Of a DNA stretch of 64,000 bases, positions 1 through 64,000 are shown piece by piece. The position numbers were made by a program, and so were the translations under genes. The notes beneath the pieces are model-generated. The model was not told the DNA's origin, searched no databases, and saw only the letters and a program-made list of their open reading frames with translations. Location of the stretch: assembly GCA_017459795.1 (NCBI GenBank), contig JAFUCG010000127.1, forward strand, positions 13,514 through 77,513. Reading direction: 5' to 3'. The first letter of the stretch is position 1. Every line of letters begins with the position of its first letter. The stretch comes from Erysipelotrichaceae bacterium. GTDB taxonomy: Bacteria > Bacillota_I > Bacilli_A > Erysipelotrichales > Erysipelotrichaceae.

Positions 1-150
1 ACTCATTATGGCATAGGAGTTATCCTTACTGCCGTCATCGATCAACAGTACTTCAATGTCCCGGTAATCCTGGGCCAATATACTGTCAACGCATCTTCTC
101 AATACCTTTTCCCCATTATATACAGGAACGATTATGCTAACTGTACTCAT
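1..150 (-). CDS. Family-2 glycosyltransferase (GtrB/CsbB-like), first 50 codons only; runs off the left edge
   Basis: Hand translation from ATG at 150: MSTVSIIVPVYNGEKVLRRCVDSILAQDYRDIEVLLIDDGSKDNS. This is a typical GT2 N-terminus (VPxYN...DDGSxD). It is absent from the ORF track because the window truncates it. Confidence 0.6.
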   Translation of the reverse strand, partial: MSTVSIIVPVYNGEKVLRRCVDSILAQDYRDIEVLLIDDGSKDNSYAIMS

Positions 151-153
151 ATG

Positions 154-684
154 CTATTTCTCCTTAAACAATACATATTTTTCTAACGGGAACAACACAG
201 CTACCTGTACGGTTCCGGCAGCCAAAGCCGCAATGGTTCTGGCCATTTTGGCTAATGAAGTCTTATTTAATAAGGCGGTTATGTAACCCTGCAGCCAGGT
301 TGTAAACAATATCAATGAGGCCAATACCACAAAGTAGCCTATTAATCCTGCCTTGGTCCCCTTACCCTTGAAGGTTGCCTTCATGTTAACGAAGTAACCG
401 TAGACATTGGCAATGAAATTTGACAGGAAGAACGGTAGTACATAACCAAATGATACTACCCCGTCAACGACATACTTACTCTCGCCTTCAAATAATACAT
501 TCGGATCAAATATCGGCTGTAAAAATGAAGGAAGCTTTGTGGTTACTGAGTCAAATACCAATGGCAGCAGATTAGCCAGCAACAATTGAACTATTGTTAT
601 GCTCATGCTGACAAGATTAAACTTCACAAACTGCCATAAACTGCTGTCTCCAAATTTTTTATCTAACTTGCTGAATATATTCAT
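154..684 (-). CDS. GtrA-like polytopic membrane protein (putative glycolipid flippase partner of the downstream GT2)
   Basis: Internal ATG at 684 (MNIFSKLDKKFGDSSLWQFVKFNLVS...) within ORF 154..900. It has about 4 hydrophobic segments. Its stop lies 3 nt before the GT2 start. The longer ORF start would overlap the divergent add gene. Confidence 0.5.
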   Translation of the reverse strand: MNIFSKLDKKFGDSSLWQFVKFNLVSMSITIVQLLLANLLPLVFDSVTTKLPSFLQPIFDPNVLFEGESKYVVDGVVSFGYVLPFFLSNFIANVYGYFVNMKATFKGKGTKAGLIGYFVVLASLILFTTWLQGYITALLNKTSLAKMARTIAALAAGTVQVAVLFPLEKYVLFKEK

Positions 685-785
685 ATGTTCACTCTCTTTT
701 TTATAATTATAATACGTTTCACTAATTACACCAAATCTCAGAAAAATAATATATAATTTAACTGTAAATATTGGAGGATAACATA

Positions 786-1802
786 ATGAAATACCCATTC
801 CCGAAAGTTGACCTGCACTTTCATCTCGACGGTTCAATCGTTCCTGAAGTAGGTTGGAAAATTGCCCAGGATCCTGATGTTGACCTGGATTTAAAGACAT
901 ATGAAGACTACGTTAAAATGGCAACTGTACCGGCAACCGGTGTTGAAGTTGACGTATTTGAATATCTGGCAAAGTTTGATCTGTTAGTAAAGCTGATGCA
1001 GACAAAGGAACATCTCAAGGAAATTACCTATACAACCATTAAGAGAGCATGTGAAGAAGGCTTGTTCTACCTTGAAATCAGATTTGCTCCTCAGAAGCAT
1101 ACTGAAAAAGGTCTCACCCAGAGAGAGGCCATTGATGCCGTATTGGAAGGCATTAAACAGGCGGCAGTTGACTTCCCGTTAATTAAGGTCGGACTTATCT
1201 TATGCTGCATGTTATCAACAGAAGATAACAGTAAGGAAAACGAAGAAACAGTCAGACTTACGGAAGAGTATTTAGGCAAGGGCGTTGTCGGCATTGACTT
1301 AGCCGGTGGCGAAGACAGTGTTCCAATGGAAAACTATGCATATTTATTCACTGATTATCATAAAAAAGGCTATCCAATGACCATTCATGCCGGCGATAAT
1401 GGCAAACCACAGAATGTCGCAACCGTAATTGGCTGGGGTGCAGACAGAGTAGGCCATGGTAAGCATTGCTGGTATGACAAGGACGTATTACAGAAGGTAA
1501 TAGACACAAAGACACCAATTGAAGTATGCCTGACCAGTAACATTCACTGTAAGACTGAACCATCATATGAACTGCATCCTGCCAAGAAGTTACTCGATGC
1601 TGGTGTTTTAGTAACCCTTAATACTGATAATCAGAGCATTTCAAATATTAATCTTGACTTTGAATATGACAGAGCCATTGAACAGGTAGGATTTACTTAT
1701 AATGACCTCATCCAGATGAACATTAACTCAATCAATGCTTCATTTATGTCTGAGGAAGAAAAGCCTTTATACATCGAAAAACTGGAAAAGTATTTCAAGT
1801 AA
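786..1802 (+). CDS. add: Adenosine deaminase family protein
   Basis: GGAGGA RBS followed by ATG at 786. Motifs seen: DLHFHLDGS, GIDLAGGE, IHAGD, VGHG, CLTSNI, LNTDN. Two acidic positions differ from canonical HAGE/TDD (see findings). Confidence 0.8.
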   Translation: MKYPFPKVDLHFHLDGSIVPEVGWKIAQDPDVDLDLKTYEDYVKMATVPATGVEVDVFEYLAKFDLLVKLMQTKEHLKEITYTTIKRACEEGLFYLEIRFAPQKHTEKGLTQREAIDAVLEGIKQAAVDFPLIKVGLILCCMLSTEDNSKENEETVRLTEEYLGKGVVGIDLAGGEDSVPMENYAYLFTDYHKKGYPMTIHAGDNGKPQNVATVIGWGADRVGHGKHCWYDKDVLQKVIDTKTPIEVCLTSNIHCKTEPSYELHPAKKLLDAGVLVTLNTDNQSISNINLDFEYDRAIEQVGFTYNDLIQMNINSINASFMSEEEKPLYIEKLEKYFK

Positions 1803-1806
1803 TTCA

Positions 1807-1830
1807 AAAGCACCGCAAGGTGCTTTTCTT
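1807..1830 (+). terminator. Rho-independent terminator after add
   Basis: Hairpin AAAGCACC-gcaa-GGTGCTTT followed by a T-run. Confidence 0.8.
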
Positions 1831-1833
1831 ATA

Positions 1834-1866
1834 CAAAAATACCCGGGCATTAATTGCCCGGGTATT
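1834..1866 (-). terminator. Rho-independent terminator after gap
   Basis: Hairpin ATACCCGGGCA-ttaat-TGCCCGGGTAT. On the minus strand it is followed by TTTTTGT. Confidence 0.8.
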
Positions 1867-1890
1867 CATTTAATGATTGATAATTAAATC

Positions 1891-2901
1891 TTAGCCTAAT
1901 TCAGCGAAGTACTTAATTGTTCTTACCATCTGTGATGTGTAAGAATTTTCGTTGTCATACCAAGAAACAACCTGTACATGGTATGTGTCTTCATCAACCT
2001 TAGCTACCATTGTCTGTGTAGCATCGAAGATTGAACCAAATCTGCTACCGATGATATCGCTTGAAACGATTGGATCTGTGTTGTAGCCGAATGATTCAGT
2101 AGCCTGAGCCTTCATAGCAGCGTTAACAGCATCAACTGTTAAGTCATGAGCCTTAACTACAGCTACTAAGATTGTTGTTGAACCAGTGATTGTTGGAACT
2201 CTCTGAGCTGATCCGATTAACTTGCCGTTTAATTCTGGAATTACTAAACCGATAGCCTTTGCAGCACCTGTGCTGTTTGGAACGATGTTAGCAGCAGCAG
2301 CTCTAGCACGTCTCTTATCACCTTTTCTATGTGGTCCGTCTAATACCATCTGGTCACCTGTATAAGCATGAACAGTTGTCATGATACCTGACTGGATAGG
2401 GAATGCATCGTTTAATGCCTTAGCCATTGGAGCTAAGCAGTTTGTTGTACAAGAAGCTGCAGAAATGATTGTGTCTTCCTTAGTTAACTTTTCATGGTTA
2501 ACGTTGTAAACGATTGTTGGTAAATCGTTTCCAGCTGGAGCTGAAATAACAACCTTCTTAGCACCTGCATTGATATGAGCCTGTGCCTTTGCCTTGCTTG
2601 TATAGAAACCTGTACATTCTAAGACAACATCAACACCTAATTCACCCCATGGTAAATTGTTAGCGTCTGCTTCTTTGTAAATCTTAATTTCTTCACCATC
2701 AACTGTGATTGAATCTTCACCAGCTGTTACTGGATGATCATATCCGCCATGAGCTGTATCATACTTTAATAAGTAAGCTAACATATCAGGGCTTGTTAAA
2801 TCGTTGATAGCAACAACATCATAACCTTCAGCCTGCCACATCTGTCTGAAAGCTAAACGACCAATACGGCCAAAACCATTAATAGCGACTCTTACTGTCA
2901 T
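1891..2901 (-). CDS. gap: Glyceraldehyde-3-phosphate dehydrogenase
   Basis: 336 aa. N-terminal INGFGRIGR dinucleotide fold and the active-site motif SCTTNCLAP. Confidence 0.97.
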
Positions 2902-2992
2902 TGTAAAAATATCCTCCTGTGTTTTACGTTTAAATTATAAGAATTATAGGGTTAAAAGTCAATGAAATAGACACCCTTTAAAACCCTAAATT

Positions 2993-3025
2993 AAAGAGTA
3001 AAATCATTAATCTGACTTTACTCTT
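2993..3025 (-). terminator. Probable terminator after rubrerythrin
   Basis: 9-bp stem AAGAGTAAA/TTTACTCTT with a long loop. The trailing sequence is only moderately T-rich. Confidence 0.45.
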
Positions 3026-3038
3026 AATTAACCTGTTT

Positions 3039-3578
3039 TTAGTATTCTTCTACGCAGATTTCAAAATATGACTGTGGATGAGCACAGACTGGGCATGCCT
3101 TTGGAGCTGTCTTACCGAAATACAGATGTCCGCAGTTACGGCACTTCCAGCATGTTTCAGATACCTTTTCAAAGACTTCCTGCTTTTCGATTAATTCAGC
3201 TAATCTTAAGTATCTTTCTTCATGATGCTTTTCGATTGCGGCTACACCTTCCATCTGTCTGGCGATTGCTTCGAAGCCTTCTTCTCTGGCTGTCTTAGCC
3301 ATTTCAACATACATCTTTGTCCATTCTTCATTTTCGCCTGCAGCTGCTGCCTTCAGGTTTTCCAATGTTGTAGGAACCTTACCGCCATTGAGATGCTTGA
3401 ACCATAACTTAGCATGTTCCTTTTCATTTTCAGCTGTTTCCATGAAAATGGCTGCTACCTGTTCGTAACCGTCTTTCTTTGCCTGAGAGGCGAAATAAGT
3501 ATATTTATTTCTAGCCTGTGATTCACCGGCAAATGCGATTTCCAAATTCTTTTCTGTCTTAGATCCTTTTAATTCCAT
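3039..3578 (-). CDS. rbr: Rubrerythrin
   Basis: Ferritin-like ExxH diiron motifs plus a C-terminal rubredoxin-type CxxC...CxxC (CRNCGH...CPVCAH). The start is taken at MELKGSK, which follows a GGAAAGG RBS. The ORF track start at 3602 is also possible. Confidence 0.9.
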
Positions 3579-3637
3579 ATTGTCTTTACCTTTCCTTTTC
3601 ATTTATTCTAACACAGTAAACTGTGTTTTAGAATCCA

Positions 3638-4546
3638 TCAATATCTTTCGTTTATGTATAGCGGTTTATCACATAACCCAAAGCCTTCTCTGACCTTACG
3701 CACGTCACTTTCAAACAGTTTATTAAACAGTGGATAGTCATTTATTCTGGCCATCATTACCGTTCTTGAAGTTGACCTGATCTTTGGCATTGCCTTACTT
3801 AAGTCTTCATTTTCGCTGACTGTTACTTCAATGTTGTTCTTGAATTTCAAGGCGTAACAGATCAGTCTGATTAGTGCCGTGCCGTTCAGATATACAAGTT
3901 CGTCAACGTATATCTTCTGCTGGGTGATCTGATAGACCATGTAGCCTTCAACCTTACCCTCTTCATTACGGTAGCTGACAATGTTTCTTCTTAAGAACTG
4001 ATATTGTCTGAAGGCTTCGATCCAGTAGTTATTGTCTCTTTCATAATAACCGTTGAAGTGGGAAGCAAATTCTCTGAAGACCTTTACCAGTTCACTTATT
4101 TCAAATGGACCTCCTACCCCGTCAAATGATCTGTTCTTAAGATCACTGCGGCTGATGTTATAGGTCTTGCGCTTATATATGGCTTCAAAGCCATACTGTG
4201 TATAATCATTTGGCTTGTTAGTCAGTAACAGTGTTACCAGAGTCTTTCGGCTCACTTCATCAAGCACGTCATTCATCAGTTCTCTGAAGTATTCCTTATT
4301 CTGTTCCGTTGTTATCTGACCTAAGATGGTGCTTGCCCCAACTCTGATGTCATTTAATATCATGGTATGATAGTTGACCTGAAGTGAGGCAACGACATGA
4401 CTGTTATGATCGTTGACGATGACTTTGTCGGCATCAAAAAGACGCGCAAAATAGTATTCCATGTCATCATATCTGTCCACGGAAACATTTGAACTATGTA
4501 AGTCATAAATTGTCTTTCTGTCTGAATTCTTAGCCGACCTGATCAT
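3638..4546 (-). CDS. Eis-like GNAT-fold protein with SCP2-like C-terminal region (acetyl-CoA motif not obvious)
   Basis: 302 aa. Length and overall pattern resemble Eis-family acetyltransferases, but I could not find a clear R/QxxGxG/A motif. Confidence 0.4.
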   Translation of the reverse strand: MIRSAKNSDRKTIYDLHSSNVSVDRYDDMEYYFARLFDADKVIVNDHNSHVVASLQVNYHTMILNDIRVGASTILGQITTEQNKEYFRELMNDVLDEVSRKTLVTLLLTNKPNDYTQYGFEAIYKRKTYNISRSDLKNRSFDGVGGPFEISELVKVFREFASHFNGYYERDNNYWIEAFRQYQFLRRNIVSYRNEEGKVEGYMVYQITQQKIYVDELVYLNGTALIRLICYALKFKNNIEVTVSENEDLSKAMPKIRSTSRTVMMARINDYPLFNKLFESDVRKVREGFGLCDKPLYINERY

Positions 4547-4549
4547 TAA

Positions 4550-4822
4550 CTATTCACTCTCTATTTCTTTTTCCTTATATTCAACATCAATTACTTCTGA
4601 GCTAACCGGCTCCTTTTCTCTTGCCTGATTCATCTGCTGAGCAAAGTACTGAGCAGGATCCTTTTCGATTTCCTTCTTCAGACATCTGCTTTTGAAGTAC
4701 ATTACGGCAAGGAAGATGGCGGCAGCCGCAATTAAAAACAGAATCAATTTCCCGATTATCGGGAACAATACAAGTGCTGCCAAGATGAATATGCCTACAT
4801 AAATGTAATCCTTACTGTTCAT
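4550..4822 (-). CDS. Small membrane protein, unknown function
   Basis: 90 aa. Two hydrophobic segments are followed by a charged tail. It is tightly packed with the downstream gene. Confidence 0.5.
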   Translation of the reverse strand: MNSKDYIYVGIFILAALVLFPIIGKLILFLIAAAAIFLAVMYFKSRCLKKEIEKDPAQYFAQQMNQAREKEPVSSEVIDVEYKEKEIESE

Positions 4823-4846
4823 TACCGCTTACCTCCTAAATATATT

Positions 4847-5619
4847 TTACGCCAGATCCTGCTGTTTTTTCCAAATATTCATTACCAGTTTGTGCGGCAA
4901 TATCTTGCATAGTAATGCCTGTCCCTTGGCAACGGTGCCATAGATGCTGACATCCTTGTTTTTAGCCAGGTCCTTCCAGGCCTGTTTAATGATGTTTCCC
5001 GGCTCATACATTACTATGTATTTCTTTACGATCTGCTTCTTTGAAGGATCAACTGCCCTGTCAAAGAACTTTGTCTTTGTCCAATATGGACAGATGGCCA
5101 TACAATGAATGTTTCTCATGGTCAGTTCTGAATTAAGAGCTCTTGAGAAACTCAGCACAAATGCCTTGAAGCGCTGTAGACGTTCATGTATGGGGTAGGC
5201 TGGAACGCTGCCATTGAGGCAATATTCATGATCCTGGCTCCTTCATACATGTATGGCAGAGCCAGCTTGGTCATCTTTACGATTGCCTTGCAATTGAGAT
5301 CGACCATCCCTTCCGCATCAGCCATCTTCATGTCATTTGTTGAATCGAATATGCCAAATCCTGAAGCATTGATGAGCAGCCTTACATCCGGCTTTTCTTC
5401 TTCCAGTAATTCCTGCATCTTGAAGAAACATTCCTGATCAGTAAGATCCATTGGAATGGCCCTTACTTCCGTATTAACCATCTTTTTCAAATCTTCAAGA
5501 GCAGCCTTACTGCGGGCAACTGCCCATATTTCATCAACATTCAGATAATTATCCAGTGTCAGAACAAACTCTTTGCCCATACCGCTGCTGGCACCGGTAA
5601 TGATCGCTACCTTTTTCAT
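4847..5619 (-). pseudogene. Short-chain dehydrogenase/reductase (SDR) interrupted by a 1-nt frameshift
   Basis: ORF 5152..5619 carries TGASSGMGKE and ends at ...VYSASRHLC*. ORF 4847..5158 continues in another frame as (K)AFVLSFSRALNSEL...ICPYWTKT. Reading tca-aag-gca restores YSASKAFVLSFS, the YxxxK active site. Confidence 0.8.
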
Positions 5620-5620
5620 A

Positions 5621-6562
5621 TTAACCTCTGTTTCTGTATTTCTCCGCCAATTCCATGATCTTGTTAAAGCGGTGTCTGATACCGGATTTGCTTAATACCG
5701 TTCCGGTTCTGTCTTCATATAATTCTGATAGTTCCAGTAAGCTGGCATCAGGATTTTCAAACCTCAGCATGGCCATTTCCTGGTCCTTTTCTGAAAGTTT
5801 CTCCATGTGCCCCTTCTGTAACAAAAACTCAACTGCCTCATATTGCTTATGGGCTGTCTGTAAACTCTTGGCATCATTAGCCAGTTCACAGTTATTCAGT
5901 CTGGAAAGATTATTTACGAAGTCTCTCTGAATGCGCACATCTTCAAAGGTAAAGATGGCATTACTTGCACCCATTAGTCTTAGGAAGTCCGATATCTGCT
6001 CAGAAGCCTTAACGTATACCACATACTGCCCTCTTCTGATTGCGATCCGAGCATTTATGTAGAACTTGGCCAGCAATCTGACAATGAATTCCGCATGGCT
6101 TTCCTCATTGACCACTACTTCCATGTGATAGTTGGTCTTTGAAGGGTGGTTTACACTTCCAGTTGCCAGAAAGCAGCCGGACAAATAAGCTCTTATCATG
6201 TTGTCATTACTCAGAAACTTCATTCTTGGATGTTCCTGAATGCCGTTTTCAGTCCATAAATCCAGATCCTTCAGTATTTCTCTGACCTTGTCTTCAATGA
6301 CTACGGCATAGATGTTTTTCTTATCAAAGCGGTTATCCTTTATGGCCCCTAAGCCAGGCTTAATGCCGTAAATGTCATTTACATATTCTGAAACCATTCT
6401 GATGACATTGGCATTCTTGCTTCTGACAGTTAACGCCAGCCCATGAGATGACAATGACATCGTGGATAACAGCTTTATGATGGCACATAACTCTGCCTTC
6501 TTGCCGTTTTCATCAAGTTCAAGTCTGGCAACTTCATTCTTTACGTCACTGGCAAAAGACAT
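5621..6562 (-). CDS. whiA: DNA-binding protein WhiA
   Basis: 313 aa. N-terminal MSFASDVKNE..., a LAGLIDADG-like middle region and a C-terminal HTH. It sits in the conserved position after yvcK. Confidence 0.9.
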   Translation of the reverse strand: MSFASDVKNEVARLELDENGKKAELCAIIKLLSTMSLSSHGLALTVRSKNANVIRMVSEYVNDIYGIKPGLGAIKDNRFDKKNIYAVVIEDKVREILKDLDLWTENGIQEHPRMKFLSNDNMIRAYLSGCFLATGSVNHPSKTNYHMEVVVNEESHAEFIVRLLAKFYINARIAIRRGQYVVYVKASEQISDFLRLMGASNAIFTFEDVRIQRDFVNNLSRLNNCELANDAKSLQTAHKQYEAVEFLLQKGHMEKLSEKDQEMAMLRFENPDASLLELSELYEDRTGTVLSKSGIRHRFNKIMELAEKYRNRG

Positions 6563-7506
6563 CAGTTATCCTCCCTGATTATTACTTCAAAGCTCTTTCT
6601 GACCTTGTCAGCGTCGTGTCTTATTACCCCGCTGTCAAAGTTCAGAAGTGAACAGCCTACGACTTCATAATCATGTTCCTTAAAGCCTAACTTAACCGGA
6701 TATGATTCTTCCAACTTATACTTTTCCAGCATTTCCACTGGAATTTCATCAACACTGTAAACAACGGTATCAATGATTTCCTTACCTAAATGCTTATGCA
6801 ATGCTTCTACATGCTTTTCAACAGTATAGTCATCAGTTTCCCCATGCTGAGTCATGCAGTTACAGTAATATATCACCTTTCCCTTTGCCTCACACAGTTC
6901 TCTTCTGATGTCATCAATTATGATGTTAGGCAATATGCTGGTATACACTGAGCCTAAACCTATGACGATGTAATCAGCTTCCCTGATGGCTACCAAAGCA
7001 TCAGGATAGACACCAACATACTGGTTGTAGAAAACTCTGTCGATTACAGTATGAGAATCTGTGATGTTATGCTCACCTTCAATGATCTTACCGTCAGCTG
7101 TCTTAGCATATAAGGTAACATCATTTAAGGTACTTGGGATGACCGTACCTTTTATTCTCATGACGTTACTGATATCGGTAATGGCCTGAGCAATACTTCC
7201 TGTCTTCTTGGTCAAGGCAGAAAGAATGATGTTTCCAAGATTATGACCGGCTAAGGAACCTGAATTATTATCAAAACGATAGTTCATCATTTCAGCCATC
7301 AGACTTTCACTTTCAGCCAGAGCCAACATTACAGCTCTGACATCACCCATGGCTGGAATATGCAGATCATCACGCAATCTGCCCGTACTGCCGCCATCAT
7401 CCGCAACAGCTACGATAGTATATAATTCAATGTCTTCAACCTGCTTAAGGCCTCTTAACAGGGCTGACTGTCCTGTTCCGCCACCAATTACCGCTACCTT
7501 TTTCAT
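6562..7506 (-). CDS. yvcK: YvcK/CofD-family gluconeogenesis/cell-shape factor
   Basis: MKKVAVIGGGTGQS... follows a GGAGAA RBS. Its stop overlaps the whiA start (TGATG). Confidence 0.9.
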   Translation of the reverse strand: MKKVAVIGGGTGQSALLRGLKQVEDIELYTIVAVADDGGSTGRLRDDLHIPAMGDVRAVMLALAESESLMAEMMNYRFDNNSGSLAGHNLGNIILSALTKKTGSIAQAITDISNVMRIKGTVIPSTLNDVTLYAKTADGKIIEGEHNITDSHTVIDRVFYNQYVGVYPDALVAIREADYIVIGLGSVYTSILPNIIIDDIRRELCEAKGKVIYYCNCMTQHGETDDYTVEKHVEALHKHLGKEIIDTVVYSVDEIPVEMLEKYKLEESYPVKLGFKEHDYEVVGCSLLNFDSGVIRHDADKVRKSFEVIIREDN

Positions 7507-7560
7507 CCCATATTCTCCTGATAATATCATACCACAAATAAGGATAACTTATGCATAAGC

Positions 7561-7592
7561 AATACAGGCAGACCTCTCGATCTGCCTGTATT
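7561..7592 (-). terminator. Strong hairpin downstream of trxB (terminator-like, weak U-tract)
   Basis: ATACAGGCAGA-cctctcga-TCTGCCTGTAT. Confidence 0.5.
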
Positions 7593-7640
7593 AATTCTTC
7601 AATTACTTTCTCTTAAATTATTTCAGAGTATTAACCATTA

Positions 7641-8561
7641 TTACTTATTCAGATATCTTGATGCTGAATTTGCGGCAATGGCACCGTCATTGGTAGCTGT
7701 TACGACCTGTCTTAAATCCTTGACTGTTACATCACCTGCACCATAGATACCAGGAATGGAAGTTTCCATGTCCTTATTGACAATGATGTAGCCATTCTTA
7801 TCAAGAATGCCAAGATCCTTTACAAAGCCTGTTGCCGGATCAGCACCCATGTATGGGAATACACCTTCACAATCAACTGTTGTTAATGCACCTGTTTCAA
7901 CATCCTTGATTACTAATCCCTTGATCTTTCCGTCTTCAATTACCAGACTTTCAGGTAAGTGCTTGGTAATGATGTTGATCTTTGGATTAGCCTTTACCTT
8001 ATCAACTACTGTTGCATCAGCTCTGAAGACATCTCTTCTGATGATGATGTTGACCTGTTCAACAAGCTGAGTCAGATAAAGTGATTCTTCCAGGGCACTG
8101 TTGCCTCCGCCGATTACGGCGACCTTTTTGCCCTTGTAGAAAGAACCATCGCATACGGCGCAATAGGAAACGCCTCTGCCGGTAAATTCCTGGGCTCTGT
8201 CAACCTGCAATTCTCTTTCCTTGGTTCCTGTTGCGACAATTACGGTTCTGCCGGTAATTGTTCTGCCGTCAGCCAGATGAACAAGCTTTACTTCACCCTG
8301 ATCCTCAACTGCGGTAACCGGAGCAAATTCCATTGCGGCTCCGAACTTCTGGCCATGTTCCATCATCTGCATTGCCAGATCTACTCCTGAGATCTTCTCG
8401 ATGCCAGGGTAGTTTTCAATTTCATAAGTCTTTGTCAGTTTTCCACCAGGTGTGTCACCTTCAATTATTACTGTGCTGAGGTTTGATCTGGTGGCATAGA
8501 TGGCTGCAGTTAAGCCAGCCGGGCCACTTCCAATGATAACTACATCATATTGTACGTCCAT
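7641..8561 (-). CDS. trxB: Thioredoxin-disulfide reductase
   Basis: GSGPAG FAD motif, redox CAVCDG and GGGNSA NADPH motif. Confidence 0.95.
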   Translation of the reverse strand: MDVQYDVVIIGSGPAGLTAAIYATRSNLSTVIIEGDTPGGKLTKTYEIENYPGIEKISGVDLAMQMMEHGQKFGAAMEFAPVTAVEDQGEVKLVHLADGRTITGRTVIVATGTKERELQVDRAQEFTGRGVSYCAVCDGSFYKGKKVAVIGGGNSALEESLYLTQLVEQVNIIIRRDVFRADATVVDKVKANPKINIITKHLPESLVIEDGKIKGLVIKDVETGALTTVDCEGVFPYMGADPATGFVKDLGILDKNGYIIVNKDMETSIPGIYGAGDVTVKDLRQVVTATNDGAIAANSASRYLNK

Positions 8562-10003
8562 GGATGATCCTCCTTAAGTATGTCCTTTATTTCAATCATG
8601 TCATTAATAAGCTTATTTGGCTGACTGTCTTCCAGTTCCTTTCTCTTTAATTCGTTTGAAACAAACGCAATTGAGAATACACCGGCATTCTTGGCACAAA
8701 CAACATCTGATCCGCTGTCACCAACATAAATCGTATTTGACATGCTATAACCTAATTCACTGTATGCCTTTACCAGTGTTTCCTTATCAGGCTTTGGATT
8801 ATTCACCTTATCAACACCGATTATTACATCAAAATATTCTTCCAGTCCGCAGACCTTTAAGCCTAACTTAACTGTCTCTGTTTTCTTGCTTGAAGCGATG
8901 GCAATTGGATAACCTTCCTGCTTTAACCAGGCCAGTAATTCAGGCACGTTTTTAATTGGCTGTACTACACCATTTAAATGAGCCTTATGATTGCTCTCAC
9001 GGTATTCCTTTACCAGCATTTCCGTATCAAATTCAGGTGCATATTTCTGGAAACTCTGCTGCAAGGTTGGCCCCAGAAATGAAACCAGATCTTCCTGTGT
9101 TAATACCAGTTCAGGCTTATACTTACCTAACACTTCCGTGAAACTGGCAAAGATGGCCTTTTCTGTATCCAGTAATGTACCGTCCAAGTCGAATAATACT
9201 GCCGGTTTCTGACTGCTGGTAAACTTCTTAAAGGCTCCAAGTAAGCCAGCCAGGCCGATCACAAAGCCCGCAATTCCAAGGATCTGGGCTGTTTTCAAAC
9301 CACCGGTAGTAAGTGAGTCCGTGCGGAAGTGTTCAATGAAGAAACGAATTGCTCCATACCAGGCCAGATAGCCAAAGAAGCCATTGCCTCTCATCTTCTT
9401 ACCATGTCTTCTGTATAACTGAATCAGGATCCAGCCTAATACACATAAACAGCTTTCAAAGAAGAACATTGGCATTCTGTACTGGCCATCAATCAACATT
9501 CCCTTCTTAATGAAACCTAAGATGCCTGAGAAGAAGCTTTCATCAACAGTAGGGCCGTAACATTCGCCATTTGCGAAGTTGCCCCATCTGCCGATGGCCT
9601 GGGCCAGTAGTACATGCGGCAGAATCATATCTGCCAGATGCATGAACTGAAAGTTATGTTTCTTACCGTAGAAATAGGCAAAGGCAATTCCTGCCATTAC
9701 CCCACCCTGTATTGCCAGACCGCCTTTCCAGATCTGAATGATGCTGATTGGATCAGTCAGATAGCTCTGCAGATCTGAGAATAATACATACCAGATTCTG
9801 GCACCCAATATGCCAAAACCCATGCAGCCGACAAACAGGTCGTCAATTGTGTCCTTTGGATAACCGGCCTTATTGACTTCCAGTGAGCCAAGATAATAGG
9901 CCAGTAAGGCACCTGACATGATCAGTACTGCGTACCATCTGATGTCAATGTTGCCGATTGAAAGAAAAATCTCTCTGCTGGGAAAAAACTGCATTTTAAT
10001 CAT
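8540..10003 (-). CDS. lgt: Fusion protein: prolipoprotein diacylglyceryl transferase (Lgt) plus a HAD-superfamily phosphatase (PpaX/Gph-like)
   Basis: The first ~265 aa are polytopic with Lgt signatures (GRWGNFANGE, HFRTDS). The remaining C-terminal residues carry HAD motifs LFDLDGTLLDT, IASSKK and YVGDSGSDVVCAKNAG. Confidence 0.85.
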   Translation of the reverse strand: MIKMQFFPSREIFLSIGNIDIRWYAVLIMSGALLAYYLGSLEVNKAGYPKDTIDDLFVGCMGFGILGARIWYVLFSDLQSYLTDPISIIQIWKGGLAIQGGVMAGIAFAYFYGKKHNFQFMHLADMILPHVLLAQAIGRWGNFANGECYGPTVDESFFSGILGFIKKGMLIDGQYRMPMFFFESCLCVLGWILIQLYRRHGKKMRGNGFFGYLAWYGAIRFFIEHFRTDSLTTGGLKTAQILGIAGFVIGLAGLLGAFKKFTSSQKPAVLFDLDGTLLDTEKAIFASFTEVLGKYKPELVLTQEDLVSFLGPTLQQSFQKYAPEFDTEMLVKEYRESNHKAHLNGVVQPIKNVPELLAWLKQEGYPIAIASSKKTETVKLGLKVCGLEEYFDVIIGVDKVNNPKPDKETLVKAYSELGYSMSNTIYVGDSGSDVVCAKNAGVFSIAFVSNELKRKELEDSQPNKLINDMIEIKDILKEDHPWTYNMM

Positions 10004-10931
10004 TTCCTTTCTGTTCTTCTATGAAATGAGTCAGTCTGTGGCGAAAGTTTTCAGCTGAATCCTTTCCCTTCTGACGCATGATAATGTTACTTACTGCTGC
10101 TTCGATCATGGCAGCTACTGAACGGCCTTCACCAATCGGAATATTAAGTTTCGGTATTTCAATGCCAAACAGGGTTTCAACCTGTTCGTTATTAAAGCCT
10201 AGCCTGTCGTATTCATCTTCCGGATTTAACTTGCTTAAGTTAATGATGCAGGCGATGTCCGTTTTACCGGTAGTTGACATGCCGCCAAACATGTCGGAAA
10301 TGTTAAGCAGGCCTACGCCTCTTAATTCCAGCATGTCCTTTAATACTTCTGCCGGCTGACCGAATATCTGGTTATGAGCACGGAAAACATCAACTCTGTC
10401 ATCCGCAACCAGAATGTGACCCTTCTTGATCAGTTCAAGAGCGATTTCACTTTTGCCCACTCCTGATTCACCGGTGATCAGAACCCCACGGCCATATACC
10501 TGTAACAGTACGCCATGCAAGCTCTGCACAGGGGCAAACTTTTCTTCCAGATAGGACAGTAATTCAACAATAAGTGAATTAGTCTGGGCATAGGAAGAAA
10601 AGATTGGGAAATTCTTCCGGTAAGCTATTTCATACAGAATCCTTGGACAAGGCAAGTCACGGGAAATGAGGATCATAGGAATGTCGTCTCTGGTTAAGAA
10701 CTCAAAGACGCTTCTCTGCTGCTGCTCACTCATTCTGGTGTTGATGTAGCTTGTTTCCTTTTCACCTATGACAACGATTCGACCGTTAGGCATTTCAAAA
10801 TAGCCTGACAGTTCCAGTCCAGGTCTGTTGATATCTCCTTCAGTTACTTTTCTGTTCAATGCTTCATCATTGCCGCAGACAATGCGGTATTTGAAGTAGT
10901 CATGAACATCTCTGACATATACATCCTTCAA
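9996..10931 (-). CDS. hprK: HPr kinase/phosphorylase
   Basis: 311 aa with the P-loop GESGVGKSE. It sits immediately upstream of lgt, as in Bacillus. Confidence 0.95.
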   Translation of the reverse strand: MKDVYVRDVHDYFKYRIVCGNDEALNRKVTEGDINRPGLELSGYFEMPNGRIVVIGEKETSYINTRMSEQQQRSVFEFLTRDDIPMILISRDLPCPRILYEIAYRKNFPIFSSYAQTNSLIVELLSYLEEKFAPVQSLHGVLLQVYGRGVLITGESGVGKSEIALELIKKGHILVADDRVDVFRAHNQIFGQPAEVLKDMLELRGVGLLNISDMFGGMSTTGKTDIACIINLSKLNPEDEYDRLGFNNEQVETLFGIEIPKLNIPIGEGRSVAAMIEAAVSNIIMRQKGKDSAENFRHRLTHFIEEQKGND

Positions 10932-10933
10932 AA

Positions 10934-13777
10934 CTATCTACCCTCCAAAATTCTCTTCAGGTACTGACCTGTGTAGCTGTTTTCACACTGAGCTACCTTT
11001 TCCACAGTTCCACAAGCTACTACCGTACCACCTTCATCGCCGCCTTCAGGTCCTAAGTCAATGATGTAATCAGCACTCTTGATGATGTCCAGATTATGTT
11101 CAATAACTAATACGGTATCACCATGGTCAACGATTCTCTGTAATACAGACAACAGTTTTTCAACGTCATAGCTATGTAAGCCGGTAGTCGGTTCATCTAA
11201 TACAAACAGGGTCTTACCTGTAGCCTTACGCTGTAATTCTGAAGCCAGCTTTACTCTCTGGGCTTCACCGCCGGAAATTGTCGTAGCTGACTGCCCCAGT
11301 TTCATGTAGCCTAAGCCAACATCAATGAGAGTCTGCAGCTTTGTTCTGATCTTTGGAACTGAGGAGAAGAATTCAAGTGCTTCTTCACCGGTCATTTCCA
11401 ATACGTCATATATGTTCTTGCCCTTGAATCTTACCTGTAAGGTTTCATCATTGTATCTGGTACCGTGACACTCTTCACAAGGCACATAGACATCAGGCAA
11501 AAAGTTCATTGAAATCCTCTTTACGCCATCACCCTGACAGGCTTCACATCTGCCGCCTGGAACATTGAATGAGAATCTGCCCTTTTCATAGCCTCTCATC
11601 TTGGCATCAGGTGTCTGCGCAAACAGATCTCTTATGTCATCAAATACGCCGGTATATGTTGCCGGGTTACTTCTAGGAGTACGGCCGATAGGATCCTGGT
11701 CAATAATGATGATCTTATCCAGGTTTTCAATGCCGGTTATTTTCTTTACCTTACCAGGCTTTACCTTCTGTCTGCCCATGGCCTTCTGAACACTCTTGCC
11801 TAATACTTCATTGACCAAGGTACTCTTACCGCTTCCTGATACGCCGGTAACACAGATGAAGGTTCCTAATGGCATGTCAACGTTGATTTTCTTGAGGTTG
11901 TTTTCTTCTGCACCTCTGATCTTAATGAACTTGCCGTTTCCCTTTCTTCTCTTTTCCGGAATCGCAATCTTTCTTTTACCTGACAGATACTGACCGGTAA
12001 TGCTGTCAGGACAGTTGATGATGTCCTTGCTGGGACCGTTGTAAATGATGTTACCGCCATGAACGCCGGCCATCTGGCCAACGTCAACGATCCAGTCACA
12101 CTGTCTCATGGTATCTTCATCATGTTCAACAACGATCAATGTATTGCCCAGATCTCTCATGCTCTTTAAGGTCTGTAACAGCTTGTCGTTATCCTTCTGA
12201 TGCAGGCCAATGCTTGGTTCATCAAGAACATAGAGAACACCTGTCAGCTTTGAACCTACCTGGGTAGCCAGTCTGATACGCTGAGCTTCACCACCGGAAA
12301 GAGTTCCAGCCATTCTGTCCAAGGCCAGATATTCAAGACCTACGTCCTGTAAGAACTTGAGTCTGTTATATATTTCCTTTAATACCAGATCACCGATCTT
12401 CTTCTGTGATTCGGTAAGCTCAAGATTCTCAATGAATTCAACAGCCTGCTTGATGGACATCTGAGTCCATTCAATGATGTTCTTACCGCCAACTCTGACA
12501 CTTAGGGCCATGTCGTTAAGTCTATGACCGTGACAGGTTGGACAGGTAAGTTCAGCCATGTAAGAGCCATACCATTCACGGCTCATGGCGCTTGTTGTTT
12601 CCTGATATCTTCTTTCAATTAAGGTTACGGCACCTTCAATGAAGGCTGTCTTCTTATATGACATGCCTCCTCTGGTGTTAATTTCATATGTAATAGGTCT
12701 ATCTGAACCGTACAGGATCAGATTCATTTCCTTCTTGGTAAAGTCCTTTAAAGGCTTATCAAGATCTATCTTATAATGCTTCAGTAAGGCATTGAAGTTC
12801 TGCCATTCAACATTTTCCGTATCAACGATGTTCTTATAGTAGTTCAAACCGCCCTGTCTGATGCTCTTTACAGGGTTAGGCATTAAGATATCCAGATCAA
12901 CCTTCTGCTTAAAGCCCAAGCCGTTACAGTCCGGGCAGGCACCTAATGGTGAGTTAAATGAAAACAGTCTTGGTTCCAGCTTAGGAACTGAGAAACCGCA
13001 GTACTTACAGGCATAGTTGGTTGAGAACAATAATTCCTGATCGCCAACCTTAACCACAACCAAGCCTTCAGTCAAACCCAAGGCTGTTTCAATTGAGTCA
13101 TGGATACGGGAACGGTTTTCTTCCTTCTTAACCATTCTGTCAACAACGACATTGATGTCGTGCTTGATGTTCTTATCAAGAACAATGTCTTCTTCCAGAA
13201 GCTTCATGTCACCATCGATTTCAGCTCTGATGAAGCCATCTTTTCTTAACTTCTCCAGTAAGTCCTTATGGCTGCCCTTCTTCTGTTTCATGACAGGAGC
13301 CATGACGACTAATCTTGACCCGTCTTCCAGATCCATTACCTGATCAACCATCTGCTTGATAGTCTGTGAGGTAATTGGGATGTTATGGTTAGGACAGTAT
13401 GGAACACCTATTCTGGCATATAAAAGACGCAGATAGTCATATATTTCAGTAACTGTTCCAACGGTTGAACGCGGGTTGTTATTGGTTGATTTCTGGTCGA
13501 TGGCAATGGCCGGTGAAAGGCCTTCAATACTGTCAACATCAGGCTTGTCCACATTGCCCAGGAACTGTCTGGCATAGGTACTTAAAGATTCAATGTATCT
13601 TCTCTGCCCTTCAGCATAAATCGTGTCAAAAGCCAGCGATGTCTTACCGCTGCCGCTTAAACCTGTCATTACGACGAACTTGTTTCTCGGTATTTCCAAA
13701 GAGACATTTCTCAAGTTGTTCTCTCTGGCTCCCTTTATAATAATCTTATCCTGTTCCATGTTACCATTATACCCCAT
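10934..13777 (-). CDS. uvrA: Excinuclease ABC subunit A
   Basis: Two ABC modules (GLSGSGKTSLAF, GVSGSGKSTLV), zinc-finger CxxC pairs and LSGGEAQR twice. The start may instead be the MEQDK ATG at 13759. Confidence 0.97.
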   Translation of the reverse strand: MGYNGNMEQDKIIIKGARENNLRNVSLEIPRNKFVVMTGLSGSGKTSLAFDTIYAEGQRRYIESLSTYARQFLGNVDKPDVDSIEGLSPAIAIDQKSTNNNPRSTVGTVTEIYDYLRLLYARIGVPYCPNHNIPITSQTIKQMVDQVMDLEDGSRLVVMAPVMKQKKGSHKDLLEKLRKDGFIRAEIDGDMKLLEEDIVLDKNIKHDINVVVDRMVKKEENRSRIHDSIETALGLTEGLVVVKVGDQELLFSTNYACKYCGFSVPKLEPRLFSFNSPLGACPDCNGLGFKQKVDLDILMPNPVKSIRQGGLNYYKNIVDTENVEWQNFNALLKHYKIDLDKPLKDFTKKEMNLILYGSDRPITYEINTRGGMSYKKTAFIEGAVTLIERRYQETTSAMSREWYGSYMAELTCPTCHGHRLNDMALSVRVGGKNIIEWTQMSIKQAVEFIENLELTESQKKIGDLVLKEIYNRLKFLQDVGLEYLALDRMAGTLSGGEAQRIRLATQVGSKLTGVLYVLDEPSIGLHQKDNDKLLQTLKSMRDLGNTLIVVEHDEDTMRQCDWIVDVGQMAGVHGGNIIYNGPSKDIINCPDSITGQYLSGKRKIAIPEKRRKGNGKFIKIRGAEENNLKKINVDMPLGTFICVTGVSGSGKSTLVNEVLGKSVQKAMGRQKVKPGKVKKITGIENLDKIIIIDQDPIGRTPRSNPATYTGVFDDIRDLFAQTPDAKMRGYEKGRFSFNVPGGRCEACQGDGVKRISMNFLPDVYVPCEECHGTRYNDETLQVRFKGKNIYDVLEMTGEEALEFFSSVPKIRTKLQTLIDVGLGYMKLGQSATTISGGEAQRVKLASELQRKATGKTLFVLDEPTTGLHSYDVEKLLSVLQRIVDHGDTVLVIEHNLDIIKSADYIIDLGPEGGDEGGTVVACGTVEKVAQCENSYTGQYLKRILEGR

Positions 13778-14271
13778 TACTGCTTATCTTCTACATCCAA
13801 TTGCATGATGTAGTCATCCATTACATATCCTGAACCGATGTCACTTACAACTGTGTCAATGACCTTAAAACCAAAGTGTTCATACATGCCAAAGGTAGGG
13901 TTGTGCTTGTTTACGGTCAGGTAAAAAGAACGGTATTGAGGGTAAATGGCAATGACATCTTCCAACAGCTTTCTGCCTAGTCCCAAACCCCTGTATTCTT
14001 CAAGAAGATAGAGTTTGGAAATGAAAACTCTTTTTTCTTCCCTTACACTTCCCGTATAGCCTGCCAGCTTATCATCAACGTATAAGCCTCTGTAAATGTA
14101 CCCTTCACTTATCTGCTTTCTGAAAGCTGCTTCATTCTGAAACATGGCAATCATGTAATTAACCTGATCAACGCCAATCAAACCGTCATATGACTGATGC
14201 CATACCTTTACGGCAACCTGTTCAAGTTCAGCCAGTTCACCGGCTTTTACCGTTCTAATTTTCTGTTTCAT
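13777..14271 (-). CDS. GNAT family N-acetyltransferase
   Basis: Acetyl-CoA motif YRGLGLGRKLL. The start is at MKQKIRT, after a GGAGG RBS. Confidence 0.85.
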   Translation of the reverse strand: MKQKIRTVKAGELAELEQVAVKVWHQSYDGLIGVDQVNYMIAMFQNEAAFRKQISEGYIYRGLYVDDKLAGYTGSVREEKRVFISKLYLLEEYRGLGLGRKLLEDVIAIYPQYRSFYLTVNKHNPTFGMYEHFGFKVIDTVVSDIGSGYVMDDYIMQLDVEDKQ

Positions 14272-14445
14272 AAGCAACCTCCAAATCATTTTGAACATTA
14301 TATCTCAGAACCGTTAATTGCGATACTGAAATACTTCAAAATTATAACATGTACTTGAACATATTTCTAGTTGATTCAAGTACTCATTATGATGTTGTTT
14401 TGTGTATACAGGACTTTTTACTTCTATATAATAATGATAAATATA

Positions 14446-14454
14446 TGATATAAT
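14446..14454 (+). promoter_or_regulatory. Candidate extended -10 element (TGaTATAAT) for the plus-strand TelA-type cluster
   Basis: TGATATAAT lies about 25 nt upstream of the GGAAGGAG RBS. There is no good -35. Confidence 0.35.
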
Positions 14455-14479
14455 TATTAAGATGGAAGGAGTGAGTATA

Positions 14480-15469
14480 ATGGGTTGGTTAATTATGATG
14501 TTTATCGCACTCTCACTTGCTGTTCCAATGTTTGGAATATTTTTTGCAATACTCTCATCCGGTATCGATCTGATCACCGGATTAATAAGCATGGCTGTAC
14601 CTGCCTACATAGTTTACGCAATAATCAGAGCCATCAAGAGCAACATTGATAAGAAGAAAGCCAGAGTTAACAGATCAACAAAAAGAGTTAACTCAAATGA
14701 AGACATAAAGATCATCACCAATTTAAGAAACTACTTTAAGAATGATGCCAGACTGTACTTCGATGATGAGACATACATTGAGCCTGCAGATCCTGACAAC
14801 ATCAACTTTGATACATTGCAGCTTTACATGCGTGATGAGCACATTTCATCCCTTGCTGATTACAAGTCCGCTTTCCCTAGTTCATTCAATACCTTCATCG
14901 ACATGGTAAATGACTATGCCAAGCGTAACAGAAACAGAAAGAGCACAACTTCAAAGCCTGTTACCGATACACCTACGGAAACAAAGAAAAAGGCCGAGAT
15001 CACCAAGGATGCTCAGTTCTACATTGACAAGATCACTGAACTGAACAATTCAATCGAGGAAAAGCACATTACTGATGACTTATACGAGACTGTTCTCTAT
15101 CTGTCACAGATCAAGAAAATTGAAGACACCTTCCCTAAGTGCAAGGAAAAGACGACCAAGCTTTACCAGTATTATCTGCCAATGCTGACGGAAATCTTAG
15201 AAAACTACAAGCGCTTAAGCATTAACGCTGACCTGCACAAGGAATTCAAGGAAAACGAAGACCGTCTGTTAAAGACTCTGGTTCTGATCAACAGTGCCCT
15301 CAAGACGCTTACCCAGAACCTGTGTGACGAATACTATACTGAACTTTCAGTTGACATGAAGACTCTTGAAGCCTTACTGAAGAAGGATGGTCTGGCAACT
15401 GATGAAATGACTTTTGAAAACTTTAAGAAAGAAAATAAAAAGGATGAGCAGGTGAAGTCAAATGGCTAG
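14480..15469 (+). CDS. Membrane-anchored XpaC-like protein (5-bromo-4-chloroindolyl phosphate hydrolysis protein family, distant)
   Basis: Two N-terminal TM segments. The C-terminal helical region carries YQYYLPMLTEILENYKRL, which parallels YYYLPTVEKLLGRYDEIE of the second XpaC-like gene at 18083. Confidence 0.5.
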   Translation: MGWLIMMFIALSLAVPMFGIFFAILSSGIDLITGLISMAVPAYIVYAIIRAIKSNIDKKKARVNRSTKRVNSNEDIKIITNLRNYFKNDARLYFDDETYIEPADPDNINFDTLQLYMRDEHISSLADYKSAFPSSFNTFIDMVNDYAKRNRNRKSTTSKPVTDTPTETKKKAEITKDAQFYIDKITELNNSIEEKHITDDLYETVLYLSQIKKIEDTFPKCKEKTTKLYQYYLPMLTEILENYKRLSINADLHKEFKENEDRLLKTLVLINSALKTLTQNLCDEYYTELSVDMKTLEALLKKDGLATDEMTFENFKKENKKDEQVKSNG

Positions 15470-15998
15470 ACAGAAGATTTACACTGATCCACTGGATGAA
15501 TTACTCGACAAGTTAAGTAACGGTGACTTCGTTGACCAGTCTGTTCACGAATTCAATGAAACCGTTAATGATACCGTTAAGGGTTATCAGTCATCAAGAA
15601 GATCAAGAGGAACCACTAATTCCTATACCAAATCAACATATTCCACCAAGAGACCGGTCATTAAGTCTGAGTATGAGAATGCTCAGTACATCAGCCGCTT
15701 TGAACAGGTAACTACATGTCTTAACAACCTGGACTTTACAGGTTACGCAGCCGGCAAGAAAGACGGCTACCAGCAGTGCATTGAACGTTACATTCAGCTG
15801 GTAAAGGAAAATCAGAATGACCTAAGAAAAGTGGAAACATTCGTCAATGACGACATTTCAACATGTGCTTCAAAGATGCGTACGGTTACTGTTGACGGCT
15901 ACACACAGGGCTATTACGATGCCTTAGCCATGGTCAAGAAGGTGCTGTACAATTCAAAGCTTGCCCGTTTAAGAGAATTATCAAATAAATTGAAGTAG
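15462..15998 (+). CDS. Hypothetical protein, translationally coupled to the upstream gene
   Basis: 178 aa. Its ATG overlaps the upstream stop (AATGGCTAG). No motif recognised. Confidence 0.6.
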   Translation: MARQKIYTDPLDELLDKLSNGDFVDQSVHEFNETVNDTVKGYQSSRRSRGTTNSYTKSTYSTKRPVIKSEYENAQYISRFEQVTTCLNNLDFTGYAAGKKDGYQQCIERYIQLVKENQNDLRKVETFVNDDISTCASKMRTVTVDGYTQGYYDALAMVKKVLYNSKLARLRELSNKLK

Positions 15999-16007
15999 GT
16001 ATTAGTT

Positions 16008-18059
16008 ATGGCAAACAAGAAAGATGATAAGGAAAAACTGATGGAGCAGGTCTTTGGTAAGGGTGCTCCTAACCGTAAGATAACTGAAGAAGACCTGAAG
16101 GCTTTACAATATAATCCATTCGAAGGCCAGCAGCTTTCTGAAGAGTGGAAGGCCATAGAAGAAAACAGTAAGAAGCTTCAGGCCGAAACAAAGAAGATCC
16201 TGGAAAAATATACGGAAGAAGATTTCGAAAAGCTGAAAAGCGAATTAAGAAAGGACTTTGGTGATACCTTACCTGTTGAACAGCAGGAAAACCTCACCAT
16301 TGTTCATAACCAGATGGAATTAAACGAAAAGTTTGAAGCCATTGAAGCAGAATTAAACAAGCAGGTATTATGCCAGAATGAATATAACCATGCCCTGGTA
16401 ACGGCGATGAGAAGACCTACTGTCATGGGTGTTCAGCCAAGCGGCTTGAAGGCTGCCATCCTGATCAGCGGTCAGAAGGCTACCGGCAGACACACTTCCG
16501 TTAACCTTGTCACAAAACTATTGAGTGAACAGGAGATCCTGGCAAACGGTTATATTTCCGTAATCGACTTAGGCCAGTATGGCGGTAAGGAAGATGAATC
16601 TAATCTGATTCAGGACTTATATACAGCCATCAACAAGTCACAGGTCATCATTTTTGATAATGTTGATCAGGTAGCCGCCGGTTTCCTGCCATACATTCAG
16701 GAAATCGTTACCGATGGCGAATTAACCCTGAACAAGAGATATACCCTTTCCAATAAGCAGCTGGTTGAAACAGCCAACACCTTGGTAAAGGATACCGTTA
16801 AGTCATTAAGCTTCAAGGGCAAATACCTTGTCTTCATGACAACATATAAGATCGATAAGTTACTGGAAGTAGTAGGTGCCAGATTCATTAATACAATGAG
16901 CGATGTCATTAAGACAAAGGACATCGTAAAGGACGACATCGAAGTAATCTACCCTGCAAAGTTACAGGACTTCCAGAAGAAGTGTTCTGAAAACCTCAAG
17001 ATCGAGGTGGAAGTTGACAAGAAGGTTCAGAAATACGTTGAAGACAACTTCATTGACAGTGAGAACGTCACATTCGTAATGAACTTCTTCAACAGATGTT
17101 ATGAAGCATTAGCTGAATACAAGTTACAGAACATCAAGGATGAAACCATTTCTCTGAAGATGACTGTAAAGAACAATCTGATTCACTTCGTAGACGGTGA
17201 AGCCAATAAGACCATGGATGACTTATTGCCAAAGGTACTTGCAGATGCCAAGGAAGAAGTCAGAAAGGAACTGGACCAGTTAGTAGGTCTGACCGAAATC
17301 AAGCAGTACATCCTGTCCCTGGAAGATTTCTATGAAGCTCAGAAGTTAAGAGAAAAACAGGGTTTGAAAACAACCGAAGTATCTAAGCACATGATATTTA
17401 CCGGTAACCCTGGTACAGGTAAGACAACCATTGCCAGATTAATTGCCAAGTACTTAAAGGCCATTGGCGTATTAAGCAACGGCCAGTTGATTGAAGTATC
17501 AAGAAATGATCTGGTAGGTAAATACTTAGGCCACACTGCCCCACAGACCATGCAGGTAATCAAGAGTGCCATGGGCGGTATCTTATTCATCGATGAAGCC
17601 TATTCTCTTTACAGAGGAAACAATGACTCTTTCGGTTTGGAGGCAATAGATACATTAGTTAAGGCCATGGAAGATAACCGAGATGACTTAATCGTCATCC
17701 TGGCCGGCTATACCAGAGAAATGAAGGAATTTTTGGAATCCAACTCAGGCTTGGCATCCAGATTCCCTAACCAGATCGAGTTCCCTGACTATACTGCCGA
17801 AGAGCTCTATCAGATCACTGAGATCCAGGCCAAGAGCAAGGGATACAAGCTTGATGGGGCCATTAAGGAACCTTTAACTGAATACTTTGCCAAGATTCAG
17901 GCTTCAAATGCCCAGCGCAGCGGTAACGGACGATTAGCCAGAAATGTAGTTGAAGAGGCTATCATTCACCAGTCAAAACGTATCATAAATGATAAGAATG
18001 CACCGCTGGACTTGCTGCTTCTTGAGGACCTTGATTTGGAAATTAAAGATAAGATATAA
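16008..18059 (+). CDS. AAA+ ATPase of the SpoVK/CbbX/EccA type, with an extra degenerate N-terminal AAA-like module
   Basis: The C-terminal module has Walker A GNPGTGKTT, Walker B ILFIDEAY and LAGYTREM...SRFP. The upstream module has ISGQKATGRHT and VIIFDNVD, which are non-canonical. Confidence 0.85.
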   Translation: MANKKDDKEKLMEQVFGKGAPNRKITEEDLKALQYNPFEGQQLSEEWKAIEENSKKLQAETKKILEKYTEEDFEKLKSELRKDFGDTLPVEQQENLTIVHNQMELNEKFEAIEAELNKQVLCQNEYNHALVTAMRRPTVMGVQPSGLKAAILISGQKATGRHTSVNLVTKLLSEQEILANGYISVIDLGQYGGKEDESNLIQDLYTAINKSQVIIFDNVDQVAAGFLPYIQEIVTDGELTLNKRYTLSNKQLVETANTLVKDTVKSLSFKGKYLVFMTTYKIDKLLEVVGARFINTMSDVIKTKDIVKDDIEVIYPAKLQDFQKKCSENLKIEVEVDKKVQKYVEDNFIDSENVTFVMNFFNRCYEALAEYKLQNIKDETISLKMTVKNNLIHFVDGEANKTMDDLLPKVLADAKEEVRKELDQLVGLTEIKQYILSLEDFYEAQKLREKQGLKTTEVSKHMIFTGNPGTGKTTIARLIAKYLKAIGVLSNGQLIEVSRNDLVGKYLGHTAPQTMQVIKSAMGGILFIDEAYSLYRGNNDSFGLEAIDTLVKAMEDNRDDLIVILAGYTREMKEFLESNSGLASRFPNQIEFPDYTAEELYQITEIQAKSKGYKLDGAIKEPLTEYFAKIQASNAQRSGNGRLARNVVEEAIIHQSKRIINDKNAPLDLLLLEDLDLEIKDKI

Positions 18060-18082
18060 TTTATTTAAAGGAGAGGATGCTT

Positions 18083-18739
18083 ATGTTACAAGCGCCAAAG
18101 GAAACAATAATCAAAAAGGTTCAGAACCCAAAAACGTTCTATTCCATAGCGGCTGTCTGGGCCATTGGTACCCTGTTTTTACCAATGTATAAGTTCTTAA
18201 GTTACATCATTCTGGCTGTGATCAGTGTAGTAGCTTACATTGCCTTAAGAATGTTTGTGTTCCCTGATCAGGAAGTTGAAGTAGAAGTTGAAACACCACG
18301 TTCATTCTTCTCTCAATTACAGAAGCAGTTCATTGAAGACGGCACAAAGTCACTTAAGAACATTGTTGAACTTAATAAGAAAATTGATAACAGTGAGCTT
18401 AACAATGACGTTAACGAACTGGTCAAGACCTCTGATAAGATCCTTGATTATGTTTACGAACATGAGCAGGCTGCCAGCGGTTTACGTAAGCTTATCTACT
18501 ATTACCTGCCAACCGTAGAAAAACTGTTGGGCAGATATGATGAAATTGAAGAACAGGATGCTTCAAATGTTCTAGACAGTAAGAAAAAGATCGAAGACAT
18601 CATCAAGACTACTTCTACTGCCTTCAAGAACCAGCTTGAAGCACTGTATGACACTGATACTCTTGACATCAACAGTGAAGTCAAGGTACTGGAACAGATT
18701 TATGTAAGAGAGGGTTTGATTGACCCTGAAGATAAATAA
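18083..18739 (+). CDS. xpaC: XpaC-like membrane protein
   Basis: Two TM segments followed by a helical domain. It lies directly upstream of the TelA/YaaN homolog, matching the xpaC-yaaN order of B. subtilis. The start is either 18077 or 18083; 18083 has better spacing to the GGAGAGG RBS. Confidence 0.6.
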   Translation: MLQAPKETIIKKVQNPKTFYSIAAVWAIGTLFLPMYKFLSYIILAVISVVAYIALRMFVFPDQEVEVEVETPRSFFSQLQKQFIEDGTKSLKNIVELNKKIDNSELNNDVNELVKTSDKILDYVYEHEQAASGLRKLIYYYLPTVEKLLGRYDEIEEQDASNVLDSKKKIEDIIKTTSTAFKNQLEALYDTDTLDINSEVKVLEQIYVREGLIDPEDK

Positions 18740-18754
18740 TAAAGAAGAAAGGAA

Positions 18755-19924
18755 ATGCATAATATTATGGAAGACGAGAAGATTGTTTTAACATTAGATC
18801 CTAACGGAGATTTACCAAAGGCACAGGCATTGGCAGAAGAAAAGGCTGAAGCACAGCCTGAAGTAGTACCTGCTCCATTAGATTCTTCATCATTATCAAC
18901 AGAAGAAGCCGAAATGGTAGAGGAATTCTCAAAGAAAATTGACATTACCCAGACTGATACAGTAATGCAGTATGGTGCAAGTGCTCAGAAGAAGATCTCT
19001 GATTTCTCTGATGCTACATTAAAGAACATCAAGACCAAGGACTTAGGCGAAATCGGCAACATGATTTCTGACCTGGTTGTTGAATTAAAGGGCTTTGACA
19101 TTGATGAAAAAGATGACAAGGGATTCTTCAGCCTATTCAACATCTTTAAGAAGGCAGGCAACTCATTCACAGCCTTAAAGGCAAGATATGACGCTGCTGA
19201 AATCAATGTTACAAAGGTTGCCAACATCTTGGAAGACCATCAGATTCAGTTATTAAAGGACATTACTGTTCTTGATGAACTGTATGAAAGAAATACTCAG
19301 AACAAGAAGGAACTGACAATGTACATCTTAGCCGGTCAGAAGAAGCTGAAACATGCTCAGGAAGTTGAATTACCTGCATTAGTAGCCAAGGCTAAGGAAA
19401 CAGGAACTGAAGATGATGCTCAGGCAGCTAACGACTACGCTAACCTGATCAACCGTTTTGAAAAGAAACTGCATGACCTGGAATTAACCAGAATGATTTC
19501 AATTCAGATGGCTCCACAGATCCGTTTGATCCAGAACAACGATACCTTAATGGCTGAAAAGATCCAGTCAACCTTAACAAATACCATTCCTCTGTGGAAG
19601 TCACAGATGGTCATTGCCTTAGGTCTGCAGCATTCTCAGGATGCCATCGCAGCTGAAGAAGCAGTAGATAAGGTAACCAATGACTTATTAAGAAAGAACG
19701 CTGAAAAGCTGAAACAGTCAACTATCGATACAGCTAAGGCAAGCGAACGTGCAATCGTTGAAGTAGAAACATTAAAGTTCACTAACCAGTCATTAATCGA
19801 CACATTAGATGAAGTACTGAAGATTCAGGATGAAGGCCGTGCAAAACGTGCTGCAGCTGAAGTTGAATTACGTAAGTTAGAAGAAGAACTGAAGCAGAAA
19901 TTACTGGAAGTTAGAAAGAACTAA
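18755..19924 (+). CDS. telA: TelA/YaaN-family toxic anion resistance protein
   Basis: 389 aa, helical. The conserved N-terminal region MQYGASAQKKISDFSDATLKNIKTKDLGEIG is typical of TelA. Confidence 0.8.
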   Translation: MHNIMEDEKIVLTLDPNGDLPKAQALAEEKAEAQPEVVPAPLDSSSLSTEEAEMVEEFSKKIDITQTDTVMQYGASAQKKISDFSDATLKNIKTKDLGEIGNMISDLVVELKGFDIDEKDDKGFFSLFNIFKKAGNSFTALKARYDAAEINVTKVANILEDHQIQLLKDITVLDELYERNTQNKKELTMYILAGQKKLKHAQEVELPALVAKAKETGTEDDAQAANDYANLINRFEKKLHDLELTRMISIQMAPQIRLIQNNDTLMAEKIQSTLTNTIPLWKSQMVIALGLQHSQDAIAAEEAVDKVTNDLLRKNAEKLKQSTIDTAKASERAIVEVETLKFTNQSLIDTLDEVLKIQDEGRAKRAAAEVELRKLEEELKQKLLEVRKN

Positions 19925-19929
19925 TTAAA

Positions 19930-20466
19930 GTGAAAAACGTCAGAACCGCGATAATTATAATGTTGGTTGTCATTTGCGGTTCATCAACCTTGTCAGCCGT
20001 AAGTTCAATGAACAAGATGGTAAAGAACGTTAATGATTACTTCTTTAACGGTGATGGACAGTACACAAATCAATCAATATACAGTGATATCGTTGATAAG
20101 ACTGAAATAGCTTCAAACCTGGTAAATCTTTCCAAGAATTACGTTTCAGGTAACGATGAACACATCAAGGCAATTACCAAGGCTGTCAACGACATCAAAT
20201 CAGAAACTTCAGTTTCAAAACTATATGATCTTACTTCAACTTTAGACACAAACGTTAACTGGCTGTTAACAGAACTTGGCAATACGGCTCTGAATCCAAC
20301 CGATAACGATATGCTTATCAAGTATCAGAGTCAGTACCGTTCTGAAACAAACACCATCAACAGCAGTGATTACAACACCAAGGTAAGAAACTACGATAAC
20401 GAAGTTTCAGGAGTCCCTGGAAGCATATTTAAGATTTTCGCTAATAAGGCAGAATATTTCGAATAG
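19930..20466 (+). CDS. LemA-like membrane-anchored protein (divergent)
   Basis: GTG start and an N-terminal TM segment. The C-terminal YNTKVRNYDNEVSGVPGSIFKIFANKAEYFE matches the LemA pattern YNxxVxxYNxxIxxFPxxxxAxxxxxxxxxYF. It is paired with a TPM gene. Confidence 0.5.
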   Translation: MKNVRTAIIIMLVVICGSSTLSAVSSMNKMVKNVNDYFFNGDGQYTNQSIYSDIVDKTEIASNLVNLSKNYVSGNDEHIKAITKAVNDIKSETSVSKLYDLTSTLDTNVNWLLTELGNTALNPTDNDMLIKYQSQYRSETNTINSSDYNTKVRNYDNEVSGVPGSIFKIFANKAEYFE

Positions 20467-20474
20467 GAGAAAAA

Positions 20475-21359
20475 ATGAAGAAGTTAACAGGTTTATTTCT
20501 GGCATTACTAATGTTATTTACGCCGGCAGTCGTGTCTGCGAGTATTTCCGTGCCGGAAAGAACCAGTAACACAACCTGGGTAGAGGATTACGCTGATGTA
20601 TTAACTCCTTCTACCGAAAAATACATCCAGGAGTATTCTCAGAAATTAGCTGATGATCACAGTGCCTGTATCGTTGTTGTTACGATGGATTATGTAACTG
20701 GAGAGATTGATGACTATGCCTTAAGTCTTTTCAACCAGTGGAAGATAGGTGACGGGACATTTAATAACGGTGTCTTACTACTGTTATCCATTGGTGATGA
20801 TGACTACTACATGATGATAGGCAGAGGCCTGGAAGATTCTTTCCCTATTTATGATATTCAGGAATTATTAGACAACTATCTGGAACCAGATTTCGCCGCA
20901 AAGAACTATGATGTCGGTGTCAGAAGTGTATTTGAACACACCTATGATTACATGGAGAACAACATCTACTACCAGGGTGGCGGCGGTGGAAGCAGTGATC
21001 CATACAACGAAGGCAGTACATTCTTCAGCGGTTTATTGGTAATCATCTGCATGATAGTATGCTTCATAATAATTATTTCGGTATTAAGATCTGTACACCG
21101 TGTACGCAGATATTATGAGCCAACATATTACTACACCAGACCAAGACATACAACTTATTATTCACCATACGCATACCGCCCTTTCACCACACATTATTAC
21201 AGTGGTGGAGGCTCACATAGCTCTTCACACAGCTATTCAGGTGGCGGTGGATATTCTGGCCACAGTTCATCAAGTCATTCTTCCGGTGGAGGTTTCCACT
21301 CAGGAGGAGGAACATCATTTGGTGGCTCATCAAGAGGTGCCGGTGCTGGAAGACACTAA
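20475..21359 (+). CDS. TPM-domain (YgcG-like) protein with TM segment and Gly/Ser/Tyr/His-rich tail
   Basis: Signal peptide, TPM motif VEDYADVLTP...VVVT...GVLLLLSIGD, a TM segment, then a low-complexity tail. Confidence 0.8.
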   Translation: MKKLTGLFLALLMLFTPAVVSASISVPERTSNTTWVEDYADVLTPSTEKYIQEYSQKLADDHSACIVVVTMDYVTGEIDDYALSLFNQWKIGDGTFNNGVLLLLSIGDDDYYMMIGRGLEDSFPIYDIQELLDNYLEPDFAAKNYDVGVRSVFEHTYDYMENNIYYQGGGGGSSDPYNEGSTFFSGLLVIICMIVCFIIIISVLRSVHRVRRYYEPTYYYTRPRHTTYYSPYAYRPFTTHYYSGGGSHSSSHSYSGGGGYSGHSSSSHSSGGGFHSGGGTSFGGSSRGAGAGRH

Positions 21360-21386
21360 AGCGATCCAATTGGATCGCTTTTTTAA
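21359..21386. terminator. Bidirectional rho-independent terminator
   Basis: AAGCGATCCA-at-TGGATCGCTT followed by TTTTTT. It lies between convergent genes. Confidence 0.85.
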
Positions 21387-21841
21387 TTATCTGTTACTTC
21401 AAACTGCTTCTTTGTTGTATCAAGTCTCAGGATCACATCATTCTTTTCAGCTATTGTAAGGTCATGCGTTACCATTATTATGCACTTGTTTCTCTCATGA
21501 GCTAACTTCATGAATAATTCTATTATCCCCTCACTTGTCTCATGATCCAGATTCCCCGTTGGCTCATCAGCCATGATGATGTCCACATTAGTGCTTAACG
21601 CTCTCGCTATCGCTGTCCTCTGCTGCTCTCCCCCTGAAAGCCTGTTGACTCTTCTGTCTGCCGTCTCCTTATCTATTCCTAATTCCTCTAACAGTTTATA
21701 TGCTGTTTCCTTCTTGTTTCCTTCTATCTTATTCTCCGTGATGCCCATGGCTACCAATACATTCTCTACTGCCGTCATGTACTGGATGAGGTTATAGTTC
21801 TGAAAGACTATGCCGATGCAGTTCTTGATCCACAATAACAC
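21383..21841 (-). pseudogene. 5'-truncated ABC transporter ATP-binding gene (Walker A region missing)
   Basis: The ORF begins at ...IGIVFQNYNL (Q-loop) and retains LSGGEQQR and Walker B IIMADEPTGNLD. No upstream coding sequence encodes a P-loop. It is a paralog of 22784..23458. Confidence 0.75.
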
Positions 21842-21989
21842 CTTCTTATAATTATAATTTAACAGTTAAGCAGGAAAGCTATAATATCCGAATATATTGT
21901 ATAACTATCCTGATCACAAATATTATCTTATAACACTAAATAGGTGTACACGACCCAAAGCTTTAGATATCAAATTAACCAAAATAAAG

Positions 21990-22020
21990 GAAATCTGCCT
22001 CAATACTATTAGCAGATTTC
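21990..22020 (-). terminator. Rho-independent terminator after the Big_2 gene
   Basis: GAAATCTGC / GCAGATTTC stem followed by CTTTATTTT on the minus strand. Confidence 0.7.
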
Positions 22021-22048
22021 TGTTTGTATTTCCGTTTTTGTTGTTATA

Positions 22049-22390
22049 TTAGTGCCATGGAACTACTGTTATTTCTATTTCCTTGATAATCTCTTTTTTA
22101 TCCATGCAATGGATTATGGTGCTTCCTTCCTTGATTCCTTTTATAGAAATTTTATTTTTCATTGTTTCAACAATATCAGGATCTTTGGAAACAATATTAA
22201 ATCTTAGAAAAGATGGATCAGGATAAATATAGTTTATTATCTGTTTTGTTTCACCAACATGTATTGTATAGCTATCCGAAAATGTATCAACAGTTTTAAC
22301 TGCAGGAAGTGTAAACCATTCCCACGCTATGAAGCCACAAACAAGACTAAATAAAACAAGTAAAACGATTCTTTTTTTGTTTAATTGCAT
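22049..22390 (-). CDS. Small membrane-anchored protein with a bacterial Ig-like (Big_2-type) domain
   Basis: N-terminal TM segment, then YTIHVGETKQI...SKDPDIVET...IKGIKEGSTII, a Big_2-like pattern. The start is uncertain (22390-22417). Confidence 0.5.
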   Translation of the reverse strand: MQLNKKRIVLLVLFSLVCGFIAWEWFTLPAVKTVDTFSDSYTIHVGETKQIINYIYPDPSFLRFNIVSKDPDIVETMKNKISIKGIKEGSTIIHCMDKKEIIKEIEITVVPWH

Positions 22391-22397
22391 TTGTCTA

Positions 22398-22736
22398 CTA
22401 CCCATTACCCTTTTCAATTACAGAAGAAGCAGCTGCCATTTCATTGTATATAATAATGCTCATTGCATTTGACATAAGTATTATAGTCAGCATTATAACA
22501 GTCCTCAGTCTGTCAACACCTATCACGCCTGTTTTGTAGCTCAGAAAAGTTGATAAGAATATTAGTGATGGGACAACAATAAAGCTTATAAAGCACTGTT
22601 TATTATAAAACACTTTTTTGTTACGGCATGCAATAAAAAGGAAGACCGTCATTATCACATTAATGACCGCACAAAGTTTCATGTTAAACAGACATAGCAC
22701 GATGTCACATACTGATATTAATATTACCTCTTTCAT
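22398..22736 (-). CDS. Small polytopic membrane protein, unknown function
   Basis: 112 aa with 3-4 hydrophobic segments, located in the operon with the ABC genes. Confidence 0.5.
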   Translation of the reverse strand: MKEVILISVCDIVLCLFNMKLCAVINVIMTVFLFIACRNKKVFYNKQCFISFIVVPSLIFLSTFLSYKTGVIGVDRLRTVIMLTIILMSNAMSIIIYNEMAAASSVIEKGNG

Positions 22737-22783
22737 ACATTATAAATCCTTATCCCAAAGATATAATAATTTTTATATTACTG

Positions 22784-23458
22784 TTATGCCCTGACTATCT
22801 TCTTGTTTTCCTGATCCAATGTGTAAATGACATCACACATCTCCGCAAGTCTTTCGTTGTGAGTTACCATGATTACACATTTATTTCTCTCCTTTGCCAG
22901 GCTTTTAAATATGCCCATGACTTCATCACTTGTATTACTGTCAAGATTACCGGTTGGTTCATCAGCTACTATGATATCAGAATCAGTTAGAATACTTCTG
23001 GCAATGGCTACTCTCTGCTGTTCTCCACCAGATAACGATGATGATTTTCTTCTGGTTTTCTCCTTACTGATCCCTAATTCCTCTAAAACACTGTAGATCT
23101 CATCGTCATTGATCTTTGTGACATTTTCACTAATATCCATCGCAATCTTGATGTTATCAACTGCGTTGTAATTATTTATCAAATTATAATTCTGATAGAT
23201 CATGCTTACTCCTGTACGGCGGTATTTATCAAGACCTATCTGTTTTATTTCCTGACCCTTGAACTGTACTTCTCCTTCATATCTTGAATCCTGGCCGGCT
23301 ATTACTGACAGGAAAGTGGTTTTTCCACTTCCGCTTTCACCAAGTATTGCATAAAACAATCCCTGCTCAAATGATGCCTCAGCTTTCTCAAAGATGATTC
23401 TTTTTCCCTCTCCGTCTTTATAGAAATAGTTAAGATTTCTTACTTCCAGTATTGCCAT
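22784..23458 (-). CDS. ABC transporter ATP-binding protein (MacB/FtsE-LolD type)
   Basis: Walker A GESGSGKTT, LSGGEQQR, Walker B IIVADEPTGNLD and H-loop MVTHN. Confidence 0.93.
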   Translation of the reverse strand: MAILEVRNLNYFYKDGEGKRIIFEKAEASFEQGLFYAILGESGSGKTTFLSVIAGQDSRYEGEVQFKGQEIKQIGLDKYRRTGVSMIYQNYNLINNYNAVDNIKIAMDISENVTKINDDEIYSVLEELGISKEKTRRKSSSLSGGEQQRVAIARSILTDSDIIVADEPTGNLDSNTSDEVMGIFKSLAKERNKCVIMVTHNERLAEMCDVIYTLDQENKKIVRA

Positions 23459-23463
23459 GTTAA

Positions 23464-24951
23464 CTATATACCTCCATTTATCTTATCTCTGAGACTACCG
23501 TGCAGTATACTTTTCATTGAACAACTTACCATAACAAATATGATAATAATCAAACAAATACAGGACATAAGTGCAGCTTTCACAATCTCTGAAAGCCTGA
23601 TACTGTCAAGCTGTATACTGGCGTTACTTATTGTTTCGTTACCATTGACAGACAGCTGCATCAGTTCATATTGAATGTCACCGCTGTTTTTGACTAATGT
23701 CATGAACAGTAATTGGGAAATGCTGTAAGCTATGATGAAACCTATAACTGCCGCAAATATGCCAATGAAACAATAATAACCGGCATACCTCAAAAGTATC
23801 CTTTCTTTACTCTGGCCAAGTGAATAATAAACATTCATTTCTCTTTTTTTACGATTAAGAACAAATAACATCATTGAACTCAGCATTGCTACGGAAGTAA
23901 CGGCACCTACCGCAAATACCACAAAGTAGAAGTTACTTGTTTTATCTACAGATCGCATTACAGTAGCATAATCATTCTGTTTTACTTTCAGCATGCTAGG
24001 ATTCTCTTCCGTTACTATAAATGCACTAGCATTATTACCTCCTCCAGTAATCGTGAATACCTCAGCAGATTTTGTTGAAATCATCTTATAGAAATCATAA
24101 TTACGGGCATAGTAATAATCGAAACTTTCAAGTTTGAACCATACATTATTGATGAACGCCATACTGTAATCGAATAGTTCGTTTTCTATGAAAGCTTCTT
24201 CCATTATACCTTCAGGGATGAGAATACAGTGATTGTTAACAAATGCATCCTGCTTACCATATGACGTATCAAACATTGTATGGTATTTATAAATACCTAT
24301 TACTTCAGCTTCAGTACTATAATACTTGTATACCGATAGTGTGTCACCAGAATAAATCGGGTACCCGGCTATACTTACAGTAAGTTTATCTCCAACTTTA
24401 ATCTTTTCACCGTTGAGATCAACACTCTCATCTACTATGATCTTTTTAGCGTTATTATTTATATCTTCATTTGTAAAGAATCTTCCATCTATAAGCTCAA
24501 TGCTTTCATAATTCTTATAATCAGCACTGGTTATGCCAAGCATTCGATAATAATTATAATCATACTGTTGTTGCTCTTCTTCATAACGCTCAACAATCGC
24601 CTGGTTTGTTCCTAAACTATAACCGTAATCTACAACTCCTTCTTCAAATTTAAATTCCTTAATATCATTATAAAATGTCCGGAAAGCTTCTATGCCTCTT
24701 TTGTCTGTTAATAGTTTTGTTCTGGCATATTCATCCCCATTATATACGCAGTCAAAAATACTGCCGCCTTCTAATTCCAGTCTTATGTCAATATTCTTCA
24801 TCAGACTTCTTTCAATCTGCTGAGAGTTCAACATGATACATGATAAGCCGATTGAAACTGATACTGTCAGCATTATTACCAATATCAGTAAGCTCTCTTT
24901 TTTGCTAGCCTTATATTCAGCTATAATCTTCTCAAAAAAACTCAACTTCAT
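23464..24951 (-). CDS. ABC transporter permease, FtsX/MacB family
   Basis: N-terminal TM, a large extracytoplasmic domain, then a C-terminal 3-TM FtsX-like bundle. The ATG at 24951 lies 1 nt after the upstream stop. Confidence 0.8.
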   Translation of the reverse strand: MKLSFFEKIIAEYKASKKESLLILVIMLTVSVSIGLSCIMLNSQQIERSLMKNIDIRLELEGGSIFDCVYNGDEYARTKLLTDKRGIEAFRTFYNDIKEFKFEEGVVDYGYSLGTNQAIVERYEEEQQQYDYNYYRMLGITSADYKNYESIELIDGRFFTNEDINNNAKKIIVDESVDLNGEKIKVGDKLTVSIAGYPIYSGDTLSVYKYYSTEAEVIGIYKYHTMFDTSYGKQDAFVNNHCILIPEGIMEEAFIENELFDYSMAFINNVWFKLESFDYYYARNYDFYKMISTKSAEVFTITGGGNNASAFIVTEENPSMLKVKQNDYATVMRSVDKTSNFYFVVFAVGAVTSVAMLSSMMLFVLNRKKREMNVYYSLGQSKERILLRYAGYYCFIGIFAAVIGFIIAYSISQLLFMTLVKNSGDIQYELMQLSVNGNETISNASIQLDSIRLSEIVKAALMSCICLIIIIFVMVSCSMKSILHGSLRDKINGGI

Positions 24952-24952
24952 A

Positions 24953-26401
24953 TTATTCACCTGACAGTAATTCCCTAGGAGAATACTTCTTGATTTGATT
25001 ATTAACAACAGTCATATTCACAATAACAAGCAGAACTATATATGCTATGTATACCAAATAATCAAATGGGGAGAAATGCAGACTGATGTTCATAGCAGCG
25101 GCTTTTGCATGATGACCTCCATAAACCAGAATGTCATGACTTGCATTGCTACTTAACAGATAATTTACAATGGTGCCGGAAATAAATTTGCTTAACATAA
25201 ACGCTAAACAACTTGCCACAACATATAGCAAGATTTCCTCTATTATTATCTGTTTTACTATTACTGTTCTTTTTTCGCCAAATGACATCAGCAATCCTAT
25301 TTCTTTTTTTCGATAGTACACGTCAAGTAATATAAGGCCAACACAAAATAGCAGGCACGTTATGTAACTTACCAAAGAAATGGACTTGATATTTTTTGAA
25401 ATGGCTATACAACTGCTTAATGCATCTGATATCTCATTAGTGTTAGTATAATATCCATAACCATGGTCATTTTCTTCTATTACTTTTATCAGTTCCTTAA
25501 GTTGCGCTAATCCTTTAACCTCGAAATAAGCTATTCCTGGAGTAGTATTAAGGTTTATACCCATATAATCATACTCTTCCATCTTATCCATTATCTTCCT
25601 GTAAAATCCTAAAGGATAATAACTGTTTCTATAATGGATAAAATCATTAACCGGTCTGTAAACTCCTACTACTGTTAACTCAAATGATTCCTTAACATAT
25701 CCTCCTTCAGAACTGCAGGATATGCTTACGCCTACTTTGTCACCCGGATGAAGAAAATGAGCTACTATTTCACCATTTTCTTCTCCAACATACAGTGTTC
25801 GACTATTTACAACACAAACATTGTCTCCATTAGCAATTTCCTCTTCAGTAAATGCTCTTCCCTCTATGATCTCTATATCACCATTCCTAATATCCGCAAA
25901 TACTGGGGCATCAACTATAACAGAAGTTATATTAGAGCCTAGAAATGACCACCTGGAAACTGTTCTCTGGTCTTCAATAAAATTACTGATTTCATTTTTA
26001 AAAGAACTATCTGCTTTATTGCGATTATCATATGTTAGTTCTGATACTAAAATTCCATTACTTAATTGCACATCCATAATAGCGTTAGATACAAATGTAC
26101 ATTCCTTATAACTATATAAAGTATCATCTATACTCTCGACATAATCAAAATACTCTCTGGCCTTTTTAAAGTTCTCACGCAAATCACATTCATTTCCAGT
26201 CCAGAATGAATCGTCATTAATTTCACTTGTAACAGAAGCATATAGATTAAGGTTATCGGTGATGTACTCACTGAATACATCACCGATATGATTAATAATT
26301 AATGAACACAAAATCACGAGAAAAAATGCTGATAATAATATAAGCTTTACTATAAACCTTATCTTGTTATTGATGAAATCCAATATTATTCTCTTTTTCA
26401 T
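24953..26401 (-). CDS. ABC transporter permease, FtsX/MacB family (second copy)
   Basis: Same architecture as 23464..24951. Confidence 0.8.
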   Translation of the reverse strand: MKKRIILDFINNKIRFIVKLILLSAFFLVILCSLIINHIGDVFSEYITDNLNLYASVTSEINDDSFWTGNECDLRENFKKAREYFDYVESIDDTLYSYKECTFVSNAIMDVQLSNGILVSELTYDNRNKADSSFKNEISNFIEDQRTVSRWSFLGSNITSVIVDAPVFADIRNGDIEIIEGRAFTEEEIANGDNVCVVNSRTLYVGEENGEIVAHFLHPGDKVGVSISCSSEGGYVKESFELTVVGVYRPVNDFIHYRNSYYPLGFYRKIMDKMEEYDYMGINLNTTPGIAYFEVKGLAQLKELIKVIEENDHGYGYYTNTNEISDALSSCIAISKNIKSISLVSYITCLLFCVGLILLDVYYRKKEIGLLMSFGEKRTVIVKQIIIEEILLYVVASCLAFMLSKFISGTIVNYLLSSNASHDILVYGGHHAKAAAMNISLHFSPFDYLVYIAYIVLLVIVNMTVVNNQIKKYSPRELLSGE

Positions 26402-26652
26402 AATTCGCTTTTTAGAATTATCCTCTATTCTCGTTTAATCAGACTACTATTTCTTTTAAATTAGTTTTTATGAAACCTATGAATGATAATAGTTCTGCAA
26501 GTTTATTATCATTCTGACTAATCCAACTAATACCAGATTGGATTAGTTTTTTATTTGTATGGCTCCATTCTTCACCTCTTGCTCTTCTTATCTCTACATT
26601 AATTGTAGTTAACCACTATTTTTTCTAACAGGACACAATGCGAGAATCTATA

Positions 26653-27528
26653 TTATTTAATCTCTAGTTTTGTGTCCCCTTTTTTCTCCTTTCTTTCTTT
26701 TGTTAAAACTAATGCACAATATAGAAACAGTGAAAAAATAACCACTATGTTCCACCATCTGATCCTGTTGTTTACAAGAGAATAATCAAAGTATAATAAT
26801 CTATTTCGATTCTGATATATTGACCTATACCAACCAATAGAACCACTTAATATCCTAGTTACATATATCAGAACCACTACACTAGGATTAATGTAATTAG
26901 CTTTTTTATAGTATATAATTATCGATACGGCACAAACCAGCGGTAATACTATCCACCTGAAGACTATGAATATTACATGTGTCAGTGATACAAGTTCTAT
27001 ATCATTTAAAAAGAGGAAACCTATTATAGAAAATGCTATTTCACACAAGAAAAATAGTAGTACAGTTAAACATGCGTTCCTCAAATCCTCTTGTTTTTTT
27101 ATTAGATTACGTAGCCATATTATAATTGCTGTCATCAAAACAACATCTTTCACTGTGTACATAATCGTAGATAAAGAAACTTTTACATAATTCCCTTTTG
27201 CGTTAAAAATATCTGATATGTCAAACAGTATACTTGCAAAAGTTAAGGCAAGCGATAGTCCCAATAACAGTATTTTTATGATACTGCTATTCTTCCATTT
27301 AGAAATGTCAGAAGTCTTTTCTAAGTTATCTGTTTGATCATTTAATAAATCATCAACTGATACATTGAATAGATTACTTATTTTCTTTAAATCACTTGCA
27401 GATGGTTCCGCAACTCCAGTTTCCCATTTAGACAAAGTTGGCCTGCTGATATTCAAAGCATCAGCCAAGTCATTTTGAGTATAGTCATTAGTTAATCTCA
27501 ATTCCTTAATCTTATCTTGTAATGTCAT
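26653..27528 (-). CDS. XRE-family HTH regulator fused to a polytopic membrane domain
   Basis: The N-terminal LRLTNDYTQNDLADALNISRPTLSKWETG is a Cro/C1 HTH. The rest carries about 6 predicted TM segments. Confidence 0.8.
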   Translation of the reverse strand: MTLQDKIKELRLTNDYTQNDLADALNISRPTLSKWETGVAEPSASDLKKISNLFNVSVDDLLNDQTDNLEKTSDISKWKNSSIIKILLLGLSLALTFASILFDISDIFNAKGNYVKVSLSTIMYTVKDVVLMTAIIIWLRNLIKKQEDLRNACLTVLLFFLCEIAFSIIGFLFLNDIELVSLTHVIFIVFRWIVLPLVCAVSIIIYYKKANYINPSVVVLIYVTRILSGSIGWYRSIYQNRNRLLYFDYSLVNNRIRWWNIVVIFSLFLYCALVLTKERKEKKGDTKLEIK

Positions 27529-27681
27529 TTTTACTATCCCTTAATAAAATTTTAGTTTTGTAGTTCAATTAATTCAAGAAAATGCGGCCAAATCGATGTG
27601 TTCGATTTTTATACATTGTAATGTTCCAAATAAGAACATTATAAAAACCAGCTTACTTAGTAAACTGGCTTCTCAAATTCT

Positions 27682-28704
27682 TTAAAGTAATTCTTTCAGA
27701 CAACTTATGAGTGTATCAACATCTTCCTTCTTGCTGGCAAATGATGTGACTAATCTGATTACTGTTTCAGTTTCTCCTGGTTCCCAAACCTCAAACTCAA
27801 ACTTATTCTTTAATACTTCAATCACTTCATTTTTCAGAATAATGAACTGCTGATTAGTTGGTGAATTCATGAAGAACTTAACACCTAATCCCTTTAGTTC
27901 TTCTTTCAGATACTGGGCAATTTCATTCTCATGTTTAGCTAATCTGAAAAACAGATCATCAGTGAACAGGCAGTCATACTGCACGCCGAGAATATATCCT
28001 TTAGCTAATAATGCACCTTTCTGTTTCATCAGGTTTCTGAAATATGGCTTTAAATCGTCATTGACTATTACCATTGCTTCACCGATCATGCCACCATTCT
28101 TTGTTGCACCAATATAGAAGCAGTCACAGATGTTTGTTAAGTCATTCAGTGTCAGATCATTTCCCTGACAGGTCAATGCAGCACCTAGTCTTGCCCCATC
28201 CATGTACAGGTATAAGCCGTACTTATCACAGACTTTTCTTAAAGCCAGTAACTCCTCTTTGGAATAAATTGTACCTATTTCTGTTGAGTTGGAAATATAT
28301 ACTGCACCAAGTCTGATCATATGTTCGTCAGTTCTTGAAGCCGCAAGTTTATCCAGATCTTCAGCTGACATCTTGCCGTTATGAGAAGGCAATGTTTCTA
28401 CCTTATGGCCTGTTGCTTCTACTGAAGCACTTTCATGAACATTGATATGTCCTGTTTCAACCGCAACAACAGCCTGATATGGTCTTAAGATGCCATCGAT
28501 CATAACCAGATTAGCTTGTGTACCGCCCACAAGAAAATGAATATCTACATCATCTCTCTGCAAATACTTCTTTATCTTTTCCTTAGCACTGTCACATATT
28601 TCATCCAGGCCATATCCATTGAATGAACATGCCTGTAATTCACATAGTCTGTTTAAAATCTCAGGAGCAGCTATCTGGCTGTAATCGTTTCTGAAAGTAA
28701 TCAT
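27682..28704 (-). CDS. Low-specificity L-threonine aldolase / beta-eliminating lyase family PLP enzyme
   Basis: 340 aa. It has the N-terminal FRNDY start, GGTQANL, and a candidate PLP-lysine context IGATKNGG. Confidence 0.75.
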   Translation of the reverse strand: MITFRNDYSQIAAPEILNRLCELQACSFNGYGLDEICDSAKEKIKKYLQRDDVDIHFLVGGTQANLVMIDGILRPYQAVVAVETGHINVHESASVEATGHKVETLPSHNGKMSAEDLDKLAASRTDEHMIRLGAVYISNSTEIGTIYSKEELLALRKVCDKYGLYLYMDGARLGAALTCQGNDLTLNDLTNICDCFYIGATKNGGMIGEAMVIVNDDLKPYFRNLMKQKGALLAKGYILGVQYDCLFTDDLFFRLAKHENEIAQYLKEELKGLGVKFFMNSPTNQQFIILKNEVIEVLKNKFEFEVWEPGETETVIRLVTSFASKKEDVDTLISCLKELL

Positions 28705-28786
28705 TATATATACCTCTTTTCTACAATATAACCCCCTGGCAATGTAATTGCAATTATTTTAATCTGGGTTATAATCTTATTATTAG

Positions 28787-28884
28787 CAGAAAGTTTTATG
28801 GTGCGTTAAGTGCTGGTGATAAGGGAAGTTAATCACCGGACGAAAAGATTTTTCTTGCGGTACCATAGAGTGTCCCACTGTTAC
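28787..28884 (+). promoter_or_regulatory. THF (folT-motif) riboswitch
   Basis: AUGGU-GCGUUAAGUG-CUGGUGAU-AAGGGAAG-UUAAUCACCGG-ACGAA...GCGG-UACCAU...GUCCCAC. This matches the conserved GCGUUAAGUG / GGGA / ACGAA / GCGG blocks and helices of the THF riboswitch, and it lies directly upstream of a folT-type gene. Confidence 0.8.
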
Positions 28885-28935
28885 ATATTCCCTTATGTAG
28901 CACTGAAAAGAATGCTAACGAAAGGAAGAGAGAAT

Positions 28936-29460
28936 ATGTTTAAGCAATCATTAAATGAATTTTCCAAGACGAGGAACATCGTCATTATGGCAATGCTCTG
29001 TGCTGTTAACGTCGTTACCAGCTGGATCTCCATTCCATTGTCAGATACTCTGAAGATTACCTTCTCATTTCTGTCAATGTCATTGATCGGTCACCTGTTT
29101 GGACCAAGTTGTGGTGCAATATGTGGTCTGGCTCTTGATACCATCAAATTCATCATCAAGCCATCAGGACCATATAACCCTTTATGGGCCATTATAGAAA
29201 TGCTGGCAGGTATCATCTACGGTGTAATGCTCTATAAGAAAACAGCTACCATACAGCGTTGCTTCATCACAAAATTCATTGTCAGTCTGTTACTTAATGT
29301 TATTCTGACTCCACTGTTCCTGAGTTTCATGTATAGTAAGGGATTTATCTTCTATGCATCTTCAAGAGTTCTTAAGAACCTGATTCTCTGGCCAATAGAG
29401 TCGATGCTGATGTTTATCATCATGAACAGAATTGACGCCTACATGAAGACAAGATCATAG
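28936..29460 (+). CDS. folT: Folate-family ECF transporter S component
   Basis: 174 aa, about 5-6 TM segments, preceded by the THF riboswitch. The ATG at 28936 follows an AAAGGAAGAGAGA RBS. The ORF track start at 28810 would run through the riboswitch. Confidence 0.8.
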   Translation: MFKQSLNEFSKTRNIVIMAMLCAVNVVTSWISIPLSDTLKITFSFLSMSLIGHLFGPSCGAICGLALDTIKFIIKPSGPYNPLWAIIEMLAGIIYGVMLYKKTATIQRCFITKFIVSLLLNVILTPLFLSFMYSKGFIFYASSRVLKNLILWPIESMLMFIIMNRIDAYMKTRS

Positions 29461-29461
29461 T

Positions 29462-29486
29462 AAAACAGCGGCTGAACCGCTGTTTT
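29462..29486. terminator. Bidirectional terminator between folT and prfB
   Basis: AAAACAGCGG-ctgaa-CCGCTGTTTT. Confidence 0.85.
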
Positions 29487-30587
29487 CTATTTTATCTGAC
29501 TCTTTAGATATGCATAGATGAAATTATCAATTTCACCATTCATTACCTTATCAACATTACCTTCTTCATAATTGGTTCTGTGATCTTTTACCAAGGTATA
29601 TGGGCAGAATACATAACTTCTGATCTGTGAACCCCATTCAATGGCCTTCTGTTCGCCCTTTATGGCAGCCATCTTACTTTCCTGTTCTTCAATGTATCTC
29701 TGATACAGTTTACTCTTAAGCATGTTGAGAGCTTGTTCCTTATTCTGGATCTGGCTTCTCTCTGACTGACATGTCGTAACTATGCCTGTAGGCTTATGAA
29801 TGATACGGACAGCTGAATCAGTTTTATTAATGTGCTGACCGCCGGCACCTGATGCTCTGTGTGTTTCAATTTCAATATCTTCCGGTTTAATGTCTATCTG
29901 AATGTCATCATTGAATTCAGGGGCTACATCCAGTGAAGCAAATGAGGTATGTCTTCTGCCTGAAGCATCAAACGGTGAGATTCTTACCAGTCTGTGCACA
30001 CCTCTTTCACCCTTTAAGTAGCCATAGGCCAAAGGACCTTCAACCTTGAATGTGACTGACTTGATACCGGCTTCTTCACCATCCAGCCAATCAAGTACCG
30101 TTACCTTATAGCCCTTATTTAAGGCATAACGGCTGTACATTCTGTATAGCATCATTGCCCAGTCCATGCTCTCGGTACCGCCAGCTCCAGGATGAAGCTC
30201 TAAAATGGCATTGTACTGATCATATGGGTGTGATAAGAGAACCTGGATCTCAAAATCCTCATATTCCTTGGTAACATCATTAAACTCACTTTCAACTAAG
30301 GCAAACATTTCTTCATCAAAGTCTTCCTTAAGCATTTCCAGAGAATCACTTATTTCATTCATCTGTCTTGTCAGCTTATTGTAGTTGGTAATGAGTTCCT
30401 TCTGACTGTTGGCTTCCTGAATTAAGGTCTGAGCCTTTCTGGTATCATTCCAGAAACCGTCAGCCAACTGCAGTTTATCTATTTCGTCAATTCTTGCCTG
30501 TCTTGAAGCCAGGTCAAAGTGAATCACCTAACTTTTTCAGACGGTCAATGTTATCGGTAAGCTGCTGTCTGATTTCATACAGTTCCA
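29487..30587 (-). CDS. prfB: Peptide chain release factor 2, expressed via programmed +1 frameshift
   Basis: Frame 0 reads [27 protein letters not shown]. The +1 frame continues [11 protein letters not shown]... through the SPF and GGQ (SGAGGQH) motifs. Confidence 0.95.
30513..30530 (-). promoter_or_regulatory. RF2 autoregulatory +1 frameshift site
   Basis: The minus strand reads AGGTGATTCA CTT TGA C: an SD-like AGGTGA upstream of the canonical CUU UGA C slippery/stop context. Confidence 0.9.
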
Positions 30588-30590
30588 TAA

Positions 30591-32939
30591 TTACTTCCTT
30601 TCTCTGACCTCTATGCGGCAATTCATGCAGAAGTTAACAACTTCTCTGGCAATTGCGTTCATCATGTTTTCAAATAATTCGTAACCTTCAGCCGTATAAG
30701 CCTTTAATGGGTTATCCTGGGCATAGCTTCTTAAGTGAATGCCTTCTCTTAACTTGCTCATGGTATCGATGTGATCGATCCACTTTGCATCAATGATACG
30801 TAATACCATTGGCTTTTCAATACGCAGGAATTCTTCTCTGAACGGTTCGATCTTCTTTTCATAAGCAGACCATAATACATCAGCTACAGCCATTGGATAA
30901 TCTGCATTGTTATTAATAGAAGCGAATGCTTCAGCAGCTTCATCTTCATCTGCGTTCATCTTCCAGATGGCTTCCTTCAAGCCTTCAGTATTTACAACCG
31001 GATTACGGCCTGAATGGTCTGTATAGTTATCTACGATTTCTTCAGAAATTCGTTCAAACATTCCTCTTACGATACCGTGAACATCATTGTTCTCCAATAC
31101 TTCATCTCTCTGTTCATAGATGGTTTCACGCTGCTGACGTAATACATCATCGTATTCCAATAATGTCTTACGAATGTCGAAGTTCATGCCTTCAACTCTC
31201 TTCTGAGCACTTTCAATGGCCTTTGATACCATCTTTGATTCAATGGCAGTATCACCTAACTGGTTAAACATGCCCTGAACTCTGTCAGTACCGAAACGTA
31301 CCATTAAGTCATCATCAAGTGATACATAGAAACGTGAATATCCAGGGTCACCCTGACGTCCAGAACGACCTCTTAACTGGTTATCAATACGTCTTGATTC
31401 ATGTCTTTCAGAACCGATAACTGCCAGACCGCCAAGTTCAGCAACACCAGGTCCTAACTTAATGTCAGTACCACGGCCTGCCATGTTGGTGGCGATAGTT
31501 ACGGCACCCTTTACACCGGCCTTGGCAATGATTTCAGCTTCACGCTTATGGTTTTTCGCATTTAATACTTCATGTCTGATCTTACGCTGATTGAACATCT
31601 TGCTTAAGAATTCAGATACTTCAACGGAAATGGTACCAACTAATACCGGCTGGCCAGCGTTATGTCTTTCAATGACTTCCTGAGTCAGAGCTTCAAACTT
31701 AGCCTTCTTAGTTGCGTAAATGGCATCAGGTAAGTCCTGTCTGATAACCGGCTTATTTGTTGGAATCTCAGTAACACGCATGTTGTAAATTGAAAGGAAT
31801 TCCTCTTCTTCAGTCTTAGCTGTACCAGTCATACCTGCCAGTTTATTATAAAGACGGAAGAAGTTCTGATATGTAATGGTTGCCAGTGTTGTGGTTTCCT
31901 GCTTGATAGGAACATTTTCCTTGGCTTCAATGGCCTGATGCAGGCCGTCAGAGAATACTCTGCCTTCCATGATACGGCCGGTAAACTGGTCAACGATGAA
32001 TACCTGCTTATCTCTTACCAGATATTCAACCTCATTGCTCATGGTATAGTTTGCCTTTAAGGCCTGGTTAATATGGTGTACCAGCTGAGTGTGATCAGGA
32101 GTGAACAGGTTTTCAACCTTGAAGTTCTTTTCAGCCTTCGCTACACCTTCCTCAGTTAAGGCAACGGACTTTGACTGTACATCAATGGTATAGTCTTCAT
32201 CTTCCTTTAGCTTCTTAACGAACTTATCAGCTGCGATGTAGAAGTTAGCCGTATCCTTCTTACCGCCGGAAATGATCAACGGTGTTCTGGATTCATCAAT
32301 GAGAATTGAGTCAACTTCATCGACCAGGGCCATGTTCAAGCCTCTTAATACACGGTCTTCAATTCTGGTTACCATGTTATCTCTCAGATAGTCAAAACCT
32401 AATTCTGAGTTTGTGGTATATGTAATGTCACAGTTATAAGCCTGACGCTTTTCATTGTTATTCATGCCATGTCTGTTCAAGCCTACTGTCAAACCAAGGA
32501 ATTCATGGATCTTACCCATCCACTTGGCGTCACGTTCAGCCAGGTATTCGTTTACGGTAATGACATGGACACCCTTGCCTTCAAGAGCGTTTAAATATAC
32601 CGGTAAAATGGATGTCAGAGTCTTACCTTCACCAGTTTTCATTTCAGCAATATCGCCATTATGTAAAACGATGCCGCCCATTAACTGAACGCGGTAAGGA
32701 TATTCGTTTATTACTCTTTTAGCTGCTTCTCTGACAACCGCAAAAGCTTCCGGCATGATGTCATCCAGGGTCTTGCCCTGAGCCAGAAGTTCTCTGAAAT
32801 ACGGTGTCTTGGCAGCCAGTTCATCATCATCAAGATCATGCATTTCAGCTGCATACTTTTCTATTTCATCAACTTTTTTCTCTAATGCCTGTATTTCACG
32901 GGCATTGCTGTTAAATAATCTTTCAAAAAAACCTGCCAT
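30591..32939 (-). CDS. secA: Preprotein translocase ATPase SecA
   Basis: 782 aa with MKTGEGKT Walker A, the DEVDSILIDE DEAD-like box and TNMAGRGTDI. Confidence 0.97.
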   Translation of the reverse strand: MAGFFERLFNSNAREIQALEKKVDEIEKYAAEMHDLDDDELAAKTPYFRELLAQGKTLDDIMPEAFAVVREAAKRVINEYPYRVQLMGGIVLHNGDIAEMKTGEGKTLTSILPVYLNALEGKGVHVITVNEYLAERDAKWMGKIHEFLGLTVGLNRHGMNNNEKRQAYNCDITYTTNSELGFDYLRDNMVTRIEDRVLRGLNMALVDEVDSILIDESRTPLIISGGKKDTANFYIAADKFVKKLKEDEDYTIDVQSKSVALTEEGVAKAEKNFKVENLFTPDHTQLVHHINQALKANYTMSNEVEYLVRDKQVFIVDQFTGRIMEGRVFSDGLHQAIEAKENVPIKQETTTLATITYQNFFRLYNKLAGMTGTAKTEEEEFLSIYNMRVTEIPTNKPVIRQDLPDAIYATKKAKFEALTQEVIERHNAGQPVLVGTISVEVSEFLSKMFNQRKIRHEVLNAKNHKREAEIIAKAGVKGAVTIATNMAGRGTDIKLGPGVAELGGLAVIGSERHESRRIDNQLRGRSGRQGDPGYSRFYVSLDDDLMVRFGTDRVQGMFNQLGDTAIESKMVSKAIESAQKRVEGMNFDIRKTLLEYDDVLRQQRETIYEQRDEVLENNDVHGIVRGMFERISEEIVDNYTDHSGRNPVVNTEGLKEAIWKMNADEDEAAEAFASINNNADYPMAVADVLWSAYEKKIEPFREEFLRIEKPMVLRIIDAKWIDHIDTMSKLREGIHLRSYAQDNPLKAYTAEGYELFENMMNAIAREVVNFCMNCRIEVRERK

Positions 32940-33065
32940 GAAAAATTACCTCCATACTCAATAATTCTACCATATAAGCCTTAGTTTTAAAAATCAAAAA
33001 AAGCGTCTCTAATAGGCCTATAATGATTTATCCGGCCAATTCCTAAGAAATGTACACTTTGTTAT

Positions 33066-33102
33066 GAAAAAAGGCCGTGAATCGAATTAATTCAGACCTT
33101 TT
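33066..33102 (-). terminator. Rho-independent terminator after the MBL-fold gene pair
   Basis: The minus strand reads AAAGGTCTGAAT-taattcg-ATTCACGGCCTTT followed by TTTTT. Confidence 0.7.
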
Positions 33103-33109
33103 AAGCAAT

Positions 33110-33838
33110 CTATTCCTTATTGATACATGGCAGACGATATTTCAGCAAGGCTGTATTAATGGCCTTTATTAACACGTTGCTTCCATTCTGCATGCACGCC
33201 TGGTGATGACCTGGAAGAATGATGTCACACTTTAGCTCAGCCATTCTCAGAATGGACTTAAAGTTCTTTTCAGCGTCAAAATCCTCTGCGCCTTCCCAGC
33301 CTAAAACCGTATCCTTACAGTCTTCGGTAATTCCTATGACATCCCCAACAAACAGAACTGTTTCTTCCCCCTCTTTATATTCAAAGATTATTGAACCGTC
33401 AGTATGGCCATCTACTGCGTAGAATTTCAGTTTTACACCGTCAAGATCCAATTCATCATTGTCTTTGATACGTATGTCTACTTTACAAGGGTCATAATCT
33501 CTTTCTGGCTGGAATGGACTGAAATCCATTACTTCATTCAATGTTCCTGATTCAATAGAGTCTGCATCACCTTCACCACAGATTATCTTTGCTCCATTTT
33601 GTTGCAAATAAGCCGCATTACCAATATGGCCAAAATGCTTGTGGGTAAGTATTACATGAGAAACTGGCAGTTTATCAAGGCCAAATCTTCTCAGATTTTC
33701 TCTTATTACTTCCAGATCCTTTTCATTCTCAGCACAGTCAACCATGATGAGACTGTTTTCACTTTTTATGACATAGACATTGGCTAAATTCGCATACATT
33801 GGACCTAAGACCTGATAGATATGATCACTTATCTGCAT
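33110..33838 (-). CDS. MBL-fold metallo-hydrolase (variant motif THKHFGH)
   Basis: MBL pattern: THKHFGH, DGHTDGS, GD and PGHH. Confidence 0.8.
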   Translation of the reverse strand: MQISDHIYQVLGPMYANLANVYVIKSENSLIMVDCAENEKDLEVIRENLRRFGLDKLPVSHVILTHKHFGHIGNAAYLQQNGAKIICGEGDADSIESGTLNEVMDFSPFQPERDYDPCKVDIRIKDNDELDLDGVKLKFYAVDGHTDGSIIFEYKEGEETVLFVGDVIGITEDCKDTVLGWEGAEDFDAEKNFKSILRMAELKCDIILPGHHQACMQNGSNVLIKAINTALLKYRLPCINKE

Positions 33839-34575
33839 AGAGATTCCTCCACTTTCAAAGGATGACGGTTATGATTATTTACAATATCCAGCCTGCATCT
33901 TAACCAGGCCCCAAAGAACTCTCTGTAGGCGTGATATAAACATACTTCACCATGCCCCGGTAACAGTACTTCGGCATTCATTGTCGATATCTTCTTCATA
34001 GTTTCAATAAATTTTTCCTCATCATAGTCAAAACCACCTGTCCAGCCAAAGCGAACCTTGTGGCACAGTTCTTCTAATAGTATGGTGTCACCGCTGAATA
34101 CAACATCAACATCATTAATGTGAAGCTGATAAAATACCGAACCATCTGAATGACCGGGTGTATGGATCACCTTTACCTGTATGCCTTCCAGATCCAGAAC
34201 ATCTCCATCCCGAACCTTCATGTCTGCTTCAAAGGTCTCAAAGGAAGCTTCAGGAAAACGGTATGAGCCAATACTGTAGCCGCCTCTGATTATTGCGTTA
34301 GCTGCACTTTCATGGGCAATGATCTTTGCACCGTTATCCTGAAACCATTTCCCATTGAAGACATGTTCAATGTGTTCATGGGTCAACAGTACATATCTGA
34401 CAGGCTTGTTCTGTAAGTGGAACCTCTGAATGTTCTTAAATATCAGTTCCCTGTCTTTCTGTCCAAAACCGGTATCTACCAGTATAAGGAAGCTTTCTGC
34501 TTCTATCACAAATATGTTCTGATAAGAGCCATACATGTTACCGGCAACTTGATAAACATTTGGTAAAAGCCTCAT
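33829..34575 (-). CDS. MBL-fold metallo-hydrolase (variant motif THEHIEH)
   Basis: MBL pattern: THEHIEH, TPGHSDGS, SGD and PGHG. It overlaps the downstream paralog by 10 nt. Confidence 0.8.
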   Translation of the reverse strand: MRLLPNVYQVAGNMYGSYQNIFVIEAESFLILVDTGFGQKDRELIFKNIQRFHLQNKPVRYVLLTHEHIEHVFNGKWFQDNGAKIIAHESAANAIIRGGYSIGSYRFPEASFETFEADMKVRDGDVLDLEGIQVKVIHTPGHSDGSVFYQLHINDVDVVFSGDTILLEELCHKVRFGWTGGFDYDEEKFIETMKKISTMNAEVLLPGHGEVCLYHAYREFFGAWLRCRLDIVNNHNRHPLKVEESLCR

Positions 34576-34695
34576 ATTCCCTCCTTTAAAATATGTTTTT
34601 TCTGTTATGGTTATATTTTAACATTTTACATATATACTCTCCATAACATCGACTTATTGTCTATACATTTTATAAATTATTGATCTGATGAAGCA

Positions 34696-34722
34696 TAAAA
34701 AAAGAGCCGTTTTCAGGCTCTT
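34696..34722 (-). terminator. Rho-independent terminator after csp
   Basis: The minus strand reads AAGAGCC-tgaaaac-GGCTCTT followed by TTTTT. Confidence 0.85.
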
Positions 34723-34737
34723 CGTTAGAAATAATTA

Positions 34738-34935
34738 TTAGAGTTTAACTATATGTTTAGCTTGCAGACCGCGTTCTGTTTCGACCTGTTCAAATTCTAC
34801 TTCAGCACCGTCTTCAATAGTCTTGAAACCTTCCATAACTAATTCTGAGTAGTGAAAGAATACATCCTTGCCATCATCCTTAGTGATGAAACCATATCCT
34901 TTCTCCTTGTTGAATTTTTTTACTTTTCCCTGCAT
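34738..34935 (-). CDS. Cold-shock protein (CspA family)
   Basis: MQGKVKKFNKEKGYGFI...DVFFHYS carries the RNP1/RNP2 motifs. 65 aa when started at the internal ATG. Confidence 0.93.
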   Translation of the reverse strand: MQGKVKKFNKEKGYGFITKDDGKDVFFHYSELVMEGFKTIEDGAEVEFEQVETERGLQAKHIVKL

Positions 34936-35023
34936 TTTAATACCGCATCCTATACCTTTCTGTCTAAAAAAAGACACATTTATTATAAAGTCTTACATTT
35001 CGTTTGTAAATAATAATGCCTTT

Positions 35024-35638
35024 TTACAGAAACCGCCTGTTATAGCATGCCGTAAGAACTTTTATCTTATATCCTGAAGCGGCCAGAAATGAATAAGCGG
35101 CCTTGATCGTCTCCCCTGTTGTAAGTATGTCGTCAACCAGTAATACCTTGTTATTTCCTACCTTTAGAGGTTCATAGATAAGGTGACTTCTGATCTCATG
35201 ACGCCTTTTGAAATCAACCTCCTTCTGATCAAAATCATCCTTTTTCCTGAACATTTCCTCTTCCCTTAGATTTAATACACCAAACATCTTATTCACTGCC
35301 TTAAAGCCTCTCTTTTTGTTATTGGTAGTACTGCTTGGTACAGGAACAATGGTATATCCTCTGTACTTCCTTCTTAACTCATCAATGAAGGGATACATAA
35401 ATACCGGGAACAGTGCTTCATCAGACAGTTCCTTGTACTGAATGATCATTTCCCTTATTAAACCTTCATAGACAAACAGACTGTCGACTGTAATGTCACC
35501 AAGTTTTATTCTTTTTGGTCTGTAACTTATCTTATCCCGGCAGCTTTTACATATGACATCATCAACATAAAACATGTGCTTAAGTGAGGATTCCCTTCTT
35601 AATGACTTACCGCACCACAGACAGTAACAGTCAATCAT
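35024..35638 (-). CDS. comFC: ComF operon protein C (phosphoribosyltransferase-like competence protein)
   Basis: N-terminal CxxC...CxxC and a C-terminal PRTase motif VLLVDDILTTGET. It overlaps the comFA 3' end. Confidence 0.85.
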   Translation of the reverse strand: MIDCYCLWCGKSLRRESSLKHMFYVDDVICKSCRDKISYRPKRIKLGDITVDSLFVYEGLIREMIIQYKELSDEALFPVFMYPFIDELRRKYRGYTIVPVPSSTTNNKKRGFKAVNKMFGVLNLREEEMFRKKDDFDQKEVDFKRRHEIRSHLIYEPLKVGNNKVLLVDDILTTGETIKAAYSFLAASGYKIKVLTACYNRRFL

Positions 35639-36767
35639 TATTAGCCCTCACAATGCCTGAAACACAGTTATCTATACTCCTTTGTCTAGATTCACACAGA
35701 AACAGACAGTCACCGGTAGGATAATTGATGTTACGGCCAACTCGGCCTGATATCTGTGTTAATGATGCATCGTCAAACACGCCATTATCTGCCTTATATA
35801 CCAATACCTGAACATTTGAGAAAGTAACACCTCTTTCCAGAATGTTTGTGGAAAACAGCACTCTGTATTTGTCATCCTTGAAGTCCTGAATGATCTGGTC
35901 CTTATTTTCAGAAGTACTGTCGATGTTATTGCATGAAACAAACAGACTCAGCAGTTTTTTCATTCTTGCTCCAAGCTTCTTACTTGGAATGAATATCAGT
36001 ACCTTTCTGTTCATTTCCAGTTCCTTTTTCAGCCACAGGATCCCCTGTAACAAGAGGTATGGCTTAACTCCATATAAGACTTCAGGTTCACACAATGGGA
36101 AGCCATGCGGTCTTTTTGAAAGGTACAGATATTCTACCTTGCGCTCAACAACCAGATTCTTAAGCTCCTCATCGGGAGTTGCGGTAAGATAAACCGTTGA
36201 ACCCTTACAGGCATGTCTGGCAATGCCCTTTAAGGTATCGTTGCCCTTAAATGGAAAGGCATCTGGCTCATCTATTATCAATACGTCAAAGTAGTCATTG
36301 TATCTGTATAACTGATGAGTAGTACAGACAACCAGATCAGCCATCGTAACACTGGTATAACCCTGACATACCGGTATTACCGTTATGTTGGTGAAGGCCT
36401 TTGAAAGTCTTTCCGCTATCTCAATTACGACCTGCCTTCGGGCAATGGTAAAGCCTACCTTTCTGCCCTTTCTTAACTGATCAGATACCATCTCGAAGAT
36501 GATTTCCGTCTTGCCGGCACCACAGACAGCTTCAAGTAAGACGCTCTTTCCTTCATTAACATACTCCGTCAGTTTATGTGATACATGTTTCTGCTTGTCA
36601 GTCAGATCAAACTTCAGCTGATACTCACTGTCCACTATTCTTGTGGTAATTTCCGGAAGCTTAACATCTCCAAACTTTATGCACCTACGACAATATATTC
36701 CTCTTTCACCCTTGTAAAAATACTTTTCATCCTTATTGTCACACCTACTGCACTGAAAACCACCTCT
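35631..36767 (-). CDS. comFA: ComFA-type DEAD/DEAH helicase; the 5' end is problematic (no canonical start for the zinc-ribbon region)
   Basis: Helicase motifs CGAGKTE, IIDEPD and SGRVGR. The ORF track starts at GTG 36635, but the in-frame upstream codons 36636..36767 encode FQCSRCDNKDEKYFYKGERGIYCRRC, the ComFA zinc ribbon. See findings. Confidence 0.75.
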   Translation of the reverse strand, partial: RGGFQCSRCDNKDEKYFYKGERGIYCRRCIKFGDVKLPEITTRIVDSEYQLKFDLTDKQKHVSHKLTEYVNEGKSVLLEAVCGAGKTEIIFEMVSDQLRKGRKVGFTIARRQVVIEIAERLSKAFTNITVIPVCQGYTSVTMADLVVCTTHQLYRYNDYFDVLIIDEPDAFPFKGNDTLKGIARHACKGSTVYLTATPDEELKNLVVERKVEYLYLSKRPHGFPLCEPEVLYGVKPYLLLQGILWLKKELEMNRKVLIFIPSKKLGARMKKLLSLFVSCNNIDSTSENKDQIIQDFKDDKYRVLFSTNILERGVTFSNVQVLVYKADNGVFDDASLTQISGRVGRNINYPTGDCLFLCESRQRSIDNCVSGIVRANND

Positions 36768-36802
36768 TCAATAATCTATAGGCAGAAGTCTGGCTTTCAC
36801 CT

Positions 36803-36830
36803 AAAAAAGACTCAGCACTAAAGCTGAGTC
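36803..36830 (-). terminator. Rho-independent terminator overlapping the stop codon of the PTP gene
   Basis: The minus strand reads GACTCAGC-tttagt-GCTGAGTC followed by TTTTTT. Confidence 0.8.
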
Positions 36831-37273
36831 AGATAATCATATAAACTATTCAGGCTTGATCTTAATTCTTCATATGTCTTCTCAAAGTTTCTGGTATACC
36901 ATGGGTCCGCGATCTCACTTTTCTCACCTATGAACTGCTTCATCAGAAATACCTTGTGGTAAGGATCATTGCCAAACACTCTGAGCATGTTTCTGATATT
37001 CCATTCATCCATGCCAATCAGATAATCAAACTCCTGATAGTCTTTCTTAACGATCACTCTGGAATGGTGATTACCAGGTTCTATGCCGTGTTTACACAAG
37101 ACATCCTTAGCAGCGTAATACATCGTATTGCCCTCTTCTTCATAACTTGTGGCGGCTGAATCTATGTAATAGTTTTCCAATTCACCTTTTCTTTTCAACA
37201 GTTCCTTGAACATGGCTTCGGCCATCTGACTGCGGCAAATATTGCCATGGCAAACGAATAGGATTTTTATCAT
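36818..37273 (-). CDS. Low-molecular-weight protein-tyrosine phosphatase
   Basis: CHGNICRS (CX5R-S P-loop) at the N-terminus and a DPWY-type Asp loop near the C-terminus. Confidence 0.9.
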   Translation of the reverse strand: MIKILFVCHGNICRSQMAEAMFKELLKRKGELENYYIDSAATSYEEEGNTMYYAAKDVLCKHGIEPGNHHSRVIVKKDYQEFDYLIGMDEWNIRNMLRVFGNDPYHKVFLMKQFIGEKSEIADPWYTRNFEKTYEELRSSLNSLYDYLTQL

Positions 37274-37394
37274 TGATTTTTCATACCTTTCTATGCGGTA
37301 ATATGCGTGTTTTGCTAGGTTTATGCCACCTTCACCGGTTTTGCCCGATGCCTCATTTCAGCATTACCTTCCTCGTATAATTGGCTACTAAAAA

Positions 37395-37802
37395 CTACAG
37401 CCACCATTCCGGCGTTAATTCTCCGAGCGTCACCACTTTTTCATTTTCGTAATCAAGCATGATCTCGACTGCATGGTATTTACCAGGCATTAATTGTGTC
37501 ATAAATTCTCTGCATGCCCCACATGGTGCCTCAGTGGTTCCATCTGGCATGATTGCTAATACGCGCCTGATTTCATTCTCACCATTTGTAATCATATTAA
37601 ACATGGCATTTCGCTCTGCACAAATCCCAAGCGTACAAGATGTATCGATACATACTCCTGTATAAATCCTCCCGCTTGCAGTTTCAATAGCTGCAGCCAC
37701 TCCACCTGCATGTATTCTTTCAGAAATATCTCTTGGGTTTTGTACAGCTTTAGCTGCTTCATATAACCTTTTCCATATTTGTTCCACTTTGCTATCCTCC
37801 AT
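37395..37802 (-). CDS. cdd: Cytidine deaminase-family zinc enzyme
   Basis: CAERNA (CAE) and PCGACREF zinc ligand motifs. The start is uncertain: ATG at 37802 or TTG at 37832. Confidence 0.8.
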   Translation of the reverse strand: MEDSKVEQIWKRLYEAAKAVQNPRDISERIHAGGVAAAIETASGRIYTGVCIDTSCTLGICAERNAMFNMITNGENEIRRVLAIMPDGTTEAPCGACREFMTQLMPGKYHAVEIMLDYENEKVVTLGELTPEWWL

Positions 37803-38097
37803 ATTTTTATAAGTCCATACTGTTTTTATCAAGCAAAAAGCAAATAGGACTTGCCGACGCGTCTTAACCCGTTAATTACTTTTATTAACCCATTACCTCT
37901 TTTGCTGTTTAATAATTCAATATACTCATCTCTTTAAATTATCATAATTTCCTCTTTGAGAATTTTGGACTAATTAGTTCTCTTTTCGCAATTAGAAGAT
38001 GCCTTATTTTAACATATTGGAAAGTAAAAATCCTCTTCATAGCTACGTAAAATCGCGATATATTCTATGTTTATCTTTTACTATGTATATAATTATT

Positions 38098-38106
38098 TGG
38101 TATAAT
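38098..38106 (+). promoter_or_regulatory. Candidate extended -10 promoter element (TGgTATAAT) for the SIS gene
   Basis: TTTGGTATAAT lies about 30 nt upstream of the AAAGGAGA RBS. Confidence 0.45.
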
Positions 38107-38134
38107 GTATATAAATAAAAAGGAGATATAATCA

Positions 38135-39220
38135 ATGACAACTATGTTAGACGTAATCAGACGTGTCCCTCAGACAGTAACCCGCATCTTGGATGAGCAG
38201 GCCAATACTTTTGCTGATCTATGTGCAAAGTTAAAAGAGCAGCCTGACCGCTTCAATGAACTGGTATTCGTAGGTTCAGGTTCAAGTAACACCGCTGCTG
38301 TTGCAGCTGTACGAATTGCTGAACAGGCCAGCCGTCTTCCTGCCCGTACAATGGTACCAAACGACTTCTTAAGAAAGGCAGTCTATAATCCTGACGCCAT
38401 TTACGTATTTGTTTCTCAGTCAGGTAATTCACACCTCACCTGCCTGGCAGCTGCCAAGGCAAAGGAACTTGGTTTATTCACCGTTGCCGTAAGTGAAAAG
38501 CCGGATACACCATTAGCTAAGATGGTTGATGTATATGTTAACCAGCATTGTGAAGATGAAGAATATGGCATGGTAACCGTTGGCTACTGTTCAAGCATGC
38601 TGACACAGATGGTTTTAGGAATGAATGTTGGCTTGGCCACAGGCAAATTAAGCCAGGAAGAATTTGATGCCTATGTAGAAGATGCCAGAAAAGTTCCGGC
38701 CAGCCATAAGGTAGTTACCGACAAGGCTGTAGAATGGTTTGAAGCCAATAAGAATACATTCCTGAATAAGGAAGGCATTACTTTCTATGGTGCAGGCCCA
38801 TTATGGGGTGTTGCCCTGGAAGGTGCATTAAAGACATTTGAAGTTGCCAGAAAGATCATGGCCATCGGCTTTGAATTGGATGACGGTCTGCATGGTCCTG
38901 ACATGGGTTATACTGATAAGCACGTTGTCATCTTCTTAAATGAAGCTGGCAAGGATGAAAAGCTGCTTCAGAACGGTGCCCGTTTTGCCAAGGGCGAAAC
39001 AGGTGGCGGATTCATCTTCGGTAAAAACCCAATCGATGAAACTGACCTGGCATTTGAACCTGCCAGCCAGTGCTTCTATGCTTTGGAATTTGCACCGGCA
39101 GTTGAAACATTAGCCTACTTATTAGCCGTTGAATTTGGAACACCTGTTTATTCGAACGCTGAATGGACTAAGGAAAATGCTCCAAAGAGCAACAAGTACT
39201 TCGCTACTCACGACCAGTAA
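38135..39220 (+). CDS. Double-SIS-domain sugar-phosphate isomerase/deglycase (GlmS-C/AgaS/FrlB-like)
   Basis: VGSGSSNTAA and FVSQSGNS are SIS motifs. A second SIS-like half is present. Confidence 0.75.
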   Translation: MTTMLDVIRRVPQTVTRILDEQANTFADLCAKLKEQPDRFNELVFVGSGSSNTAAVAAVRIAEQASRLPARTMVPNDFLRKAVYNPDAIYVFVSQSGNSHLTCLAAAKAKELGLFTVAVSEKPDTPLAKMVDVYVNQHCEDEEYGMVTVGYCSSMLTQMVLGMNVGLATGKLSQEEFDAYVEDARKVPASHKVVTDKAVEWFEANKNTFLNKEGITFYGAGPLWGVALEGALKTFEVARKIMAIGFELDDGLHGPDMGYTDKHVVIFLNEAGKDEKLLQNGARFAKGETGGGFIFGKNPIDETDLAFEPASQCFYALEFAPAVETLAYLLAVEFGTPVYSNAEWTKENAPKSNKYFATHDQ

Positions 39221-39242
39221 GACATAATCACCAATAAACCGC

Positions 39243-39277
39243 AAACGGATATCTAAATAATATCCGTTTTGTTTTTG
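39243..39277. terminator. Bidirectional terminator
   Basis: AAACGGATAT-ctaaataa-TATCCGTTTT followed by GTTTTTG. The stop codon of the convergent gene lies in the loop. Confidence 0.8.
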
Positions 39278-39990
39278 TTAATGATTATTTTTTCGTATTC
39301 GCCACTTAGGGAATCAATGACTATCATTGCCGGCTCACCAATCTGTCTGCCGTCAGGATATGTGGAGAAGACATCCGTTGATATCATTCCATCCTTTTCA
39401 TATATCTTATCAACCGGTGTATGACCGACAACCTGAATGTATGAATCACTTCTGAAGCCGTTGACCTCATATATCTGAGGTCTTAACCAAAGCGGTGACA
39501 GGTCATTCCAGAGTTGCTCCTCTGATGCACTGTTGACTGCTCTTATGACTTCATCAATGTCTTTTTCTGCCAGTTCATCATCTAAGGACTTTACATATTC
39601 TGCAGAAAGACCGCCATGGGAAAATAACACCTTATCTATTCTGTGAACAAAGCCTATCTGTGAAGGATCTTTCAGACTGTCTTTTAATTCAGCAAGTTTA
39701 TCCATGACTATTTGTTCGGCATATGTTGAATAACCTGTTTCAAGCTTACCCCAGAGATAACTGATGTCATGATTGCCATAACACCACAGTGTTTCTGGAT
39801 TTTTTCTGGTGAAACTTATGGCTCTGTCAAATGTCTGTCTGTAGTTATCCAGTTTAAACTGAGCATCCCAGTCATCGGGAATATCCATCAGACAAACAGC
39901 CATATCTGCCATTCCTGATTTTAAAATATCTTCTGCCCTGTCAAACATCCATGTTTTTAAGTGGACATCAGGAATAACCAGAACTTTCAT
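39253..39990 (-). CDS. Metallophosphoesterase (calcineurin-like, PrpE/ApaH-like)
   Basis: IPDVH, MDIPDD, GNHD, SHGG and VGHTP motifs. Confidence 0.8.
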   Translation of the reverse strand: MKVLVIPDVHLKTWMFDRAEDILKSGMADMAVCLMDIPDDWDAQFKLDNYRQTFDRAISFTRKNPETLWCYGNHDISYLWGKLETGYSTYAEQIVMDKLAELKDSLKDPSQIGFVHRIDKVLFSHGGLSAEYVKSLDDELAEKDIDEVIRAVNSASEEQLWNDLSPLWLRPQIYEVNGFRSDSYIQVVGHTPVDKIYEKDGMISTDVFSTYPDGRQIGEPAMIVIDSLSGEYEKIIINKNKTDII

Positions 39991-40044
39991 ACAAAAACCT
40001 CCAACAGTCTTATTAATACTACATCATAATCGCCGTCTTTTAAA

Positions 40045-40548
40045 CTATTCATTTCCTGTAAAATACTCTTCCAGATAGAGTTGATTTACAGCTGTCATTA
40101 TCACTCTCTTTACTAATGCCTTAACTTCAGTTTCATCAGTGTAATCATTTACCAGTTCATTGGAAAAGATCTTATGAAGATACTCCTCAAACATCTGAGA
40201 GAAATAATCATACCCCTGTTGCGGTGTATAGGTTTCTTCACCCATTCTTATTACCTTACTGACATCTTCCAATGGCAGAACCTTCTTGGCAATGGTAATG
40301 AATATCAGGCAGGCAATCTGTTCCCTGCTGTACTGCTTCTTTATTGGATTGGTAATGATATGATGCTTAACATAATTTGAGATCATTGAATTTGTAATGT
40401 TACAGCCAGGTAGGACACTCAATACCTCATTAAGATATTTGGAGGTCTGATCAAGATACAGTCCTACAGAAGGTATCTCCTTATATGTCGGTAACTGATA
40501 TTCCATGATTTCTGACTTACGCGCTTCATTTATGTATTCCATAAGCAT
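40045..40548 (-). CDS. DUF1836-like protein (putative DNA-binding)
   Basis: The pattern YLDQTSKYLNEVL...SMISNYVKH...YSREQIA is typical of DUF1836/YkrK-like proteins, recalled from memory. Confidence 0.5.
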   Translation of the reverse strand: MLMEYINEARKSEIMEYQLPTYKEIPSVGLYLDQTSKYLNEVLSVLPGCNITNSMISNYVKHHIITNPIKKQYSREQIACLIFITIAKKVLPLEDVSKVIRMGEETYTPQQGYDYFSQMFEEYLHKIFSNELVNDYTDETEVKALVKRVIMTAVNQLYLEEYFTGNE

Positions 40549-40576
40549 TATCTCCTCAACGGTTTTTCAATAACTC

Positions 40577-40605
40577 TTGACAAGTTATAAAACAACTAAT
40601 AGTAT
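40577..40605 (+). promoter_or_regulatory. Candidate sigma-A promoter for the hemolysin-III gene
   Basis: TTGACA, then 17 nt, then TAGTAT. Confidence 0.5.
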
Positions 40606-40682
40606 AGTATTAGAAGTTTTTAAAAAACCTATCATGAGTTTATTATATGTTTTTTAACGTGATCATACAAGGAGGTAAATAA

Positions 40683-41366
40683 ATGAAAGAGCTGACATTA
40701 AGAGAGCTGAACAGACTCGACAATAAGCCTCTGTTCAGTGTCAAGGATCCGATAAGTGCTCTTACTCATTTCATTGGTTTTGTAGGAGCAATATTAGTTA
40801 CACCGTTATTACTTTCACGTGCAGCCATTGATCAGAAGGATACCATTGATCTGCTGGGGTTATGCATATATTCATTAAGCATGATAATTCTCTATGGCGC
40901 CAGCACGTCCTACCACACCTTTTTATTACCAACCAAGCCTGCCAGACTATTGAAGAAATTTGACCACATGAGCATTTTCCTGCTTATTGCCGGCACATAT
41001 ACACCTATATGTCTTAACTTAAATCCAGATATTGGCATACAGATGTTGATTGCGGTATGGACAGTTGGAATACTGGGAATAATCATGAAGGCTTTCTGGG
41101 TATACTGCCCAAAGTATGTTTCTTCCATAGTATACATTTCCATGGGCTGGATAGCCATCTTCAAGATTAAGGAAATCTTCTATTCTCTTGGCAAAACAGG
41201 TTTCTTCTGGCTTATTACCGGTGGCATATTCTATACCATCGGCGGCATCATCTATGCCCGCAAATGGTCTTTATCAAAGGATTGGGGCAATCATGAGATC
41301 TTCCACTTATTTGTCTTACTTGGCTCAATATGCCACTTCATACTCATATTTGCCTTTATAGCATAG
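40683..41366 (+). CDS. Hemolysin-III/PAQR family membrane protein
   Basis: 7-TM protein with SYH and HxxxH-type motifs (TSYHTF, FDHMSIF, HEIFHLF). Confidence 0.85.
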   Translation: MKELTLRELNRLDNKPLFSVKDPISALTHFIGFVGAILVTPLLLSRAAIDQKDTIDLLGLCIYSLSMIILYGASTSYHTFLLPTKPARLLKKFDHMSIFLLIAGTYTPICLNLNPDIGIQMLIAVWTVGILGIIMKAFWVYCPKYVSSIVYISMGWIAIFKIKEIFYSLGKTGFFWLITGGIFYTIGGIIYARKWSLSKDWGNHEIFHLFVLLGSICHFILIFAFIA

Positions 41367-41395
41367 AAAAGAAGTTAACGGTCAGTTAACTTCTT
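41367..41395. terminator. Bidirectional terminator
   Basis: AAGTTAAC-ggtca-GTTAACTT flanked by A/T runs. Confidence 0.8.
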
Positions 41396-41431
41396 TTAAT
41401 ATCTTCAACTAAATACAATCAAAATGCTTGT

Positions 41432-42076
41432 CTACTCAGCTGCGAAATCATAAACACCGGTGATCTCAGCGTTATGTTCCGGATCTTCGTAGATGTCCAT
41501 GATGACATATCTGGCTTCTGTATCCTGGCCAACGTCCTTTGCCTGGCATAATACACAGTAATTAGCACCGGCAACGATTTGGTTTGCCAGATAAGCTATG
41601 GCTGTATATTCAACACCGGTAATGTTTTCAACTGCCTTGTCGAATACTTTCTGCAGTTCTTCTGTAATGGCCTTGTTCTCAGGCTTGCTCCAGCCGCCTA
41701 ATAAGCCGCTTTCAGCTGCCGTGGCATTGCTTGTTAACACCTGAGTCATTTCTACCTTACCCTCAGTGTCTTCATACAGATAAACTAACGCATATCTTGC
41801 TTCTGCATCCGTGCCAATGGTAGAAACCGTGCACAATAACAAGTGGTTTGTACCGCTGACTACCTGACTGGCAACATATGCCACAGGCTTGTAACTTGCC
41901 CCGGTAAGCTCTTCTGTTGCCTTATTCAGAAGTTCCTTCTCCTTATCTGTTATGTTCATGCTCTTTGGTACCTGCCAGCCACCATCCAGCTCTAACAGTC
42001 CCTCATTACTGTTATTACAGGCGATTAGTGAAATTACCATCAGACATGAAAGAATCATTAAAATTACTTTTTTCAT
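41432..42076 (-). CDS. Lipoprotein with two tandem cystatin/stefin-like domains
   Basis: Lipobox LIAC. Two ~90-aa repeats each carry a QxVxG loop (SQVVSGTNH, NQIVAGANY) after a helix, and each ends in an ARY(A/V)...YED strand. Confidence 0.65.
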   Translation of the reverse strand: MKKVILMILSCLMVISLIACNNSNEGLLELDGGWQVPKSMNITDKEKELLNKATEELTGASYKPVAYVASQVVSGTNHLLLCTVSTIGTDAEARYALVYLYEDTEGKVEMTQVLTSNATAAESGLLGGWSKPENKAITEELQKVFDKAVENITGVEYTAIAYLANQIVAGANYCVLCQAKDVGQDTEARYVIMDIYEDPEHNAEITGVYDFAAE

Positions 42077-42127
42077 TTTACCCCTCTTTTCACACTATAA
42101 TTATAGTCTCTTTTCAGGGTCAGTTCA

Positions 42128-44563
42128 TTAATTTAACTTAAAATTAATTTTACCTGCCAGATCATCATTCCAGTCAAACAGCTTAACATAGCCCTCAAGA
42201 CTCTTGGCTTTTGCCCTTAAGCCGGTGGAATGACGGGAAACATAAATGTCTGCCTTACCCTTGCCGTTCTTGGCTTCCTGAATCAGATTGGCGCCAGCCG
42301 AGTTACCGTCAAGAGCGATGACGGTTGATTCTCTTCTTTCAAAGATCTCATAATTGAATGACTTATATAATCCCATTGTGCTTGTTTCCGTCGAAACAAT
42401 TATCTTTACATTGTTCTTAAGATACTTTTCCTTTTCAGCTTCAGTTATCATTGCCGGTACAATGGCATAGATGTCAAACCCTCTGTTATTTGTCAGTAAA
42501 TACCTTTCATAACCGGTTAGCTTATTGCCTATGACAAAGAATACCTTATCCTTGTCCAGAGAATTAAGCAGTCCATCGATCAGCTTTCGGCCCTTTTCAG
42601 TCAGCCTGGTATGATGACGACTGTTATTAAAACTATCGGCAACCAATACAATTGGATGCTTATCCCACGGTAATTCACCAAGCTTATTCTTCAAGACTTC
42701 CCTGGAATCATATTTAACAACGTTGAACCTGCCCAGTTCAGCATCATCATTCACAGTTTCTCTTTCATATATTTCATCAATGCTCATTTCCTCAAGCAGT
42801 TTATTGAAATCATTCTTCTTTCTTTCAAATACCTTAAGGCTGTGCTTAATGATCTCACTTTCGGTTTCCTTCATCTTTAACAGTTCATCATGGCTTAAGT
42901 TCAGAAGCTTTTCCAAAGACAGCTGTTCATCTATGCAATTGGTGCCATAGATGGCAGCGCCGTCAGTACCCTGAACGCACCTGATGCCGGCTTTCAAATA
43001 CTTTCTTAAAGGATGCTCTTGAATACTGTTGAGGTTATTGAGTCTTACATTGGAAGTGATCTGGAATTCCAGAACGACCTTATTATCACGAATGTACTTC
43101 ATTAACTTACGGCCTTTGGCGCTGTTCAGATTAGCAGTATATAAGCCGTGTCCTATTCTTATCTGTGGCATTTTATGGCCCTTTACAAGGGCTTTTTCTA
43201 CACAGCGAATACTGTTTTCCACGTTGTCGGTAAGCCCGTCATTTTCCCCTGCATGAATTCTGATGACGAAACCGTCATTATCATCAGCTATCTTAACAAG
43301 TTCACTTATTAACGGCTGTAATTCATTGATGTCATTTATTTCTTCTCCGACAATGTCACTGCCGGCCACATATGGATCTTTGGCAATCGGCCTTAATACC
43401 CTTAAGTTATTCTGCAGATAGTTGACAGAAGTAACCTGATCTCTTACTAAGGTTAACGGTATTCTTCTGAAGGAAGCCAAGAACCTGATGATGACACCGG
43501 TTTCTGAAGTGATCTGATCCATCACTTCATGAACTTCCTTAAGCATTCTTACGGCTTCCTTTTCCTTTACCAAAGTTGTATCGGATATTTCCACATAGTT
43601 AACGCCCTGATTCTGATAGCTTCTGGCGATCCATAAAAGTTTGTCCTTAAACAGGTCATTATTCTTATATTCTCCCTTTTCATCAGCACTCATCTGATCA
43701 AGATATCTGACAATATCCTCATCTGAAAGCTTATGGTAGTCATTTACCTTAACCTTTCTTTCTGAGACTATTCCCTTAGTAAACACATAGCGATACAGAT
43801 ATACTTTTTCCAGATTGGTAAATACTGCCTGCCCGTCTTTCAAAATAGTCAGGGAAGCTCTGACCTTATTGATGTTGGCAGCTGAATTACTCAGATTATT
43901 CAGAATGAGATCAGCAAAGTTAATGAAGGTATTATCATCTATTTTTCTGGTAAGATACTTGCCGGTCAGTTCAGAATCACAGTATCTTTCAGCTACCTTT
44001 TCCCGCTGTCTTAAGATCCTTTCTTCCTGCTTCTTACTTAAGGTAAGATTCAGTTTCTTAACATAATATAGTGGGTACCTTAGCTGATGCTTTATGGCTA
44101 AGGCTATTAATATGTCACCTGAAAGATTGGCATTCATGTGCGTATGCAGATCGCTTCTGAACTTTACATCATTAAGAATGTAGGTCTTGATTATCGTTCG
44201 GGCAATGTCCAGTTTATAATCTTTTGTCTGGCTCATTAAGGTCTTGGAAATGGCCGGTATAGATGCTTTCATCTCTATCCTGCCACTAGGAAAGATATTG
44301 GCAACCTTGGTATTGCCTAATCTGAAGATGTATATCTTTATGTTTTCAGCGTCGATGTAACAAGGAACCTTACCCTCTATTATCTTTAAGCCGTTATTAT
44401 CAAAGCTAAGATCAAGATCACAAAGCCTGGCTAGGTTAGTAATAAGATTGCCGGTCTTATGGTTAGGCGTTCTTAAAACGTAGAACATCTCATCATTTCT
44501 CAGATAAAGCTCTACAATCATGTCTTTTTCATTATCCAGAAAGAATCTGCCAAAGTATTTCAT
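42128..44563 (-). CDS. 811-aa multidomain protein: unknown N-domain, adenosine/AMP-deaminase-fold domain, C-terminal SLOG-like Rossmann domain
   Basis: The ATG at 44563 follows an AAGGAG RBS. Motifs: DLHTH (aa 138-142), GSDIVGEE (401-408), IHAGE (436-440), GHG (471-473), GTDG (532-535). C-terminal VFFVIGNKLTGYERYLL and VIALDGNSAGANLIQEA. Confidence 0.7.
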   Translation of the reverse strand: MKYFGRFFLDNEKDMIVELYLRNDEMFYVLRTPNHKTGNLITNLARLCDLDLSFDNNGLKIIEGKVPCYIDAENIKIYIFRLGNTKVANIFPSGRIEMKASIPAISKTLMSQTKDYKLDIARTIIKTYILNDVKFRSDLHTHMNANLSGDILIALAIKHQLRYPLYYVKKLNLTLSKKQEERILRQREKVAERYCDSELTGKYLTRKIDDNTFINFADLILNNLSNSAANINKVRASLTILKDGQAVFTNLEKVYLYRYVFTKGIVSERKVKVNDYHKLSDEDIVRYLDQMSADEKGEYKNNDLFKDKLLWIARSYQNQGVNYVEISDTTLVKEKEAVRMLKEVHEVMDQITSETGVIIRFLASFRRIPLTLVRDQVTSVNYLQNNLRVLRPIAKDPYVAGSDIVGEEINDINELQPLISELVKIADDNDGFVIRIHAGENDGLTDNVENSIRCVEKALVKGHKMPQIRIGHGLYTANLNSAKGRKLMKYIRDNKVVLEFQITSNVRLNNLNSIQEHPLRKYLKAGIRCVQGTDGAAIYGTNCIDEQLSLEKLLNLSHDELLKMKETESEIIKHSLKVFERKKNDFNKLLEEMSIDEIYERETVNDDAELGRFNVVKYDSREVLKNKLGELPWDKHPIVLVADSFNNSRHHTRLTEKGRKLIDGLLNSLDKDKVFFVIGNKLTGYERYLLTNNRGFDIYAIVPAMITEAEKEKYLKNNVKIIVSTETSTMGLYKSFNYEIFERRESTVIALDGNSAGANLIQEAKNGKGKADIYVSRHSTGLRAKAKSLEGYVKLFDWNDDLAGKINFKLN

Positions 44564-44611
44564 TATTAACTCCTTTGTGAAATGATACAACAACTTCTCT
44601 TTCTTAACAAG

Positions 44612-44640
44612 CAAAAGAAAATGCCTCGCTAAAGGCATTA
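44612..44640 (-). terminator. Rho-independent terminator after nucleoside hydrolase 2
   Basis: The minus strand reads AATGCCT-ttagcg-AGGCATT followed by TTCTTTT. It overlaps the stop codon. Confidence 0.7.
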
Positions 44641-45579
44641 ACTTATCACTTTTAATACTGTCTCTTCAAAATCCTTAACAAAGCGCTCACCATCGACCTT
44701 TAAGCCATAGTGAATCCTCTTTACCGGATCATTTAACAATTCCTTGTCACCAATCATTCTTCCCCTGGTGATTCCATCCTGTTCAATCATCAGATTAACA
44801 GGGAACCACTCAGTTATGATTTCAGGATCCAAGGCAGCCTCAACTGCCAGTGGGTCATGCATCGCTCCACCGACAACTTCAAATTCATTTGAATAGTAGT
44901 ATGAAGCAGCTTCATATAACTTATCAGCCTTTTCATTATCAAGCTGTTTCCAGCGCATGATGTCATTACCGGTAATGATCGTCTGTAAGGTAACATCCAG
45001 TCCAACAAAGTACAGATCAAGACCGCTGTCAATGACCTTCTGAGCAGCCTCAACATCGTTATAGATGTTTGCTTCGGCATATGGCGTTACATTGCCTTTT
45101 ACCGTCAAAGCACCACCCATGATGACGATTCTCTTACATAAGCCTATCGCTTCCCTGTCAAGTTCAATTGCCTTGGCCAAGTTTGTTAACGGGCCAACAC
45201 ATATCAGTATCAGTTCATCCCTATACTCGCGGCATGCCTCAACCATGAATTGCCAGGCTTTCTTTTCTTCAACATTACGCTTTGAAACAGGTAATTCTAC
45301 ATTACCAATGCCATTATTGCCATGGATCCTGTATAAGTGTTCACGTACCTGCCATTCACTTTTATCACCAGGTCCTTTTGCCCCAGCATATACAGGTACA
45401 TCACTTCTGCCTAAAAGATCCAGTAGATTCAGGCTGTTTCTACTTGCGGTTTCAAGAGTGACATTACCAAAACAGGTCGTTACCCCAATAAGCTCAGCGT
45501 CTTTTCTGCCCAGGGCAAAGGTAATGGCCAAGGCATCATCTATTCCCGTATCTACATCAAGTATGATTTTTGTCTTCAT
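44638..45579 (-). CDS. Inosine/uridine-preferring nucleoside hydrolase family protein
   Basis: N-terminal DVDTGIDDALA (DxDxxxDD) fingerprint. 313 aa. Confidence 0.9.
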   Translation of the reverse strand: MKTKIILDVDTGIDDALAITFALGRKDAELIGVTTCFGNVTLETASRNSLNLLDLLGRSDVPVYAGAKGPGDKSEWQVREHLYRIHGNNGIGNVELPVSKRNVEEKKAWQFMVEACREYRDELILICVGPLTNLAKAIELDREAIGLCKRIVIMGGALTVKGNVTPYAEANIYNDVEAAQKVIDSGLDLYFVGLDVTLQTIITGNDIMRWKQLDNEKADKLYEAASYYYSNEFEVVGGAMHDPLAVEAALDPEIITEWFPVNLMIEQDGITRGRMIGDKELLNDPVKRIHYGLKVDGERFVKDFEETVLKVIS

Positions 45580-45580
45580 G

Positions 45581-46063
45581 CTAGTCTTCCTTTAAATGTA
45601 TCTTCGTGCTTATTAATAAACCTATTACCATTGGAATGGCATCGGCTATGAAGGCTATTACGCTTCTGATGATCTTCGCTTCCAAAGGCAGGTTAAAGAA
45701 TATGACTTCAACCATTGTCTTTATTACCGCAATGCCAATGAATACGGAAATTATCGTAACGATTATCTTTAACCACATCTTATCAGTATTCTTGTAGTAA
45801 TACCCGCAGGCAATGCCGATGAAGATCTGACCGATTATCCAGCCGATTGGAAATGAGCCTCCGGAAAGCACATTGCTTAAAACACAGCCTATTACCCCAA
45901 CGATCGTAGCACTCATGCCAAACAGATTAAGAAACGCACCAAAAGCCACATAGCCAAAGTCGGTCTTTATGTGGTTAATGAGCGGGATTTTAATTGTCAT
46001 CGACAGAACTACATACAGGGCAATGCCCATGGCGTAGTAGGCTATCAGCTTATTACGTTTCAC
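45581..46063 (-). CDS. ECF-transporter S-component-like membrane protein (substrate unknown)
   Basis: About 160 aa with 5-6 TM segments. The GTG at 46063 lies 5 nt after GGAG, and the upstream stop TAA sits inside that RBS. Confidence 0.6.
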   Translation of the reverse strand: MKRNKLIAYYAMGIALYVVLSMTIKIPLINHIKTDFGYVAFGAFLNLFGMSATIVGVIGCVLSNVLSGGSFPIGWIIGQIFIGIACGYYYKNTDKMWLKIIVTIISVFIGIAVIKTMVEVIFFNLPLEAKIIRSVIAFIADAIPMVIGLLISTKIHLKED

Positions 46064-46065
46064 GC

Positions 46066-46437
46066 TTACTCCGGTTTGATCGTTGAACACAACATGTTGA
46101 TCTCGAAAATGTTCATGTTGCTGAAGCCAACAACGTAACCCTGATCATTCTTCTGATCAATGTAGAAGTAAATGTAAGTCGTCTCATCTTTCTGTACCAT
46201 TTTACCAGGCAGATTTGAATTCATGGCCTGATAGTGTTCACTTTCTGCCAGTACTTCTTCGGGAGTCTTATGCAGAATGACAAAAGCCTTGTCAGATCTT
46301 GAACTTCTGAACATTCCCTCATCAACTTCTACCCAATTAGTTGGAACAAGAACAGAAAGAGTAAAAGCTTTCTTCTTAATGTTTTTATAAAGTTGTGATC
46401 CGGCATATGCCAGAATACCTAAACTAAGTAAATTCAT
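46066..46437 (-). CDS. Small N-terminally anchored protein, unknown function
   Basis: The ATG at 46437 follows a GAGG RBS. One TM segment, then a ~100-aa soluble domain. Confidence 0.5.
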   Translation of the reverse strand: MNLLSLGILAYAGSQLYKNIKKKAFTLSVLVPTNWVEVDEGMFRSSRSDKAFVILHKTPEEVLAESEHYQAMNSNLPGKMVQKDETTYIYFYIDQKNDQGYVVGFSNMNIFEINMLCSTIKPE

Positions 46438-46480
46438 TATATACACCTCGCATTAATTATCTCTATTTTACAATTAATGT

Positions 46481-46512
46481 AAAAAAAATAACAGTTGTTT
46501 AAACTGTTATTC
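46481..46512 (-). terminator. Rho-independent terminator after nucleoside hydrolase 1
   Basis: The minus strand reads AATAACAGTT-taaac-AACTGTTATT followed by TTTTTTT. Confidence 0.85.
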
Positions 46513-47436
46513 ATGTCTTCTTAAGGTTTCCTCAACAATGTCCCAGAACTTGCCTAAGTCCAGACTTAAGCCGACTCTGACATTTGGTTCCTTATGGTAA
46601 CGGTTGTTCATGTCAAATATTGTACGGCCATAACTGTTGCCCTTAGACAGATCTATTTCAGCATAGACGTCCTTGTAATTATAAATATCAGAAGCGAACA
46701 GATATGTTACGGCAGTTACATCGTGAACCGGACCGGCTGACAGGCCATTTAAGGCCTGGCTCTTTAAGGTAAAGCGCATGATGTCGCCAAACAGTTTGCC
46801 GGCCTTATTGCCAATGGCTTCCATTCTTTCAATTATTGTCATGTCTGCCAAGGCAGTATTGGTCAGATCCAGAGGCATCATGACAATGGGTACTCCTGAT
46901 GTTAAAACAACATGGGCAGCTTCCGGGTCAGCCAGAATGTTGAACTCAGCTGCAGGTGTAGCGTTTCCTAAACCAATTGCCCCACCCATTAAGACGATCT
47001 GCTTGATTTTAGAGGCAATACGCGGTTCAAAACGCAAAGCCATGGCAATGTTGGTAAGCGGGCCAACCGGTACTAATGAAATGTCACCTTCAGAATTCAT
47101 CAGTGTATCGATGATGAAATTAACAGCGTGCTTTTCTTCAGGCTTTCTTACTAACGGTTCAAATACAGGACCGTCTAAGCCGCTTTTACCGTGAATGTCA
47201 CCGGCTACGATCTGATCTCTGACCATTGGCTTACTCATGCCACCATAAACAGGTACATTAATGTTCAGATGCTGACAAACACTTAAGGTATTAGGTAAGG
47301 TCTTTTCCAATACCTGATTACCGGCTACTACGGTTACACCTAATAAGTCAATCTGCGGATGCTTTGAAGCGACCATTAAGGCTATGGCATCATCATGTCC
47401 AGTATCACAATCGAGAATCATCTTAATCTTTTCCAT
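46507..47436 (-). CDS. Nucleoside hydrolase (IUNH/Rih family)
   Basis: [11 protein letters not shown] fingerprint. 309 aa. Confidence 0.9.
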
Positions 47437-47511
47437 GTCATTGTTCTCCTTATTTTCAAACAGATTATATTATGCTAGAATTATTAAAAATAGGACATTT
47501 GACGTATTGAT

Positions 47512-48192
47512 ATGAAAATAATTGATAATCCCAGACTTTTAGCTCAGATAAGACAAAACACGGAATACAAGCGCTTCTTCTCGAATGAAGCCGACAGGTA
47601 CGCTTTCGTTGGTGAGATCAAACAGGGTGAAACATTCATCTACCAACAGGAACCTTCTCAATACCTTTACTTTCTTTATAAGGGAAAGTGTCAGGTAACA
47701 GCCTACATGGAAAACGGCAAGGCAGTAATCATTAATACACTTCATGCACCTTGCCTGATAGGCGAAATAGAACTGATAAAGAACGACTATCCTTTCTCAG
47801 TTGATGCCTTAAAGAACTGTACTGCGGCTGTCTTTCCAATCGATCCATGCCGTAGCATTCTCTTGCATGATACAGAATTTCTCTATCAGCTTTGTTCGGC
47901 CTTAGTTGATAAGGAAAGAAAGAATGCCTTAAGCCTGGCCCATCACATTTCCTTCCCGTTTGAATACCGCCTGGCCAAGTTTATCTTAGACAATAGTGAT
48001 GGCAAGATCTTCAAGGTCAAGAAAACAGTCATCGCTGAAAGCCTGGGCATTTCCTACCGTCATCTGGAAAAGGTAATGAAGAACTTCGTTGATCAGGGCT
48101 TCTTGCGAAAAGAAAAGCTTACCTACTACATTACTGACGTAAATGCCTTAGATAAGCTTTCAAAATCATTAAATGTCTTTTATAAATCGTAA
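47512..48192 (+). CDS. Crp/Fnr family transcriptional regulator
   Basis: N-terminal cNMP-binding-like beta-barrel and a C-terminal HTH (TVIAESLGISYRHLEKVMKNF). Confidence 0.8.
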   Translation: MKIIDNPRLLAQIRQNTEYKRFFSNEADRYAFVGEIKQGETFIYQQEPSQYLYFLYKGKCQVTAYMENGKAVIINTLHAPCLIGEIELIKNDYPFSVDALKNCTAAVFPIDPCRSILLHDTEFLYQLCSALVDKERKNALSLAHHISFPFEYRLAKFILDNSDGKIFKVKKTVIAESLGISYRHLEKVMKNFVDQGFLRKEKLTYYITDVNALDKLSKSLNVFYKS

Positions 48193-49607
48193 TACAGATC
48201 AATTTCAGCAGGATGCGGGATCTTATTAACCTTCTCAGCATCCTTTCTTACGGCCTTGATCCAGGTGCTGATCAGGCTTTCTGAGAATACATTACCCTGT
48301 AACAGGAAATCATGATCTTTTTCCAGTTCACGTAATGCCTCTTCAACAGTTGTCGGTAAGGCATCAAGCTTGCTCTTTTCCTTATCGCTTAATTCAAACA
48401 GATTGAAGTCAAACGGTCCCCAGTTATGATCTTCAGGATCGATCTTATTGATTACCCCATCTAACCCAGCCATCAAAATGGCACTGCAGGTGAAATATGG
48501 ATTACATGTTGCATCTGGGTTTCTTAATTCAAATCTCTTCTTGTCTTCCGTATTTACATAGCTTGGGATTCTGATTACGGCACTGCGGTTAGCCATTGCG
48601 TAACCAACTACTACCGGTGCTTCAAAGCCAGGCAGTAATCTCTTATATGAATTGGTAGAAGGATTACTGAAGGCACAGATTGCCTTAATGTGCTTTAAGA
48701 TGCCGCCAATGAAATACATGGCTGTCTGACTTAAATCACCATAAGTTCCTTCTTCATAGAAAACGTTCTTACCCTTCTTCTTCAGTAACATGTGAATGTG
48801 CATACCATTACCGGCTTCGCCATAAATTGGCTTAGGCATTAATGTGGCACTCTTGCCGTTCATTGCGGCTGTATTTCTGATGACATACTTGGCAGCCAAA
48901 GTATCGTCAGCTAGTTTTCTCATTTCACCAAGTTCCGTTTCAATTTCCAGCTGACCTGAACCGCCAACTTCATGATGGTGATACTTTACGTCAATGCCAA
49001 ACTGCTCCATGTTCTTACATATTTCATTACGCAGACCATAGTTTACATCATTTGGTGTATCAGCGTGGTAGCCACTGGAAAACTGATTATGGAAACCGTT
49101 ATTGTTTTCAAGGTCATTGCTCCAGTATGACTCCAGGCTGTTTAACTTATAGGAAACTTCATCAGCGCTGATCTTACGTCTTACGCTGTCAAATACATGG
49201 AATTCATATTCAGGGCCAATGATCATTTCATCGGCAATGCCCGTAGACTGCAGATATTCAATGGCAGCCTTGGCCACATATCGTGGATACTGGTCAAACG
49301 GAACATTCTCCGGTTTCTTAATGACCATTACATCACCTATCATCGTTAAGGTCTTTTCCTTAACAAAAGGATCTATGACTGCCGTAGTAATGTCAGGTAT
49401 GAATACCATGTCACTGTTTTCAACATTGGCGTAGCCATAGTTAGAACCGTCAAAGCCAATACCGTCTGTCATTATTGACTCGCTAAACCTCTTGGCTGGG
49501 ATTGAGAGATGTTTCCATCTGCCCCTTAAGTCCGTCATCTTGAAGTCAACAAATTCAACGTCATTTTCCTTAATATATGAAATAACATCTTTTACTGTCT
49601 TAAACAT
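48180..49607 (-). CDS. glnA: Glutamine synthetase, type I
   Basis: 475 aa with beta-grasp FVDFKMTDLRG, catalytic YHHHEVGGSGQLEI and NGMHIHM. Confidence 0.9.
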   Translation of the reverse strand: MFKTVKDVISYIKENDVEFVDFKMTDLRGRWKHLSIPAKRFSESIMTDGIGFDGSNYGYANVENSDMVFIPDITTAVIDPFVKEKTLTMIGDVMVIKKPENVPFDQYPRYVAKAAIEYLQSTGIADEMIIGPEYEFHVFDSVRRKISADEVSYKLNSLESYWSNDLENNNGFHNQFSSGYHADTPNDVNYGLRNEICKNMEQFGIDVKYHHHEVGGSGQLEIETELGEMRKLADDTLAAKYVIRNTAAMNGKSATLMPKPIYGEAGNGMHIHMLLKKKGKNVFYEEGTYGDLSQTAMYFIGGILKHIKAICAFSNPSTNSYKRLLPGFEAPVVVGYAMANRSAVIRIPSYVNTEDKKRFELRNPDATCNPYFTCSAILMAGLDGVINKIDPEDHNWGPFDFNLFELSDKEKSKLDALPTTVEEALRELEKDHDFLLQGNVFSESLISTWIKAVRKDAEKVNKIPHPAEIDLYYDL

Positions 49608-49643
49608 TATTAATCACCCCACATGTAGAAACATTATAGCACG

Positions 49644-49671
49644 AAAAAGAAAAAGGAGCATTACGCTCCTG
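49644..49671 (-). terminator. Rho-independent terminator after the M20 peptidase gene
   Basis: The minus strand reads AGGAGC-gtaat-GCTCCT followed by TTTTTCTTTTT. Confidence 0.75.
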
Positions 49672-50785
49672 CTTCTTCAAGTATGTGTACTAATAATCTG
49701 ACACAAGGTTCAGCTGAATCAACTGTCGTATATTCCTTTACACTGTGGGCAAATTCACCGAATGGGCCCATGCCGTCAAGAATGATTGAGCAGACCTTTG
49801 ATAAGTGATTTGCGTCTGATAAGCCGCCTCTGACATGAGTCTTGAAAGGAATGTTATTTCTTTCGGCAATTCTTGCGACCTCTTCAACAAACTTCATTCC
49901 CTCTTCACTCTGATTCCATGAAGGAGAGAATTCCTTAAAGGTTACTTCAGCTTCCGTTCCTTCAACAAAGGTTGTATTTACCAGTCTTTCAATTGCTTCT
50001 TCGATTCGATGCTGTTCCTCTTCACTCCAGAAACGCATTTCTACCTTTAATTCAGCCTCAGCAGCTACAACGTTCAAAGCTGTACCGCCGTTTATCAGAC
50101 CGATGTTAACGGTTGTTTCCTTTTCCTTACTGCCAAGTTCTGATATTTCAACAATATAGTGACCTAAGGCATTTATGGCACTTGCAGCATCGATCTTGTA
50201 AATGTAACCGGCATGTCCTGCCTTGCCCTTAACCTTGATGTGATATACCAGTCTCCCCTTTCTTCCGATGCAATGAGAAGTTCCCTGAAGCTGGGCTGAT
50301 TCCATGACGAACATTACTCTGCTCTTTATCCCAATCTCTTCAGTGATATCCTTGGAATAAACACTGCTTATTTCCTCATCAGGGTTATAGCACATGCAGA
50401 TGCTTAGCTTGTCCAAAGCTTCCTTGCTCAGATTCTTGGCAACGTGCAACATTGCCAGATCACCGTTTTTCATGTCTTCACTGCCTGGACCGGTAACGAT
50501 GTTGCCATCCTGCTTAAAAGGTCTTTCAGCTACTGTTCCATCAGGGAATACTGTATCCATGTGACCGATGAACATGTAGTCATAGTGGTCGGCACCCGGC
50601 TTGTTGGTTATTTCCAGACATGGTCCGGTCTGTTTGCCAAGGTCATGTCTTGTAACATGCCAGCCGATCTCTTCATACCACTTTGTCAGCTTGTCAGCGA
50701 CTTTATTTATGCCCTCAGGATTATAGGAACCGCAGTCAATGTTGACAAGTTCCCTTAACTGATTTAAATACTCTTCTACATTCAT
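49661..50785 (-). CDS. M20-family metallopeptidase (carboxypeptidase G2 / deacylase-like)
   Basis: GHMDTV, the EDMKNG region, NPDEE and a dimerisation insert. Confidence 0.8.
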   Translation of the reverse strand: MNVEEYLNQLRELVNIDCGSYNPEGINKVADKLTKWYEEIGWHVTRHDLGKQTGPCLEITNKPGADHYDYMFIGHMDTVFPDGTVAERPFKQDGNIVTGPGSEDMKNGDLAMLHVAKNLSKEALDKLSICMCYNPDEEISSVYSKDITEEIGIKSRVMFVMESAQLQGTSHCIGRKGRLVYHIKVKGKAGHAGYIYKIDAASAINALGHYIVEISELGSKEKETTVNIGLINGGTALNVVAAEAELKVEMRFWSEEEQHRIEEAIERLVNTTFVEGTEAEVTFKEFSPSWNQSEEGMKFVEEVARIAERNNIPFKTHVRGGLSDANHLSKVCSIILDGMGPFGEFAHSVKEYTTVDSAEPCVRLLVHILEEAGA

Positions 50786-50788
50786 ATG

Positions 50789-51373
50789 CTAAACCTCGTT
50801 ATTAAACAGATAATACCTTGGTGTACGGTTATTGGTATCTTCATGCAGGACATCCAAGGTCGTAAACAGGATGCCTTCCTTATCAATTACCTTGCCCTTG
50901 CGGCCTTCAATGTCATATTTACCCTTACGGTATGCCGGATCAAGTATTCTTACCTTTTCTCCATCAAAGCCAATGGCAGTAATGTAGTGACCGACATCTG
51001 AAAATGTTCCAACATGATCATCATGGTCCCCACCGACATTTATGATGGCTTTCCCGCCGTTTTTCAGGCATTCTGCAAGCTCATCTTCAGAGGTTGACTG
51101 TTTATACGAAAGATCAAACATCTGCGCTACAACAGGCCCCAAGACCTTCATGTTGGTTCCTACCTTAAGATTGGCCTCATGCTTAATGGATAGGTCACGG
51201 CATTCGATCAGTTCAAGCTTCTTTAATGTCAGCTGATCAACGATCATGCACAGTGAACATAGCCCGCACCCTGAACTTTCGATCGTTCCTTCAAGGTAAG
51301 ACTTGGATGTCTTATCTGAAGCATTGGTAGGATATTTTATGTCCGGATAATCATTCTGATTTATATACAGCAT
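50789..51373 (-). CDS. Papain-fold C39-like cysteine peptidase domain protein
   Basis: SSGCGLCSLCM is a candidate catalytic Cys context and DVGHYITAIG a candidate His context. The ATG lies 1 nt after the upstream stop. Confidence 0.5.
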   Translation of the reverse strand: MLYINQNDYPDIKYPTNASDKTSKSYLEGTIESSGCGLCSLCMIVDQLTLKKLELIECRDLSIKHEANLKVGTNMKVLGPVVAQMFDLSYKQSTSEDELAECLKNGGKAIINVGGDHDDHVGTFSDVGHYITAIGFDGEKVRILDPAYRKGKYDIEGRKGKVIDKEGILFTTLDVLHEDTNNRTPRYYLFNNEV

Positions 51374-51374
51374 G

Positions 51375-52769
51375 TTATCTGTTATTGAACCTTTCCGCAA
51401 TTACTCTGGCAACCTTAACACCTGATGCACCTGCCTGAGCTAATCCTCTGGTAATACCGGCACCATCGCCGATCGCAAAGAAGCCAGGGATCTTGGTTTC
51501 AAGATTACTGTCCAGTTCAATTCTGCTTGAATAGAACTTTACTTCAGCGCCATATAACAGGGTATCATAGTTAGCTGTACCTGGAGCGATCTTATCGAGG
51601 GCCTCGATCATTTCAATGATGTCATCAAGCTGTCTCTTTGGTAAGGCCAGTGATAAGTCACCAGGAGTAGCAGCCTTTAAGGTTGGTCTGGTAGTAGAAG
51701 CAGCGATTCTGTGTTCCGTAGTTCTTCTGCCTCTCTTCAAGTCACCGTATCTCTGAACGATTACACCACCGCCTAACATGTTAGAGAGTGAGGCAATATG
51801 CTTACCATAACGGTATGGTTCATTGAAAGGTTCGGTGAATCTGTTAGATACCAGTAAGGCAAAGTTTGTATTTTCACTTCTTAATGAAGCATCTGAATAA
51901 CTGTGACCGTTAACAGTCTGAATGCCGTCAACGTTTTCCGTAACAACATGACCGTATGGGTTCATGCAGAAGGTTCTGACGCTGTCACCATACTGCTTTG
52001 TACGGTAGATCAGCTTTGATTCATATACTACATCAGTAATGTGCTGGAAAATGATGGCCGGAAGTTCAACTCTGACACCGATGTCTACCTGGTTATTGGT
52101 AATGTTGAGCTTCATGTTACGGCACTGTTCACTGAACCATTCAGCACCGCTTCTGCCAGGAGCTGCGACAAGATAATCACAGGTGATCTCTTCACCATTA
52201 TTCAAAATGACAGACAATCCGTTCTTATTGGTAATGGTATCTACCTGAGTAAGGAATCTTAATTCACAATGCTGCTTCAGGTAGTCATAGATGTTGGAAA
52301 GAATTCTGAGATTGTTTTCTGTTCCCAGATGCTTACAGGAAGCGTTCAACAGATGAAGGTCATGCTGAATGGCCAACTTAGCAAGTTTCCTGGCTTCATC
52401 ACTGTTGGTTGAATATCTTTCTTCCGTAGCACCGAATTTTACGTTTATTGAATCGACATGTTCAATCAGATCCATGACTTCTTCCTGATCGATGAAATCT
52501 GTCAGCCAGCCGCCAAAGGCAGTTGTGAAATTAAACTTACCGTCAGAGAAGGCACCGGCACCGCCAAAGCCGTTCATGATGCCGCAAGTCGGACAGTTAA
52601 TACATTCCTTTACCTTGCCCTGTACAATTGGACAGCTTCTGCTCTTTATATCTCTGCCCTTTTCCAAGATAAGAATCTTATTTTCAGGAGCTCTTTGAAT
52701 AAGTTCATAGGCTGCATATAATCCTGCTTCACCGCAGCCGATAATCACAGTATCATAGTGTTGAGTCAT
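51375..52769 (-). CDS. FAD-dependent protein (COG2509-like uncharacterised dehydrogenase)
   Basis: N-terminal VIIGCGEAGLYAA dinucleotide motif and C-terminal FFAIGDGAG. Confidence 0.75.
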   Translation of the reverse strand: MTQHYDTVIIGCGEAGLYAAYELIQRAPENKILILEKGRDIKSRSCPIVQGKVKECINCPTCGIMNGFGGAGAFSDGKFNFTTAFGGWLTDFIDQEEVMDLIEHVDSINVKFGATEERYSTNSDEARKLAKLAIQHDLHLLNASCKHLGTENNLRILSNIYDYLKQHCELRFLTQVDTITNKNGLSVILNNGEEITCDYLVAAPGRSGAEWFSEQCRNMKLNITNNQVDIGVRVELPAIIFQHITDVVYESKLIYRTKQYGDSVRTFCMNPYGHVVTENVDGIQTVNGHSYSDASLRSENTNFALLVSNRFTEPFNEPYRYGKHIASLSNMLGGGVIVQRYGDLKRGRRTTEHRIAASTTRPTLKAATPGDLSLALPKRQLDDIIEMIEALDKIAPGTANYDTLLYGAEVKFYSSRIELDSNLETKIPGFFAIGDGAGITRGLAQAGASGVKVARVIAERFNNR

Positions 52770-52840
52770 ATCGCTTTTCTCCATTCTTTTTTACCACAAA
52801 CATTATACAACAAACATTCATTTCTTTTTGAAAAAATAAC

Positions 52841-52868
52841 CATAATAAATCCCACTTTTCAGTGGGAT
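52841..52868 (-). terminator. Rho-independent terminator after the LCP gene
   Basis: The minus strand reads ATCCCAC-tgaaaa-GTGGGAT followed by TTATTAT. Confidence 0.65.
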
Positions 52869-52875
52869 CATTACA

Positions 52876-54471
52876 TTATTCTATGAAAATTTTCTCTCCA
52901 TTAAGCATCTGCCTTACATAAGATACGGCATTGCCGACTGAACTGTCATACAGATCTACTACGGAAAGGTATTCATCAGGTACCCAGCAGTACAGGTAAT
53001 CTACATCACCTGACAATGCATAGGACTGAATGTCCCAGACAGCCAGATCATCTAGCTGCATCTGGGCTAAGGCAAACATTTCATTAATGTTCATGTTAGT
53101 CATGAACTTGCCTTCCAGAGCCTTTAATAACGGGTCGATCTTGGAAATGATTGAAGGGTCTGTAACCTTATTAACAAGAGCCTTTAAGACGATTGTCTGA
53201 TGCTCATTACGGCCAAAGTCACCATTAGGCAAACTGTATCTTTCACGGCAATAAGCCAATGCTTCTCGGCCGTCAAGATGAATCTCACCTTCAGGGAATG
53301 TCTTGTTAATCATTTCCCAGTAACCGATCGATGAATCACAGTCTTCGTAGTAAGCTGTAAACTCATATGGATTGTATAGATCAACCCCACCTAAAGCATC
53401 AACGATGTCGACCATGGATGCGAAATTGATCTTTACGAAGTAGTTCATGTCACAACCCAATAAACTTTCAACAGTACTCATCCAGGCTTCCAGACCGCTG
53501 GTTGCATCCACATAGGTAGTAGATGCATGAGTAAGTTTATCCATATGGTTATAATAACCTTCCAGGGCTACATAAGAGTCTCTAGGAATGGAAATAACCA
53601 GAGCCTGCTTGGTAACGGGGTTAACCACAACAACCATGTTAACGTCTGTTCTGTAACCGCTGGTAGCGTTCAGATTCGTATATGTCCATTCATCATTACC
53701 GACAATGCCGATGACAAATGGTTCCTGGGTAATGTTGCCGATCTTGGCAGCGTCAAAGTTCAATTCAACCTTGTGGGCACACTGATAAATCAGTTGGGTA
53801 TCTTCTAAGAAGGTCTTATAGTCATCATTGTCCTTCAGAATGTTGGCATATGTCTCATTCATCAGAATGGCAGCTACGTTACCGTTGTACAAGGCTTCAG
53901 CAGCGTCATAGATGTTATCATAATCAAACTCAACGATTGGGTTTGAGGAAATGGTTCTGTTAACCTGAGTGATGGCATATTCCTGAGCCTCAACGTCTAG
54001 TCTCTTCTGCAAGCCGACCTTTCTGCCGGCCAGATCATCCACTGAATCATAGCCTGAATTCTTCAGAGTATAAACGTTAATGTTCAATTCCCCTTCCTTT
54101 GGAACAGGATTGAATATTCTGGCGATCTTACCCTTATAAGACGGTAAGGCAAATGAACCGATGATCAGAAGTACGCTGACAATGGCACTGATGATCGACT
54201 GTCTTAATTTACGCTTGTTGCTCATCTTATGAATTAAGGCAACCATTGCGACATACATGTTGAACAATAAGAGGACAATTCCAAAGCCTGTCAGCCACTT
54301 GCCAGGCAGGATTCCAAACCTCTTTAAGACAATGAAAAATACGATTGATGATATAACTGTAAGCAGGAAAGTTATTCGGGAAATCGGGAATATGATCCTG
54401 CGCTGTTTACGATAGGCAATACGACGGGCTCTTTCTTCAGGAGTCAGAACTCTTCTTGGTTTTTCGCTCAT
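52876..54471 (-). CDS. LytR-CpsA-Psr (LCP) family cell-envelope phosphotransferase with an extra extracellular domain
   Basis: N-terminal TM segments. LCP core: RTDVNMVVVVNP...ISIPRDSYV and REALAYCRER. Confidence 0.85.
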   Translation of the reverse strand: MSEKPRRVLTPEERARRIAYRKQRRIIFPISRITFLLTVISSIVFFIVLKRFGILPGKWLTGFGIVLLLFNMYVAMVALIHKMSNKRKLRQSIISAIVSVLLIIGSFALPSYKGKIARIFNPVPKEGELNINVYTLKNSGYDSVDDLAGRKVGLQKRLDVEAQEYAITQVNRTISSNPIVEFDYDNIYDAAEALYNGNVAAILMNETYANILKDNDDYKTFLEDTQLIYQCAHKVELNFDAAKIGNITQEPFVIGIVGNDEWTYTNLNATSGYRTDVNMVVVVNPVTKQALVISIPRDSYVALEGYYNHMDKLTHASTTYVDATSGLEAWMSTVESLLGCDMNYFVKINFASMVDIVDALGGVDLYNPYEFTAYYEDCDSSIGYWEMINKTFPEGEIHLDGREALAYCRERYSLPNGDFGRNEHQTIVLKALVNKVTDPSIISKIDPLLKALEGKFMTNMNINEMFALAQMQLDDLAVWDIQSYALSGDVDYLYCWVPDEYLSVVDLYDSSVGNAVSYVRQMLNGEKIFIE

Positions 54472-54544
54472 GGCTTAACCTCCCAATATATGTTATTTTA
54501 AATTATAACACACTTATGTGAATTTTTTAGTGTATACTTTAGTT

Positions 54545-55165
54545 ATGTTACATCTGAAAAAATACGCAGAATCAGAAATAGAAATTAAGAAATCCCGGTT
54601 CATCGGCATGTTATTTCCGGTTGAAAATGAACAGGAAGCCAGGGATTATTTAGCCATGGTCAGAAAGCAGCATCCTAACGCCTCTCACCATTGCACAGCC
54701 TTGATCTGCGGCAACATCCAGCACAGTAACGATGATGGTGAGCCAAGCGGTACAGCCGGCTTGCCGATGCTGGAATGCCTCAGGCACGAAAATCTTGATA
54801 ATGTACTAGCCGTTGTGGTCAGATATTTTGGCGGTACCTTATTAGGAACAGGTGGACTATTAAGAGCCTACCAGCAGGCTGTAAACGAAACAATAAAAAA
54901 AGCTGTCTTTACTCAGCCTGTTGAAATGATGGAGTACAAGGTAACTGTCAGCTATGACTTGTATAACAAAATAGATCAGATGCTGAGAAAGAATGCCATT
55001 ATAACTGATACGGATTTTGATAATGAGATCACCATTCATTTCCTTTGTTTAGAAGATCTTACTCAGAAGTTTCAGGCCATGTCTTCCGGTTTAATAACTC
55101 CAGTATTCATCAAAAAAAGTATTATAGAAAAAGAAATAAGTTCTAATCAGAACGCCACTATATAA
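54545..55165 (+). CDS. yigZ: YigZ/IMPACT-family protein
   Basis: IKKSRFIG, ASHHC and DDGEPSGTAG motifs. Confidence 0.85.
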   Translation: MLHLKKYAESEIEIKKSRFIGMLFPVENEQEARDYLAMVRKQHPNASHHCTALICGNIQHSNDDGEPSGTAGLPMLECLRHENLDNVLAVVVRYFGGTLLGTGGLLRAYQQAVNETIKKAVFTQPVEMMEYKVTVSYDLYNKIDQMLRKNAIITDTDFDNEITIHFLCLEDLTQKFQAMSSGLITPVFIKKSIIEKEISSNQNATI

Positions 55166-55176
55166 CAAACATACAA

Positions 55177-55208
55177 AAGCCATCATACACACAAGTGTAC
55201 GATGGCTT
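55177..55208. terminator. Bidirectional terminator
   Basis: AAGCCATC...GATGGCTT with inner TACAC/GTGTA pairing. Confidence 0.75.
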
Positions 55209-55213
55209 AATTG

Positions 55214-56500
55214 TTATTTTATCTTATGGAATTCTGTCTGACGTCCTGCCAGATAATATACCTTCCCACCTTTGTACAAAATGTCTGTTTCCATGGCGAT
55301 TGGGATTTCCCCACCCATTGATTCAACATATACCCTGGCATTTAATTCCAGTGAGTAAGCTGTATTATCGTATAATGGGTAATCGCCGCTTCCTTCTACG
55401 CCACCCTGTTTGTCCCACAAGCCAATGGTAGGTCCTGCAGCGTGTCCATGGAAGCCGAGCGGATGAGTATATATAGTGGCATTGATGCCTTCACTCTTAG
55501 CCTTCTGTAAAGAATTGCGTAAGATCTCATTACCAGTTCTGCCGGTAATGAATTCGCCCTTGGTGATGTCCTGTAATCTGTTAGTAACGGCCATGGCCTT
55601 CTTCAGATCTTCAGGAACATCATCTTCATCCATTTTCAGGATATAACATAATTCCTGAGTATCGGTACAAAGATTCAGATATCTGAAACCTACATCACAG
55701 TGCAACATGTCACCAGGCATGATGATCTCATCACCTTCATAGTGTTTACCACCAAATCTGGTAATTGATACTTCATAGTCAAACCAAGGCTCCAAACCCA
55801 GGTCAACTGTTTTCTGCATCATCCAGTACTTAACATCATCTGCTGTTGTTACACCAGGATGAATTACCTTATTTGAATAAGCTTCCGCAATCATTGTATG
55901 AGCGATCTGAACAATGTCATTGTAGGCAGCCATTTCTTCTTCGCTTCTGGTCTCCAGCCAGCCTACTGCCAGCTTTTCAGCTGAAACGATCTTGCCTCTT
56001 AATTCATCATCAAAGGCATCATACATTGCCTGATACAGGGTATGAGATAACCCATCAGCGTAGGCAAAGTCCTTTGACATGTTGAAACCGATCTTTTCAG
56101 GATTCAATTCCTTAAGGAAGGCAGCCAGTGTGTCCATCTGAGAAATGTCCGTGTTGGTCCACTTCTGCTGGTAGCCCTCAATGGGATAACGGGTAATGCT
56201 GTATTTTTCTACATTGCCTTCAGCATTCAGATAATAAATCATTATCGTAAGTCTTCTGGCCGTGATCCATGAGAATGGTGTCAGGGTCCAGTAAACAGGA
56301 TCTTCATTGTACTCTTCATTACAGATGATCCAGCAATCTATTTCAGTTCTCTTCATTAAGGCCGGTAAAATGGTTGACATGCGGATGTTTAACCACTTGT
56401 CTAAAAACTTTTCACGCTGACGGTAATTCAAAATCTTTGATTTCAGAGAGTCAACTGAAGGAATTTCACTTACTAATTTTTCCTGATTTGAAATAGCCAT
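55214..56500 (-). CDS. M24-family (Xaa-Pro aminopeptidase-like) metallopeptidase
   Basis: The C-terminal pita-bread fold pattern includes HCDVG and HPLGFHGH. Confidence 0.75.
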   Translation of the reverse strand: MAISNQEKLVSEIPSVDSLKSKILNYRQREKFLDKWLNIRMSTILPALMKRTEIDCWIICNEEYNEDPVYWTLTPFSWITARRLTIMIYYLNAEGNVEKYSITRYPIEGYQQKWTNTDISQMDTLAAFLKELNPEKIGFNMSKDFAYADGLSHTLYQAMYDAFDDELRGKIVSAEKLAVGWLETRSEEEMAAYNDIVQIAHTMIAEAYSNKVIHPGVTTADDVKYWMMQKTVDLGLEPWFDYEVSITRFGGKHYEGDEIIMPGDMLHCDVGFRYLNLCTDTQELCYILKMDEDDVPEDLKKAMAVTNRLQDITKGEFITGRTGNEILRNSLQKAKSEGINATIYTHPLGFHGHAAGPTIGLWDKQGGVEGSGDYPLYDNTAYSLELNARVYVESMGGEIPIAMETDILYKGGKVYYLAGRQTEFHKIK

Positions 56501-56509
56501 GCTTACCTC

Positions 56510-57748
56510 CTAGACAATGAAGTCTCCATCTTCCATGATGACGATTTCCTGACCGTCATAGGTTGTACCTACGACTTTCATATCAAGTGTACCGATCATG
56601 AAGTCATTATGTGTTGCGGCAACGTTAACACCTCTTGCCATTAATTCTTCCTGGCTCATTGAAGTACCGCCCTTGATGTTTGAAGGGAAGCTTGTGCCGA
56701 ATGCCAGATGACTGGCGGCATTTTCATCAATTAAGCCGTTATAGTAAACTCTGTTTAACTTTGTAATTGCACTTTGTTTTGATACTAAGGCAACTTCACC
56801 AAGGCGGCGGGTATTTTCATCTCTGAATAACTGAGCTCTTAATACGCCTTCCCCTTCTGATGCGCCGCAATCTACTGCCAGACCGTTTTCAAATCTGATC
56901 CAGAAATCCTTTACCATCTTGCCTGAAATCAATAATGGTCTTGATGCATAGGCAACACCATTTACCGTAAAGCGGTTAGGGTCAGTAAAGATCTCTTCAG
57001 TTGGCATGTTGGCAACGTATGGATACTTTGTCAGGCCTTCACCCATTGTGCCGGCAGAAGTCCAGATATGGCCTTCTACAAGATCCATGCAGATGTCAGT
57101 GCCCAAGCCTGTTGTAATGTGTAATGATTTGAAGTTTAATTCATTTAACTTGGCACCAAAAGTTGAAAGACGTTCGCAATGTTTCTGCCATGCTGCGACA
57201 GGATCATCCTGATCAATGCGCATCATGATGGCAATGTCTTCTTCCAATCTTTCCAGGGCTGCTTCTTCATCCAGTTCAGGATAAACCTTAACTGCCCATT
57301 CCTTATTTGGATATACCGTACCGGTCCACTGTAAGGTACCGGCATGGATGTACTTTCTGACAACGTTACGGACATCATTGCCGGCAGATGCCAGGGCAAT
57401 GGCATTTTCCTCAGGAACATCTGACATTAAGGTTGGATGAGTTCCCATTAATCCCATCTGAGTTCCCATGCCATCACGTAAGTAGTAGTCTATCTGTTCC
57501 TTCTTATAGTCAGGAACATTTCTTAATGTTTCCTTACTGGCATATTTAGCTCTGATATGATCGATTTCAGAGTCATTGAGTATTACAACAACATCCTTTG
57601 CGCCAGCTTCAAAGGCTTCCTTTGTAACTGCTCTGGCAAGTTCAATGGCATCAGGGTCTGACTGTAATACCAATGTCTGACCCTCATGAAGATTTACGCC
57701 AACTCTTACCAGAACCTTGGCGGTTTTATCTATGTATTCCTTTTTCAT
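56510..57748 (-). CDS. M29-family aminopeptidase (AmpS/PepS-like)
   Basis: 412 aa with an N-terminal pattern like KYAELLVKVGVNLQ (here TAKVLVRVGVNLHEGQ) and the conserved GVNVAATHNDFMIG. Confidence 0.85.
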   Translation of the reverse strand: MKKEYIDKTAKVLVRVGVNLHEGQTLVLQSDPDAIELARAVTKEAFEAGAKDVVVILNDSEIDHIRAKYASKETLRNVPDYKKEQIDYYLRDGMGTQMGLMGTHPTLMSDVPEENAIALASAGNDVRNVVRKYIHAGTLQWTGTVYPNKEWAVKVYPELDEEAALERLEEDIAIMMRIDQDDPVAAWQKHCERLSTFGAKLNELNFKSLHITTGLGTDICMDLVEGHIWTSAGTMGEGLTKYPYVANMPTEEIFTDPNRFTVNGVAYASRPLLISGKMVKDFWIRFENGLAVDCGASEGEGVLRAQLFRDENTRRLGEVALVSKQSAITKLNRVYYNGLIDENAASHLAFGTSFPSNIKGGTSMSQEELMARGVNVAATHNDFMIGTLDMKVVGTTYDGQEIVIMEDGDFIV

Positions 57749-58323
57749 TGTTCTTTTCTCCTGTTGATTTCAGCCATTACGACTTCCTTGATCTTGGCAG
57801 CAGCTGCCTCAGGGTCATCATTTGTAACGACGTTGTTGAATAACGGCTCAAGTTCCAGATCCATTTTTGCCTTATTAATACGGTTTTCAGCTGAAGCCGT
57901 GCCATCGCCATATACCTTATTGATCTGTTCAATCAATTCATCTGTTGATACAGGCTTTACGAAGAAGGCAATTGATTCAGGCATGTTTAACTTCAATGGT
58001 CCAACACCCTGGGCTTCAACTTCAATCAATACATTCTTTTCGTGTTCAACCAGAAATTCTATCTGGTTCTTTGGAGTTCCATAATAGTAGCCGTTGAACT
58101 CAGTATATTCCAGTAATTCACGGTTCTTAATGGCTTCCGCAAAGCTCTTAAAGCTGACAAAGTAATAATCCCTGCCATCAACTTCCCCGGCCTTCGGAGG
58201 GCGGGTCGTCATGGAAATTGAGAACATCAGATTCAGATCCTTATCTTCAAGCAGAAGATCTCTGATCTTACCCTTACCTACTGATGAAGCACCAGTTAAA
58301 ATAATTACTACACCTTTACTCAT
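57745..58323 (-). CDS. gmk: Guanylate kinase (variant P-loop)
   Basis: LTGASSVGKG, SMTTRPPKAGEVDGRDYYFV and YYYGTP. Confidence 0.8.
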   Translation of the reverse strand: MSKGVVIILTGASSVGKGKIRDLLLEDKDLNLMFSISMTTRPPKAGEVDGRDYYFVSFKSFAEAIKNRELLEYTEFNGYYYGTPKNQIEFLVEHEKNVLIEVEAQGVGPLKLNMPESIAFFVKPVSTDELIEQINKVYGDGTASAENRINKAKMDLELEPLFNNVVTNDDPEAAAAKIKEVVMAEINRRKEQ

Positions 58324-58335
58324 TGTTACACACCC

Positions 58336-59775
58336 CTATCTACACAGTTCGACCATGCGAACCAATAATTTATTTGCTCTGTCAAATGATTCCAGATCCA
58401 GCTTTTCTTCCGGTGTATGAATTCCTGAAGAATTAGCTCCTACTGACAGAATGTCCATGTCTTCATACATGGCGCAGAATACGCCGCATTCACAGCCGCC
58501 ATGACCGGCAACCGTCTTTATTTCTCTGCCATACTGTTCCTTAACAGCCTGGTTCATGATGTCTCTCATGGCTGATTTTTCCTTATAGCTCCAGCCCGGA
58601 TAGTATCCTTCAGTATCAACATTTACCTTCAGATAGCCGCCTAAGACCTTAATGGTTTCTACTAAGTGAGAAACACCGCTTTCAAGTGCACTTCTGATGG
58701 AAATCGTCATCTTGACATTCTTATCTTCCATTTCCAGTATGCCGAAGTTCAATGATGTCAGAGTCAGATTTTCAATGGCCATTGACTTATGTCTGAAGCC
58801 ATTAGGTACCAAATAAATGAAATCAACGATCTGAGAAGTACTGCCCTTGGTCATTCTTTCAGCTGAGTTTTCAGCATCTTCAATGACAAATTCAAATCCC
58901 GGATCAGAGAATTCCAGTTCTGCCTTGATGTCCTTAACAGCCTTAGCTGAAGCCTTCTGAATGTCTTCGGCACTCATGTCTGTTGCGATAATGGCAGCGG
59001 CTTCTCTGGCAATCGCATTCATCTTTGCCCCACCGCTAATGCAGACAAGGTTATAGTCAGCGCCATTAAATGTCATTTCCTTTAAGATACGTCCTAATAA
59101 CTTAATGCTGTTGCCTTTTTCCAAATGGATCATGCCGCCTGAATGGCCACCGGTTAAACCGGTAACAGTTAACTTGAAAGTCTTCTTATCATTAGCCTCA
59201 TATTCCGGTTCTGCCTTTACAATTACACTGCAGCCGCCTGCTGCGGAAATGGCTGTAACATATTCGCCACCGCCATCAAGTGAGATGACACGATGAGCAG
59301 AAATGTCTTCCTTCTTAAGATTCAAAGCTCCAATTAAGCCGACTTCTTCCTGAACCGTGAAGATGCATTCCAGTGGCGGATGCTTTAAGCTGTCATCTTC
59401 CAGTACTGCCAGCATGTAGGCAACCCCGACACCATCATCAGCACCTAATGTCGTGCCAGTGGCATGAAGCCAGCCTTCTTCATCAACATATGTTTTCAAA
59501 GGATCATTCAGGAAGTCATGATCGACATCGCTGTTTTTCTCAGCGACCATGTCGATGTGAGCCTGAATGCCCAAGACAGGACTGTTTTCATAACCAGGAC
59601 TGGCCGGTTTATAGACTATGACATTGTACATGTCGTCCTGCTTATATCTGAAGCCATGCTCCTTAGCCCATTCTACTATCCAGTTACTCAGCTTTTCTTC
59701 ATGAAATGAAGGATGAGGAATCCTGGTTATCTGATCAAAGTAGTAACAGTATCTTTTATTTAAATCAAAGTTCAT
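58336..59775 (-). CDS. pepD: Aminoacyl-histidine (Xaa-His) dipeptidase, M20C
   Basis: 479 aa with PHPSFHEEK, QAHIDMV, LGADDG and QEEVGL. Confidence 0.88.
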   Translation of the reverse strand: MNFDLNKRYCYYFDQITRIPHPSFHEEKLSNWIVEWAKEHGFRYKQDDMYNVIVYKPASPGYENSPVLGIQAHIDMVAEKNSDVDHDFLNDPLKTYVDEEGWLHATGTTLGADDGVGVAYMLAVLEDDSLKHPPLECIFTVQEEVGLIGALNLKKEDISAHRVISLDGGGEYVTAISAAGGCSVIVKAEPEYEANDKKTFKLTVTGLTGGHSGGMIHLEKGNSIKLLGRILKEMTFNGADYNLVCISGGAKMNAIAREAAAIIATDMSAEDIQKASAKAVKDIKAELEFSDPGFEFVIEDAENSAERMTKGSTSQIVDFIYLVPNGFRHKSMAIENLTLTSLNFGILEMEDKNVKMTISIRSALESGVSHLVETIKVLGGYLKVNVDTEGYYPGWSYKEKSAMRDIMNQAVKEQYGREIKTVAGHGGCECGVFCAMYEDMDILSVGANSSGIHTPEEKLDLESFDRANKLLVRMVELCR

Positions 59776-59778
59776 AAT

Positions 59779-61734
59779 CTACTCCTTTGTGTATTTCTGA
59801 ATCCACTCGGTAATTTCCTTTAAACGGCGGGATCTGTGCTTTGGCTTGCCGCCTCTGGACAGTTCATGGTTTTCACCCTTGAACAAACACATTCTGGCTT
59901 CTACGCCAAGTGCTCTGATTGCCGTAAACAGCTGTAATCCCTCTGGATATGGACAACGGTAGTCTTCAAATGAGTGAATGAATAACGTTGGTGTCTTTAC
60001 ATTGTTTGCGTAGGCTAATGGTGAAACTCGCCAGATCTCCTTTGTACAGTTATGAATGTCTTCAAAGCCCATCTCAAATGGAACATCCAGGCCATAGTCA
60101 CTTGCCAGCATCATGCTCATCCAGTTGGAAATTGATCTCTGAGTAGCTGCACAGCAGAATCTGTCAGTATGGCCAATGATCCAGTTGGTCATGAAGCCGC
60201 CATAGCTGCCGCCGGTTACCGCAACTCTCTTTTCATCAATTGGATATTGTCTGATTACTTCATCAGTGAAATCCATGATGTCTTCGTAGTCAATTGTTCC
60301 ATACTTATCCTGACGGATGTCAGCGAACCAGTTGCCATAACCATCTGAACCACGTGGGTTACAGTAGAATACGATGAATCCCAGATTTGCCCAGTATTGC
60401 ATCTCATGATAATAGATCTCACCATAGGCTGTACGTGGCCCGCCATGAATATCCAGGATACCCGGATATTTCTTATTTGGATCATAGTCAAATGGCTTTA
60501 ATACCCAGCCTTCAACCTCGAAGCCATCCTTCTTGACGACTACCTTTTCAGGTTTGGCCACATAGTATTCTTCCATTAACGGTTCATTGATCTTAGATAA
60601 CTGTTCCAGTGAACCGTCTTCCTTGACTCTGTATATTTCCTGTAGTTTCTGATCAGCCATCGCAATGACAATTATGTCCTTTTCACCGATGCAGTAGTCA
60701 CATACTACACCGTTGAAATTGGTGATCTTTTCAAAGTCGTTACCGACGATTTTCTCAAGCGGAGCGTTTGATTTAAGAGTTGGGACCAGATAAATCATTC
60801 CCTTTTCATTGCTTAAGCCCTTGCCTCTTCCCCACTTGGAATCCGTACCTACGGAATTCCAGAGTGAAGTATCCTTATCGATGAACAGTTTCATTTCACC
60901 GTTTTCAAAGAAGAACAGCTTACCGCTTTCATTAACACCATATTCTTCACCATAGGTCCCCATGATTAAAATCTTGCCATCATAGTGCTTGACACCATGA
61001 ATCAGCATGTCATCCTTTGGATACAGACAGCTGAATTCTTCCTTTTCTACGTCATACTGATATACCTGTGACCATTTTGCCTTTACGGCATCATAGTCAA
61101 TGCCGGTAATGAGAATGATGTTATCCTTATAGTCAAATGATTCAACATCAAGTGTTGCTGGTCCGATTCGCTTGATTTCACAACTCTTCTTATCGACCAG
61201 ATACAGTGATGTTCTGTTCTTATTGATGAAGCCGGCACCGTTAAAGAAGAACGGATATTCATCAACGACCTGATAATCCTGGTTCTCTTCCTTTACCTTT
61301 TCATATTTCATCTGATCTTCATTTGATAATAGATAATAGTCAGGACAGTTAAGATCAGTATTGGCACTTACCAGATACTTGTCCCCGATGTCCTTGATCG
61401 TATTTACGGCTAGTGGCAGCTTGAAGGCCAAACTGGCTTCCCCGCCATCCTTCAGATTAAGGCGGTAGAATTCGCTGTGAACAGTCTTATCCTCTTCATC
61501 ACGGTTAGCCATGAAAAGAATGTTGTCATCATCTTCTAAGATGAAGTATCTTTCTGACTTGCCACTGGTCAGCTGTCTGATCTGTCCGTTCTTAAGCTGG
61601 AAAATGTGGCTTTCATAATTGTTCTTTTCGACATTCTGCTTGGTTTTGACAAAAAGAATCTTGCCATCTGAACTGTATGCCAGATTGTTCAGAAAATTAA
61701 ACTCATGAAATAAATCCTGTGTAATCTTTTTCAT
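59779..61734 (-). CDS. S9-family serine peptidase (prolyl oligopeptidase / acylaminoacyl-peptidase type)
   Basis: Beta-propeller N-half and an alpha/beta hydrolase C-half with the nucleophile elbow GGSYGG. The start is at the second ATG (MKKITQ). Confidence 0.88.
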   Translation of the reverse strand: MKKITQDLFHEFNFLNNLAYSSDGKILFVKTKQNVEKNNYESHIFQLKNGQIRQLTSGKSERYFILEDDDNILFMANRDEEDKTVHSEFYRLNLKDGGEASLAFKLPLAVNTIKDIGDKYLVSANTDLNCPDYYLLSNEDQMKYEKVKEENQDYQVVDEYPFFFNGAGFINKNRTSLYLVDKKSCEIKRIGPATLDVESFDYKDNIILITGIDYDAVKAKWSQVYQYDVEKEEFSCLYPKDDMLIHGVKHYDGKILIMGTYGEEYGVNESGKLFFFENGEMKLFIDKDTSLWNSVGTDSKWGRGKGLSNEKGMIYLVPTLKSNAPLEKIVGNDFEKITNFNGVVCDYCIGEKDIIVIAMADQKLQEIYRVKEDGSLEQLSKINEPLMEEYYVAKPEKVVVKKDGFEVEGWVLKPFDYDPNKKYPGILDIHGGPRTAYGEIYYHEMQYWANLGFIVFYCNPRGSDGYGNWFADIRQDKYGTIDYEDIMDFTDEVIRQYPIDEKRVAVTGGSYGGFMTNWIIGHTDRFCCAATQRSISNWMSMMLASDYGLDVPFEMGFEDIHNCTKEIWRVSPLAYANNVKTPTLFIHSFEDYRCPYPEGLQLFTAIRALGVEARMCLFKGENHELSRGGKPKHRSRRLKEITEWIQKYTKE

Positions 61735-62001
61735 AATTCTTCCTTTCATCCTGTATTTGCGTTTTGTTTGATTCGTTATTATAAAAAGAGGCAGTTAATT
61801 CTTCATAATTCATCCGTAGCATCTTAAAAGACGTTATCGTTACATTCAGACATGCTGTGGGATCGTGAAGAGTTTTTCCATAACCACCTCTTATTGTTTT
61901 CCATTTATTATTTGTCAATTCTTTCTATAAACTAATTATACTTTTAACTATTCAGCTTCTTTCAATGGATGCCTGATTTTTGAACAGAAGCCTTTTCTTT
62001 T

Positions 62002-62034
62002 AAAAAACTTGGGGTCTTGGTAAAGACCCCAAGT
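62002..62034 (-). terminator. Rho-independent terminator after the peptide-binding protein gene
   Basis: The minus strand reads CTTGGGGTCT-ttacca-AGACCCCAAG followed by TTTTTT. Confidence 0.9.
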
Positions 62035-62054
62035 CTCATTGTCTTATAAACTGA

Positions 62055-63707
62055 TTATTCTGCGCAGCTAACGTACCAGAAGAATTCGTTTGCCTGAGGA
62101 GATGTTGTATATCCTGTTGTTGTAGGTTTTACTAAGTTAGCAGTACCATATCCTAATAATGGGATATTGAAGCACTGTTCTTCAATAGCATACTTTTCAG
62201 CATCGTGTAACTTCTGGAGTCTTTCTTCGCCAGTCATCTTTGAAGCTTCATCCAGCATAGCATCATAAACTTCATCGCCCTGTGTATGTGTTGTAGCTGT
62301 TCTGTAGAGCATTAACTCTAAGAATGTTGTTGGGTCCATGTAGTCAGCTGAGAATGCGTTTCTAGCTAATTCGAAGTCACCATTAGATCTGTTAGAGAAG
62401 AATGTACGTAATTCAGCTGTTTCCTGAACGATCTTAACGCCGATCTTCTTGTATTCAGATGCGATAACATCAGCGATTGTTGAATGCATTGTTGATGCAT
62501 TGTAGCTGTAAGTAAGTGTTAATACGTAGCCTTCAGCATCTGGTGTGCTATAACCAGCATCAGCAAGTAACTTCTTAGCTTCTTCATAATCTGTGTAGAC
62601 TAATGTGCCAGCTTCATCATTCCAGTCACCGTTGATACCTGGCATACCATCTGGTAAGAATGAAGATAATGGGTAGTAAACGCCTTCAGCATCAAGAGCT
62701 GTAGCTAACAGTTCACGGTCGATACCTAACTGTAATGCTCTACGAACGTCTCTGTTTGCTAATGCTTCATTTCCACCGTATGCATTAACGTTCATGTAGT
62801 AGTTAATAGCACCAGTAACGATGATTGAATCAGCGATTTCTGGGTCATGTGTTACAACAGTAGCATCTACTGCGCTAGCGAAGTCGATCTGGCCGCTCTT
62901 GAACTGAATTAACTGAGCATCCATGTCTTCAACGATCTTAGCTTCTAAGTTTTCTGTAACAACCTTGTCAGCATATACGAAGTAAGGATTCTTCTTCAGT
63001 GAGATGTGATCAGCCTTGTCGATGTCTGTGAAGTAGTAAGCGCCACTTGTTGGAACAGCTGGGTTGTTTGCCCATGTTGTATCGCCGTCAACTGCGAAGT
63101 CTGCTCTTACTGGGTAGTAAATGCCGATTGATAATAAGCTTGTGAAATATGGACATGGTTTTATCAGATGGAAAATCAGAGTATGATCATCTGGTGCTTC
63201 AACACCTAAATCTGTCATGTCAGCAGCCTTTGTGCCGTTATGAGCATACTGTTCTGCACCTACAACATAGTCATAAATGTATGACTGATATCCACAGTCA
63301 GCTGTCTCTAAGCTTAAAGAGTGCTTAACACCATAAACATAGTCACCTGCTACAACTGGCTGACCATCACTCCACTTTGTATCTAAAAGTGTGAATGTGT
63401 ATGTCAGACCATCGTCAGAGATCTGCAAATCCTTTGCAGCATCAGCTACCATTGAGCCATCTGGTCCGATATGGTACAAACCGAAGAATGCCTGGTTAGT
63501 AACATAAGCAGTAACAGAGTCACCAGCGTTACTTGGGTCCATTGAGCTTGGTTCACCGCCAATAGCGTAAGTGAATGTGTCCTTAATGCCACCGCCCTGT
63601 GATGGATCTGGAGTTTCACCTCCGCCACCGCCATTTTTACAAGCGGCAAGTGATAAAACCATCATGATAGCTAATAATAAAGTAACAACTTTTCTTATTT
63701 TTTTCAT
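62055..63707 (-). CDS. Peptide ABC transporter substrate-binding lipoprotein (family 5, OppA/DppA-like)
   Basis: Lipobox LSLAAC plus a Gly-rich linker. 550 aa, SBP_bac_5-like. Confidence 0.88.
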   Translation of the reverse strand: MKKIRKVVTLLLAIMMVLSLAACKNGGGGGETPDPSQGGGIKDTFTYAIGGEPSSMDPSNAGDSVTAYVTNQAFFGLYHIGPDGSMVADAAKDLQISDDGLTYTFTLLDTKWSDGQPVVAGDYVYGVKHSLSLETADCGYQSYIYDYVVGAEQYAHNGTKAADMTDLGVEAPDDHTLIFHLIKPCPYFTSLLSIGIYYPVRADFAVDGDTTWANNPAVPTSGAYYFTDIDKADHISLKKNPYFVYADKVVTENLEAKIVEDMDAQLIQFKSGQIDFASAVDATVVTHDPEIADSIIVTGAINYYMNVNAYGGNEALANRDVRRALQLGIDRELLATALDAEGVYYPLSSFLPDGMPGINGDWNDEAGTLVYTDYEEAKKLLADAGYSTPDAEGYVLTLTYSYNASTMHSTIADVIASEYKKIGVKIVQETAELRTFFSNRSNGDFELARNAFSADYMDPTTFLELMLYRTATTHTQGDEVYDAMLDEASKMTGEERLQKLHDAEKYAIEEQCFNIPLLGYGTANLVKPTTTGYTTSPQANEFFWYVSCAE

Positions 63708-63728
63708 AATTTCTTTCTCCTTTCGTTA

Positions 63729-64000
63729 TTACTTTTCATATAAGAAACACCATACCAGTCTGTCACCTACTTTACACGGATCTGGCATGTTGTTTTTACA
63801 GCGCTCCGTTGCTCTCTGGCAACGTGTAGAGAACGGACAACCCTTAGGTGGGTTGATTGGTGAAGGAATTTCTCCTTCAACTACGATTCTTTGTTTGCTC
63901 TTTGCTACATCAGGGTCAGGAATCGGTATTGCCGATAACAGAGCCTGTGTATATGGGTGTAACGGACGATGATATACATCGTTTGATGGACCCATTTCCA
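63729..64000 (-). CDS. Oligopeptide/dipeptide ABC transporter ATP-binding protein, C-terminal part only (OppF/DppF-like); continues past the right edge
   Basis: HPYTQALLSAIPIPDP...GEIPSPINPPKGCPFSTRC is the characteristic Opp D/F C-terminal domain. Confidence 0.88.
   Translation of the reverse strand, partial: EMGPSNDVYHRPLHPYTQALLSAIPIPDPDVAKSKQRIVVEGEIPSPINPPKGCPFSTRCQRATERCKNNMPDPCKVGDRLVWCFLYEK

Follow-up and report, generated by a model that had tools for sequence, protein, structure and literature searches.

Does the 811-aa protein encoded at 42128-44563 of the window (the whole stretch of 64,000 nucleotides analysed here) act as a sensor-coupled deaminase against phages, as a sequence-only reading had proposed, or does it serve the nucleotide metabolism of its own cell? 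The gene, here called ADA-SLOG, is uncharacterised, the public labels of its family being just "adenosine deaminase" or "hypothetical protein", and nothing in its surroundings marks a phage-defence gene. We found that it probably encodes a ligand-regulated purine-nucleotide deaminase. To the fuller reading that we prefer, a stand-alone three-domain enzyme that would deaminate an adenine nucleotide under the control of a nucleotide ligand and tune the cell's own pools, we give a probability of about 0.45.

Gene, signals and composition

The open reading frame list and the translation showed a real gene on the minus strand, and the ribosome-binding site and upstream terminator that had been read beside it were both found again.

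42128..44563, minus strand: complete ADA-SLOG gene, 811 codons plus stop codon 42128-42130 (ORF list and translation)
44570..44575, minus strand: Shine-Dalgarno sequence AAGGAG, 6 nt 5' of the ATG at 44563 (read from the sequence)
44582..44610, minus strand: sigma-70-like promoter candidate TTGTTA-17-TATCAT, weak, from a consensus scan whose matches are not enriched over shuffled sequence
44620..44639, minus strand: terminator-like hairpin with an 8-bp stem and then the T-run TTCTTTTGCT, ending the upstream nucleoside-hydrolase gene

The hairpin and T-run (44639-44620) lie directly 3' of the hydrolase gene, and the promoter-like site (44610-44582) comes after them, ahead of ADA-SLOG. No purine-related riboswitch or regulon signal was found upstream of the gene. 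The gene had also been described as compositionally atypical and separately acquired, which we could not confirm: 43 window genes average 0.408 +/- 0.030 in GC content and this one has 0.390 (z = -0.59), GC3 stands at 0.435 (z = +0.31), and synteny is conserved with relatives. What GC deficit exists sits at codon position 2, because of the amino-acid composition. Compared with a 96%-identical relative (P0001), dN/dS is 0.056, and selection on the gene is strongly purifying.

Three domains on a deaminase scaffold

The protein was divided as follows.

44168..44563, minus strand: N-terminal domain, aa 1-132, alpha/beta, about 10 strands and 2-3 helices (AF2 pLDDT 91.7)
42779..44167, minus strand: adenosine/AMP-deaminase-superfamily (beta/alpha)8 barrel, aa 133-595 (PF00962; ADA structures are the best PDB sequence matches; invariant catalytic motifs)
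44138..44152, minus strand: DLHTH, aa 138-142, metal ligands H140 and H142, with N144 in place of ADA Asp19 (alignment)
43664..44131, minus strand: family-specific insertion behind barrel strand 1, aa ~145-300; exceeds the Add segment by ~100 aa and holds the near-invariant LKDGQAVFTNLEKVYLYRYVF
43340..43363, minus strand: GSDIVGEE, aa 401-408, counterpart of the ADA "DLAGDE" purine-N3 contact loop
43244..43258, minus strand: IHAGE, aa 436-440, metal ligand H437 and proton shuttle E440
43145..43153, minus strand: GHG, aa 471-473, catalytic His472
42959..42970, minus strand: GTDG, aa 532-535, metal ligand D534, with Gly535 where the classical TDD has its second Asp
42674..42778, minus strand: variable linker, aa 596-630, mean pairwise identity 27%, no invariant column
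42164..42673, minus strand: C-terminal SLOG-like Rossmannoid domain, aa 631-800 (AF2 pLDDT 92.7, pTM 0.90; Foldseek)
42635..42640, minus strand: first SLOG glycine loop (family GGSFN), codons 642-643 Ala-Asp (GCC GAT) where the family has Gly-Gly
42506..42514, minus strand: GYE, aa 684-686, GxE motif, E686 invariant in both clades
42302..42310, minus strand: DGN, aa 752-754, start of the second glycine-rich loop DGNSAGxNxxQEA, at the position of the LOG motif PGGxGTxxE, which is not matched

Pfam PF00962 matched aa 281-565 with 68.4 bits (E = 7.5e-19), exceeding the gathering threshold of 27 bits. All five deaminase motifs stand where they had been read, and across 25 aligned homologues their key residues do not vary; HxH, HAGE, GHG and GTDG are all present in 117 of 119 close full-length homologues. 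The metal and catalytic residue set of the superfamily (H140, H142, H437, E440, H472 and D534) is complete and invariant. By comparison with ADA structures, H140, H142 and N144 are taken to occupy the positions of mouse ADA H15, H17 and D19. The second Asp of TDD is not universal, because the canonical Add of the window (786-1802) reads TDN there. The distance from HxH to GxDxxGxE is ~260 aa against ~160 aa in this Add, as had been noticed. An AMP-deaminase-like pattern had been read in the barrel too, and the profiles did not confirm it: all nine NCBIfam matches (E <= 1) are adenosine-deaminase models, in a library that may hold no AMP-deaminase model.

The protein might be an ordinary adenosine deaminase paralogue, with extra domains that are structural only, supplying inosine to the adjacent nucleoside hydrolases. 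NCBI labels several homologues "adenosine deaminase", and two IU_nuc_hydro genes and an ECF S-component adjoin the gene in three related genomes. However, the best Add-equivalog score of 57 bits is far below every cut-off (216-549 bits for TIGR01430 and PRK09358; 216.55 for TIGR01430), and a true Add, with 256.7 bits on TIGR01430, is already present. That Add has the same fold and catalytic residues and shares 27% identity over 134 aa with ADA-SLOG, but it has 338 aa and lacks three conserved modules; the roughly 470 extra residues, at 56-80% identity, favour a function. The adjacency is confined to this Erysipelotrichaceae lineage and is broken by the terminator and, in one of the genomes, also by a GNAT gene. 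No purine operon surrounds the gene outside this lineage (78 loci). The hydrolases had been called inosine-preferring, but they score best on the pyrimidine-type models RihB, RihA and RihC. A place in purine salvage is thus weakly backed, and we consider the paralogue reading very unlikely.

The N-terminal domain had been read as beta-rich and unrecognised, and this agrees with the model. It folds confidently in the AF2 prediction without match to any known fold: Foldseek against PDB and BFVD gave no relative (best E = 0.15-0.26, TM <= 0.34), and no Pfam family matched aa 1-132. At 66% mean pairwise identity it equals the catalytic core; the values are 67% for the barrel, 56% for the SLOG-like domain and 27% for the linker. 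The core of the insertion (aa 200-265) reaches 80%, the highest of all regions. Both the N-terminal domain and the ~100-aa insertion match the catalytic core in conservation.

For the C-terminal domain, described earlier as SLOG/LOG/DprA-like, the claim stood at the level of the fold. The AF2 model, built from the last ~200 aa, does take such a fold: its high-probability Foldseek matches (~1.0) are SLOG-superfamily only, with TMq 0.50-0.59 and a best E of 7e-4, namely the N-terminal domains of TRPM2/3/4/8, LOG 1ydh/5zbk, DprA 5mll/4ljk, the Moco carrier protein (MCP) 2iz7 and ShosA 8zva. The likeness is moderate, not close. No SLOG sequence family in Pfam or PDB (LOG, DprA, LSDAT, YpsA and others) was matched at E <= 10 by 15 diverse members or by their profile against PDB, and the domain is a new sequence family, with a SLOG-type fold in the model. 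Among 1.84 billion representative proteins it occurred only as fragments of the ADA-SLOG family or joined to a deaminase domain; the pairing is exclusive and ancient.

The domain keeps conserved GGS, GxE, YK and DGN loops, of which GGS(F/Y), GxE and DG(N) persist in both clades of the family at 23-28% identity between them. GxD/E is a predicted substrate-binding signature of YpsA-clade SLOG proteins (PMC6459960). Of 118 close full-length homologues, 116 have GG in the glycine loop, where the copy of the window has AD; P0001 has the codons GGC GGC there, and another homologue (P0002) has AG. Judged from the sequence and the model, the poorly conserved linker (~55 aa), which ties the barrel to this domain, and the glycine-rich and GxE loops would give the layout expected of a nucleotide-binding regulatory module.

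A catalytic role for the same domain was also considered. As a LOG/PpnN-type nucleotide N-glycosidase it would work in series with the barrel, from AMP to IMP and then to hypoxanthine and ribose-5-P. LOG structures are among the fold matches (TMq 0.50-0.54), and the neighbourhood in this lineage is nucleoside-catabolic. But DGNSAGxNxxQEA replaces the catalytic PGGxGTxxE, Pfam Lysine_decarbox was not matched by 15 diverse members at E <= 10, and the window's copy is under strong purifying selection without its GG loop. This makes a bifunctional catabolic enzyme the least probable of the explanations weighed here.

Family distribution and gene neighbourhoods

The family is common in rumen and gut Firmicutes, with relatives in at least 545 species representatives, mostly Lachnospiraceae and Erysipelotrichaceae. 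A protein search matched 5,615 sequence clusters, thousands of which belong to the family. Hundreds of full-length homologues were found at 52-69% identity, over a hundred of them at 58-69%. Synteny around the gene is conserved with relatives at 68-69% identity, whose flanking orthologues share 55-92%. Identity levels off at about 58-60% between Erysipelotrichaceae and Lachnospiraceae, and the sister genus reaches just 68%. Such a plateau across families suggests horizontal spread, which would fit accessory or conflict genes too.

The loci are flanked by housekeeping genes. Across 78 of them no neighbour gene recurred, and no TIR, cyclase, CRISPR or RdrA gene and no defence island was found to recur. 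The 134 genes flanking 34 loci fall into 166 Pfam families with at most four members each, and PADLOC gave generic or single matches only among them. Phage, plasmid and IMG/VR collections contained no copy of the gene.

A divergent sister clade lies in a conserved cassette with as many as six genes, for a phospholipase-C-like protein, the ADA-SLOG protein, a pair of paralogues of ~155 aa, a SecA-like ATPase and a protein of ~135 aa; once the cassette stands beside a Mob_Pre relaxase and TnpV.

These data bear on the proposal of an immune effector or signal generator, in which a SLOG-gated enzyme would deaminate ATP/dATP or dAMP in answer to a signal from an unlinked synthase or from the phage, and would then either stop growth, as Cad1 and RdrB do, or produce an inosine-nucleotide signal in the manner of KomA. 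The distribution is patchy and looks horizontally spread, and the sister-clade cassette with its mobile neighbours points the same way. SLOG domains are frequent in conflict systems (PMC6459960); the fold also matches ShosA and is the sensor of ThsA (PMC12948488). A sensor joined to an ADA barrel parallels Cad1 (PMC11645235), and the sole PADLOC match of the protein is CARF_ADA (E = 1.5e-10). However, this match of 38.6 bits is below those of ordinary ADA models (57-68 bits) and covers the barrel only, and RdrB was not matched in PADLOC (E <= 1) or in the PDB profile search. No TIR, CD-NTase, Cas10, RdrA, HAM1 or SIR2 partner and no defence island recurs in 78 + 3 loci, synteny is stable over about 30% protein divergence with dN/dS at 0.056, the main clade varies unusually little for a defence gene, and phage, plasmid and IMG/VR records lack the gene. 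The antiphage framing of the sequence-only reading thus went without support, while its molecular part, a sensor-coupled deaminase, fits the intact ADA catalytic residues, the SLOG-type fold and the conserved loops. We hold the immune reading to be doubtful but not negligible. Slightly more doubtful is the variant in which the family is a new kind of single-gene module of nucleotide immunity or stress, its SLOG-gated ATP/dATP or dAMP deaminase answering a diffusible nucleotide signal that an invader or another part of the genome would supply, and the sister-clade cassette is a multi-component ancestor or variant of such a conflict system.

Comparison with known systems and probable function

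A close architecture is that of Cad1, in which ligand binding turns on conversion of ATP to ITP (PMC11645235). Cad1/CAAD, like ADA-SLOG, combines an ADA-superfamily barrel, a linker (~50 aa) and a Rossmann-like nucleotide-sensor domain, but its sensor is an N-terminal CARF in type III CRISPR, whereas ours is C-terminal, SLOG-like and without CRISPR context. ADA-SLOG also carries two additions, its N-terminal domain and 100 aa inserted in the barrel. In sequence, Cad1 is matched weakly and in the barrel only (38.6 bits; PADLOC profile positions 333-571, the deaminase part; PDB 9c67 E = 0.089). Identity with Cad1 was ruled out, as the N-terminal domain has no CARF-like fold match and no cas genes occur in the flanks.

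RdrB of RADAR is described as deaminating ATP and dATP (PMC9994260). At ~800 aa it is likewise a large member of the ADA family and has insertions, but PADLOC (E <= 1) gave only CARF_ADA, no RdrA AAA+ ATPase is adjacent, and ADA-type chains, with no RdrB, were all that the profile matched in PDB at E <= 10, so this identity was rejected. RdrB is not known to have a SLOG domain, unlike ADA-SLOG.

KomA of Kongming is a PF00962 ADA-family enzyme that acts on a nucleotide, dAMP, and not on a nucleoside (bioRxiv 10.1101/2024.12.20.629578). It shares the ADA family with our protein, but its operon holds the HAM1-like KomB and the SIR2-like KomC; HAM1 and SIR2 are not recurrent neighbours in 78 loci and are absent from the window neighbourhood, and KomA was excluded.

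ThsA, the TRPM2 N-terminal domain, YpsA, LOG, DprA and ShosA have the Rossmannoid fold in common with the C-terminal domain (PMC6459960; PMC12948488), whose glycine-rich and GxE loops stand at the positions expected for SLOG sensors. The fusion partner differs: a deaminase here, and SIR2, a channel or a transmembrane domain in other SLOG sensors. Thoeris ThsA was ruled out because the effector is an ADA and no TIR/ThsB neighbour recurs.

It could also be supposed that the two domains act on one large substrate. The SLOG domain and the barrel would then jointly recognise a single complex adenine compound, for instance ADP-ribose or an NAD derivative, c-di-AMP, Ap4A or (p)ppApp, and inactivate or convert it by deamination, with SLOG serving substrate recognition and not allostery. 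The best structural matches are TRPM N-terminal domains, whose ligands are ADP-ribose in TRPM2 and ATP in TRPM4; the pairing of the two domains is obligate and exclusive, and the large conserved insertion and the N-terminal domain might together offer a wider surface for binding. In one case a homologue is 2.5 kb away from cdaA and in another it adjoins a RelA_SpoT gene, both anecdotal. Against this, the variable linker of ~55 aa favours a loosely tethered module over a composite active site, second-messenger genes are not recurrently linked in 78 loci, and no ADA-fold enzyme is known to act on such substrates. We judge joint recognition of this kind improbable.

The favoured functional analogy is the eukaryotic AMP deaminase (AMPD), a large, multi-domain, allosterically regulated enzyme of the same superfamily that acts on a nucleotide. 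It differs in that its regulatory domains are unrelated and that it has TDD where ADA-SLOG has TDG. As a stand-alone nucleotide deaminase, ADA-SLOG would hydrolyse off the 6-amino group of an adenine compound that is bigger than adenosine, likeliest a phosphorylated nucleotide. We infer the larger substrate, and a preference for nucleotide over nucleoside, from the canonical Add that the genome already has and from the extra conserved elements, which would enlarge or cap the pocket. By analogy with CARF in Cad1 and SLOG in ThsA, the SLOG domain may bind a nucleotide-derived ligand and switch catalysis in the barrel allosterically. This ligand might be an endogenous metabolite or alarmone that adjusts the cell's own purine-nucleotide pools, making the enzyme a bacterial counterpart of the regulated AMP deaminase. 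An endogenous ligand seems likelier than a dedicated immune signal because the gene is single, syntenic, strongly constrained and set among housekeeping genes.

Cad1, RdrB and KomA, as sensor-coupled ADA-fold enzymes, are recent proof that deamination of adenine nucleotides can act as a regulated switch. To these the family adds SLOG as a third sensor type on the ADA fold, plus a domain without known fold. Should the enzyme control the purine-nucleotide pools of its own cell, bacteria would have an analogue of the regulated AMP deaminase, which they are generally believed to be without. Should it instead be an immune module, guilt-by-association searches would be blind to this defence gene. 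The substrate and the SLOG ligand are directly testable in vitro under either reading, and the natural pair of GG and AD proteins at 96% identity is a ready-made control for the sensor loop.

The deaminase gene and its catalytic motifs

On the present analysis, the 811-aa protein was rated as a candidate sensor-coupled deaminase of the adenosine deaminase (ADA) fold carrying two undescribed domain families. The features of its gene are as follows:

42128-44563, minus strand: deaminase ORF, ATG at 44563, 811-aa product
6 nt upstream of the ATG at 44563, minus strand: ribosome-binding site, AAGGAG
44610-44582, minus strand: promoter-like site between the hairpin and the deaminase gene
44639-44620, minus strand: terminator-like hairpin that ends the upstream nucleoside-hydrolase gene

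A longer ORF from the ATG at 44638 was rejected because it would cross the terminator-like hairpin, and the start at 44563, chosen in the sequence-only reading, is preferred. No riboswitch or leader was found by Rfam upstream of the deaminase gene, either in the window or at 19 homologue loci.

Every deaminase motif named in that reading was recovered at the residue numbers it had assigned. The key residues showed no variation in an alignment of 25 homologues, and of 119 close full-length homologues, 117 have HxH, HAGE, GHG and GTDG together. The sole Pfam match was PF00962 (aa 281-565, E = 7.5e-19). The sequence retains the complete Zn and hydrolytic machinery of an ADA fold, along with a conserved purine-N3 loop (G406). 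The spacing from HxH to GxDxxGxE is, as had been noticed, about 100 aa longer than in Add, the canonical adenosine deaminase of the window (786-1802, plus strand). The proposed resemblance to AMP deaminase found no support among the NCBIfam matches at E <= 1, all of which were to adenosine-deaminase models. Add itself scored 256.7 bits against TIGR01430 (cut-off 216.55) and is bona fide, so this genome encodes, besides Add, a further ADA-fold enzyme, the 811-aa protein, which is not an orthologue of Add. Add carries TDN, compared with the textbook TDD.

Domain architecture and the SLOG-like fold

The N-terminal 132 aa gave a confident model (pLDDT 91.7), for which Foldseek returned nothing significant in PDB and BFVD (best E 0.15-0.26, TM <= 0.34); the look-alikes, a kinase N-lobe and a T3SS-chaperone fold, were rejected at this TM.

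AlphaFold2 modelled residues 610-811, from an alignment of 26 homologues, as a seven-strand alpha/beta Rossmannoid with pLDDT 92.7 and pTM 0.90. The high-probability Foldseek matches of this model in the PDB were members of the SLOG superfamily, including the N-terminal domains of TRPM4/8/2/3 (best E = 7e-4, TMq 0.53-0.59), LOG (1ydh, 5zbk), DprA (5mll, 4ljk), the Moco carrier protein (2iz7) and ShosA (8zva). By this moderate similarity of a predicted structure, the earlier SLOG call is correct at the fold level; membership at the level of sequence family is lacking. Fifteen diverse members had zero matches to the SLOG Pfam families even at E <= 10, and their profile matched no SLOG chain in the PDB; by these searches no sequence-level assignment to LOG, DprA, LSDAT or YpsA was possible. 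The LOG catalytic motif PGGxGTxxE is not present in the family, the equivalent loop being DGNSAGxNxxQEA, and with this motif missing, a bifunctional protein joining a deaminase to a LOG-type glycosidase is the least probable of the readings weighed here.

Between the main clade of close full-length homologues and a divergent sister clade, identity of the SLOG domain was only 23-28%. Both clades keep GGS(F/Y) after strand 1, VIG, GxE, YK, (D/E)G and N759, and E686 of the GxE motif is invariant across them; in SLOG proteins of the YpsA clade, a GxD/E motif is predicted to be the signature of substrate binding (PMC6459960). Of 118 close full-length homologues, 116 have GG in the first glycine loop. 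Codons 642-643 of the window copy (42635-42640) are GCC GAT, encoding Ala-Asp, versus GGC GGC in the 96%-identical relative P0001; another relative, P0002, has Ala-Gly at this site. A phosphate-binding loop that carries Asp would be expected to bind its ligand less well. Compared with the 96%-identical strain, dN/dS was 0.056 for the whole gene and 0.130 for the SLOG domain, and the N-domain (0.042) and barrel (0.035) stay tightly constrained. The Asp residue and the higher SLOG value together suggest altered or relaxed sensing in the window strain.

Mean pairwise identity in the main clade was highest in the insertion core (80%), followed by the barrel (67%), the N-domain (66%) and the SLOG domain (56%), and fell to 27% in the linker. 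A filter-free phmmer search with the SLOG domain gave only 136 matches among 1.84 billion representative proteins, most of them short. All eight short matches inspected begin at internal positions of the full-length protein. Candidate stand-alone SLOG proteins (about 255-265 aa) start at its internal Met codons M465 and M564, so that the short matches are read as truncated gene calls. An ADA domain was present in seven of the ten matches scanned with Pfam, four long divergent proteins included. The sister-clade protein P0202 aligned with aa 102-775 at 28% identity and shares with the window protein GTDG, the insertion that follows HxH and the loops of the SLOG domain, which indicates that the order of N-domain, barrel with insertion and SLOG is old and that the domains were kept together. 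Among the sequences searched, the ADA-SLOG fusion is obligate.

A full-text literature search turned up no description of an ADA-SLOG fusion. The protein belongs to the ADA superfamily, and to the SLOG superfamily at the fold level only. By design logic, the known systems nearest to it are Cad1/CAAD (a sensor fused to ADA), RdrB (a large ATP/dATP deaminase), KomA (a dAMP deaminase making an immune signal; bioRxiv 10.1101/2024.12.20.629578), ThsA (which uses SLOG as a sensor) and eukaryotic AMP deaminase. Its membership fails in the first four, and no NCBIfam match at E <= 1 supports it for the last.

Composition and neighbours of the locus

The gene had been described as compositionally atypical, consistent with separate acquisition; against the other genes of the window it is not atypical. 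Its GC content is 0.390 versus 0.408 +/- 0.030 for 43 window genes (z = -0.59), and GC3, the position reflecting mutational background, is 0.435, slightly above the window average (z = +0.31); low GC as a mark of foreign origin was rejected on these values. The GC deficit falls at codon position 2 and reflects a Lys/Asn/Ile-rich protein. The gene order at the locus (Crp, hydrolase, 126-aa protein, ECF-S, hydrolase, deaminase, HlyIII, DUF1836, on to SecA) is the same in two relatives, whose proteins are 68-69% identical to that of the window. The flanking orthologues in these relatives show 55-92% identity, and thus the deaminase diverges like an average resident gene.

The neighbouring "inosine-uridine" hydrolases, described earlier as inosine-preferring, scored best against the pyrimidine-type RihB, RihA and RihC models. 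They lie in a cluster at 44638-47436 (minus strand) of a RihB-like hydrolase, the 126-aa protein, an ECF S-component and a RihA/C-like hydrolase, which is syntenic across three Erysipelotrichaceae genomes and has pyrimidine-specific best model matches. A Crp-family regulator is encoded divergently at 47512-48192 (plus strand), and the cluster is likely a nucleoside uptake and hydrolysis unit.

An ORF at 41432-42076 (minus strand), 51 nt downstream of the deaminase gene, encodes a 214-aa lipoprotein with a signal peptide, a LIAC lipobox, two internal repeats and a faint match to an aspartic-proteinase inhibitor (SQAPI, cystatin-like). Two of three close relatives also have it. A search for a terminator between the lipoprotein and deaminase genes detected none, so they may be co-transcribed. 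The true low-GC island of the window is at 22049-27528 (GC 0.30-0.34). Its genes encode an ABC ATPase together with a pair of large FtsX/MacB-like permeases, an XRE-HTH membrane protein and small membrane proteins, and on inspection by eye they resemble a cluster for antimicrobial-peptide export or immunity. A tetrahydrofolate (THF) riboswitch (RF01831, 67.1 bits) was found at 28785-28882 (plus strand), upstream of the plus-strand ORF 28810-29460.

Family spread, proposed function and the sister-clade cassette

The protein search gave 5,615 clusters at E <= 0.001. Among these, the 120 matches listed were, with few exceptions, full-length (about 810-845 aa); they show 58-69% identity and have names including Erysipelotrichaceae, Solobacterium, Bilifractor, Eubacterium and Lachnospiraceae. 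In a scan of one genome per species, at least 545 encoded a relative, chiefly rumen and gut Firmicutes. The ADA-SLOG family is abundant, besides being conserved and experimentally tractable.

Another 38 main-clade loci were taken from metagenomes. In a neighbourhood survey, ORFs were called at 78 loci and all genes within +/-6 of the deaminase were clustered. The commonest neighbour cluster was a generic ABC exporter (12 of 78 loci). Pfam assigned 166 families to 134 immediate neighbours, each in at most four proteins, and the PADLOC matches of these flanking genes were limited to generic models (HTH, ATPase, UvrD) and isolated singletons; no conserved partner gene recurred in these surveys. 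The annotated flanks were housekeeping, for example peptide deformylase and nitroreductase; RelA_SpoT, NAD synthase and LytR; iPGM; or GSH peroxidase, dUTPase and the CdaA-YbbR-GlmM genes. On these surveys the nucleoside-hydrolase adjacency is lineage-specific synteny; a purine operon was not seen at the loci, nor was a defence island. Searched with tblastn, 50,697 phage records and 72,556 plasmid records gave only generic Add matches (20-33% query coverage), IMG/VR pattern scans gave no family member and PHROGs no match; phage or plasmid carriage was rejected on these records.

Considering these results together, we favour a SLOG-regulated deaminase of a larger adenine compound responding to an endogenous ligand, at a probability of about 45%. 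Since a bona fide Add is already encoded in this genome and the extra elements match the active site in conservation, the substrate is probably not plain adenosine but an adenine compound of larger size, in the simplest case a phosphorylated nucleotide. A plain Add paralogue supplying the neighbouring hydrolases is accordingly a very unlikely reading, and an enzyme for composite substrates, such as ADPR-like or second-messenger nucleotides, is improbable to a lesser degree; both, like the bifunctional protein, are less likely than a role in defence. In the favoured reading, the SLOG domain, which sits on a variable linker and retains predicted nucleotide-binding loops, would control catalysis by binding a nucleotide-derived ligand, as analogues of which we may name the CARF domain of Cad1 (PMC11645235) and the SLOG domain of ThsA (PMC12948488). 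For a single gene under strong constraint, in conserved synteny and with housekeeping flanks, an endogenous metabolite is a likelier ligand than a dedicated immune signal.

A defence effector or signal generator is the next reading, though an unlikely one. The sensor plus ADA architecture, the bias of SLOG domains toward conflict systems, a hint of horizontal spread in the identity plateau of about 58-60% between bacterial classes, and the sister-clade cassette speak for it. However, there is no recurrent partner, synteny is stable among housekeeping flanks, and phage, plasmid and IMG/VR copies were not found; no RdrB-type match was obtained, and the CARF_ADA match was weaker than those to ordinary Add models. 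The genomic context available lends no support to the defence interpretation.

The sister-clade proteins (P0202, P0245, P0253 and P0228) have 862-1012 aa, or two ORFs in L090, the N-domain/ADA/SLOG architecture and about 25-32% identity to the window protein. They and about ten metagenomic sister-clade loci are carried in a conserved cassette, the strongest hint of a conflict-related branch in the wider family. The loci noted outside the window are:

L087:1-4063, sister-clade cassette
L088:1-8603, sister-clade cassette
L089:3-4019, sister-clade cassette
L090:226-4453, sister-clade cassette
L137:7419-15559, sister-clade cassette
L119, L124, L126 and L133, further sister-clade cassette loci
L143:5410-6333 and 11957-12997, features noted on a Lachnospiraceae-type contig with a main-clade gene

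Upstream of the ADA-SLOG gene the cassette has a protein of about 300-336 aa with an HLLTDYLFYNR motif and a faint Pfam match to Zn_dep_PLPC (Zn-dependent phospholipase C, E = 0.033), and downstream a Lys/Glu-rich protein of about 155 aa. L088 and L137 add a SecA/DEAD-like protein of about 890-907 aa, a second paralogue of about 155 aa and a protein of about 135 aa. Apart from the faint Zn_dep_PLPC match, Pfam gave only a weak DEAD match for the accessory proteins, and nothing was returned by PADLOC, PHROGs or PDB profile searches. No homologues of the accessory genes were found near main-clade genes or within the window.

On L143, a gene for a Zn-dependent phospholipase C (PF00882) is found two genes away from the main-clade gene, and the cdaA-ybbR-glmM genes are at a distance of 2.5 kb. 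The phospholipase neighbour, a single occurrence without sequence similarity to the PLC-like partner of the sister clade, recalls that partner. In L090 the protein is split into overlapping ORFs at 1246-2148 (300 aa, N-domain and HxH) and 2132-4453 (773 aa, the remainder), which may be a frameshift, an assembly error or a genuine split gene. One sister-clade cassette sits between an MltG-like gene and lysS, and the L087 contig also has a Mob_Pre relaxase and TnpV.
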